42,656 nt of DNA from Leptospirales bacterium (GTDB taxonomy: Bacteria; Spirochaetota; Leptospiria; Turneriellales; JAOUFE01), in assembly GCA_040326155.1 (NCBI GenBank), contig JBEQLE010000036.1:1-42656 (forward strand). Direction: 5' to 3'. Each line of letters opens with the position of its first letter. Positions within the stretch are counted from its first letter, which is position 1. Below are positions 1-42,656 of the stretch, in pieces. The translations under genes were made by a program, and so were the position numbers. The notes under the pieces are model-generated. The model ran no database searches, was not told the DNA's origin, and worked only from the letters and a program-made list of their open reading frames with translations.

Positions 1-19
1 GCCGTAGGCGTTTGGCGCG

Positions 20-43
20 AGGGGGAAAACTTTCCCCCTTTTT
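20..43 (+). terminator. Hairpin plus T-run; likely terminator of an upstream unit or end of a REP-like element
   Basis: agggggaaa-ac-tttccccct inverted repeat followed by tttt; preceded by GC-rich gccgtaggcg at the window edge. Confidence 0.45.
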
Positions 44-276
44 GTGGAGCCTAGTTTTCCCAAGTGTTTAACCGGTATCGCTGGCTGCGTTTTGTTATAA
101 ATATTGCTTTTCACTGGAGATGTCTATATTATATCAACAAGGGTGAAGTGCTCTGGTTAGCCAGGGACTTAGTTAAATCGGAAGCAATTTACAATATTAG
201 AATATTATTATTTAGGAATTTACTTGCCAAAACCTGTCGGTTGTAGAATATTGACCTGGAAAATAAAATAATTCAT

Positions 277-282
277 AAGGAG
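277..282 (+). promoter_or_regulatory. Shine-Dalgarno site of dsrC
   Basis: AAGGAG 5 nt upstream of ATG at 288. Confidence 0.7.
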
Positions 283-287
283 AGTGT

Positions 288-623
288 ATGGCTACAATGG
301 AATTTCAAGGTACTGACTACGCAATAGATGAAGAAGGATACCTTACAAACCTGGAAGAGTGGAATGAAGAAATAGCAAAACATATGGCGGATAAAGAGAG
401 TATTGAGTTATCCGAAAGTCATTGGGAAGTTATTCATTTTTTACGAGAGTATTATGAGGAATATCAAATTGCCCCGATGGTTCGTATTTTAACGAAAGCG
501 GTAGGTAAAAAACTTGGACCGGAAAAAGGAAACAATAAATACTTATACGAGTTATTTCCCGAAGGGCCGGCTAAGCAAGCTTGTAAATTTGCAGGTTTAC
601 CAAAACCAACAGGTTGCGTTTAA
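288..623 (+). CDS. dsrC: DsrC sulfur-carrier protein (DsrC/TusE family, both C-terminal Cys present)
   Basis: 111 aa; DEEGYL, HWEVIHFLREYY, YLYELFP.GPAKQACKFAGLPKPTGCV (Cys-X10-Cys); first gene before dsrTMKJOP. Confidence 0.95.
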   Translation: MATMEFQGTDYAIDEEGYLTNLEEWNEEIAKHMADKESIELSESHWEVIHFLREYYEEYQIAPMVRILTKAVGKKLGPEKGNNKYLYELFPEGPAKQACKFAGLPKPTGCV

Positions 624-630
624 GGCTGTT

Positions 631-667
631 TCCGGGTTGAGCGTCCAAATATGATGTTTAACCCGGA
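631..667 (+). terminator. 15-bp stem-loop between dsrC and dsrT (partial terminator or mRNA stabiliser)
   Basis: tccgggttgagcgtc-caaatat-gatgtttaacccgga pairs fully with three G-U pairs; weak T-rich tail. Confidence 0.55.
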
Positions 668-696
668 TTATTGTATTAAATTTTTGCCTATTTATT

Positions 697-1221
697 ATGA
701 ATGAAACTGAATTGTATAATTGGTTAGCTACGCACAGAACGAAAATAGTTGATGAATGGACTTTGCAGGTAATGCCCGGAAGCCCTTCTGAACAACGAAA
801 CAGGTTTACAAATCCAATGTATTATACCATCCATCTTGAACTTGATCTGTTATACGGCAAAGTGTTGGAACGCAGTGAAGATCTTGACGATTATAAGACC
901 ACTCAACTTATGAAAATTCAGGCTTTGCACAATACCGAGGCAGACCAGGCTACGGCATTTTCCCATATTTTGAAAGAAATTCTGGAGAATGCGATAATGA
1001 AGGACGGGCTTGAAATTACCGTTTTGTCTCAACTTGATTTGCAGGTTCAACTTATGGCGGAAGCGGCATCTTTACAATTTATGAAAAACCGTGAAAAACT
1101 GGAAAGTATAAAACAAAAAGAACGTAATTCGCGTGTGTTTAGCGACCTTCCTCCCGACTCGGTTTGCCCGTCCTCGTTTTTACATAATACCCCTGAAAAG
1201 AGTATCGGGACTACTACATGA
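697..1221 (+). CDS. dsrT: DsrT (RsbRD N-terminal domain protein)
   Basis: KIVDEW...NRFTNPMYY, MKIQAL, ATAFSHILKEIL, REKLESIK pattern; stop overlaps dsrM start (ATGA), the canonical dsrT position. Confidence 0.85.
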   Translation: MNETELYNWLATHRTKIVDEWTLQVMPGSPSEQRNRFTNPMYYTIHLELDLLYGKVLERSEDLDDYKTTQLMKIQALHNTEADQATAFSHILKEILENAIMKDGLEITVLSQLDLQVQLMAEAASLQFMKNREKLESIKQKERNSRVFSDLPPDSVCPSSFLHNTPEKSIGTTT

Positions 1222-2210
1222 AAATTATTTTTTCTGTATTCGTTACTCTGCTTCTGGCGCTGGTCGCTTTTGCCGGCGTAGAATTTTTACAATTACATTT
1301 TGTGTTCGGGGTGGTAATACCTTATTTTGCTTTTTTGTTTTTTGTGTTCGGTTTTATTTTACGAGTGATTGGCTGGGCAAAGGCTCCGACTCCTTTTAAC
1401 ATAACGACTACGGCGGGACAACAAAAGTCCCTATCGTGGATAAAAAATGAAAATCTGGAAAATCCTCGAAATAGTGCCGGTGTATTTGGACGCATGTTTC
1501 TTGAAGTTTTCTTTTTTCGCTCTCTGTTTCGTAATACAACAGCGTATTTGAATAAGCGACAAAATCTGGGCTATGGTTCAGAAAAAACTCTCTGGCTGGG
1601 CGGACTTTTATTTCACTGGAGTTTCTTTTTTATATTTATTCGTCATCTGCGATTTTTTACCAACCCTCCTTTGTCTTTTGTCGGTTCCATGGAATCTATC
1701 GATGGGTTTATGCAGGTCGGCGTTCCTGTATTTTATTTCACCGATTTAATTTTACTGCTTACGGTAACGTTCCTGTTTTTACGACGGGTTTATCTGCCAA
1801 GAATAAAATATATTTCTCTTACCGCAGACTATTTTCCTTTACTATTAATATTTGCCATAGGTGTGAGCGGCGTAGCCATGCGGTATATAATAAGAGTTGA
1901 TATAATGTCGATTAAAACCATGACAATGAGTCTCGTTCACTTTAGTCCCGTGGTACCCGCAGGAATTCAATCTATTGTTTTCGTACATCTTTTTCTGGTC
2001 TGTGCACTATTTATCTATTTTCCAATGAGCAAGTTAATGCATATGGCGGGAGTATTTTTGAGCCCCACTAGAAATTTACAAGGCAACTCCAGGGAAAATC
2101 GTCATGTGAACCCCTGGAATTATCCTGTGAAAGTTCACCCTTACGATCATTATGAAGATGAATTTAGAGAACCGATGAAAAAAGCCGGCATTCCGGTGGA
2201 TAAGGAGTAG
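1218..2210 (+). CDS. dsrM: DsrM membrane b-type cytochrome (NarI/HmeC-like)
   Basis: Multiple TM helices; GQQKSLSWIK, FFRSLFRNT, LLFHWS..IRHLRFF, VHLFLV..YFPMSKLMHMAG, SPTRN. Confidence 0.95.
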   Translation: MKIIFSVFVTLLLALVAFAGVEFLQLHFVFGVVIPYFAFLFFVFGFILRVIGWAKAPTPFNITTTAGQQKSLSWIKNENLENPRNSAGVFGRMFLEVFFFRSLFRNTTAYLNKRQNLGYGSEKTLWLGGLLFHWSFFFIFIRHLRFFTNPPLSFVGSMESIDGFMQVGVPVFYFTDLILLLTVTFLFLRRVYLPRIKYISLTADYFPLLLIFAIGVSGVAMRYIIRVDIMSIKTMTMSLVHFSPVVPAGIQSIVFVHLFLVCALFIYFPMSKLMHMAGVFLSPTRNLQGNSRENRHVNPWNYPVKVHPYDHYEDEFREPMKKAGIPVDKE

Positions 2211-2212
2211 GT

Positions 2213-3844
2213 ATGGGTAAATTACCTGAGCCTGAAAAATTAAGCAAGGTCAATTACTCCACCCCGGATGTGGATTGGCTGGATCTGAAAACGACGTTTG
2301 AACCAGGTTCGTATTGTTACGGGGAAAAACCCAAGGGTGTGGAAATACTTGGACTGCCGAACCCGCGAGAGTGGAATCCCGCCGATGCAGACTGGAAGCT
2401 GGCACCGAACTGGAAAGAGACCATGAAAAGCGGAATGAAAACTCGCCTGGAAAGATTTCGTTCTTTGCAACTGTTTATGGACATTTGTGTTCGCTGCGGC
2501 GCTTGTTCCGATAAATGTCATTTTTACCTTGGTACCGGCGATGTAAAAAACATGCCCGTTTTACGAGCTGAACTTATGAGATCGGTTTACAGAAAAGAAC
2601 ATACGATTGGTGGAAAACTTCTCGGTAAACTGGCCAGCGCCCGTGAAATGGATGAGGAAGTTTTAAAAGAGTGGTATAAATATTTTTATCAATGTACCGA
2701 GTGTCGAAGGTGTTCAGTGTTTTGTCCTTATGGAATTGATACTGCCGAAATAACCATGCATGCTCGTGAGTTAATGCACGAAGTTGGCGTTGGTATTAAC
2801 TGGGTGGTTGAACCGGCCTCCAATAGTTTTAGAACGGGAAACCACCTCGGTTTAACACCTCATGCCATTACCAATAGTGTAGAAATGCTGGTTGAGGATA
2901 TTAAAGATATAACCGGTATCGATGTTAACCCTACTTTCAATCGGAAAGGGGCTGAAGTACTGTTTATTACTCCATCGGCGGACTTTTTTGCCGAACCCGG
3001 TATTTTTACCATGATGGGGTATATGCTTCTTTTTGAACACATTGGACTGGATTACACTTTAAGTACGTATGCATCGGAAGGCGGTAATTTCGGACTTTTT
3101 ACATCACATGAGATGATGAAAAGATTGAACTCTAAAATGTACGCAGAAGCCGAACGATTGGGAGTAAAATGGATTCTCGGGGGAGAGTGCGGACACATGT
3201 GGAGAGTCGTTCATCAATACATGGATACTCTGACCGGACCTGCGAACTTTCTGGAAACTCCCGTTTCGCCAATTACCGGAACTAAATTCGATTATGCAAA
3301 ACAAACTAAGTTTGTTCATATTGCAGAATTTACCGCCGACTTAATTCGAAATAATAAACTGAATCTTGATAAAAGCCGAAACAACCACAGAAAAGTTACA
3401 TTTCATGATTCTTGTAATGTTGCTCGTGGTATGGGAATGTTCGAAGAACCTCGATATATTCTAAATAATACAGTGAACGAATTTTACGAGATGTCCGATG
3501 AAACCATCCGCGAGAAAACGTTTTGCTGTGGAAGCGGATCGGGACTTAATACGAATGAATATATGGAAACTCGATTGAAAGGTGGATTTCCCAGAGCGAA
3601 CGCGGTAAAACATGTTCAAGAAGAACATGGTGTAAATCTTCTGACGGCGATATGCGCTATTGATCGTGCGGCATTTCCTCCTCTTCTGGATTATTGGACA
3701 CCGGGGGTAGATACAAGTGGTCTTCATGAATTAATAGGAAACGCACTTATTATGGAAGGGGAAATTACAAGAGACGTTGACCTGCGACAAGAACCGCTTG
3801 CGGCACCGCAAAACACCGGAGTTGAGAATGTACAACAAGACTAA
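2213..3844 (+). CDS. dsrK: DsrK, HdrD-like Fe-S/CCG catalytic subunit
   Basis: CVRCGACSDKC and CTECRRCSVFCP 4Fe-4S motifs; GECGH, FHDSC, FCCG, CAID. Confidence 0.95.
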   Translation: MGKLPEPEKLSKVNYSTPDVDWLDLKTTFEPGSYCYGEKPKGVEILGLPNPREWNPADADWKLAPNWKETMKSGMKTRLERFRSLQLFMDICVRCGACSDKCHFYLGTGDVKNMPVLRAELMRSVYRKEHTIGGKLLGKLASAREMDEEVLKEWYKYFYQCTECRRCSVFCPYGIDTAEITMHARELMHEVGVGINWVVEPASNSFRTGNHLGLTPHAITNSVEMLVEDIKDITGIDVNPTFNRKGAEVLFITPSADFFAEPGIFTMMGYMLLFEHIGLDYTLSTYASEGGNFGLFTSHEMMKRLNSKMYAEAERLGVKWILGGECGHMWRVVHQYMDTLTGPANFLETPVSPITGTKFDYAKQTKFVHIAEFTADLIRNNKLNLDKSRNNHRKVTFHDSCNVARGMGMFEEPRYILNNTVNEFYEMSDETIREKTFCCGSGSGLNTNEYMETRLKGGFPRANAVKHVQEEHGVNLLTAICAIDRAAFPPLLDYWTPGVDTSGLHELIGNALIMEGEITRDVDLRQEPLAAPQNTGVENVQQD

Positions 3845-4262
3845 AGTCTCGATTGGAATTCTACTGTTTTTGTGTTTAGCCTCCCTACCTTTCTGGCATT
3901 CGCTGATGCAAGACGGGGAAGACAGCGCGATAAAAAATCCCGTCATTTTGGCAACGGCGGGTGAAACCTGTGTCGAAGATAGAGCCTTCATGCGATCGAA
4001 TCATATGGTGTTATTGCACCAGTGGCGTGATGAGGTGGTTCGTGAAAACAAACGTGAGTATACCAACTCTCATGGAGAGCTCTTTCAAAAAAGTCTCAGC
4101 AAAACCTGTCTGGGGTGCCATTCTAATAAAAAAGAATTTTGTGAGACTTGTCATGCACAGGCCAGTGTAAAAGTAACCTGTTTTGACTGTCATTTACAAC
4201 CGGAGCAGATGACCGAGAAAAACAGACAAGAACCTTACTTTCACAAGAGCCGGGGGAATTAA
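3828..4262 (+). CDS. dsrJ: DsrJ triheme cytochrome c
   Basis: N-terminal TM; CVED..MRSNHM..L..WRD.VVR; three CxxCH (CLGCH, CETCH, CFDCH); ATG 3828 preferred over track start 3777. Confidence 0.93.
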   Translation: MYNKTKVSIGILLFLCLASLPFWHSLMQDGEDSAIKNPVILATAGETCVEDRAFMRSNHMVLLHQWRDEVVRENKREYTNSHGELFQKSLSKTCLGCHSNKKEFCETCHAQASVKVTCFDCHLQPEQMTEKNRQEPYFHKSRGN

Positions 4263-4263
4263 C

Positions 4264-5043
4264 GTGAAGTTCGATAATAAGGTAAACCGAAAAGAATTTC
4301 TAAAACTCACCGGCATCGCCGCGCTTATTGGAGTTGGCGGAAAAACAGGCTTTAGTTTATATGCTTCGGGTCAAGAACCTGAAACAGATTCGGATGAGAA
4401 TAAAAATAAAATTCGATATGGTCTTTTAATCGATACAAAAAAATGCCCACCCGATTGTACAGACTGTAGTGACATTTGCCACTCTAAACATAATGTACCT
4501 TCGTATAAGTCTAAAAAAATTGAAATTAAATGGATATGGAAAGAACCGGCTAAACACCTTTTTCCTGAAAATAACTGGGACTTAAAACCGGTAGCGGCCA
4601 AGAATGTTCCGTTGCTTACAGTGTGTAACCATTGTAAGAATCCCCCTTGTGTTCGAGTTTGTCCTACGCAGGCGACTTTTAAAAGAGACGATGGAATTAT
4701 TATGATGGATTACCACCGTTGTATTGGTTGCCGCTTTTGTATGGCTGGGTGCCCTTATGGCTCCCGAAGTTTTAACTATAAAGATCCGCGAAAAGGGTTA
4801 ACCGAACTAAACCCGGATTACCCTACAAGAACGACGGGAGTGGTTGAAAAATGTAATTTATGCGCCGAAAAAATTGGCGATGGTAGCTCTCCTTATTGTG
4901 TTGAAAAATGCTCCAAAGGCGCCATTATTTTTGGAAACTTGAATGACCCTGAAAGTGAAATTCGAAAAGCGATAGAACAAGATCATGTTCTTCGACGAAA
5001 AGCGGAACTGGGAACCGAGCCATCGGTTTTTTATAAAGTATAA
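4264..5043 (+). CDS. dsrO: DsrO periplasmic ferredoxin-like subunit (NrfC family)
   Basis: Tat-like NRKEFLK leader; four Cys clusters incl. CNHCKNPPCVRVCP and CIGCRFCMAGCPYG. Confidence 0.93.
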   Translation: MKFDNKVNRKEFLKLTGIAALIGVGGKTGFSLYASGQEPETDSDENKNKIRYGLLIDTKKCPPDCTDCSDICHSKHNVPSYKSKKIEIKWIWKEPAKHLFPENNWDLKPVAAKNVPLLTVCNHCKNPPCVRVCPTQATFKRDDGIIMMDYHRCIGCRFCMAGCPYGSRSFNYKDPRKGLTELNPDYPTRTTGVVEKCNLCAEKIGDGSSPYCVEKCSKGAIIFGNLNDPESEIRKAIEQDHVLRRKAELGTEPSVFYKV

Positions 5044-5061
5044 CGGAATACGAGGAATACA

Positions 5062-6210
5062 ATGATAGAGAAGGCTTTCGAAGGTGGAAAAAAATACAAA
5101 CTCTGGCTGTTGTTTTTGTTGGCAATTATTGCCGCCGGTATTTACCAATACTCCATACAGTTAGAAGAAGGACTGAGCATTACCGGAATGAGCCGGGATG
5201 TTTCCTGGGGTTTTTACGTCGCGAATTTTACTTTTTTTGTAGGAGTCGCAGCATCGGCAGTAATGCTGGTTATTCCTTATTATTTGCACCATTATAAAAA
5301 GTTTTCACAACTTGTTATATTCGGCGAATGGCTTGCCGTCGGTTCCGTGGTGATGTGTATTCTGTTTATTTTCGTCGATATGGGGCAACCGCAAAGAGCG
5401 TTGAATATATTGTTGCATCCAACTCCGAATTCAGTTTTGTTCTGGGACGTTATTGTCTTGTTTGGATACCTTGCCATAAATCTATTTGTCGCCTGGGTGA
5501 CGTTACGCAAAGAAAAAGCAAACCTCGAAATATCTAAACTGATAAAATTCCTTATATTGTTGTCTATTCCCTGGGCAATTGCAATACATACGGTAACCGC
5601 ATTTTTATATTCGGGTCTACCCGGACGACACGCATGGCTCACCGCAATTATGGCGCCAAGGTTTCTTGCCTCGGCTTTTGCCGCCGGACCGGCTCTCTTA
5701 ATCTTGCTGCTTATGGTGGTTAAAAAACTTACCTATTTCAAGCCCGAAAAAGAAGCGTTCGGGACGCTTGCAAAAATTATGCTCTATGGAATGCTGGTGA
5801 ATATCTTCTTTTATGGGCTGGAAATTTTTACAGCGTTTTATAGTAATATTCCTTCGCATAAACACACCTTGACTTATCTATTTTTCGGACTGAACGGTTA
5901 CAGCAAACTTGTACCGTATGTGTGGACTTCGGTGGCGTTTGGGTTTGTGTCGGTTTTTATGTTGCTGTTTCCCGCCATTCGGGCAAACCATAAAACTCTG
6001 GCAGTAGCCGCCACGTTGATTTTTTTCTCAACATATCTCGATAAAGGTCTGGCTCTGGTAATTGGCGGATTTATCCCTTCACCGTTGGAGACTATTACCG
6101 AATATACGATTACCGGTCCCGAATTTACAATATCAGCAGGAATATGGGCTATTGGAGCGCTGCTCGTAACCCTGGCATATCGTATGACACTGAATGTTCG
6201 CCAAAGCTAA
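5062..6210 (+). CDS. dsrP: DsrP polytopic membrane subunit (NrfD/PsrC family)
   Basis: TGMSRDVSWGFYVANFTFFVGVAASA, DMGQP, SIPWAIAIHTVTAF, APRFLASAF; about 10 TM; RBS gagga. Confidence 0.95.
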   Translation: MIEKAFEGGKKYKLWLLFLLAIIAAGIYQYSIQLEEGLSITGMSRDVSWGFYVANFTFFVGVAASAVMLVIPYYLHHYKKFSQLVIFGEWLAVGSVVMCILFIFVDMGQPQRALNILLHPTPNSVLFWDVIVLFGYLAINLFVAWVTLRKEKANLEISKLIKFLILLSIPWAIAIHTVTAFLYSGLPGRHAWLTAIMAPRFLASAFAAGPALLILLLMVVKKLTYFKPEKEAFGTLAKIMLYGMLVNIFFYGLEIFTAFYSNIPSHKHTLTYLFFGLNGYSKLVPYVWTSVAFGFVSVFMLLFPAIRANHKTLAVAATLIFFSTYLDKGLALVIGGFIPSPLETITEYTITGPEFTISAGIWAIGALLVTLAYRMTLNVRQS

Positions 6211-6478
6211 AGAGCTTGCTTACCGGTTTTATATAGGTGGAAAAACCTATACTTACGAAATTAGTAGAAACAAAAGACAATTTAATCTGACTAAAGGGCT
6301 GTATAATCCGAAAAAATGATATAATTGTCACTTTTTTTGGCGTTTGCTTACATAAAAGTGTATTTGTACTTTACGTATGGCCTAATAAATAGAGGTTGTT
6401 TTTACATTGAGGAATTGAATGTTAATTCAAGACCTTAATAAACGAATACAAGTTAAATAAATAGTATTGGAAGACAAA

Positions 6479-6697
6479 ATGGTTGAAGGTTACATTGAAA
6501 CATTGTCAGATAAAGAGATATTGCAAGAACTTAACGGCGGGCCGGATAATTTTGTTCCAGGTCATTATAAAATCTTCGTAGAAGAAGGAAAGAAAAGAAA
6601 CCTGAAATTTGTTTATAATGAACAAGATCTTGCAAATACAGTAAAACCTGGTCAGGATACGCGACCTCTATTTAAAAAATCGGAAAAAAAACGATAA
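6479..6697 (+). CDS. Small hypothetical protein
   Basis: ORF with protein-like composition; start uncertain (TTG 6467 or ATG 6479). Confidence 0.5.
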   Translation: MVEGYIETLSDKEILQELNGGPDNFVPGHYKIFVEEGKKRNLKFVYNEQDLANTVKPGQDTRPLFKKSEKKR

Positions 6698-6730
6698 TAA
6701 ATTTTTTCATTCCGCAGCGGGAAAACAGCG

Positions 6731-7264
6731 ATGTTTAAATCAATTGAGTCGCTTAAACCTGCTCCAGCTGTAATTTTCGTCACAATCCCCTTTCTGGGGG
6801 CCATTCTACTGCTTTTTTTTATACCCATCTATGCCGCTTCCTGGAATTCCATACAGTACATTTTACCCGTAGTATACATTGCCCTTTATCCCGCTTTTTT
6901 ATATTGGTATAGTTTTTCATATACAACTTATGCTTTATGTAAAGAGAAAGGATTTTTCCCCGGCCATCTCGGTATTATTAAATATGGGTTTCTGTTTTTC
7001 CTGGCGTATTCCTTTGGTATACTTTTGTTGGTTTTAACCGGTATGGACCTGGAAACATATGAGTATCGATTTCCTCTGTTTTTGGCCCATTTGCCCCTGA
7101 TTTTATGGTGGTTGTATATGCTCTCTTTTAATTCTAAAGCCCTGTTGGGTCTTGAAGCAAATAAAAAGGTTGAAAAACCGGGGCCGTTAATGGCCACATT
7201 TGCTCTTGTTCCTCTAACTGTCTATTTTGTGCAAAAACGGTTATATGCCTTATTGCAAAAATAA
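6731..7264 (+). CDS. Hypothetical integral membrane protein
   Basis: 177 aa with about 5 hydrophobic segments. Confidence 0.7.
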   Translation: MFKSIESLKPAPAVIFVTIPFLGAILLLFFIPIYAASWNSIQYILPVVYIALYPAFLYWYSFSYTTYALCKEKGFFPGHLGIIKYGFLFFLAYSFGILLLVLTGMDLETYEYRFPLFLAHLPLILWWLYMLSFNSKALLGLEANKKVEKPGPLMATFALVPLTVYFVQKRLYALLQK

Positions 7265-7367
7265 TTTTCTAATAAATACTTTACATTAAGTAAACCTGTA
7301 TTTACTATTTCCCGAATAGAAAGACTCGGGTTGTTTTTATAGCTCGAACATAGCAAAAAGGTATAGA

Positions 7368-8288
7368 ATGAAGTTTTTCCGAATATTAGATAAACCGGTA
7401 CATATTTCCATATTAAAGCCATCCATATTTTTAGCTCTTTTTATTATGATTTTGAACGATCATTTTTTGAAACATTCGGAATTATTACCGGGGGTAGTAA
7501 CCGGGAAAATCAGTGATCTTGCATTTTTATATTTTGCGCCTATTTCAGCCGCATGGCTTTTTAAAGTTAAAAAGGTGAGAGGTCTGGTCCTTACTCTATT
7601 TGTATTTGCAACTGGCTTTGTATTTTTAAATACATCTGTTCCGTTTTCACTATTTATAGAAAAACTGTTTTTTTCATTTGGGTTTCCAACCCGGTTATGG
7701 CCGGATGCAACAGATTTACTTGCACTGTTGGTTATACCTTTTTCCGTAAAAGCTTGTTTTACAAATGGTGAATTTAATTTTTCACGACGTCGAAATCTGG
7801 CAAAATATACACTTGTGAGTGTATCCATTTTAGCCTGTTTATATACTTCGCCCGGAAGGCCATCAACCCACACACCGGTTTACATGGACTGGGTAAATTT
7901 TAGAGAGTCTGTAAAAATAAAAAAACCCCAGTCGATCGAAGTTCGTGGAAAAATTTACATTAAAGATAATTATCTATTTGTGAACGAACCTAATAAAGGC
8001 ATACATATTTACGATATAACAGATAAGGAAAATCCTGTAGCCGTTAGTTTTATAGAACTATATGGAAATGTAGATTTAGCCGTACAATACAAGACGTTGT
8101 ATGCGGACAGTTTTACTGATTTGCTTATTTTCGACATATCGAATCCGGAAGAACCAGTTTTTGTACGAAGAATCAATGACCAATTTGAGTATAATCCCGT
8201 GCAAGCGGCCCCACCCGGCGCAGTTATTAACGAATACGATTATGAAGATGCCTCCCAGGGTGTAATTATCGGGTGGGAAGAAAAATGA
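7368..8288 (+). CDS. Membrane protein with C-terminal LVIVD-repeat module
   Basis: N-terminal TM domain (LNDHFLK..TGKISD); C-terminal GKIYIKDNYLFVNE..KGIHIYDI..GNVDLAV..LYADSF.DLLIFDISNP. Confidence 0.75.
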   Translation: MKFFRILDKPVHISILKPSIFLALFIMILNDHFLKHSELLPGVVTGKISDLAFLYFAPISAAWLFKVKKVRGLVLTLFVFATGFVFLNTSVPFSLFIEKLFFSFGFPTRLWPDATDLLALLVIPFSVKACFTNGEFNFSRRRNLAKYTLVSVSILACLYTSPGRPSTHTPVYMDWVNFRESVKIKKPQSIEVRGKIYIKDNYLFVNEPNKGIHIYDITDKENPVAVSFIELYGNVDLAVQYKTLYADSFTDLLIFDISNPEEPVFVRRINDQFEYNPVQAAPPGAVINEYDYEDASQGVIIGWEEK

Positions 8289-9253
8289 AATTTTATTTTA
8301 AAAAGGGAACAATTATTTCTGTTTTTCTTTTACTGTTGTTTGCAGGCCTGAGCTGTAAAGGTACCAGTAAAGTGAATCGGTCTGGTAAAAGCGGTTCGTT
8401 TGCCCGAATGAATATTGTCGGTGATTATTTATATACTTTGAACAAGTCTAAATTAACAGTTCATAGAATTTCAGATCCTTACAGCCCGGTAAAAGTTAGA
8501 GAAGTTGAAATAGATGATACCATTGAAACGTTGTTTCCTGTAGAAGATAAACTTTTTATAGGTTCGACAAATGGAATGTTCATTTACGATATTGCAAAAC
8601 CGGAGAGACCGACTCTTCTTGGCCAATACAGCCACTTTACCGCGTGCGACCCTGTTGTTACCCAAAATAATTATGCATATATTACATTGAGAAGTGGAAC
8701 GGGATGCCAAAACAGTAGAAACGAACTACATATTATTGATATAAAGAATATTGTAAAACCTGAACTTGTTAAAGAATATAGAATGAAAAACCCTCATGGC
8801 CTGGCCATCGATAACGATTTACTTTTTATTGCTGAAGGTGATTATGGGTTAAAAATTTTCGATGTCAAAAACCCGTATGAGATAAAACGTTTAAAACATA
8901 TTGAAAATATGAATGCATATGATATTATATTACAAAATTCTTACTTATATGTAATTGGAAAAGATGGTTTGTATATATACGATTACCGTTATTTTCCGGA
9001 AAGGCCGATTCACAAAGTAAGCAAAATTTCCATTCGAGAGCCATTTACCGTCCGGTTTAAAAATAAATTTAAAGACATCAGCATATTTAAAATTATATTG
9101 ATTTTTTATTCTTTTATGCTTACTCTTTTACTTTGGAAAGCATGGGGGGCGAAATCGGCAAAAAAGAGAAAAGTATTTAAAATTATTTTAATCGTCTTAG
9201 TTGCGGCACCGCTGGCGCTGCTTGCCGTGCTTTTTATAGTTTTTCTGACTTAG
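8285..9253 (+). CDS. LVIVD-repeat lipoprotein with two C-terminal TM helices
   Basis: Lipobox-like GLSC; GSFARM, ETLFP, CDPVV, YAYITLRSG, LHIIDI repeats; ATG 8285 overlaps upstream stop (ATGA). Confidence 0.8.
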   Translation: MKFYFKKGTIISVFLLLLFAGLSCKGTSKVNRSGKSGSFARMNIVGDYLYTLNKSKLTVHRISDPYSPVKVREVEIDDTIETLFPVEDKLFIGSTNGMFIYDIAKPERPTLLGQYSHFTACDPVVTQNNYAYITLRSGTGCQNSRNELHIIDIKNIVKPELVKEYRMKNPHGLAIDNDLLFIAEGDYGLKIFDVKNPYEIKRLKHIENMNAYDIILQNSYLYVIGKDGLYIYDYRYFPERPIHKVSKISIREPFTVRFKNKFKDISIFKIILIFYSFMLTLLLWKAWGAKSAKKRKVFKIILIVLVAAPLALLAVLFIVFLT

Positions 9254-9279
9254 GTAATTTCACGGGTAATGGTAATATA

Positions 9280-12200
9280 TTATTTCACGACCTGCAAAGC
9301 GCCGATTTGAACTTTTCGAATGTCAGAAGGGTTGGTCATGTCTTCGAGTAAATATTCCAGGTTGCCTTTTCCCGGCTTAATCGCTTTTACAGAAATGACA
9401 ACTTCCCGCTGAAAACATTCAAATGAAAAGCTCTGTGGGTTTTTTCCCGACGCCATTTCACTGGCAGGAACAACAATGGCTGGCAACAGCAAGTGAACAA
9501 TGCGTGGTCGAAATATTTTCGATCTGAAAATCAATTGCGCCACTTGCCCGGGGCGAAGGCGCAAAGTAGAAATGGTAACCGTTACATCGCTGAGCCCTTT
9601 ATTCTGTTTTAGATCAGTAACACAATGAACAAAAGTGTTGGCAGATTTAACCTGGATGCTATTTTTTAAAACGGTGGCCTCCGTAATAATGTAAGAAGAT
9701 CCGTTTTGGGTGTACTCCCAGGTTGCCGCGTTTTGCGATATGGTCTGAAGCAAATTCAAAAACCCAATGGATTCCATTGTAGCCATAAAACTATTTACCC
9801 AATGACTGGGCCCCGAAACCGGCAGTAACTTTTCGAGAGCAGGCGAAAGTATTCTTGTTTGGTTTGCAGTAATAATTTTATAATGCGGCTTTTTTAGTTT
9901 TAATGTTTCAAGCCATTTTTTTATACCGGATGATTCTACTTTTTGTTCTATTTTACTCTTTTTATCAAATATTTCCATGCTGTCATAATTTTCTATCAAT
10001 AAAAGAGAGGAGAGCCTGGATGCTAAAGAACAAAGAGATTCATATTCTGTTTTATACAACGACAGAGCGCCATTTATACATTGCAACTTAGTCGAAGCTT
10101 GCACTAAAATTCTTTCCATTTCCAGCATATGCGGGGGAAGCGACGTTTCGGATTTTTGTGGCCCCAACAATAGATGTAATTCATCAAATAATGTAAATAG
10201 ACGTGGAACTTTGTTTTGTATACTCTCTTTTAAATTTCCCAGAGCAAATAAATTTGAAAACACCAGTGAACTGGCGCTGGCTGTGTGGTCATTAAATAAA
10301 GAGTAGTGCCCTGATTTGTTTCGAAAACCAAGCAATACGTCTGTTCCTTTGTCTATTAATTTGATTAATATCTGAGGCGACATATTGGACTTTGTCTCGG
10401 CAAGTAAAAAAGCCAGGCCGGTTAGTTTCGCGGAGGTTTGTTCGGAACAACCCCAGGGATAATCCATTAAAGTTTTGTCTAAAAAAGAAGCCACCAGATC
10501 TGCCGCTCCCGGATACAAAATTATGACGTTGTCCTGGCCCGGCGGGTCAAGTATGGCGCCCGGCGGAACATACTTCCATTGTGCCATTTTCAACTTTCGC
10601 GGTGGAATATGAATCTCCTGTTTAAAACCAAGCGACTGGGCTTCCAGCAAAACAGGTTGTCCGAAGGTGAGGTGTAACGGGGTAGAGCCAATGCCCTTTA
10701 AAATCTCTTTTTTCAAGCCGCCGCTTGTGATTAAAAGCTCTGTTTGTTCAGGTAAAAAATATCCAATTGAAGTAGAAACGGTATCGCCTTCATTCAAATA
10801 ATGGGGCAAAAAGGGAACAACCATAGGCGAGTTTTGCCTGATCGAACGATAGTGGTAAACCGGTTCGAGTCCGTTATTTTCAAATGTATAAAACGTAAAA
10901 TAGAGGTCAGAGAGTATTTCCATCTCTTCCGGTTCATATGTAATTTGATCACGGTATTGTCCTGATATAAATTTATACTCTTCTTTTTTTTCCTGAAAAA
11001 TATAAAAATTATCTTCAAAAGATCTTTTGTCCAGCATGGTCTGCGCACCCGGTTTACTTTTGAGTTTTCCATAAAACTCCAAGGCAGCCCCGATAAAAAT
11101 TTGTCGTAGCTTATGGTCAACCGAATGTGACGTTGACACATGTGCAAACCAGGGCTGCGCTCGTTCGAGTGGAACTTGCATAACCACAGGTTTTCTATGG
11201 TCCACATGATCGCCTTTCGAACCTGGTACGGTTTCAAGACTTGAATTTTCCAGAGCTGAAATCGAAAGCCGACTCATAACCTGGCTTTTCTCGTTTACAT
11301 TAAAGTGAATAAACAGGTCGTGTTTGTGACGCTCTATGGAATCTCTTCTAAGACGTAGTTTCCCCCGACCGGCCTCCAGCTGCAGACGCTGGGCGTCGAT
11401 GCGAATACCACAATGAGAACAAAAAACTTCAGCGCTAACCGAGACATCTGGTGTTTGCAAACTTAATACGGAAAAGGCAATGGTATATTCATGCGACTCT
11501 TTTATAATATCGAAAAATTCGATAGAAATGGAAGAGCGCGTCTTACCTGCATACCAGATCGAACGATACAGCTCTCCATAGCCCGGAAAAAAGGCGATAA
11601 TTTGAGTGTGCCGCGTGCCGGTTTGCGGGAAAACTTTCTGAAAGAAAAAACCTTTCGCGTCCAATGTAACAGGAAAAGACCATTTTTCATCTTTCCAATA
11701 CCGGGCCGCCTGGCCCTGCATGCTGAGAGAAATGTTTGCGCCAGCCAGCGTCGGAGCGTATATAAATAGAGCTATGCCCTCACCGGGACCTACAAATGGT
11801 GAAAGAGTCGAAAATACAATTTCGGTTTGTTGAGCCGCCTTTTCGTATTGTCTGCAATCGGGTACGGAAAGTAGAGTCGCCACTCCATCATAAAAAACTC
11901 GTCCCAGACTAATTTCTTTTTTTAGAGCTTCGAGCAATTGCGTCGTAGCCTGGGCATAAGCGGAGGAAAGAATGTTATCCGGGGAATTCGAAAAGCCTTC
12001 CTGTATCATATCTTCATACCGGGTTTCCCCAACAGCTTTTCGAACTATTTCTTTCTCGGAATTATTTAGCTCTAATGACAATTCAGATAAAACGTGAGCT
12101 TCAAAGTCCGACAAAATAAGAGCGAGCTCTTTGCCAGATAACTCAGAGATCAGACCTTTTAAACTTATAAACTGCGAGGCAATAAATTCCAAAGCGCCTC

Positions 12201-12321
12201 GGTCAAAAGTAATGTCTTTATCGAGCTCATGCAATATGTAATAGGATTGTTCTTTGGGAAGTAACTTTAAAGTCTCGGCCAGACGTTGTAATCGGGAAAT
12301 TCTATCTTTATTTAATTTCAT
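9280..12321 (-). CDS. Alpha-2-macroglobulin-like thioester protein with putative N-terminal FliG-C-like domain
   Basis: LPHYLNEGDT (A2M LP..L..GD motif), MDYPWGCSEQTSAK (thioester CxEQ, nt 10438-10452), FRNKSGHYSLF; aa 1-142 helical and FliG-like; no signal peptide. Confidence 0.75.
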   Translation of the reverse strand: MKLNKDRISRLQRLAETLKLLPKEQSYYILHELDKDITFDRGALEFIASQFISLKGLISELSGKELALILSDFEAHVLSELSLELNNSEKEIVRKAVGETRYEDMIQEGFSNSPDNILSSAYAQATTQLLEALKKEISLGRVFYDGVATLLSVPDCRQYEKAAQQTEIVFSTLSPFVGPGEGIALFIYAPTLAGANISLSMQGQAARYWKDEKWSFPVTLDAKGFFFQKVFPQTGTRHTQIIAFFPGYGELYRSIWYAGKTRSSISIEFFDIIKESHEYTIAFSVLSLQTPDVSVSAEVFCSHCGIRIDAQRLQLEAGRGKLRLRRDSIERHKHDLFIHFNVNEKSQVMSRLSISALENSSLETVPGSKGDHVDHRKPVVMQVPLERAQPWFAHVSTSHSVDHKLRQIFIGAALEFYGKLKSKPGAQTMLDKRSFEDNFYIFQEKKEEYKFISGQYRDQITYEPEEMEILSDLYFTFYTFENNGLEPVYHYRSIRQNSPMVVPFLPHYLNEGDTVSTSIGYFLPEQTELLITSGGLKKEILKGIGSTPLHLTFGQPVLLEAQSLGFKQEIHIPPRKLKMAQWKYVPPGAILDPPGQDNVIILYPGAADLVASFLDKTLMDYPWGCSEQTSAKLTGLAFLLAETKSNMSPQILIKLIDKGTDVLLGFRNKSGHYSLFNDHTASASSLVFSNLFALGNLKESIQNKVPRLFTLFDELHLLLGPQKSETSLPPHMLEMERILVQASTKLQCINGALSLYKTEYESLCSLASRLSSLLLIENYDSMEIFDKKSKIEQKVESSGIKKWLETLKLKKPHYKIITANQTRILSPALEKLLPVSGPSHWVNSFMATMESIGFLNLLQTISQNAATWEYTQNGSSYIITEATVLKNSIQVKSANTFVHCVTDLKQNKGLSDVTVTISTLRLRPGQVAQLIFRSKIFRPRIVHLLLPAIVVPASEMASGKNPQSFSFECFQREVVISVKAIKPGKGNLEYLLEDMTNPSDIRKVQIGALQVVK

Positions 12322-12419
12322 ACAACATAAATCCAGAGTCCATTATATTGTTGTTGCTGGTTTATTACTGCGTCTTACGAACAAACAGTGCAATGCATGG
12401 GCCTTCTTATTCATCCATT

Positions 12420-14252
12420 TCAGATTTCAGTTAATTTTTCTTTCAGGCCTTTGATACGATCTCTTGCTTCTTGAATTTCCTCTTTGTTTGTTTCTAATTT
12501 AATATACTGCTGGAACTTTTGAATTGCTTCTTTGTATTGTTCCAATTCACCAAGAGCTAAACCCCAGTTATAAAAAGCGTTTTTATTTTCAGGTTCAAGT
12601 TCGATTACTTTTCTATATTTTTCAATCGCTTCTTCATTACGATCTTGAGCATAAAGAGCAACTCCCCACGCTAAATAGGCATTCCCGTTTTGCGGGTCAA
12701 GTTCGGTTGCTTTTTTATATTTTTCGATAGCTTCATCGTTGCGATCCAATTCACTGAGAGACAACCCCCAATTGTAATAAGCGTTTAGATAGTCTGGTTC
12801 AATTTCGCTCGCTTTTTTATATTTCTCTATGGACTCTTCATAGCGGCCAAGATGAAAAAGAGTAACGCCCCAGTTGTTAAAAGCCGCTTCAGAGTCAGGG
12901 TTAAGTTTAGTCGCTTTTTTATATTTTTTTATCGCTTGTTCGTAAAGTTGCATATTGTCAAGCGCATCTCCCCAGGCTAAATAGGCATCTGAATCTTTTG
13001 CATCGATTCGTATTGTTTCTTTATACTTTTCAATGGCTTTTTCATATTCACCCAGTTCATCCAGAGCCAGTCCCCAATTGTAATAAGCAAGAACATTGTT
13101 TGGTTCGAGTTTAATTACCTGTTTATATTTTTCAATAGCCTTTTCATATTGCCCTGAGATAAAATAAACGTTTCCCCAGCTGTTGTGAACAGTTCCCGAA
13201 TTCGGGTCGAGCTTCACCGCTTGTTTGTAAATTTGAATGGCGCGATCATAGAGTCCCAGATCTGCAATGGCATCACCCCAGGCCAGAAAAGCGTCAAAAT
13301 TCTCCGGATCGATTTTGGTAATTTTTTCATATTGTTCAGCCGCTTTTTCGTATTCACCCAGCCCACCGAGAGCCAGACCCCAATTGTAATAAGCGTCAAG
13401 ATTATTCGCATTTAGTTCGATCGCTTTTTTACTATATTCAATTGACTCTTTGTAACGCCCCATTTCATAGAGAGTAACTCCTATATTGGTGAAGGCGCTC
13501 GTATAATTTGGAACAAGTGCAATTGCTTTTTCATACTTTTCTATCGCTTGTTCATACCGACCCAATTCTGCGAGAGCCAAACCCCAATTATAATACCCAT
13601 CTGCATCGTTCGGATTCATCTCCAGTGCTTTTTTGTACTTTTGAATGGCTTCTTCAAACCGTCCCATATGTAAAAGAGTAACACCCCAGTTGTTTTGAAT
13701 ATATGCCAGATCAGGGTTCAGCTTGCTGGCTTTTTCGTATTTCTGAATGGCCTCTTTATAAAGTCCCTGATCATCCAGGGCATCTCCCCAGGCTAAATAC
13801 GCATCAGCATCTTTCGGATCGATAGTCAGTACTTTTTTGTATTTTTGAATCGCTTCATCGTATAGCCCCATGTTGCTGAGAGTAATTCCCCAATTGTAAT
13901 AAGCGAAAATATCTTCCGGATCAAGTTGAATAACTTTTTTATATTTTTCAATGGCTTCCTGGTAACGCCCGAGTTCGGTTAGAGATAATCCCCAACCGAA
14001 ATAAGCGTCAGGGCTATTTGGATATAATTTGAGTACTTTTTTAAATTTCTCAATGGCTTTTTCGTACAGTCCCAGTTCATAAAAATCAACGCCGGCATCA
14101 TAATAGGCTTCTGCGGGGTCTGTACTTTTTTTAGCATCTTCATCATTGAATGCAATATTTTCTTGTGGCAGCCTGTCTAGAAGCTCAGTCTGACCGAACA
14201 AAGGATGGGTTGCAATAAGAGCAGATATAGCAAGAGGTAATATTTTATACAT
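12420..14252 (-). CDS. Secreted TPR protein with 16 tandem 34-aa repeats
   Basis: Signal peptide MYKILPLAISALIATHPLFG; repeats of AYYNWG.AL..LG.Y..AI.KY.K...LDP. Confidence 0.92.
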   Translation of the reverse strand: MYKILPLAISALIATHPLFGQTELLDRLPQENIAFNDEDAKKSTDPAEAYYDAGVDFYELGLYEKAIEKFKKVLKLYPNSPDAYFGWGLSLTELGRYQEAIEKYKKVIQLDPEDIFAYYNWGITLSNMGLYDEAIQKYKKVLTIDPKDADAYLAWGDALDDQGLYKEAIQKYEKASKLNPDLAYIQNNWGVTLLHMGRFEEAIQKYKKALEMNPNDADGYYNWGLALAELGRYEQAIEKYEKAIALVPNYTSAFTNIGVTLYEMGRYKESIEYSKKAIELNANNLDAYYNWGLALGGLGEYEKAAEQYEKITKIDPENFDAFLAWGDAIADLGLYDRAIQIYKQAVKLDPNSGTVHNSWGNVYFISGQYEKAIEKYKQVIKLEPNNVLAYYNWGLALDELGEYEKAIEKYKETIRIDAKDSDAYLAWGDALDNMQLYEQAIKKYKKATKLNPDSEAAFNNWGVTLFHLGRYEESIEKYKKASEIEPDYLNAYYNWGLSLSELDRNDEAIEKYKKATELDPQNGNAYLAWGVALYAQDRNEEAIEKYRKVIELEPENKNAFYNWGLALGELEQYKEAIQKFQQYIKLETNKEEIQEARDRIKGLKEKLTEI

Positions 14253-14763
14253 GCACTCACATTAATTCAAGCGTCACCGCCATCAAGAGTTTTTTTTTGC
14301 CATTCGGTCGCGCATTGCGAACCTGTGGTGTTTTTTACCTTCAGGTCAGGTGAATAGTCGGGTCTTCGCCGCGCCAGCTCTTTGGCGTATAACTCGTCAG
14401 TTTTTTAAAATAAGAGCAATATAAAAGAAAAATATATTTAAAGGGGAGAAGTGAGTTTATAACAACGCGCGGTTTTTCGTCTTTCCCCTGGCTTTGGCCC
14501 GCAAGCGGTCCGCCGCCACCCCATACGATATTGTTGGGGCGACCCGTTGGCGAATAATTCTAGCGTAAGAATCATCATCGACGGCCTCGGCAATGGTACC
14601 TGAATGCAAATCGTGCGAGAAATGAAACCAATAATTATTAGTAAATTATAATATTGTTGTATTCAATATGTGTTTCTATCTTTATTTTGACGCAAGCCTG
14701 TTCAGCTTACCTGTTTTTGACTTTACAAATGACGAAGGTTAAACCTCGTGCAAATAAAACGTT

Positions 14764-15819
14764 ATGAACGAAAATGCAAAAAAGTTTCAACAAAACCTAA
14801 AAACAGTAGCCAAGGGTAAAAAAGGCTCCCGGGATATGACCCGTGACGAGGCTCGCTTTTGCCTTACCTTTGTTTTCAGCGATGAAGTTCACCCGGTTCA
14901 GGCCGGAGCTTTGTTTACAGCGATGCGTTTTAAAGGCAGCACCGAAGAGGAACTTCATGGATTTCTGGATGCTCTGGAAAATGGCTCGGACTCCATCCTT
15001 GTTAAAGCGAAAACGGATAGTGAAATGAATCCGCTTTTCACTGCAAACTCTCCCTACGATGGTCGAACAAAAAGTCTCAACCTCTCTGTTGCCGCTTCGC
15101 TGGTGTGCGCCGCATCGGGAGTTCCGGTTTTACTGCACTCTTCTACCGGCCTGCCGCCCAAAAAAGGAGTAACCGCCGCTCCTGTTTTGGAGCGTCTTGG
15201 CATTCCTGTAATGTTGAGTGGCCCTGAGGTTGCACAAAACGTAGAAACAAAGAATTTTGGATTCATACATGCTTCGCAATTTAACTATCCCATTGAAAAA
15301 CTTCGAAGATGGCGAGAGATCTTACTGTACCGTACTATTTTGCATACTCTGGAGGTTTTAAACAATCCAGGGCGGGCGAAAAAAAGAATAATTGGCGTTG
15401 CCCATGACCACCTTGCCGGTAAATTTGCTCGCATTGCCGCCGCGCGCGGTGCCGAACATGTTTTGGTTTTTCCCGGCTTAGACGGGGCCGATGAGTTGGC
15501 GATGCAAAAAACAGTCGCCGTTGAGGTTAAAAACGGGCAAGAAAGCAAAATTACTTTAGACCCGAAAGAGTATGGTTTTTCATATTCAGATAAATTCGAC
15601 CCCGAAAATGCAAACACTGCGGCAAAAATAACCGAAGAGGTTTTACAAGGTGAGGGCGAAAAATATATTGAAGCTGTAATTTACAATGCAGGTATTCGAA
15701 TTTATGTTGCAAAAAATAATTTAACGATACAAACAGCAATGGATGAAGCCAGGGAAGTATTAAAGTCAGGTAGAGCTCACGAACTTTTAAACTGCCTGCG
15801 CGGACCAAATTACAGATAA
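14764..15819 (+). CDS. TrpD-like glycosyltransferase family 3 protein (YbiB/DsrS type, probably not a true TrpD)
   Basis: VAKGKKGSRDMT..EA, QAGALFTAMRFKG...EEL.GF, GVPVLLH, YNAG; PYDG replaces the TrpD GTGGDG PRPP-binding loop. Confidence 0.75.
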   Translation: MNENAKKFQQNLKTVAKGKKGSRDMTRDEARFCLTFVFSDEVHPVQAGALFTAMRFKGSTEEELHGFLDALENGSDSILVKAKTDSEMNPLFTANSPYDGRTKSLNLSVAASLVCAASGVPVLLHSSTGLPPKKGVTAAPVLERLGIPVMLSGPEVAQNVETKNFGFIHASQFNYPIEKLRRWREILLYRTILHTLEVLNNPGRAKKRIIGVAHDHLAGKFARIAAARGAEHVLVFPGLDGADELAMQKTVAVEVKNGQESKITLDPKEYGFSYSDKFDPENANTAAKITEEVLQGEGEKYIEAVIYNAGIRIYVAKNNLTIQTAMDEAREVLKSGRAHELLNCLRGPNYR

Positions 15820-15827
15820 GGTAAACA

Positions 15828-16601
15828 ATGGAAAAAAAGAGTAAAAAAGTATATTTAATCGGCGCTGGCCCAGGTGACCCTGAATTGATAACTTTAAAAG
15901 CCATTCGCGCTATTGAAGAGTCAGAAGCTATTTTATATGACCACTTAGTAAACCCAAAAATATTGGAACATGCCCGACCCGACACTAAGTTAATTTATGT
16001 GGGCAAAAAAAAAGGCCATCACAGCGTTCCCCAGGAAGAGATCAACCAAATGCTTGTAGAACAAGCCAATAAATACAGTTGCGTTGGACGCCTGAAAGGA
16101 GGGGACCCTTTTATATTTGGCCGAGGCGGTGAAGAAGTAGAGTTTTTAGCCCGTCATGGATTTTCCATTGAGGTGATTCCCGGTATAACTTCTGCCAGTG
16201 GAGCAGGCTCTAATATTTTGTTGCCGTTAACTCACCGAAAATATGGTTCCGAAGTTGTGTTTATAACCGGTCATAAGAAAAAAGACGGCGACTACAATCA
16301 ATTTACTGCCTATGACTTAACCAATAAAACCATGATTATTTACATGGGTCTAACCGCCATTGGGTCCATTCAAAAAGAACTTTGTAAACGAGAAAATAAT
16401 TGTAATTTACCGGTAGCCATTATAGAAAAAGCGACTTTACCCGAAGAAAGAGTCGTTCGAGGCAAACTATTATCTATTGAAAAACTAATAGAAAAAGAAA
16501 AAATTCAGGCCCCGGCGCTTATTATAATCGGCGAAGTGGTCTCTTTCTTAGATGAAATCGATAAAATAAAAAAGGAAGTCGCACAGATTATTCACGAGTA
16601 A
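15828..16601 (+). CDS. cobA: Uroporphyrinogen-III C-methyltransferase (SUMT; CobA/SirA/CysG-A)
   Basis: VYLIGAGPGDPELITLKA, LYDHLV, RLKGGDPFIFGRGGEE, VIPGITS, PLTHR, IYMG. Confidence 0.93.
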   Translation: MEKKSKKVYLIGAGPGDPELITLKAIRAIEESEAILYDHLVNPKILEHARPDTKLIYVGKKKGHHSVPQEEINQMLVEQANKYSCVGRLKGGDPFIFGRGGEEVEFLARHGFSIEVIPGITSASGAGSNILLPLTHRKYGSEVVFITGHKKKDGDYNQFTAYDLTNKTMIIYMGLTAIGSIQKELCKRENNCNLPVAIIEKATLPEERVVRGKLLSIEKLIEKEKIQAPALIIIGEVVSFLDEIDKIKKEVAQIIHE

Positions 16602-16638
16602 TCGTTTTTAATAGAAATTCGCGGCTACGGAGCACAAC

Positions 16639-17073
16639 ATGGAAGAAAAGAAAAGTATTAACGGAGAGCATTTTTACGATATAGAGATCGCCGGGTCAAT
16701 GGAACGTTTAAGCAAGCTGTTTCAAACCAAAGGGGAATTTCCACCGGTAAACGCGGCGACTCTGGAAGCTATGTACGATTATTTAACACAAAAAGTAAAA
16801 TTCCCTTTTCAAGGTGAAATTGCCGCGTTGGATGAAAATCCTCCAGGGCGTCAAATTGTGAATGTTACCGTAAATGGAGTTTTCGACCCGGATGACACCG
16901 ATGAGCTGAATCGGTACGGACTTGTGTGCGAGGTTTTTAACGGAAAGGAAACTTTCCACATGCCGTTATCCGAAATTGTCATTAAGCAAGAAGATGCGAG
17001 CTTTCAGTTTGTCGAAGATTATTGCGTCTGGTATTGGGAAGTAAAAGAGGGTCACGGCGACGAGCCTTCATAG
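16639..17073 (+). CDS. CcbP-like calcium-binding family protein
   Basis: Acidic; YL...VKFPFQG, YGLVCEV, MPLSEI, VEDYCVW pattern; RBS ggag. Confidence 0.65.
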   Translation: MEEKKSINGEHFYDIEIAGSMERLSKLFQTKGEFPPVNAATLEAMYDYLTQKVKFPFQGEIAALDENPPGRQIVNVTVNGVFDPDDTDELNRYGLVCEVFNGKETFHMPLSEIVIKQEDASFQFVEDYCVWYWEVKEGHGDEPS

Positions 17074-20000
17074 TTCACGATATTTTTCACGCAGTAAGAT
17101 GATTCCTTCGATTGCAATTTTTGCGTTTTCTATTAGAAATTTTTCAGCATCTTCAGGAATAGAGCTGTATTTATTCAGAGCCAGTTCGTACTCACCGAGT
17201 TTGTAGTAAATATACCCCATCTGGAAATTTATTTTATTTTTTGTGCTTGCTGAAACTGATTTAAGCGAGATAGCTTTTTCAAATTCTTCTAAAGCTGGAA
17301 AATATTTGTCTTTCGCAATATAAAGAAGACCAAGATAATAATAAGCTTCAGACAAATTTGAATCGTATTCAATCGCTTGCTTGTAATTATCCATTGCTTT
17401 TTCGGTATTGTATTTATACAATTCCAGATGACCCAGGTAATACCATGCCAGAGCATAGTCCGGTTTAATTTTAACAGCCTGGTTCAACTTTTTTTCTGCA
17501 CCGGTCATATTCTTATTTTCAATTAAAAACTGAGCCTCATCAAACAATAAATAGGCAATTTTCTCTCCCGTTGGATCAATCGAATTAATAAATTCATCCA
17601 TGGTAGAAAAGTATGTATACGTTTTATTCTGGCTTCGGGCAAGGTAGGCCTGAGCGAGGGATTTTGCCTGACGCTGAAAATCCCCAGGATTTTTTTCAAT
17701 TTTATCTAAATAAAATTGAATGCGTTGGTTACTTTTCAGGTGTATCAGATTTTCTATTATATAAAGATAATAGGCGGTATAGCTCAAATTATAATGTATT
17801 GTTTTTTGGAGAGAATTGAACGCTTTCTGGTCTTCCCTATTCAAATAGTATGCAATAAAAAGCAGCAAAGAAGCGTATTCTTCATTCCTGTTTTTTATTA
17901 ACGATTCATTCAAAAGATCAATAGCAGATGAATATTTATTTAATTGCAGATATATTGCTCCGTGCAATAAATTAACATATTGAAACTGTACTTTGTCCGG
18001 GTTTATTTTTTCAATAATTTCTAACGCTATGTTGTAATCTTTTAATTTGAAATAGCTTGCCGCAAGATAAAACAGAACTTCGTTTTCCGGCGTCTTTCTT
18101 TTAATTTCAAGACTATCAATATATTCATGGAATTTCAATTTTGCTTTTTTGTAATGTTTATTCTTAAATTCCTCTATACCCTGATTAAATGTCTGTAAGT
18201 CGTCACCAAAACTTAATCCTTCTGTCTGGTTTATTGCCGGTGGATTATTTTGAATTACAGAATGCAAAGCTTTTTGAATGGCATTTCTAAAATTACTTTC
18301 AGAGTTCTTGGAGTAATCCATTAAATACTGATTTACCTGGCTATATTGCAGCATGGCCGGTATATTATGGCTGGCGGCATTCGACCATTCGAAGTTCAGC
18401 AGTGAAGCCAGATCGGGATTCATCTGTAATGCAATTTTTTTATACTTTTTGGAACTATCCGTCAGGCCGATTATACCCAGATTGTTTGCTAATTTCGAAA
18501 CCAGGTGAAAAGTATGCCACCCGCCTCCATATGCTCTGGCAAGATATAGAATAGATTTCTTGATATATATATCATAATTATTTCGGGTGTCCCATTTACC
18601 TTTTTCCAAATCGATGAATCTGGCTTTCATGTCGTACAGGTTGCCCAATTTAAGATTCGATTTTGCATAAAACAAAGAACCCTGGTCTTTACCCGCAATT
18701 TCAAATTGCTTCAGGGCATCGTCGAAATATTTTTCTTGTTTACCATCCGATTTTTTATACAGTTTTAAATAGGTCTTTCCTAAATAGTAATGAATCTGCA
18801 ATAAGTCATAACCTTTATTCTCATTCAATATTTCATTAAACTTTTGTCGCGCTTTATTGTAATCTTTATTATGATACAGAAGAGTTGCAATTTCAATTTT
18901 GGCTTTTACAAAGTCGTAGCCGTCGGTCAGATCTTTGGCTCGGGCTATCGCCAACTTATAATTAATAATCGCCTTTTCGGTATTCTTAAATTTACTTTGA
19001 ATATCGCCCATATAATAATAGTCTATCGGGGTAAAACTTTGTGCATACCTATTTTCTATATCTTCAAGTGCGCTTTTAGCTTTATTCAAAGCGCCAACGG
19101 GATTCCGAACAGATTCCAACTTGTATTGTACATAAGTTGAATTGATTAAGGCCGTTATAAAAGGCTTTTCATCTACAGTAAATTGTTTTATCTTCTGATA
19201 TATTTTCTGCGCCTCTGAAAATTTATGAAGTTGCTGAAAGGAAAATGCCAACTTGAAACGTATTTCGTTCATGTCTTTAACATGATCTAAACATAATTTA
19301 TAATACTCGCCTGCTTTTTTCCACTGCCCTTTTTTGGAATATACATCGCCTAACTGCTGATATGCCATATGATAATCGGAATCGTTTTCAAGGGCATTTT
19401 CAAAATCCGTTATCGCGTCGTCCAACCTGTCTTGAGTAATATACCAGATTCCCCGATAATAATATGGCAATGCCGAAGAGGAATCACTACGTATAGCCTT
19501 ATTGTAATATTCTTCTATCTCTTCCGGGTCACTCGTTTTTTGTTGCGAACTGGAAGGATTTTGTCTGTCGAGTAAAACAGCATATTGCAGCAGTAATATC
19601 GTGTTGTTCTCAAATTGATTCTGTCTTCTTTTTCTTCTTAACTTATGAATAAGTTTAAAAAATTTATCATAATTATTATTATCTCCGTAGTTTTTAAAAT
19701 AGTAACGCGCTAGAGTTGCCGGGTACTCTTTTTCAAGAATTAGCTCAGCGGCTTGTTGCAAAAGGCTGTTTATTTGTTCGGTTTGTGTACTCTTTGTTGA
19801 AAGCGGTGTAAGCGACCTAATATAATTTCCCGTTATAATTTGAAGTGTATAGCCTTCCGTTTTAGTTCTCAGCAATCGCCCGATCACATGAGTGGCCTGG
19901 TCAAAAAGGCCGGTTACAGCCTGAATAATCGTATCCACATCAAAAGTTGCACCGCCTTGAGAAACTGTTACATTCAAATCCATCGGTTGATGACTTGCCA

Positions 20001-20559
20001 GCATAAAAAATTCTTCTTCATTTGATACGGTATTGATGAATTTAGATCGTCGAGTGGTAGTGCTGAGTGATATTTGATTTTTACCTGTTTCTACCGGATT
20101 TTCATCTACTTTGCTGAAAATCAGGTGAAGTTTTTCTTTTAATCGGTCGGCCAGCAAAGCATCAATTGCCGCTTTTTCAGCCATAACCTTCTCGTCCGTA
20201 GTAGCAGTGTTTTCACTATTAACGAGAAATGATTCCGGAAGGTCTTCTTTATTAACAACAATTTTATCAATAGTAATTATGCTGGCTGTTTTTAATCTGT
20301 AGCTGTATATATTCGTGATTGTTTTGCCCGTTATTACAAACAAAATAACCAGAACGCAAAGCTTTATAAAAATTCCCAGAAAATGACTGATAATTTTTTC
20401 AGTTCGTTCGACCTTGTCGCCAAAATGAAAATCGTCGACTTTTTTCTTCAAGTCGGCCTTGCCAGAAGGACGCTTCGAAGCTTTTTTCCCGGTTCGGGTA
20501 TATTTCTTGAATCTTCCCAGTCCCATAAATTTATTTAAAAAAATGCATTCATTTTCCAC
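17068..20559 (-). CDS. Large membrane-anchored TPR protein
   Basis: One N-terminal TM then many TPRs (ALPYYYRGIWY, AYQQLGDVY, AWYYLGHL, AYYYLGLLY); start may be ATG 20526. Confidence 0.85.
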   Translation of the reverse strand: MENECIFLNKFMGLGRFKKYTRTGKKASKRPSGKADLKKKVDDFHFGDKVERTEKIISHFLGIFIKLCVLVILFVITGKTITNIYSYRLKTASIITIDKIVVNKEDLPESFLVNSENTATTDEKVMAEKAAIDALLADRLKEKLHLIFSKVDENPVETGKNQISLSTTTRRSKFINTVSNEEEFFMLASHQPMDLNVTVSQGGATFDVDTIIQAVTGLFDQATHVIGRLLRTKTEGYTLQIITGNYIRSLTPLSTKSTQTEQINSLLQQAAELILEKEYPATLARYYFKNYGDNNNYDKFFKLIHKLRRKRRQNQFENNTILLLQYAVLLDRQNPSSSQQKTSDPEEIEEYYNKAIRSDSSSALPYYYRGIWYITQDRLDDAITDFENALENDSDYHMAYQQLGDVYSKKGQWKKAGEYYKLCLDHVKDMNEIRFKLAFSFQQLHKFSEAQKIYQKIKQFTVDEKPFITALINSTYVQYKLESVRNPVGALNKAKSALEDIENRYAQSFTPIDYYYMGDIQSKFKNTEKAIINYKLAIARAKDLTDGYDFVKAKIEIATLLYHNKDYNKARQKFNEILNENKGYDLLQIHYYLGKTYLKLYKKSDGKQEKYFDDALKQFEIAGKDQGSLFYAKSNLKLGNLYDMKARFIDLEKGKWDTRNNYDIYIKKSILYLARAYGGGWHTFHLVSKLANNLGIIGLTDSSKKYKKIALQMNPDLASLLNFEWSNAASHNIPAMLQYSQVNQYLMDYSKNSESNFRNAIQKALHSVIQNNPPAINQTEGLSFGDDLQTFNQGIEEFKNKHYKKAKLKFHEYIDSLEIKRKTPENEVLFYLAASYFKLKDYNIALEIIEKINPDKVQFQYVNLLHGAIYLQLNKYSSAIDLLNESLIKNRNEEYASLLLFIAYYLNREDQKAFNSLQKTIHYNLSYTAYYLYIIENLIHLKSNQRIQFYLDKIEKNPGDFQRQAKSLAQAYLARSQNKTYTYFSTMDEFINSIDPTGEKIAYLLFDEAQFLIENKNMTGAEKKLNQAVKIKPDYALAWYYLGHLELYKYNTEKAMDNYKQAIEYDSNLSEAYYYLGLLYIAKDKYFPALEEFEKAISLKSVSASTKNKINFQMGYIYYKLGEYELALNKYSSIPEDAEKFLIENAKIAIEGIILLREKYREL

Positions 20560-20745
20560 TCTATACCAGTTGTATGACAGAGCAATGGTACTGTCAATTA
20601 ATTTATAGAAATTAATAAAATTTAGGTCACGTTATTTTATAATAAGACAATAATAATAGGCAAAAAATTCTCTGACAAGAGAATATACATCTCGCATTTC
20701 AAATTAAATCGTTTCTTATGGATATACATATACAACTGGCAATAG

Positions 20746-21552
20746 TTAAAATATACTTTTAATTTTGTCGGTAATTTCTTTTCCTTTTTTCCTATTGTTT
20801 TTTAACGATTTTGATTTGTCTTTACTTTTTTTTGTAACTGTTTTTGTATGTTTGTGGTCGATTACTATACGAACATTATAGGCGGACTGTTCCAGCTCTT
20901 GTTCCATTTCTTCTTGAAATTGCAACCCCATACCCGAGAGATTTTTTCCCGATTCTCCCATCTCTTTTGCGGCCTTGCGGTCACCTGCCATGGCTCTTTT
21001 TTGTAATGCTTTCATCTTCTCTTTAACGGACTCTTGATAGTTTTTGCTTTTTTCTTTGTATTTTCGTTCAATGACTTTATCTTGTGGTATAAACTCATCA
21101 TTGTCTTTTTCATCTGTTAAAAGATAGAAATGTTCCTCATTGGCAACTTCAGGCAAATGAATTCTAATACTGAAGGCATAGTCTTCTACAAGTTCACCGC
21201 AACTGACTCTTTCAACTTTCAGGGTAATGTAATAAGTGTCACCACTTTTAATAAATTTTTTACCGAGTTTTTTTTCATAAAATTCTAATACATTTTTCAA
21301 TGAATCTTTGCTGTGAAACACCGTTTTCTCTTCGACCCATCCATGTCTGTTCTCTTTCGAATAATGCGGATCTCTGTATTGTCGGGTTTTATCTTTATTT
21401 TTTTCTTCAACTGCTTTTGGATATGCAGGGGCTACTAATTTATCCGTACTTTTCAGGTCTTCACAAATTCCGTAAGTTAAGGTGCTGACGGCAAGCCCTA
21501 AAATGATCATTGTTGGCAAAGAATAAAGTTTTAATAATTGCCTTTTAAACAT
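20746..21552 (-). CDS. Hypothetical exported protein
   Basis: Hydrophobic leader, Lys-rich; RBS ggggga. Confidence 0.7.
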   Translation of the reverse strand: MFKRQLLKLYSLPTMIILGLAVSTLTYGICEDLKSTDKLVAPAYPKAVEEKNKDKTRQYRDPHYSKENRHGWVEEKTVFHSKDSLKNVLEFYEKKLGKKFIKSGDTYYITLKVERVSCGELVEDYAFSIRIHLPEVANEEHFYLLTDEKDNDEFIPQDKVIERKYKEKSKNYQESVKEKMKALQKRAMAGDRKAAKEMGESGKNLSGMGLQFQEEMEQELEQSAYNVRIVIDHKHTKTVTKKSKDKSKSLKNNRKKGKEITDKIKSIF

Positions 21553-21572
21553 AATTTCCCCCGATTAAACTT

Positions 21573-22823
21573 TTATTTTTCGATTACACACTCGTGAATT
21601 GTTGCGTTATTATTGGCCATGTCATAGTCTTTAACTATCCCATTTAAACTCCAGCTTGCTTTAACATCCTTCGTCATTTTTATACCCACTTTATGTTTTA
21701 GCTCGGTATCTTTATTTTTCAATTTTTTGTCCGGATCCAGCTCGGCAAGTGAAATGGTATAAACACTTTTATTATCCGAATATATATGGACGCCAACGAG
21801 TTTATCTCTATAGGGTTTATCGGTAAGTCTACCTGGTCCCTTGTTTGAAACGGTAATTTCAATTTGACACCCTTCCGTTCTTTTTAGAGTAATCGTCAAA
21901 TCGGGCAAATAGTTAGAGGCAACTCCAATAAGATGGCGCCGCCCCAATTTGTCGTGGATGGTCCAACTATTCTCGTTATTTGTAAGTATAGCGGATGAAA
22001 ATCCAACCAAAACAATTTTACCATTTAAGACAGCAATCGCAGTCAGCCTCTCATCATCACCGGTTTCCACTTTTGTCCAGGTATTCCCTTCGTCACTCGA
22101 ACGGAAAACTATTCCACTCCAACCAACGGCATACACATCTCCGTTTGAGTCAGATGCCAGACCTTCGATAACACCTTTGAATCCTTCAGCAAAAACCCTT
22201 GGCTTCCAGATTTTTCCGTCTTTTGAATTAAATACCGCCCCTCTGGTACCGGCAATAATGTAGATTCCTTTTTTTGTATAAGTGATTGCGTTGAAATAAC
22301 TGGAACCCGATACCTTTTCGATCACAACCCAGGTTTTACCCTTATTCTCGGAAGTTAAAATCATACCGCGAATACCTACGACAATCCATAGCTTTGGATT
22401 ATCTATGTTTACATCGAGCAGGTTTATATCGGTGTCCGGTCCTATGTTTTTAAAGGTAATGCCGCCATCATAGGAAGCAAATATGGATCCTGTAGAACCC
22501 ACAACAACGAATCTACCTTGATCATCAATATCAATGGCATTGAAAATTTCCTTCGTTAAATTGTGTACGTTCTCATAACTGGCTCCGTAATCCTCCGACC
22601 TTAATACCATTCCGTCGGCGCCAACAGCCCAAAAATTCCCATATCGATCTGTGGCTACTGCGTTAATATACTCCGAAGTGTTACTATTGCCAACTTGCCA
22701 GGTTTCGCCACTGTCTACAGTATAATACGCAATACCATCTCGGCCAATAGCTGAAAAGTTTAAACCACCGGCAAATATTACCGAACTTAGTAAAATTAAA
22801 ACAAGCATTAAACGAATGCGCAT
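21573..22823 (-). CDS. Secreted BNR/Ycf48-like beta-propeller protein with C-terminal CARDB-like domain
   Basis: Repeats TVDSGETW, SEDYGASY, SYDGGITF, SSDEGNTW; C-terminal LPDLTI..VSNKG..NN; signal peptide from ATG 22823. Confidence 0.8.
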   Translation of the reverse strand: MRIRLMLVLILLSSVIFAGGLNFSAIGRDGIAYYTVDSGETWQVGNSNTSEYINAVATDRYGNFWAVGADGMVLRSEDYGASYENVHNLTKEIFNAIDIDDQGRFVVVGSTGSIFASYDGGITFKNIGPDTDINLLDVNIDNPKLWIVVGIRGMILTSENKGKTWVVIEKVSGSSYFNAITYTKKGIYIIAGTRGAVFNSKDGKIWKPRVFAEGFKGVIEGLASDSNGDVYAVGWSGIVFRSSDEGNTWTKVETGDDERLTAIAVLNGKIVLVGFSSAILTNNENSWTIHDKLGRRHLIGVASNYLPDLTITLKRTEGCQIEITVSNKGPGRLTDKPYRDKLVGVHIYSDNKSVYTISLAELDPDKKLKNKDTELKHKVGIKMTKDVKASWSLNGIVKDYDMANNNATIHECVIEK

Positions 22824-22952
22824 AACTCCCCCCCCCCTCAGTCTCAATACTACTCTATTTAAGGATAGGTTTGCTTATTCTTTTTTTCTTCTTGTTTAAA
22901 TGTAGTAAAATTTTAATAGTTCAGCAAAATTAATCAAATAGCTTTAAATTTC

Positions 22953-22987
22953 CGGGGTGCCCCCCTGGGGCTTGACCCCGTTTTTTT
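22953..22987. repeat. GC-rich REP-like hairpin or terminator between two minus-strand genes
   Basis: cggggt-gcccc-cct-ggggc-ttg-accccg followed by T7 on the + strand. Confidence 0.5.
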
Positions 22988-23020
22988 GTGTAGCTTCGTT
23001 CGATTATTTATTAAATAAAT

Positions 23021-24034
23021 TTACCTTGGTGTAATATCAACCGATAATTCAAATTTCGTTTTTGTTATATCAGAAGCTCCGGCTACGCCAATTAAAATCG
23101 AGTATGGATTTCGCAAAGCGATCATTTCGATACTCCTCGTAAAGTCCGGGGCTTTGTTACCATACAAATAACTTGCATCACAAGACGCCGATGGAACGTT
23201 GGGCGGAATTGTTGTTATGTCACTCGTGCCAAGGCGCAATGCATAAAGATTCACATTGTCGGGACTTTTTAAACTGACTTTCAGGTTGGAATATTTTGGC
23301 AATTGGACCCGATAAAACAGATGGTTGCCTCGAAAGTTTTCAAACTGGGTGGCTGGAAAACAGGCCACCTGAGAAGATTCGGCCCACTCCAGCGGTATTT
23401 GTCCCCCGTCCGATAAATCTCCTTTTATAATGGCGCGGCCTTTTGAATCAAGAGAAATATCAACCACAGGTATATTTCGAGAGAGTGATGTATCGAAAGA
23501 CTTTTTGGTTTTCATTTCTATCGAGAGTGTGTACTTTGCGTCGCTTTTTACGGAGGCTGACGTAACCGCGATTACGATATGGTATGAATTTCGAATGGCA
23601 TTGAATCTCATTTTTTCTGGTTGCCCCGGATTCGCTCCTTTATAATTCAATCCGGCCTCGCATGCAACGACCCCGTTCAGGTTTGGCGGTAAAGTTGAAA
23701 AATCCCGATTAGAAACCTGGTAACCATAAATATTTATATCTTCTTTTTCCGGAGTGACACGAATTTCAACTTCAGAATACGGCGGAATTTCAAAGGCGTA
23801 AAATTTATGTTTACCGCGAAATTGCGAAGCCTGTGTTGCCGGAAAACAGGCATTCTGACTATCCCAGGCCCACGAAAGGTCCTCCATCAAAACACCCCCG
23901 GCAAGTGAATCTTGAACAACAGTCTTTTTACCGCTCTCTACATGTAACGTTTTGACTTTTTTTGGCCATGCCGCGCTAATTACCAGAACCATGGTCAACA
24001 AAATAAAAAACAACGCCTTCACTTTTAATTTCAT
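23021..24034 (-). CDS. Secreted protein with an internally duplicated Cys-containing domain
   Basis: WAWDSQNACFPATQASQFRGKH vs WAESSQVACFPATQFENFRGNH; signal peptide from ATG 24034 (track start 24118 unlikely). Confidence 0.8.
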   Translation of the reverse strand: MKLKVKALFFILLTMVLVISAAWPKKVKTLHVESGKKTVVQDSLAGGVLMEDLSWAWDSQNACFPATQASQFRGKHKFYAFEIPPYSEVEIRVTPEKEDINIYGYQVSNRDFSTLPPNLNGVVACEAGLNYKGANPGQPEKMRFNAIRNSYHIVIAVTSASVKSDAKYTLSIEMKTKKSFDTSLSRNIPVVDISLDSKGRAIIKGDLSDGGQIPLEWAESSQVACFPATQFENFRGNHLFYRVQLPKYSNLKVSLKSPDNVNLYALRLGTSDITTIPPNVPSASCDASYLYGNKAPDFTRSIEMIALRNPYSILIGVAGASDITKTKFELSVDITPR

Positions 24035-24070
24035 ACCAACAGCTTCTATTTGTTCTATTGAATGTCCAGA

Positions 24071-24410
24071 GAATTTTTTTTGCCCGTAAAGTACCACGAG
24101 CGGGTGCCCAAAAACCACGCTTTTTGGGTGCGAACAACTTTAAATGAACATCGAGCGGAACGACATAAAAAAACCGTAGGATTTTTCTGTGCTTAAACGG
24201 AAACCACAGGATTTTTTTGTGCCTCAATAATACCACGAAGCGGTCGAAAAAAAACGACGTTTTTTTTCGAAAATATCTTTAAACAGCAATCGAACGTAGG
24301 AACTTCGTCGGGTTTTCGTACGAAAAACCCGACAGACCATCGTCCCTTTCGCTACCGCTATCGGGACTCAAGCCAAAAACCGCAGGATTTTTTTGTGTCC
24401 TTAAAAAAAC
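24071..24410. repeat. Structured intergenic repeat cluster
   Basis: AAACCRYAGGATTTTTYTGTG at 24171, 24201 and 24377; duplicated ~75-bp unit at 24071 and 24210; hairpins at 24106-24129, 24244-24270, 24307-24333. Confidence 0.7.
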
Positions 24411-24512
24411 GATTGAAAAAGTAAACCGAATTATGAAATCGGTAGTATCGGAGATTAAAACCGGCGTCGGCAACTTAAAAAGAATCAATAAACAGGTTTG
24501 CAAAACAATAAA

Positions 24513-25280
24513 ATGAAACGAATACTTTCTGTCATATTCTGGGTCCTATGGATGATCTTTTTTAACATCGTAACCCAGGTTTTTTCAATAATTTTATTAT
24601 TAGCCAGCTTTTTTATTAAAAATAGACGCCATTTACGTATCTTTGTACGCATCTGGGGAAGAATCGGAATTCGAATGGGCTTTTGCACGGTCGAAATCAA
24701 AGGGAAAGAAAATATGATCGATGAACCGGCAATGATAGCCTGTAATCATATGTCAAACCTTGATGTAGTTGTCTGTGAAGGCTACATTCCTTCCTACTTC
24801 CTTTTTCTTTCTAAAAAGGAAGTTTTTAACGTTCCCATTGTTGGTCAGTTAATGCGCAAGCTCGGACATATCTCCATCGATCGAAGCAGACCGAAAAAGG
24901 CTGCCATGTCGTTAAAAAAAGCCATCGAGATTGTAAAAGAAGGAAATCAGATTTTAATTTATCCAGAGGGGTCGCGAAACCCCAACCCGCGTGAAATGCT
25001 GCCGTTAAAACCGGGGGCCTTGCTGGTAGCCCGCCAGGGCAAAGTGCCGATCGTTCCTGTAATTTTATATGGAACCTCTAAAATATTGCCGGTAGATAAA
25101 AAGTTTTATTTTTTCCCTCATAAAATTATAATGAATATTTTACCACCAATTTATCCCGGAGACGAGTTGCACCCTGCTACTGCAGAAACAGTGAAGGTAG
25201 AAGATGAAATTCTGGAAAAATTAAGATTATACTTATCGAAAATTTATAATGAAATGGCCGATGAAATGGAAAAAAAGTGA
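24513..25280 (+). CDS. plsC: 1-acyl-sn-glycerol-3-phosphate acyltransferase
   Basis: NHMSNLD (HX4D), SKKE, IDRS, YPEGSR, PIVPV. Confidence 0.88.
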   Translation: MKRILSVIFWVLWMIFFNIVTQVFSIILLLASFFIKNRRHLRIFVRIWGRIGIRMGFCTVEIKGKENMIDEPAMIACNHMSNLDVVVCEGYIPSYFLFLSKKEVFNVPIVGQLMRKLGHISIDRSRPKKAAMSLKKAIEIVKEGNQILIYPEGSRNPNPREMLPLKPGALLVARQGKVPIVPVILYGTSKILPVDKKFYFFPHKIIMNILPPIYPGDELHPATAETVKVEDEILEKLRLYLSKIYNEMADEMEKK

Positions 25281-25903
25281 ACCCCCTTCAGATTTTGTGG
25301 GCAGTATCTATACCCGGAAATCTATCTGAATCAAAACTTGGACCGAAAATAGAGCAAAAACTTCGTTTAAAAACTCTGACCTGGCAAACGATGTCTGTTA
25401 TTCAAGCCAGTAAAAATCGTAAAGTTAATATAAAAATTCTTGCCATGTACCCTGGGAAAAAACTCTCAAGAAGTCTTCAAAATGAGTATAAATTGTGTTT
25501 TAACCCGTTTAAACTCTCCTGGATAAAATCTACGGAGCTGGCTGGAAAAGAGATTCAATACATCTGGGAAAACTATTACGGAAAATTTGATCGTCTGGTT
25601 TACACAACGACAAACACTCCCTTGCTAAAAAATACGGATTTTATAAAGGCTTTTTCTTCCGGTGAAACAACTCATATTCGGTGCGATAATAATTCCATTG
25701 CAATGGTTGCCGGAGAAGAAACGGAACCATTCAAAAGTAAAATAACTCCGGAGGTCTTACTGCCTTCTTTAAAGTCCGACTATCTTGCCATAGCGCAAAT
25801 TATTCTTGTACTTGAAAATTATGCAAAAAGTGATTCTGAATTTTATGAGCCTTTGATTACATATCTTGGCTCACTGTTTGATACCGAATCTATTTCTGAA
25901 TAA
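25277..25903 (+). CDS. Hypothetical protein coupled to plsC
   Basis: GTGA overlap with the plsC stop; 208 aa. Confidence 0.65.
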   Translation: MNPLQILWAVSIPGNLSESKLGPKIEQKLRLKTLTWQTMSVIQASKNRKVNIKILAMYPGKKLSRSLQNEYKLCFNPFKLSWIKSTELAGKEIQYIWENYYGKFDRLVYTTTNTPLLKNTDFIKAFSSGETTHIRCDNNSIAMVAGEETEPFKSKITPEVLLPSLKSDYLAIAQIILVLENYAKSDSEFYEPLITYLGSLFDTESISE

Positions 25904-26435
25904 CCTCGAAAAGATCATCATATTTGGCATCTATATATTTTTCAATTTTCCAGAGATTTTCTTCTTTAATAAAAATCAGTTTTGCACCGTTTTTAAAAAT
26001 CAGGGTTGTTTTTTCATCCGCCTCTAACCTGTTCGTAACATTGACTGGTTCAAGAGCTTCCATCGGAAAAAGCAGGTAATCGCTACCCAGCACAAATTTC
26101 CCATGTTCCATTCGATATTGAATATACTCTTCAAGGTTCATTTGCGATATTCGCGAAACAGGTATGCCCATTTTCAGAGCCAGCCCTTTCAGAGCATCTT
26201 TTGGTAAGACGGAAAATGATTTACGAATTTCATCTACATGCACCTGCATACGATTTATAAAATTGTTGCTCAGATATAATAAAAACGTGTCGCCATTTTT
26301 TTCGTAAAAAGCTTTTTGAACTTTTGCGAGCACCTCCATTGGCGTCAAAGACTCCGGCGCGGCGCAACCATGTACTATAAATAAAACTAAAAACCATGTC
26401 CGAAATTTTGAATTCAAAGAACCGTCCTTTAACAC
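25890..26435 (-). CDS. Hypothetical lipoprotein
   Basis: Hydrophobic leader ending VHGC; FIKEENLWKI C-terminal motif. Confidence 0.6.
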   Translation of the reverse strand: MLKDGSLNSKFRTWFLVLFIVHGCAAPESLTPMEVLAKVQKAFYEKNGDTFLLYLSNNFINRMQVHVDEIRKSFSVLPKDALKGLALKMGIPVSRISQMNLEEYIQYRMEHGKFVLGSDYLLFPMEALEPVNVTNRLEADEKTTLIFKNGAKLIFIKEENLWKIEKYIDAKYDDLFEVIQK

Positions 26436-26455
26436 AATATGTTTTTGTTTTGAAA

Positions 26456-27649
26456 TTAATTCGATTGTAAAATCAAGTCCATTTCCTGCATGTAGTTAAT
26501 TCCGCTTTCATCAGGAAATATCGCTTTTGCAATATACAAATCCGTATGATAAAGCAAATGGATAAAATAAGCGTTTTCAGGTCGCTCCTCGTTGCTATCC
26601 CTTAATATATAAACAATCGGCCTCATGGGTTTTTCAGGAACCGTACTGACCACAATACCCACTCTTTTATCCGACATTTCAACCAGAGAACCAACAGGAT
26701 AAACAGAAAACGTGTTCAAAAATGATCGCATATAATTCGGGTCATAGTAAAAAATACCGAGCGCCAGCAACTCTTTCATTGCGTCATAAGGAAGCTTACG
26801 CGATCTGTAGGTACGATCTTCGAGTACGGCGGTATAAGAATCGGCGATCATAGCAATTCTGGCATATTCAGAAAGCTCTTCGCCGCCAATATGCTGCGGA
26901 TATCCCGAACCGTCATAATGCTCCTGGTGTTGCAGGGCTACTAAAGCTATAGAGTTTTTCGCTTTAACCACCTTGGTTAAAAGTTGATAACCCCTCAGAG
27001 GGTGTGTATGCAATTTATTTATTTCATCCGGATTTAGCTTGCCTTCTTTCATTCGAACCGAAAGAGGCAACAAAACCATTCCAACATCCATTAATAAAGA
27101 AGCGAAAACCAATTCAATAATTTTTGGCTGTGAAAACTTCAAAGAGCCTGCAAGTTTCGCCCCAAATATTGCAGAAATGACAACGTGCCGATATAAAGTG
27201 TTTTTACCTTCAAGATGATACAAATGCATAAAACACAGCGGATTATCATGCATAAGAGTAGTAATTTTCTCCGCTAAATCTCTGACACGACTGATCTGGA
27301 AGGCTTTTTCTTCCGTAATTACGGTATAAGCTTCTTCCAGCAGTTTTTCCCCATCTAGTATAATATTATCGACTTTATCTAATTCTGCTGCCGCTTTTTT
27401 TAATTGATCTTTAACTTTTACAATATCGTTTCTTTCAGGCCCTTCTGGAATGACAATTTCCTGCTTAATTTTCGGCTTTGTCGGATCTCCGTCAGTTTCA
27501 ACTTCTTGAATATTCCATTTTGTCAGTCTGGTAAGGTCAGAAGGTTTTAGCGCCTCGAAAGCCTCAACAAGTACATTATCCGGGTCAATATAAACCGGTT
27601 TATTAAAAGCCATTCCCGGCTTTAATGTGTTAACTAGAATTTTCTTCAT
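26456..27649 (-). CDS. HD-GYP domain protein with degenerate HD dyad
   Basis: LKPGM N-terminus; LLMDVGM (HD to MD), HP.RGY, HQEHYDGSGYP, IADSY, YPVGSLV; RBS aggag. Confidence 0.88.
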   Translation of the reverse strand: MKKILVNTLKPGMAFNKPVYIDPDNVLVEAFEALKPSDLTRLTKWNIQEVETDGDPTKPKIKQEIVIPEGPERNDIVKVKDQLKKAAAELDKVDNIILDGEKLLEEAYTVITEEKAFQISRVRDLAEKITTLMHDNPLCFMHLYHLEGKNTLYRHVVISAIFGAKLAGSLKFSQPKIIELVFASLLMDVGMVLLPLSVRMKEGKLNPDEINKLHTHPLRGYQLLTKVVKAKNSIALVALQHQEHYDGSGYPQHIGGEELSEYARIAMIADSYTAVLEDRTYRSRKLPYDAMKELLALGIFYYDPNYMRSFLNTFSVYPVGSLVEMSDKRVGIVVSTVPEKPMRPIVYILRDSNEERPENAYFIHLLYHTDLYIAKAIFPDESGINYMQEMDLILQSN

Positions 27650-27941
27650 TATACACTCCTGTCGGTCAATTCCAGTGAAAACTAAATCTATATAAAAAAG
27701 ACATTATTTAGTACCTTTATTATAAGTTACCAATTGGCAATCAAAAAAAAATTTGTAAGCAGAAAAGTCAGGTATTTTCGTAGATGTCGGGAAATTGAAT
27801 ATTGTTTTGCCTGATTAATGCCATTTAAGAAAGAAAAATCTTTTGTCGTAACGCATAACGAACGAATAACGAACGGATACCAACGACCTTGAAAACCGAT
27901 TTTAAAGTTTACATGACCTCTATAGTTGTAATAATGTTGTT

Positions 27942-29420
27942 ATGATCTTCTCAAATATAAAAAATAGAATAAAATATAATAATACCATGTATCTGATCTT
28001 CTTTTTTGCGGGCGCTCTGCCCCTGCTTTCTTCTATCATTATTTTGCAACAAACCGGCAACGATTATGAAAACCAGATTGCGGCGGGGGCCGGACTTGGC
28101 TCAATTTGTGTTTTCATCACCTTCTATTTCATATTCTTTTATTACAAAAATACAAAATATTCCAATTTGATTTCCGCCACAAAAGAAAAGGGTGGTTCCT
28201 TAAATACAGTTGTTTCAGAAATCTCTCTGAAAAGTGTTGGCACAACCAAACCCGTAAAGGCAGACTGGGTACCACGCCAGAGCCGACAAGGTAAACGAGT
28301 ATTAATTGCCAATGATGACGAATTAGAAACAAATATACTAAAAGAAAAAATAAACGATCTGGGTTATTCCACATATTCTGTGAATACAGGAAATGAGGTA
28401 TCGGAAGTACTGAAAGAGGAATCTTCTCGACCCGATATGGTATTGCTTAATACTAAAATGCCGGAGATCTCCGGTTTTGCAATTACAGAGCAACTTCGAA
28501 AAAAATATACTGCTGAAGAGTTACCTGTAATTTTGATTATCTCGAACAACCAACAAAAAGATATAGAGAAATGTTTTTTGCTGGGTGCGAACGATTATAT
28601 AACGAAACCATTTGTGCTTCATGAACTGGAACATCGTGTGAACAACCAGTTTCTATTACAAGCGGCTCAAAAAAACCAGGACCGGGTTTCGAATATCGAT
28701 AATGATTTATTGCTGACGAAAAAACTTAGAAACAACATTATTCCAAAAAATCTTCCGGAAGTAACCGGGTTAAGTCTGTTTTTAACCAAAAAACCACTGG
28801 ATAGCGCGGGCGGGGATTATTACGATTTCCTGCAAAATGAGCCAGATAAACTCGGGGTTCTTCTTTGTGATTTTTCCCGACATGGGATTGCAGCGACTGT
28901 AGTGACTGCCATGTTGAAAATCGCTTTTGAGCAACAAGAGTCTCTTGGCGATTCACCTGCTCACTTAATGACCCAGTTGAATTATGTAATGGCCGATTAC
29001 CTGGGAGCGTTACCGGTAACGGCAACTTATGCATATTTTGATCTGAGTGAAAACTCTCTGTTGTACACGAATGCCGGACACTCCCCGTTGGTAATTTACA
29101 GACAAAAAGAGCGCCGCAGTATTCAATTTAATATGGAAACAAAAGAGCTTGGTTTTAATAGCGAAACCGCTTATGAAGTGAAGAAGATTTCTTTCCATTC
29201 ACAAGATCGTGTTTATATGTATTGCGATGGAATACTGGAATCGAAAAATCTGGATGGTGAAAAATTCGGTTTAGACCGATTTCTGGAACTGGTTAGAGAT
29301 AAAGCAGGAATTGCGGCGAGTAAAGTCGGTGATGAAATTATTCGATCGCTGAAAAAATGGACCGGGAATAAAGAGTGGCCCGGGGATGACATCACCATGC
29401 TTGTTATAGAAATCGATTAA
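27942..29420 (+). CDS. Membrane-anchored pseudo-receiver plus SpoIIE/PP2C phosphatase
   Basis: Two TM; VLIANDDE..PDMVLLNTKMP..GANDYITKPF; GGDYYD, NAGH, YCDG, DDIT. Confidence 0.88.
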   Translation: MIFSNIKNRIKYNNTMYLIFFFAGALPLLSSIIILQQTGNDYENQIAAGAGLGSICVFITFYFIFFYYKNTKYSNLISATKEKGGSLNTVVSEISLKSVGTTKPVKADWVPRQSRQGKRVLIANDDELETNILKEKINDLGYSTYSVNTGNEVSEVLKEESSRPDMVLLNTKMPEISGFAITEQLRKKYTAEELPVILIISNNQQKDIEKCFLLGANDYITKPFVLHELEHRVNNQFLLQAAQKNQDRVSNIDNDLLLTKKLRNNIIPKNLPEVTGLSLFLTKKPLDSAGGDYYDFLQNEPDKLGVLLCDFSRHGIAATVVTAMLKIAFEQQESLGDSPAHLMTQLNYVMADYLGALPVTATYAYFDLSENSLLYTNAGHSPLVIYRQKERRSIQFNMETKELGFNSETAYEVKKISFHSQDRVYMYCDGILESKNLDGEKFGLDRFLELVRDKAGIAASKVGDEIIRSLKKWTGNKEWPGDDITMLVIEID

Positions 29421-29517
29421 ACTCCGTTGGTTAATTTCTTTTTATAAAATATTTAAAATACCTGTTTGAGCTTTTATATAAACTTGACCGGCTTAAAAAC
29501 AAAGTTACTTTGACAAT

Positions 29518-31101
29518 ATGAGTTTTCCTGCCTTGAAATTGAATTTAATACTATCGTATATCGTCTTCGCCATTTTTTTTCTACATTGTGGTGGTAAATT
29601 ATCAGAAGATGAATCTGTGAACAATGTACGAAAAACAGGGCAATTAATAGAGCCTGGACAGGCATTTACCGGAACATATTACAGCGATTCCGGAATTGAT
29701 ATTGACTATGTTTATATAACTACCGATTCACCGAAAATGATTCGAGGTAATCTAAGCGGAGTAAAGGGTATCGACGGCGAAGTTCTTTTTTATAATGAGG
29801 GGCAGAGAAAGCCATTTAAAATTGCCAATGACAATTCCAGTTCTCTGGGAGAAAAATTCGGACCGTTTCGAATTGATTCGCCCGGTGTTGTAATGGCAAT
29901 ACGATCGAGTAAACCAGTGAACGATGCCAGTTATAAGGACAGGCCCTATGAGTTTACCGTTCTTCTTGAGCCGGCGCCTACTTCCATAGAAATCGAACCG
30001 AACGATTCGTTGAACGAAGCAATGGAGATAACCGGTTCCTATGTACGTGGGTATTATAACTCAGTATTTACCAGTCTGCGTAAAATAGAAGAAGATTATT
30101 ATGTTCTGGTTTTAAATGAAAAAAAGAGATACCGATTGTCGGCAAACCTTTCCGGGGTACAGGGAATTGACCCGGTTCTTCGTTTATATTCGCAAGACAA
30201 AGAAAAATTGTTGAAAGTCGATAATGGCGAAACCGGTCACGGAGAAGAAATTTTATCTTACGGCGTTCTTGGTCCCGCAAAAATATATGTCAGCGTCAGC
30301 GCTAAAAATAATGGCGTCTCTGATGCGGAATATTACGAATTGGACGTCGAAGTTTCTGAGTACGACGAAAAATACGAATTTGAGCCAAACGATATTATCG
30401 ATCATGCAACAAAACTTGTTGCCGAAAAAATTTTTGGCGGCTTTGCCTCACCGACAGATATTGATTATTACTGGTTTTACAACAAAACGACTGAAGCCGT
30501 TGCCTTTTCCGTCGAAGTGGTACCCGCTGGTTCCATTGATCTTAATTTAGAACTTTTTATTGGAAAATCTTCACAACCCATAACATATAATGATGGCGGC
30601 GAAGAAGTTCCCGAAGGTATTTCATCGTGGAAACTTGCTCCCGGTGAAACCGCTTATGTACGGGTAGCTGCTGAGAAAGTAAAGCCAGGGGTTACATTGG
30701 AATATACACTTTCTTGGGAAGCAACAAGTTTGGCTCAGGGTTTTGAACTCGAACCAAACAACGAGAAACTTCAGGCCAACCCTATTAAACCAGGCTACTC
30801 CTGGAAAGGGTATATAAACCCCGTCACCGAAACAGACTATTATGTAATCAGAATTCCGAAGCAGGGAAACTATCATATAAAGGTCGATGGGCCGCCGGGT
30901 TGCGCCATATCATTAAGCGTAACGGACAAGAAAGGGTTTAAAACGGACGGAGCCTTAAGTGAACAAAACGAATTAACTATGGATGCCATTCTGGAGCCAG
31001 GTGGGTTTTTTATTGTTTCCTGCGAAGGCGGTAAAAGCGATCCTGATTTAGAACCGGTTTATAGAAGTCCCTATACAATTTATTTTGAACGTAAGCAATA
31101 A
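29518..31101 (+). CDS. Lipoprotein with repeated PPC-like domains
   Basis: FLHC lipobox; EIEPNDS, EFEPND, ELEPNN with D.DYY repeats. Confidence 0.75.
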   Translation: MSFPALKLNLILSYIVFAIFFLHCGGKLSEDESVNNVRKTGQLIEPGQAFTGTYYSDSGIDIDYVYITTDSPKMIRGNLSGVKGIDGEVLFYNEGQRKPFKIANDNSSSLGEKFGPFRIDSPGVVMAIRSSKPVNDASYKDRPYEFTVLLEPAPTSIEIEPNDSLNEAMEITGSYVRGYYNSVFTSLRKIEEDYYVLVLNEKKRYRLSANLSGVQGIDPVLRLYSQDKEKLLKVDNGETGHGEEILSYGVLGPAKIYVSVSAKNNGVSDAEYYELDVEVSEYDEKYEFEPNDIIDHATKLVAEKIFGGFASPTDIDYYWFYNKTTEAVAFSVEVVPAGSIDLNLELFIGKSSQPITYNDGGEEVPEGISSWKLAPGETAYVRVAAEKVKPGVTLEYTLSWEATSLAQGFELEPNNEKLQANPIKPGYSWKGYINPVTETDYYVIRIPKQGNYHIKVDGPPGCAISLSVTDKKGFKTDGALSEQNELTMDAILEPGGFFIVSCEGGKSDPDLEPVYRSPYTIYFERKQ

Positions 31102-31104
31102 GGG

Positions 31105-31566
31105 ATGCAAATGAAAAACCGAACGATTCTATTGCTCATTTTTGCATCTATTTTTTTCTCGTGCAAGACAACGGAAGATGCTGTAGTTGAGCGGCCACTA
31201 AAAAAATTAAAAGAGAATATTCACATCTTAGCGATGGACCGGGGGACGGCAAATCCATCAAAAGATAAAAACATTTATTATAAACTCTTTATTGACAGAG
31301 AGCCGGTTGCAAAAACCACTGCGGGGCTGTTTTTCCATAAGAAAAAAGTATTTTTGAAATTAGAACCAGGCCGGTATCTATTTAAAGCAGAGAGATGGGA
31401 ACTTGATGAGGCAGATAAAGAGATTCCAGAGTATCGAAGATCTAATAATATATGGCAAATGTCCGAAGCGGTTTACATTGATGTCCCGGATAGAGGGGCT
31501 GTAGAAATACAACTCGGATACGATCATTCGGCTCGCAGTTTTTATATTACAACAAACGCTCCGTAA
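31105..31566 (+). CDS. Hypothetical lipoprotein
   Basis: Leader ending IFFSC; 3 nt after upstream gene. Confidence 0.7.
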   Translation: MQMKNRTILLLIFASIFFSCKTTEDAVVERPLKKLKENIHILAMDRGTANPSKDKNIYYKLFIDREPVAKTTAGLFFHKKKVFLKLEPGRYLFKAERWELDEADKEIPEYRRSNNIWQMSEAVYIDVPDRGAVEIQLGYDHSARSFYITTNAP

Positions 31567-31590
31567 TAATTTTCGGATTTCAGGTCTCGA

Positions 31591-33114
31591 TTACGGCCAT
31601 AACAACTCTTTTTCACGAATCATTTTTTTATGCATTCGATCTCGATCAGAATTTATGATAATATTTTGAATGCCGTAAATCAGTGAATTTCGGTCACCCT
31701 CTCCGGTCGCATATTGTTGCAGAAGAGGAAGCATTAAATGTAAAGCTTTTTCGCGTAGAAAATCATTATACTTGTTTTTTTCATCATTTTCATCTGGAAC
31801 GTTTGAGCCATATTCACCAACTTGATCGATGAGTTTCAGGAACTCTTGCACGGCCAAATCGGTATACTTTTCATCTTTTAATGCATAACCACGATTCCAT
31901 AAAATTTTTGCTTTCTGAAATTTTGCATCATAGGACCGATACCCATCCGGTGTATTTTCTATCAAGTAATTCATAATTTCGAGTCTTTTGTTCGAATATA
32001 TTACAACGGCATCTTCTGAACTGGTTATTTTTTTCGAATCTGCTAACGGCTTATATCTTTTATAAATACGTCGCAATGTTTCTACTCGAAGCGTCTGTTT
32101 TTTTTCTGCGGATAATTGTTCGTAAATCTTCCCAAATTCGAACAGGTACTTCCATGCATTTTGTTGTATTTCGTAAATATTTTCAATCGAAAACAAAAGC
32201 TCCGATGCGGTTTTTGTTCCGTTTAATTTCGAAACCTGGAACATGGACTGTTTTAAAAAGTCTTCTTTATTTAAAGCCTCTTCAAAATAGTCAAGCTCCA
32301 TATATGTCTGATCATAACTGAAAGCTTGTAAAATTCTCTGTAAATTATCGTAATAAAGTTCTCTTACCGCAATTGGTAAATCACCTTTATCAGGATGGTA
32401 AGTCATATACTTTTGCAAAAACATTTCCAGTTGTTTATCTTTTGAGTATGGTAAAGTCGCATCAAAATATTTTTCTCTTTGTTCTGCGGAAAATCGTAAA
32501 GGAATACTCGATTTACTTGTCGGATACTTTACCAGATTAATTTCAATACGATCTGTTGGAAGATCTCCTTTTTTCCACTCCTGGTATTTTTCGATAATTT
32601 CATTTCTTTTTTTATAATCTCTTAAAACTTTTCGTGACTTTTTAATTTGTTCAGAAAATGGTTTGTCTATATTCTTTAGAGTAGGAAATACATCTTTTAC
32701 GGTCAAATCGTAATTGTGTCGCTTACGATAAATGTAACTTTTGCCAAATTTGTTTCCACGCCCGATATCTGGAAAAAGATTCTCAAAAGTTTTATTAAAA
32801 CTACCCAGATTATCGGATTTTTCCATTCGGCCAATTAAATCGCCCCATTTTTTCTTATCGATTCCATATTGCTCGTCAAAGGCGAGTCCGCTTTTACCCT
32901 TCTCTTGTTTTTCTTTGCTCTTCTTGTCTTTTGTTTGCTTTTTATTTGATTCAACAGGAGATTCAATCTGAAAAGTTAACTCAGGTTGTTTCGGACTTCC
33001 CTGTTGAGTAAAGTCCAAAATATCAGTGAACAAATAAAGGTAGACAAAGGCAATTGTATGTAGAGCAATCGCAAACAGTAAAAATGAAATAAATTTAATT
33101 CGATTAAAAAACAT
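31591..33114 (-). CDS. Hypothetical membrane-anchored protein
   Basis: N-terminal TM containing ALH (TonB/TolA-like anchor) then Lys-rich linker; start overlaps kdsC stop. Confidence 0.75.
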   Translation of the reverse strand: MFFNRIKFISFLLFAIALHTIAFVYLYLFTDILDFTQQGSPKQPELTFQIESPVESNKKQTKDKKSKEKQEKGKSGLAFDEQYGIDKKKWGDLIGRMEKSDNLGSFNKTFENLFPDIGRGNKFGKSYIYRKRHNYDLTVKDVFPTLKNIDKPFSEQIKKSRKVLRDYKKRNEIIEKYQEWKKGDLPTDRIEINLVKYPTSKSSIPLRFSAEQREKYFDATLPYSKDKQLEMFLQKYMTYHPDKGDLPIAVRELYYDNLQRILQAFSYDQTYMELDYFEEALNKEDFLKQSMFQVSKLNGTKTASELLFSIENIYEIQQNAWKYLFEFGKIYEQLSAEKKQTLRVETLRRIYKRYKPLADSKKITSSEDAVVIYSNKRLEIMNYLIENTPDGYRSYDAKFQKAKILWNRGYALKDEKYTDLAVQEFLKLIDQVGEYGSNVPDENDEKNKYNDFLREKALHLMLPLLQQYATGEGDRNSLIYGIQNIIINSDRDRMHKKMIREKELLWP

Positions 33115-33587
33115 TAGTTTATACCCAGTAAAAGATCGATCATTTCGCGAACACAGCCCAAACCACCAGGAGTGTTACAAACATACTCAACGGACTCTCG
33201 AACATCACGTACTGCGTCTGCCGGGGCGGCAGCGAAGGAAGCTTTATGCATTGGGCCAAGATCGTTTATATCATCGCCAATATAGGCAACCTGATTCCAG
33301 GTGTATTCATTTTTTTCAAGCCATTTGGAAATGTCGGCCACTTTATTTTTAGATCCCATTTTTACTTCGGATACGCCTAATTCGTCCATGCGCTTCAAAA
33401 TAATATTAGACGAGCGAGCCGTAATAACGCAAAACTTTTTTCCCATTTTTTGCCAGTTTTTTATGCCGTGTCCATCTTTCACATGAAAAACCTTCATGGT
33501 TTCTCCATTTTCAGAATAGTACAAACGACCATCTGTCAATGTTCCATCTACATCGCAAAAAATAACTTCAATATTTTGATATTTCAT
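33114..33587 (-). CDS. kdsC: KDO-8-phosphate phosphatase (HAD family)
   Basis: DVDGTLTDG, FHVKDG.GI, ITAR.S, AYIGDDIND, GG.G.VRE. Confidence 0.9.
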   Translation of the reverse strand: MKYQNIEVIFCDVDGTLTDGRLYYSENGETMKVFHVKDGHGIKNWQKMGKKFCVITARSSNIILKRMDELGVSEVKMGSKNKVADISKWLEKNEYTWNQVAYIGDDINDLGPMHKASFAAAPADAVRDVRESVEYVCNTPGGLGCVREMIDLLLGIN

Positions 33588-33588
33588 A

Positions 33589-35379
33589 TTAACGGTAATT
33601 TATATAAGTATCGTTCAGTCGCTGAATTTCTCTGCGCGCTTGGTGGGCAGAAATTCCAAAAGATTCCGCAATTCGATACGCTTCCATCGCCTCGTTTATT
33701 TTGCGTTCTTTCTCTTTTTCTCTCGCCAAGGTAAAGTAAATTTTCTTCAAGTTCATACGATTTCTCACTATGGACAATTCACTGGCCCTTTTCTGCAAAG
33801 TTCGATATTCGTCCAAAGCCGTATAGTAATTTTGTATGTCTTTGCGAACTCTGGTTTTTCCCATTTGCTTCTTTAAACCTAGCAGTTGTGTATATTTTGC
33901 CTGCATCGCGTTGCGTGATTGTGTAATTTCCTTTTCCAGGTTTCTGTGTATTTCGGTAGCTTTTTCGAGCGTTTTAATAAGATTTTCCGTGTCCCAGGTT
34001 CGCTCATAAATAATAATATACAGTGACTGAATTTCATATTGCGATTTCATATTGTTCAACTCATCTAGTTTAAGGCCGGGCAGCTCTTTTTCAATTTCGT
34101 TTAGTAGTTGCTTTGCGCGTAAATAATTTCCGGTATTTTGAACATGAATACGAGCCGTGTTTAAACGCATATAATAATCCGGCGATGGATCTGCGGCAAT
34201 TGCCTTTTCATAATAAAAAACAGCTTCTACATATTTGTTTATACGGTGATAATACCCACCCAGTAAAGAGTAAATTTCGTATATTTCTTCGAAGCTCAGT
34301 TTCTCAGGGGAATTTTTATTATACTCTAAAGCAAGCAATAGTGAATTTATGGCTCGATTCGTATTCCCATTTTTGCCGTATTGTACGCCCAGATGGTACG
34401 GTGTTTTAGCATTGAGTGGATCAAGTTTTGTTGCCAGTGAAAGTAGATTAATATACGAGATGTGTTTGTCTAATGTTCTCCAGCTTTGTTGAGACGTGTA
34501 ATTATAAGAACTGGAGTATTGTTGCCGGTAATTGGCAATTTTATTTTTATCACGAATTTGATTATCGATTGCCTTAAAAATTTTACCGGTTTCAACAAGA
34601 AAATCAGCTGACTCTTTATTGTATTTTTGTGCATATGTTTTAAAATTTTCTAACTGTTTTTCAAAAGCAGATTGAAGCAGGGCTACTTCTTGTTGTTTCG
34701 CTTCAATTTTAACTTTATACGTAAGACTTAATGAACTAACTTCAACCTGCGAGGCCCCTTCGCGTGCAAGTCTGTCTTCTTCTAAATGTTTTTCACTGAT
34801 TAAATCATTGAACTCTTTTATAGCAATATTATATTCTTGTTTTGTTTTTAAAAAATCTTTAGCCTGAGAACGTACCTCCGGAGAGTCGCCAGCCAGTTCC
34901 ATTCTTGTCTCATCAGCCCAGACTTCAGGTGTAAGTTTCAGAGAACGAAAGCGCAGCGCGTTCAGGCTATGGTCCGCCGCCTTTAGATACTCTTTGTTAA
35001 GAGCATACGCTCTTGCCAACATCACATGCGCACGATAAATATTTGAAGCGTCTTTAATATAAAAAGGACTTTGCTTAACCGTAATCAAGGACCGTAACAA
35101 CTGATCTTTTCTTTGAATCGGTTTTTCCATTGTACCCGGAGGAACATTGTCAAGACTGGGAAATACCTCCGTAGTTCCGTTTGCTTCGGCTGTACGGTAA
35201 AATTCCACAAGAATCTTTTCAAGTCGAAGAATCGCCAAAGAAGAATCATTTTGCAGAATTTGTTCTATTTCATCTAACTCCGAGTGTTTTACAAGTATGT
35301 AAGATGTCTCTGGAATAGTTGACGCATGAAAAAAAAAGAGAAGTAGAATGAAAAATATATAACGATTTTTTTGCAACAT
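33589..35379 (-). CDS. Exported TPR/coiled-coil protein
   Basis: Signal peptide; TPR-like PYHLGVQY, YSLLGGYY..YYEKAI. Confidence 0.75.
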   Translation of the reverse strand: MLQKNRYIFFILLLFFFHASTIPETSYILVKHSELDEIEQILQNDSSLAILRLEKILVEFYRTAEANGTTEVFPSLDNVPPGTMEKPIQRKDQLLRSLITVKQSPFYIKDASNIYRAHVMLARAYALNKEYLKAADHSLNALRFRSLKLTPEVWADETRMELAGDSPEVRSQAKDFLKTKQEYNIAIKEFNDLISEKHLEEDRLAREGASQVEVSSLSLTYKVKIEAKQQEVALLQSAFEKQLENFKTYAQKYNKESADFLVETGKIFKAIDNQIRDKNKIANYRQQYSSSYNYTSQQSWRTLDKHISYINLLSLATKLDPLNAKTPYHLGVQYGKNGNTNRAINSLLLALEYNKNSPEKLSFEEIYEIYSLLGGYYHRINKYVEAVFYYEKAIAADPSPDYYMRLNTARIHVQNTGNYLRAKQLLNEIEKELPGLKLDELNNMKSQYEIQSLYIIIYERTWDTENLIKTLEKATEIHRNLEKEITQSRNAMQAKYTQLLGLKKQMGKTRVRKDIQNYYTALDEYRTLQKRASELSIVRNRMNLKKIYFTLAREKEKERKINEAMEAYRIAESFGISAHQARREIQRLNDTYINYR

Positions 35380-35455
35380 TTTTTCCCTATCCCATTGTCG
35401 GCTGAAAACCCGATTTCAGGTATAGAAAAACCGATATTCACCCTGGTAATGTCTA

Positions 35456-36196
35456 TTAATCCGCCAGATTGTCTAAATCAGAACCCGGTTCTGTATCGGG
35501 AGTATTTTCAGCTTTCCCGCCCTTTCCATAGGTTACATAGCCGCCAAGACGTATACCAACACCGATCGTTGTTACATTTTCATCCAATAATGGATCATAG
35601 TAATAGGTAACTTCGGGCATTAAACCGATCTTTTTACCGATATCTAAAGTTACAGCGCCGCCATACATTAATGACGTTATGGTTTGCACACCGCCCATGT
35701 AAAAACCTGAGTATTTGTATATACCATACAGCATTTTCGGGGCGACGGTTAAACTTAACCACGGCGTTAGATCCAACGTAATCAGCAAGCTGGGATTGAT
35801 TTCATAAAATTCAAGTCCGGCATCCATCAGGTTATAAAACCAATAAACACCCTCAACGTCTATGGCCATACTAAGCGGCCCTTTCATAAATTGTATTTTC
35901 AAATCTGCGGCAACCGAGTACGTGGAAATCTTAAGCGCGAAGTCTACTTTCCCGGGTAATATTGGTAGTCTGAGCATAAATTCAGGTTCATAATTATATA
36001 TATCGTCATATGCGCTTGTCGTATACTGTTCAAAAACAGGGTTGTACGAAATTGCCGTGATTATTTGTATCTGTGGTTTTCCACCAGGTGATCGATCTAA
36101 AGCTTTCGCTGTTTTATACGAACTGAAAGAGTGACAATTGACTAGAAATAAAGATAACATTAAAATCGAGAATATTTGTATTTTTTTTATTTTCAT
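35456..36196 (-). CDS. Lipoprotein/outer-membrane beta-barrel-like protein, paralog 2
   Basis: LVNC lipobox; YKTAKAL; alternating beta-strand pattern; GVGIRLGGYV. Confidence 0.7.
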   Translation of the reverse strand: MKIKKIQIFSILMLSLFLVNCHSFSSYKTAKALDRSPGGKPQIQIITAISYNPVFEQYTTSAYDDIYNYEPEFMLRLPILPGKVDFALKISTYSVAADLKIQFMKGPLSMAIDVEGVYWFYNLMDAGLEFYEINPSLLITLDLTPWLSLTVAPKMLYGIYKYSGFYMGGVQTITSLMYGGAVTLDIGKKIGLMPEVTYYYDPLLDENVTTIGVGIRLGGYVTYGKGGKAENTPDTEPGSDLDNLAD

Positions 36197-36358
36197 ATAG
36201 TTTTTCCATTACATATACAACTTACCATGCCTTGGTACGATGTCTACAATAATATGTTGGTTTTTGTAAAAAGTGTCGCCTAACTCCCAGAGGGAATTTG
36301 AACAATTTTCGATTCTGACTGTATATTGACGTTTAGATTTGAATTTAACGGATAACAT

Positions 36359-36408
36359 AATCGGTAAAAACTCCGCCGGTTTTCAGTCCGGCGAAGAGTA
36401 TACCGATT
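36359..36408 (-). terminator. Long imperfect hairpin just downstream of 36427-37077
   Basis: aatcggta..actc.cgccgg-ttttcagt-ccggcg..gagt.taccgatt. Confidence 0.55.
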
Positions 36409-36426
36409 TGTCAACGTGTATTGCGA

Positions 36427-37077
36427 TCAACTACCGGAAACGTAACCGCCTAAGCGAAGACCAACACCAAAGTTGATTGTGCCCTCGCCCGTAGTATTAT
36501 TCAAGAAATAACTAAATTCAGGCATAACACCGACAGCTTTTCCAATATCCAGGGTAAGCGCCCCTCCATAGGATATGGAGGTCACATTTCCTGAGTAACC
36601 GCCAGCGGCAGCCGTTACAATTGTATACAACAATTTGGGAGCCAACGTCAAACTGAAACCAGGAGTTACGTCCATTGTCATTAAAAGCGTGGGCGCTAAC
36701 ACCATATAGGTGACATCAAGACCACTATAGGAAAATGTTGAATAGGTAAAAGCGGCATCGATAGCCATATTGAAATTGCCTCGTAGAAACTGAACTTTGA
36801 GATCAATTTCCGCACCGATGGGGAATAGTTTTACGCCAATATCAACAACATTCGGTACTGCTGCATACCTGTACATGATCTCAGGCAGTACAGGTACACC
36901 CCATAGGGTTCCTGCATCTTCGGAATAATTTCCCATTATAAGAAATGAACCTTGATTGCTACCACCTTCGTTTTGCCCGAGGGCTTTTGCTGTTTTATAA
37001 TTCGTGGAACTGGAACAATTTATTAAAGTCGCTGACAATAATAGGCCAATTAACATTGTAAATATTCGATTTTTCAT
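36427..37077 (-). CDS. Lipoprotein/outer-membrane beta-barrel-like protein, paralog 1
   Basis: LINC lipobox; YKTAKAL; YGGALTLDIGK..G.MPE; GVGLRLGGYV; RBS gaggag. Confidence 0.7.
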   Translation of the reverse strand: MKNRIFTMLIGLLLSATLINCSSSTNYKTAKALGQNEGGSNQGSFLIMGNYSEDAGTLWGVPVLPEIMYRYAAVPNVVDIGVKLFPIGAEIDLKVQFLRGNFNMAIDAAFTYSTFSYSGLDVTYMVLAPTLLMTMDVTPGFSLTLAPKLLYTIVTAAAGGYSGNVTSISYGGALTLDIGKAVGVMPEFSYFLNNTTGEGTINFGVGLRLGGYVSGS

Positions 37078-37253
37078 TAATTTCTCCTCTATGACTCAAT
37101 TTTATATTACACTTTTAACGGTATATTGAAATTGTACAGCAATAAAATACAACTTGCGTTGAATTAAATTATTTTAATAACCATGTAATCGAAATTCTTA
37201 CCTTTTAGGTAAAATTTTATTTACACGGAAACATCTTACCATCTTATAGACAA

Positions 37254-38558
37254 ATGGCAGAAAACAAAACAGTTACAGTTACAGATAATTCCACAGGAAA
37301 ATCTATCGATTTACCCTTGCTTACCGGGACTTCCGGACCGCCCGTTGTAGACGTTTCAACGATTTTTCAAGAACTGGGAATTTTCACTCTTGACCCCGGT
37401 TTTACCTCTACGGCAAGCTGTAGAAGTAATATTACTTTTATAGACGGTAAAAAAGGAATTTTACGATATCGGGGTTACCCCATTGAAGAACTTGCCGAAC
37501 AGAGCAGTTATCTGGAATCTTGTTACCTGCTTCTTTACGGAGAGTTGCCTGACCCTGCGCAGTTCGCAGCGTTTACTTCAAGTATTAAACACCACAGCAT
37601 ATTGCACGAAGGGTTAAAGAGTTTTTACAATGGATTTAGTCGCGACGCCCATCCCATGGCCATTATGGTCGGTATTGTCGGGGCTCTTTCGGCTTTTTAT
37701 CACGATTCGCTTGACATTTTTAACCCCGAACATCGCGAAATTTCGGCGCATCGGTTAATTGCAAAAATGCCCACCATTGCTGCGAATTCTTACAAATATT
37801 CGATCGGGCAACCCTTCGTCTACCCTCGCAATGACCTGGGTTACGCAGAAAACTTTTTACATATGATGTTTTCGGTTCCCGCTGAACCGTATGTGCCAAA
37901 CCCTATAATAGCCAAAGCGCTCGATAAAATATTTATATTGCACGCAGACCACGAACAAAATGCCAGTACATCGACAGTTCGTCTGGCCGGTAGTTCCCAG
38001 GCCAATCCGTTTGCCTGTATCTCTTCGGGAGTCACCGCTTTGTGGGGCCCCGCCCATGGAGGCGCAAACGAAAAAGCAATTCGCATGTTAATGGAGATCG
38101 GTTCCCCCGAAAATATTCCAAAATACATAGCCAAAGCCAAAGACAAAGACGATCCATTTCGCTTAATGGGTTTCGGTCACCGGGTTTATAAAAACTACGA
38201 CCCGCGTGCCAAAATCTTGAAAGAGACTACAGAAGAAGTATTAAAAGAGTTAAATATTATTACACCATTGCTGGAAACGGCTAAAAAACTCGAAGAGGTA
38301 GCATTGAACGATGAATACTTTATTGAGAAGAAACTATACCCCAATGTTGATTTTTATTCGGGAATAATATTAACTGCCATCGGTATTCCTTTGAATATGT
38401 TCACCGTCATATTCGCCCTGGGCAGAAATGCCGGCTGGATATCGCATTGGATGGAGATGATTGCAGAGCCGAAACTGAAAATCGGTCGCCCACGGCAGCT
38501 CTATCTTGGTCCAGACGCAAGAGAGTACGTTGAAATGAACAAACGAACTAAAAGTTAA
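37254..38558 (+). CDS. gltA: Citrate synthase (type II/GltA)
   Basis: [59 protein letters not shown]. Confidence 0.97.
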
Positions 38559-38573
38559 AATTAGAAATTTTTA

Positions 38574-38792
38574 TTATTTTGCGCGGTATGTAATACGACC
38601 GCGTGATAAATCGTATGGTGAGAGTTCAACAGTCACACGATCACCCGGATTAAGTCGGATATAATGTTTACGCATTTTTCCCGAGATATGCCCCAGCACT
38701 TCATGACCACTTTCGAGTTCAACCGTAAACATTGCATTTGGCAATGCCTTCTTGATAACTCCCTCAATACGAATCGCTTCTTCTTTAGACAT
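38574..38792 (-). CDS. infA: Translation initiation factor IF-1
   Basis: [39 protein letters not shown]. Confidence 0.97.
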
Positions 38793-39258
38793 ATTTCAGG
38801 TCAAAATAAGAGTTAAGCACACAGTGGAAAGAACTATTTATATTACATTTCGGCTTTGCCTGGCTTTTAACTACCGAAAGAAAAAGAGATTATGTTAAAA
38901 GGGGCAAGTCTGCCCCTTGGTTCCGAACTTTTTTTTTGTACTCCGAAGGCTTTTTTGTGCCTTAAAAAAATTTCTACACCATCCCCGACGTATTATTCTA
39001 TCGAGATTCTATTTTCGAATATTCAATAGCCCGGTCGTGTACATCCAAATTTCCAATAGATTTCCAATTTCATATGGAAAATTAACTCAACACTTGATGA
39101 ACAAGTTAATTAGAATAAAATGCGATAAAGGAACAATTCCCTTTATTTATACAAAATATTGTATAAGAAAGTGAATAATATAAGTATCTTTTAACTATAT
39201 TGAATTAATAAGAACATATGTGCTAGAAAATAGAATAACTTAAAGGAAGGTAAAAAAA

Positions 39259-39495
39259 ATGGGACCGGAAAATTTTTGGGGAAGTGGAATGTGGCTATTC
39301 CCTATGATAATGATAATTATTATGTTAATATTTGTTTTCGGCCGAGGACGTTTCGGACCTCCCTGGATGCAAAGAGGTAGCAGACATCATAATGAAACCC
39401 CTGAACAAGAAACTCCCTTGGAGATACTAAAAAAACGGTATGCTAAAGGTGAAATCACAAAAGAAGAATTTGATAACATGAAAAAAGACCTTTAG
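39259..39495 (+). CDS. SHOCT domain membrane protein
   Basis: TM then PLEILKKRYAKGEITKEEF; RBS aggaagg. Confidence 0.85.
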   Translation: MGPENFWGSGMWLFPMIMIIIMLIFVFGRGRFGPPWMQRGSRHHNETPEQETPLEILKKRYAKGEITKEEFDNMKKDL

Positions 39496-39609
39496 ATTTA
39501 CGGTAATCGCCAATGCCCAGTTAACACTTTTAATAACACTCCCTGGCAGCTGGAGGTTGTCGCTACGGAACTCAACATCAACCGTCGGCACCTTGAATTC
39601 CGTTTACAG

Positions 39610-39830
39610 TTAATGATCTTTCAGGAATTCTACGATGGCTTCGTGCTGACGGCTTTCGGCAATTTGTAATGCGGTTTCGCTTTCGTTATTTTGCGTTTTT
39701 GTGTTGGCGCCTGCTTTTACCAGAGCCTGAATCGCTTCCATGTTGCCTTCGTAGGCTGCTAACATTATGGCTGTGTAACCTTCGGAATCTTTTATGACTA
39801 TTTATCTGCGCCATGTTGAAGCAGAGTAAA
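39610..39830 (-). pseudogene. Ankyrin-repeat gene remnant (5'-truncated, frameshifted)
   Basis: Hand translation: TLLQHGADK / frameshift near 39797-39802 / IKDSEGYTAIMLAAYEGNMEAIQALVKAGANTKTQNNESETALQIAESRQHEAIVEFLKDH*. Confidence 0.8.
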
Positions 39831-40007
39831 GTTACGTCACGTTACACGAGGTTACAGACCCCACAAAATACTTACTCTACAAACTCGCTATCTGAAGTAG
39901 TGATTGAACAGATACAATCAAAAATTTCATATCGTGCTAATGTAATGAAAAGTTCAGTGCTTATTCCTTGACAGTTAAATGAGGAATGTTCAAATGATTG
40001 ATGGGAC

Positions 40008-41279
40008 ATGAATGTAAATATGGGTTTTGAAGGTATCAATTTCCCTCCGATTTTTTACGCCGGTTTGTTATTATTACTGGCGTTTTTTGCCGGCCAAATT
40101 GCCTTCCGCGCGAGGATGCCCCGAATTACGGGGTATCTACTTGTAGGAGTTCTCTTTGGACCTTCCGCCCTGGGTGTGTTTCCTGAAAAAATCGTCAATG
40201 AACAATTTTCTTTTATCGTAGATTTAGGTCTTGGTTTTATAGCCTTCTCCATTGGCGGCTCGTTAAGATGGAAGGGTATCAGAAAACTTGGTAAGACGAT
40301 TCTAACGATTACATTTATGCAGGCAATTGGAGCATTCGTTGTCGTCCTTGCAGCAATATATTTACTTTTTCCTTTAATTACAGCACTGCCTTTTTTCAAC
40401 GGCGGCGAGGCAGCGCTCGGTAGTAAAGAGGTTCTTTCCATGGGAATTATTGTGGGCGCTATGTCTGCTGCGACCGCCCCCGGTGCGGTTCTGGCATTGG
40501 TTCATCAATACCGCTCTCATGGAAAATTTACAAACATTTTACTTGGAATTGTCGCTTTAGACGATGCATTTGCCATTGCAATGTTTGCCTTTGCCCTCCC
40601 GATTGCTATGGTTATTCTTAATGCGACCAATGCTGATTTTATTACAATTGCAAAGGAAGTGTATCTTGGCATCTCACTTTCCATAGTGCTTGGTTTGATT
40701 ATGGGGTATTTTTTTAAACATATTTCAAAATTTGCAAAATCCCGACAAGAAATTCTGGCTCTAATAACCGGTACAATACTTATGTTGTACGGCATCACAT
40801 TGTATTTTGAAGCCTCCGCAATTTTATCAAACATGGTTTTTGGGTTTACCGTAATAAACTACTCAGCAGGTAGAACCAGTTCCATATTTGATGCCGTTGA
40901 AGATATTGAGGAACCAGTTTTCAGTATGTTTTTTGCCATAGCGGGTGCACATATGGATTTATCGATTTTGATTTCCTCCGGAGTTTTAGGAATTATACTG
41001 GTAGCTTCCAGGTTTTTAGGCAAATTCGTCGGTACGATGATCGGTGGCGCTCTAGCGGGATTGGAACCCGAAAAGAGCAAATACCTGGGTTTAGGACTTC
41101 TGCCAAAAGCAGGGGTTACGGTAGCATTGCTTATTGAGGCGGGATATGCCATGGGAGACAACTACATCACTTCACTAATGGTGAACGCCGTACTCGCCTC
41201 TATAATAATCAATGAAATTATTGCGCCTTTTTTTGTAAAAATTGCTTTATTTAAATCAGGAGAGGTGGTAAATAAATGA
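40008..41279 (+). CDS. Cation:proton antiporter (Na+/H+ exchanger, CPA2-like)
   Basis: P.ITGYLLVG..FGP, AATAP, VALDDA, FFAIAGA, R..GK..G, LLPKAGV; about 12 TM. Confidence 0.88.
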   Translation: MNVNMGFEGINFPPIFYAGLLLLLAFFAGQIAFRARMPRITGYLLVGVLFGPSALGVFPEKIVNEQFSFIVDLGLGFIAFSIGGSLRWKGIRKLGKTILTITFMQAIGAFVVVLAAIYLLFPLITALPFFNGGEAALGSKEVLSMGIIVGAMSAATAPGAVLALVHQYRSHGKFTNILLGIVALDDAFAIAMFAFALPIAMVILNATNADFITIAKEVYLGISLSIVLGLIMGYFFKHISKFAKSRQEILALITGTILMLYGITLYFEASAILSNMVFGFTVINYSAGRTSSIFDAVEDIEEPVFSMFFAIAGAHMDLSILISSGVLGIILVASRFLGKFVGTMIGGALAGLEPEKSKYLGLGLLPKAGVTVALLIEAGYAMGDNYITSLMVNAVLASIIINEIIAPFFVKIALFKSGEVVNK

Positions 41280-41743
41280 TTAACTTTTCCAAAGAAAAGA
41301 TGGAAGCACCGGTTAAAGATTTGCTAAAATTTGATAAAAAAGGGAAGAAAAGTGATCTTCCTGTTGTAATGAAGGATGAACCACTTGAATCGGTGATTGA
41401 CATAGCGTTGAAATATCCCCGAAGAAAAGCTGTCTATGTAGTGAATGAAAATAAAGAATTAATCGGATTAATCACCATTACGGGTTTAATGCGGAATTTA
41501 TTTTCGTATGATCATAAACCGCAGGCACATTCACGAAGGATATTGGAAATGATTACTGCAGATGTTGCATCTGAGATAATGCACAAAGAAATATATTTCA
41601 AGAATCTAAATAGTACCATCGGAAATGTTTTATTTTATATGATTAAAGGGGGTATCTATGCTATTCCTATAGTAGATGAAAAGAACAGGATTTTGCATGA
41701 AGTATCTTTAAGAGATATTCTAAGGTTTCTACATAAATCATAA
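41276..41743 (+). CDS. CBS-pair domain protein
   Basis: VYVVNE..ELIGLITI, AIPIVDE...VSLRDIL; ATGA overlap with the antiporter. Confidence 0.85.
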   Translation: MINFSKEKMEAPVKDLLKFDKKGKKSDLPVVMKDEPLESVIDIALKYPRRKAVYVVNENKELIGLITITGLMRNLFSYDHKPQAHSRRILEMITADVASEIMHKEIYFKNLNSTIGNVLFYMIKGGIYAIPIVDEKNRILHEVSLRDILRFLHKS

Positions 41744-41798
41744 TAAACTTTCAAGTGAATTTTTTAAAAATCTATGAATGCTCTGGTTATATTATCGT

Positions 41799-41963
41799 TC
41801 AGATAACATCGGTAGCTTCACCGATAATCTCAATACTTCGAACAAAAGCCCTGGTTTTATTATTGTCAGACAGAAAATCTTCCCTCTTGAGATGTACTGA
41901 TTCGGACAATAGGTATTTACATTCGTCGAGAATGTGCTTTAAATAATTAAGCTGCGATTTCAA
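41799..41963 (-). pseudogene. Truncated HepT/DUF86 (HEPN) toxin
   Basis: Hand translation from TTG 41963: MKSQLNYLKHILDECKYL...TRAFVRSIEIIGEATDVI* (54 aa); lacks R-X4-6-H motif; overlaps the MNT gene end. Confidence 0.8.
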
Positions 41964-42255
41964 TGTATTCTACTTCCTTAAGGATGTCCGGACCAATGTA
42001 GGGAGAGAGAGATTCGATCGTCAATAAATCAATTTTTTTCGAGAAAAGATGTTCTAAGAACTCGAATAATTCATAAAAATTATCATAACTTTTATGGCCT
42101 TCTTCAAATTCAATCAAGATATCTATATCACTTTTGGGGTTATGGCTCCTTTTTACATATGAACCGAAAAGGCCAATTTTTTTTATCCCATAACTCTTAA
42201 TAGTACTGCTATTTTGCATTAATTTGGTAATTATATCTTCTTTCTGGAGCGGCAT
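41947..42255 (-). CDS. MNT-family minimal nucleotidyltransferase antitoxin
   Basis: GLFGSY......SDIDILIEF (GS-X10-DxD), KIDLLT, LSPYI. Confidence 0.88.
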   Translation of the reverse strand: MPLQKEDIITKLMQNSSTIKSYGIKKIGLFGSYVKRSHNPKSDIDILIEFEEGHKSYDNFYELFEFLEHLFSKKIDLLTIESLSPYIGPDILKEVEYIEIAA

Positions 42256-42404
42256 ATTTTATTATATGATTTAATGAATGGGACGTCAACTTTTATAAGT
42301 TAATTCCAATTCGATCAAACTAAACTCAGGTAGTCTCAAAATGTGGTCGAGCGATAGCGAAACCCGAGTGGCCGAACAGGCGCGTCTGAGCAGATCAAAA
42401 TTTG

Positions 42405-42656
42405 TTATCTGATGAAAGCGTCTGTGATGTTCATAACAACTAAAATCATAATACCAATTAAAGGCATCGGATAAATCTTCTTCTGCCTCAGGTCGGACAA
42501 CAATTTTGTACTTCGCTTAGTGCCAGTTATTCTTTGGTAAACATCTGCCCAAGGAGAACCTAATTCAGGATTCTGATGGAAAGCCTCAAGTCTTTCATCA
42601 ATGATTTTTTTCTCTTGTTCAGATAATTCAACATTTTCGGTTTTGTCTGATATCGT
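42405..42656 (-). CDS. Addiction-module antitoxin (TIGR02574-like), partial at window edge, with read-through C-terminus
   Basis: ..ELSEQEKKIIDERLEAFHQNPELGSPWADVYQRI; expected stop at 42513-42515 reads CGA, so the frame runs to TAA at 42405. Confidence 0.7.
   Translation of the reverse strand, partial: TISDKTENVELSEQEKKIIDERLEAFHQNPELGSPWADVYQRITGTKRSTKLLSDLRQKKIYPMPLIGIMILVVMNITDAFIR
42451..42516 (-). pseudogene. RelE/ParE-family toxin 5' remnant without start codon
   Basis: (GCG)KYKIVVRPEAEEDLSDAFNWY, after which similarity is lost. Confidence 0.7.

Follow-up and report, generated by a model that had tools for sequence, protein, structure and literature searches.

The dsr genes of Allochromatium vinosum run in the order dsrABEFHCMKLJOPNRS, and those of Chlorobaculum tepidum run dsrNCABLEFHTMKJOPVW. 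The dsr cluster of green sulfur bacteria is reportedly a mosaic, for which Klier et al. cite Sander et al. (2006).

Klier et al. (2024, ISME J, PMC11406059) described reverse-Dsr MAGs of Turneriellales and Leptonemataceae, and the part of their supplement drawn on here records DsrAB, C, EFH, L and MKJOP, and no DsrD, in two Turneriellales MAGs. The DiSCo calls given there for these two MAGs are oxidative for A, B, C, E, F, H, O and L, and reductive for J, P, M and K. Five rdsrAB-bearing Leptospirae MAGs appear in the relevant sections of a later study (ISME Commun 2025, PMC12687941). The original prediction had treated its Leptospirales-like group as one not classically known for dissimilatory sulfur metabolism, a premise that these two reports, in the parts cited, put out of date. 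As mixed-type Leptospirae Dsr was already published in 2024-2025, the locus described below adds another example rather than a discovery.

The locus lies in a stretch of 42.7 kb, the whole of which we call the window. We think it is probably a native mosaic locus of an uncultured Leptospira-class spirochaete, most likely oxidative, and either a retained intermediate or an old acquisition common to its whole lineage.

Layout of the dsrC-dsrT-dsrMKJOP locus

Positions 288-6210 hold ORFs for DsrC, DsrT, DsrM, DsrK, DsrJ, DsrO and DsrP, all (7/7) co-directional and intact. The predicted features of the locus and its upstream region are:

21..37, + strand: hairpin resembling a terminator, with a T-run after it, 5' of the locus (consensus scan only)
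224..252, + strand: sigma-70-like promoter match, TTGCCA, 17 nt, AATATT, 36 nt 5' of dsrC (9/12 positions)
288..623, + strand: dsrC, 111 aa, oxidiser-type, arm cysteines C100 and C110; TIGR03342 168 bits (cut-off 53.5)
631..667, + strand: 15-bp hairpin with a T-rich tail, immediately 3' of the dsrC stop codon; candidate partial terminator
697..1221, + strand: dsrT, 174 aa, RsbRD_N-like (globin-fold-like), function unassigned; 4-nt overlap with the dsrM start
1218..2210, + strand: dsrM, 330 aa, membrane dihaem cytochrome b (NarI-like) subunit; NF038037 495 against 300
2213..3844, + strand: dsrK, 543 aa, cytoplasmic HdrD-like catalytic subunit; NF045796 716 against 400
3828..4262, + strand: dsrJ, periplasmic trihaem cytochrome c; NF038038 143 against 100
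4264..5043, + strand: dsrO, 259 aa, periplasmic ferredoxin-like FeS subunit; NF045797 306 against 200
5062..6210, + strand: dsrP, 382 aa, NrfD-family integral membrane quinone-interacting subunit; NF045798 452 against 350

Six of the products exceed their NCBIfam cut-offs by a wide margin, the exception being DsrT, and the five subunits of DsrMKJOP, encoded together, each pass an equivalog cut-off. A complete dsrCTMKJOP had been claimed, and it is there: seven ORFs at the predicted coordinates, with family models matched and DsrT recognised by position and by its jackhmmer family. The lengths claimed for DsrC, DsrM and DsrK are those of the translations.

The dsrM product aligns to positions 2-320 of the 320 in its model. 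DsrK has two CxxCxxCxxxC motifs (CVRCGACSDKC and CTECRRCSVFC) and a CCG domain (FCCGSGSG; Pfam CCG 22.7, threshold 20.6), and DsrJ has three CxxCH haem motifs (CLGCH, CETCH and CFDCH). The mechanical dsrJ ORF opens at TTG 3777; the family match begins at residue 18, which is ATG 3828, the likely start. The DsrO N-terminus (NRKEFLKLTG) resembles a Tat signal.

Only 287 nt are visible 5' of the locus, and the terminator-like hairpin within them suggests that dsrC opens a new transcription unit. The candidate promoter is weak, because promoter-like matches in the region (22) barely exceed the mean of shuffled controls (17.1). The same operon is found on four other Leptospira-class MAG contigs (L001-L004). 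Of these, L001 and L004 have a structure comparable to the hairpin and T-tract 3' of dsrC; in L002 and L003 it is less distinct. The hairpin 3' of dsrC probably sets the expression of dsrC above that of dsrT and the membrane complex. Past dsrP come a 76-aa ORF and genes for a membrane protein and for LVIVD-repeat proteins.

An oxidiser-type DsrC beside reducer-like DsrT and DsrK

The DsrC product scores 162 bits with PF04358 as well as 168 bits with TIGR03342. TusE was considered and rejected, as the equivalog NF008562 gives 133.5, under its cut-off of 191. The protein ends in QACKFAGLPKPTGCV, with C110 penultimate and C100 ten residues earlier; DsrC paralogues of three other loci (L070, L075 and L080) lack the last cysteine. 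The strings quoted in the original prediction, YQIAP and TKAVGKKLGPEKGNNKYLYELFPEGPAKQAC, are both in the translation.

The best match among solved structures is 1yx3 ('DsrC', 176 bits), gapless and about 70% identical (76/109 counted), which we take to be the A. vinosum DsrC. The reducer DsrC chains 2v4j, 2xsj, 3or1 and 3or2 (Desulfovibrio/Desulfomicrobium-type) score 94-110 bits and have a 7-residue gap against the window DsrC. This segment is kept in 20/20 Leptospira-class, oxidiser and transitional DsrCs and is missing from 14/14 reducer-locus DsrCs, that is, those encoded beside the most similar reducer-type DsrMKJOP. Identity to the window DsrC is 68-77% in the segment-bearing group (69-72% for named sulfur oxidisers, 75-77% for L001-L004) against 48-56% in the reducer loci. 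Organism names were attached to 14 of the 119 non-self DsrC matches listed: four Spirochaetia MAGs, Sulfuritortus, Thiobacter, Ca. Parabeggiatoa, a Burkholderiales MAG, three Betaproteobacteria MAGs, Magnetococcus, a Nitrospinota MAG and a Thermodesulfovibrionales MAG. Classical sulfate reducers were not among these 14. The gapless 1yx3 match, the oxidisers among the named relatives and the retained segment all bear out the claim of an oxidiser-like DsrC.

In the DsrC phylogeny, the reducer DsrCs form a clade (100/98, branch 0.43) with the window outside it, and the Leptospira-class DsrCs sit in a basal polytomy, not nested in the proteobacterial clade. In AU tests on the short DsrC alignment, neither a clade of Leptospira-class DsrCs with reducers (p-AU 0.23) nor one with Beta-/Gammaproteobacterial oxidisers (p-AU 0.49) was rejected.

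DsrK points the other way. Among the best 80 of 383 relatives on genome contigs, the closest are the four Spirochaetota MAGs L001-L004 at 72-81%; next come Moorella/Neomoorella, Syntrophobacteraceae, Desulfarculaceae and others, with identities of 62-69%. The window itself is not among the species representatives, where the top DsrK identity is 81%; in the protein collection it is 91%, on an 8.9-kb contig. Of the 119 matches listed, 16 have organism names, and each of these belongs to Bacillota, Deltaproteobacteria, SAR324, Acidobacteriota or Poribacteria, with no Beta- or Gammaproteobacterial oxidiser among the 16. In the tree the window and L001-L004 form a clade (100/99). It groups at 99/98 with L005, a SAR324 MAG and a Deltaproteobacteria MAG, and all of these fall within a larger group of 42 rows (100/100) to which cultured reducers also belong. 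Four more distant DsrKs fall outside this group; they serve as an outgroup without labels, representatives at 39-47% identity carrying no names. By sequence, DsrK is thus reducer-type, an assignment that rests on nearest neighbours in a comparison with no labelled proteobacterial or Chlorobi oxidiser DsrK.

The dsrT ORF had no NCBIfam match, and its Pfam RsbRD_N score of 22.6 bits lies just under the gathering score of 24.3; the relatives in L004 and L005 score 56 and 71, and the protein atlas places DsrT with RsbRD_N clusters at high confidence. A local jackhmmer search found the family in 75 of 81 sources (the 80 loci and the window). As it sits on the same strand directly 5' of dsrM or dsrK in 72 of these 75, we regard the 174-aa ORF as the position-conserved dsrT. 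The reducer-like character claimed for DsrT and DsrK agrees with the DsrK neighbours and tree and with the finding of the DsrT family beside reducer dsrM and dsrK.

The mosaic that had been proposed, an oxidiser-type DsrC with a reducer-like DsrT and DsrK, is therefore real at the level of sequence, DsrT and DsrK lying among reducers and 'transitional' lineages such as the SAR324 MAG. It could be a true chimera, in which dsrC was swapped by lateral transfer from a proteobacterial sulfur oxidiser into a reducer-type operon. Since some reducer loci (L037, L039, L045, L058 and L059) have the same dsrC-dsrT-dsrMKJOP order, a like-for-like replacement is conceivable, and the 69-72% identity to Beta-/Gammaproteobacterial DsrC fits it. 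Lateral dsr transfer is also invoked by Klier et al. (2024, PMC11406059), in the portions relevant here, and by Diao et al. We nevertheless think a swap quite unlikely: the Leptospira-class DsrCs branch outside the proteobacterial clade, and the GC3 of dsrC (0.29), the lowest of the locus, is host-like and not foreign. L005 pairs a KQAC-type DsrC with a DsrK of the window's clade and, because it has the same combination, the pairing must predate the spirochaete lineage. 'Chimeric' thus need not imply a recombined operon, and the mix in L005 and the grouping with SAR324 DsrK fit the published 'transitional' scenario.

Host lineage and direction of the pathway

The host had been described as Leptospirales-like, and this is borne out by the nearest DsrK, DsrC and citrate synthase, which come from MAGs labelled Spirochaetia, Turneriellaceae or Leptospiraceae, the labels being those of the submitters. 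Citrate synthase was the only housekeeping gene compared. The window's copy is 79% identical to that of L001, itself 7 kb from the L001 dsr operon, and its best named matches are Spirochaetia and Spirochaetota MAGs; outside dsr-bearing MAGs, Nitrospinota and Magnetococcales (67-69%) are as close as anything else. The window has no rRNA or tRNA genes, and of core genes it contains just infA and citrate synthase. L003, a Turneriellaceae contig, encodes a FlaB-type flagellin.

A mixed picture would also arise if a foreign dsr fragment had been fused at 6210-6730 to a contig of a spirochaete, or if a foreign contig had been placed in the wrong bin. A 520-nt AT-rich gap follows dsrP, citrate synthase is the sole gene past 6210 with a counterpart in the L001-L004 flanks compared, and, of the seven segments, 1-6000 is the one whose tetranucleotide profile correlates least with the remainder of the window (r = 0.947). 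This value is only just under the 0.952-0.981 of the other six, however, and the GC3 of the dsr genes, dsrC included, overlaps that of the remaining window, so composition gives no sign of the chimeric assembly that had been a concern. Four independent contigs labelled Spirochaetota, 9.7 to 224 kb long, carry the operon too, in the neighbourhood of genes such as rpsI/rplM, flagellin, purL and citrate synthase. The window and L001 both link the operon to citrate synthase, and so apparently does another relative: its DsrC, DsrK and citrate synthase are each assigned to a contig with a listed length of 152,416 bp. Divergence from L001 is similar for DsrK (81%) and citrate synthase (79%). An artefact is highly improbable.

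In the 42.7-kb window searched we found no dsrAB, dsrEFH, dsrL, dsrD, sat, apr or sox, absences that tell little about the genome as a whole. Because dsrAB, dsrEFH and dsrL are absent from the window, we infer the oxidative direction from the relatives and from the type of DsrC. In L003, dsrE2, dsrE, dsrF, dsrH and a TauE/SafE exporter gene follow straight after dsrP. Among the best 80 of 383 relatives dsrEFH occurs in just two loci, L003 and L005, both in the window's DsrK clade, and the L005 locus has dsrEFH-AB and a DsrL-like gene. The possible sulfur oxidation of the original prediction is plausible in the light of the L003 locus and of a literature that calls such MAGs oxidative.

The type of DsrC alone cannot fix the direction, because some 'mixed' genomes combine a DsrC of oxidative type with a DsrAB called reductive, as the part of Klier et al. 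(2024, PMC11406059) cited here describes. The organism might thus be a sulfite, sulfate or sulfur reducer or a disproportionator, with a conservative form of DsrC and the locus acting as a terminal DsrC-trisulfide reductase, as in Desulfovibrio and Moorella. DsrT and DsrMKJOP do cluster with reducers, the NCBIfam equivalogs carry sulfate-reduction names, and the AU test leaves a DsrC sister to reducer DsrCs unrejected. Diao et al. record Spirochaetota MAGs with reductive-looking gene sets that bear dsrD, but these belong to a different class, UBA4802. The published Leptospirae MAGs, in the portions of the two reports used here, have no dsrD and carry dsrEFH, sometimes together with dsrL (PMC11406059, PMC12687941). 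The L003 operon is coupled to dsrE2-EFH and a sulfite-exporter family gene, and the window DsrC retains the segment that the reducer-locus DsrCs lack. A reductive role seems unlikely.

In the oxidative, reverse-Dsr pathway that we consider most likely for the lineage, DsrE2/DsrEFH would pass sulfane sulfur to DsrC, the mobile sulfur-carrying substrate, and rDsrAB/DsrL would oxidise the sulfur to sulfite, with dsrAB, dsrEFH and dsrL presumably located elsewhere in the genome. In cytoplasmic DsrK, the CCG-bound FeS centre would act on the arm cysteines C100 and C110. DsrMKJOP would accept electrons from DsrC thiol/trisulfide chemistry. DsrK may exchange electrons with the quinone pool through the haems b of DsrM, and the complex may be coupled through DsrJOP to the periplasm and to a second quinone site. 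The mosaic itself would be a retained evolutionary intermediate or an old acquisition, and neither a recent splice nor an assembly artefact.

Comparison with known systems

Green sulfur bacteria, compared by gene order, resemble the window in combining oxidiser-type core proteins with dsrT and a reducer-like DsrMKJOP. The Chlorobi genes form one contiguous cluster, whereas the window has C-T-MKJOP alone, with a hairpin upstream, unrelated genes downstream and no adjoining dsrAB, dsrL or dsrEFH. Chlorobi sequences appear neither in the best 80 loci (of 383) nor among the 119 best DsrK matches listed.

The A. vinosum DsrC is about 70% identical to the window's, gapless and with the same C-terminal arm, and the five-subunit DsrMKJOP is common to both. 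In contrast, the window DsrK groups with reducers, and its named relatives include no proteobacterial oxidisers.

The reducers (Desulfacinum infernum L018, Desulfocarbo indianensis L049, Desulfoferrobacter suflitae L016 and Neomoorella L009-L014) have DsrKs 62-68% identical to that of the window and share with it DsrT 5' of dsrM or dsrK, the subunit set and the motifs. Their loci differ in DsrC, which has KGAC where the window has KQAC, lacks the 7-residue segment and is 48-56% identical. None of the reducer loci has dsrEFH.

The closest likeness is to the reverse-Dsr Leptospirae MAGs. In L003 dsrEFH follows dsrP, which it does not in the window, and DsrT is scored absent from the two Turneriellales MAGs in the part of the Klier et al. 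supplement used here, while L001-L003 have a divergent DsrT that only an iterated profile detects. These MAGs match the window in lineage, judged by nearest relatives, and in operon order and, in the same part of that supplement, they likewise combine an oxidative DsrC with reductive DsrM, DsrK, DsrJ and DsrP.

Gene content and relatives of the dsr locus

Seven tightly packed open reading frames (ORFs), all in one direction, fill window positions 288-6210. The original prediction read them as a complete dsrCTMKJOP set, and this reading held: six score well over curated NCBIfam cut-offs in profile searches, and dsrT was recognised by an iterated family search and its position.

Genes of the dsr locus (forward-strand coordinates; profile, score and cut-off)
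288-623, DsrC: TIGR03342, 168 against 53.5
697-1221, DsrT: iterated family search and position
1218-2210, DsrM: NF038037, 495 against 300
2213-3844, DsrK: NF045796, 716 against 400
From 3828, DsrJ: NF038038, 143 against 100
Following DsrJ, DsrO: NF045797, 306 against 200
Ending at 6210, DsrP: NF045798, 452 against 350

The likely start of dsrJ is the ATG at 3828, because the family match opens at residue 18 of the mechanically called ORF. In translation, DsrC ends in …QACKFAGLPKPTGCV, which holds both arm cysteines, DsrK has two ferredoxin-type motifs and FCCGSGSG, and DsrJ has three CxxCH motifs. Solved structures gave no match for DsrK or DsrT. The 111-aa protein was also considered as TusE, of tRNA thiolation, but its score of 133.5 for the TusE equivalog stays below the cut-off of 191, it has both cysteines and it lies among dsr genes; it is thus a true DsrC.

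A DsrK scan of genome contigs matched 399 stretches and gave 383 relatives, of which the best 80 loci were kept (L001-L080). The first four are from metagenome-assembled genomes (MAGs) labelled Spirochaetota, and dsrC, a DsrT-like ORF and dsrMKJOP stand in identical order in all four.

Closest loci (identity of DsrK to that of the window; DsrT-like ORF, that of the window being 697-1221)
L001, Spirochaetia bacterium: 81%; 8409-8945
L002, Spirochaetia bacterium: 79%; 2734-3333
L003, Turneriellaceae: 78%; 8213-8899
L004, uncultured Leptospiraceae: 72%

The 174-aa ORF between dsrC and dsrM matched no NCBIfam family in the profile search and scored 22.6 for Pfam RsbRD_N, below the threshold of 24.3; the protein atlas placed it in RsbRD_N clusters (0.90). 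A local iterated search found its family in 75 of 81 sources, directly 5' of dsrM or dsrK in 72 of the 75. Judged by family and position, it is dsrT. The versions in L004 and L005 (the latter from a groundwater bacterium) pass the RsbRD_N threshold; those of L001-L003 match no Pfam family and are detectable by iterated profile only. Of the 75 family members, 63 retain the cysteine of the …Y(M/V)xCRE motif; it is replaced in L001-L003, L005 and the window (there by N), and a cysteine lies close to the C-terminus in the window and L001-L004. These comparisons indicate that DsrT is fast-evolving in this Leptospira-class lineage, and HMM surveys may therefore score it absent in such genomes. It is scored absent in two Turneriellales MAGs in the supplement of Klier et al. 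2024 (PMC11406059).

Consensus scans gave the following signals around dsrC, which are suggestive only.

Candidate transcription signals (window coordinates)
21-37: terminator-like hairpin
224-252: weak promoter match
631-667: 15-bp hairpin with T-rich tail, directly 3' of dsrC

L001 and L004 have similar hairpins with T-tracts 3' of dsrC; in L002 and L003 the structure is less clear. We infer that dsrC opens the transcription unit and is itself partly insulated from dsrT-MKJOP. Scans for Rfam families and tRNAs gave no matches in the window.

Types of DsrC and DsrMKJOP

An oxidiser-like DsrC beside a reducer-like membrane complex had been predicted, and both halves agree with the comparisons made here. 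Among solved structures, DsrC best matches 1yx3, named 'DsrC' (176 bits, gapless, 76/109 residues identical), presumably the Allochromatium vinosum entry. The Desulfovibrio- and Desulfomicrobium-type DsrABC chains (2v4j, 2xsj, 3or1 and 3or2) score 94-110 bits, with a 7-residue gap opposite GPEKGNN of the window protein, and 1sau scores 115 bits. The best 119 non-self matches in a large protein collection include 14 with organism names: four Spirochaetia MAGs, Sulfuritortus calidifontis, Thiobacter aerophilum, Ca. Parabeggiatoa, a Burkholderiales MAG, three Betaproteobacteria MAGs, Magnetococcus, a Nitrospinota MAG and a Thermodesulfovibrionales MAG.

In an alignment that included 22 DsrC-family ORFs from the loci, the 7-residue segment was present in 20/20 Leptospira-class, oxidiser and transitional DsrCs, and in 0/14 two-cysteine DsrCs of reducer loci. 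The former are 68-77% identical to the window protein, the latter 48-56%. The separate DsrC phylogeny proposed with the original prediction places the window outside the 14 reducer-locus proteins, which form the starred clade (100/98, branch 0.43). Which group is sister to it the tree does not settle: the alignment has only 112 columns, and neither grouping is rejected by the AU test, with p 0.23 for 'Leptospira-class plus reducers' and p 0.49 for 'Leptospira-class plus Beta/Gamma oxidisers'. By similarity and indel, DsrC is of oxidiser type; the tree favours neither side. Three Syntrophobacteraceae-type loci (L070, L075, L080) have a 109-aa DsrC-like paralogue upstream of dsrM, adjoining dsrMKJOP, that ends in …TGYPLM and lacks the penultimate cysteine.

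For DsrK, the best locus after the four spirochaete MAGs is that of L005, an unclassified groundwater bacterium (69%), and the next among the best 80 of 383, at 62-68%, are from Thermoanaerobacteraceae, Moorella/Neomoorella, Syntrophobacteraceae, Desulfarculaceae and similar groups. The 119 best protein matches include 16 with organism names, from Clostridia/Bacillota, Moorella/Neomoorella, Deltaproteobacteria, SAR324, Syntrophobacteraceae, Acidobacteriota, Poribacteria, Thermodesulfobacteriota, Desulfobacterales, Syntrophomonadaceae and Desulfitispora; no proteobacterial oxidiser is among these 16.

In a careful 46-row DsrK tree, the window and L001-L004 form one clade (100/99), which joins L005, here sister to the spirochaetes, a SAR324 MAG and a Deltaproteobacteria MAG at 99/98. 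A tight group of 42 rows (100/100) contains the window clade and the cultured reducers, with four more distant DsrKs outside it, and a quick 90-row tree agrees. Inside this group the tree gives the window clade no firm place. The outgroup consisted of unlabelled full-length DsrKs (39-47% identity) from an exhaustive representative search. Seven were used or considered (P0362, P0363, P0370, P0371, P0376, P0377 and P0378), six from single-member clusters and P0370 from a three-member cluster, none with an organism label; P0363 was aberrant, with a branch length of 4.26 and odd composition. Judged by nearest neighbours, in a comparison that holds no labelled oxidiser DsrKs, DsrMKJOP and DsrT are of reducer type.

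Host and genomic setting

The host had been read as Leptospira-like, and L001-L004 as the closest DsrK loci agree with this, as do the relatives of the window's citrate synthase (37254-38558). This protein is 79% identical to that of L001; among its relatives with an organism name, Spirochaetia and Spirochaetota MAGs rank highest, followed at 66-69% by Nitrospinota, Nitrospirota, Magnetococcales and Alphaproteobacteria. Linkage of dsr and citrate synthase recurs, since one relative has DsrC, DsrK and citrate synthase all on contigs listed at 152,416 bp.

The operon is flanked by ordinary host genes in L001-L004, among them purL and citrate synthase (L001), molybdenum-cofactor genes and a FlaB-type flagellin (L003; it scores 506 bits against a solved flagellin and 383 bits against 'FlaB1' 6pwb), and rpsI and rplM (L004). 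In a synteny comparison beyond the operon, citrate synthase is the one gene that the window shares with L001-L004. A chimeric assembly was considered and found no compositional support: the tetranucleotide correlation to the rest of the window is 0.947 for segment 1-6000 and 0.952-0.981 for the other six, and the GC3 ranges of the dsr genes and the rest overlap. Relatives, host-gene flanks, citrate synthase linkage and composition together led us to conclude that this is a native operon of an uncultured Leptospira-class lineage; the species representatives do not include the genome of the window.

Other genes of the window ((-), reverse strand)
6467-6697 and 6731-7264: small ORF and membrane ORF, no family match
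7368-9253, downstream of the dsr locus: two adjoining LVIVD-repeat proteins, 306 and 326 aa
9280-12321 (-): 1013-aa protein in no Pfam/NCBIfam family; alpha-2-macroglobulin-like clusters in the protein atlas (0.86-0.87, a lead only), which gave no useful taxa when it was used as a host probe
12420-14252 and 17068-20559: large TPR proteins
14764-16601: TrpD-like glycosyltransferase-family-3 gene, below the TrpD cut-off, adjoining a uroporphyrinogen-III C-methyltransferase (CobA/CysG C-terminal type, 303 bits)
26456-29420: HD-GYP-type phosphodiesterase (HD_5), divergent from a response-regulator-SpoIIE phosphatase
23021-24118, 29518-31101, 31591-33114 and 35456-37077, near the preceding pair: ORFs with no family match
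38574-38792 (-), just after citrate synthase: infA, translation initiation factor IF-1, 96 bits
39259-39495: small SHOCT-domain ORF
41947-42656 (-): MntA-like nucleotidyltransferase antitoxin, 47 bits against a cut-off of 60; beside it, cut off by the contig end, an incomplete ORF that carries an addiction-module antitoxin domain

Uroporphyrinogen-III C-methyltransferase catalyses the first step to sirohaem, the cofactor of DsrAB.

Direction of the pathway and the published record

Pfam/NCBIfam and ORF searches of the 42.7-kb window found no dsrAB, dsrEFH, dsrL, dsrD or dsrN. The genes that decide direction sit outside it, and the evidence comes from its relatives. Directly 3' of dsrP, L003:14528-17209 carries dsrE2, dsrE, dsrF, dsrH and a TauE/SafE sulfite-exporter-family gene. 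A single cluster, L005:8416-21160, holds dsrT-MKJOP-C-EFH, a DVU0298-family HEAT protein, dsrA, dsrB, an 82-aa ORF and a DsrL-like gene; the 82-aa ORF has no Pfam match and is therefore not recognisably DsrD. These two are the only loci of the 80 with dsrEFH, and both lie within the window's DsrK clade. L004 has a DsrN-like amidase 5' of dsrC. In L003, molybdenum-cofactor biosynthesis genes flank the dsr locus on both sides.

Electron and sulfur flow in this lineage is probably oxidative. From established knowledge of Dsr systems, sulfane sulfur would pass through DsrE2/DsrEFH to DsrC, and rDsrAB with DsrL would oxidise it to sulfite, to be exported or oxidised further. DsrC would shuttle between DsrAB and DsrK, its two arm cysteines being the target of the CCG-bound cluster of DsrK; the haems b of DsrM would carry electrons between DsrK and the quinone pool, with DsrJOP as an additional periplasm-facing branch.

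The mosaic requires no recent splice. L005 has the same pairing of a KQAC-type DsrC with the window's DsrK clade; the SAR324 MAG belongs to the clade by its DsrK. This fits the published transition from reductive to oxidative Dsr. Reductive or bidirectional use of Dsr by the lineage is a less probable alternative. A bolder reading, which we consider improbable as a whole, takes the Leptospira-class module for an intermediate that has survived from the change of reductive into oxidative Dsr, an oxidiser-grade DsrC served by reducer-grade DsrT/DsrMKJOP, runnable both ways as conditions dictate and with the lineage-specific, fast-evolving DsrT perhaps helping to set direction. Such spirochaetes would then oxidise sulfur, or reduce or disproportionate sulfite or sulfur, depending on conditions.

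A probably oxidative pathway agrees with Klier et al. 2024 (PMC11406059), who place Spirochaetota in oxidative 'group one' and state that these 'showed many mixed predictions' and that DsrT is among their genes. In their tables, DsrAB, C and EFH are present and DsrD is absent in three MAGs, two of Turneriellales and one of Leptonemataceae. The two Turneriellales MAGs have complete MKJOP and DsrL (DsrK and DsrL are absent in the Leptonemataceae row); DiSCo types J, P, M and K of these two as reductive, and A, B, C, E, F, H, O and L as oxidative. A 2025 paper in ISME Commun (PMC12687941) reports rdsrAB in five Leptospirae MAGs, mentions three such MAGs 'at site 4.1 in July', and argues against binning error. 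In Diao et al. 2023 (PMC10591310), Spirochaetota of other classes have reductive-looking or oxidative-looking sets.

The original interpretation is thus right in substance and not new, because lineage, gene set and mixed typing already stand in PMC11406059 and PMC12687941, as does the presence of DsrT; no new question is opened. Reverse Dsr in Leptospira-class spirochaetes adds to the organisms cycling reduced sulfur in sediments and groundwater, and informs how oxidative Dsr arose out of the reductive pathway. To these published MAGs the window adds a further example, well assembled over 42.7 kb and with its intact operon linked to housekeeping genes, in which the C-T-MKJOP module occurs separate from dsrEFH and dsrAB.
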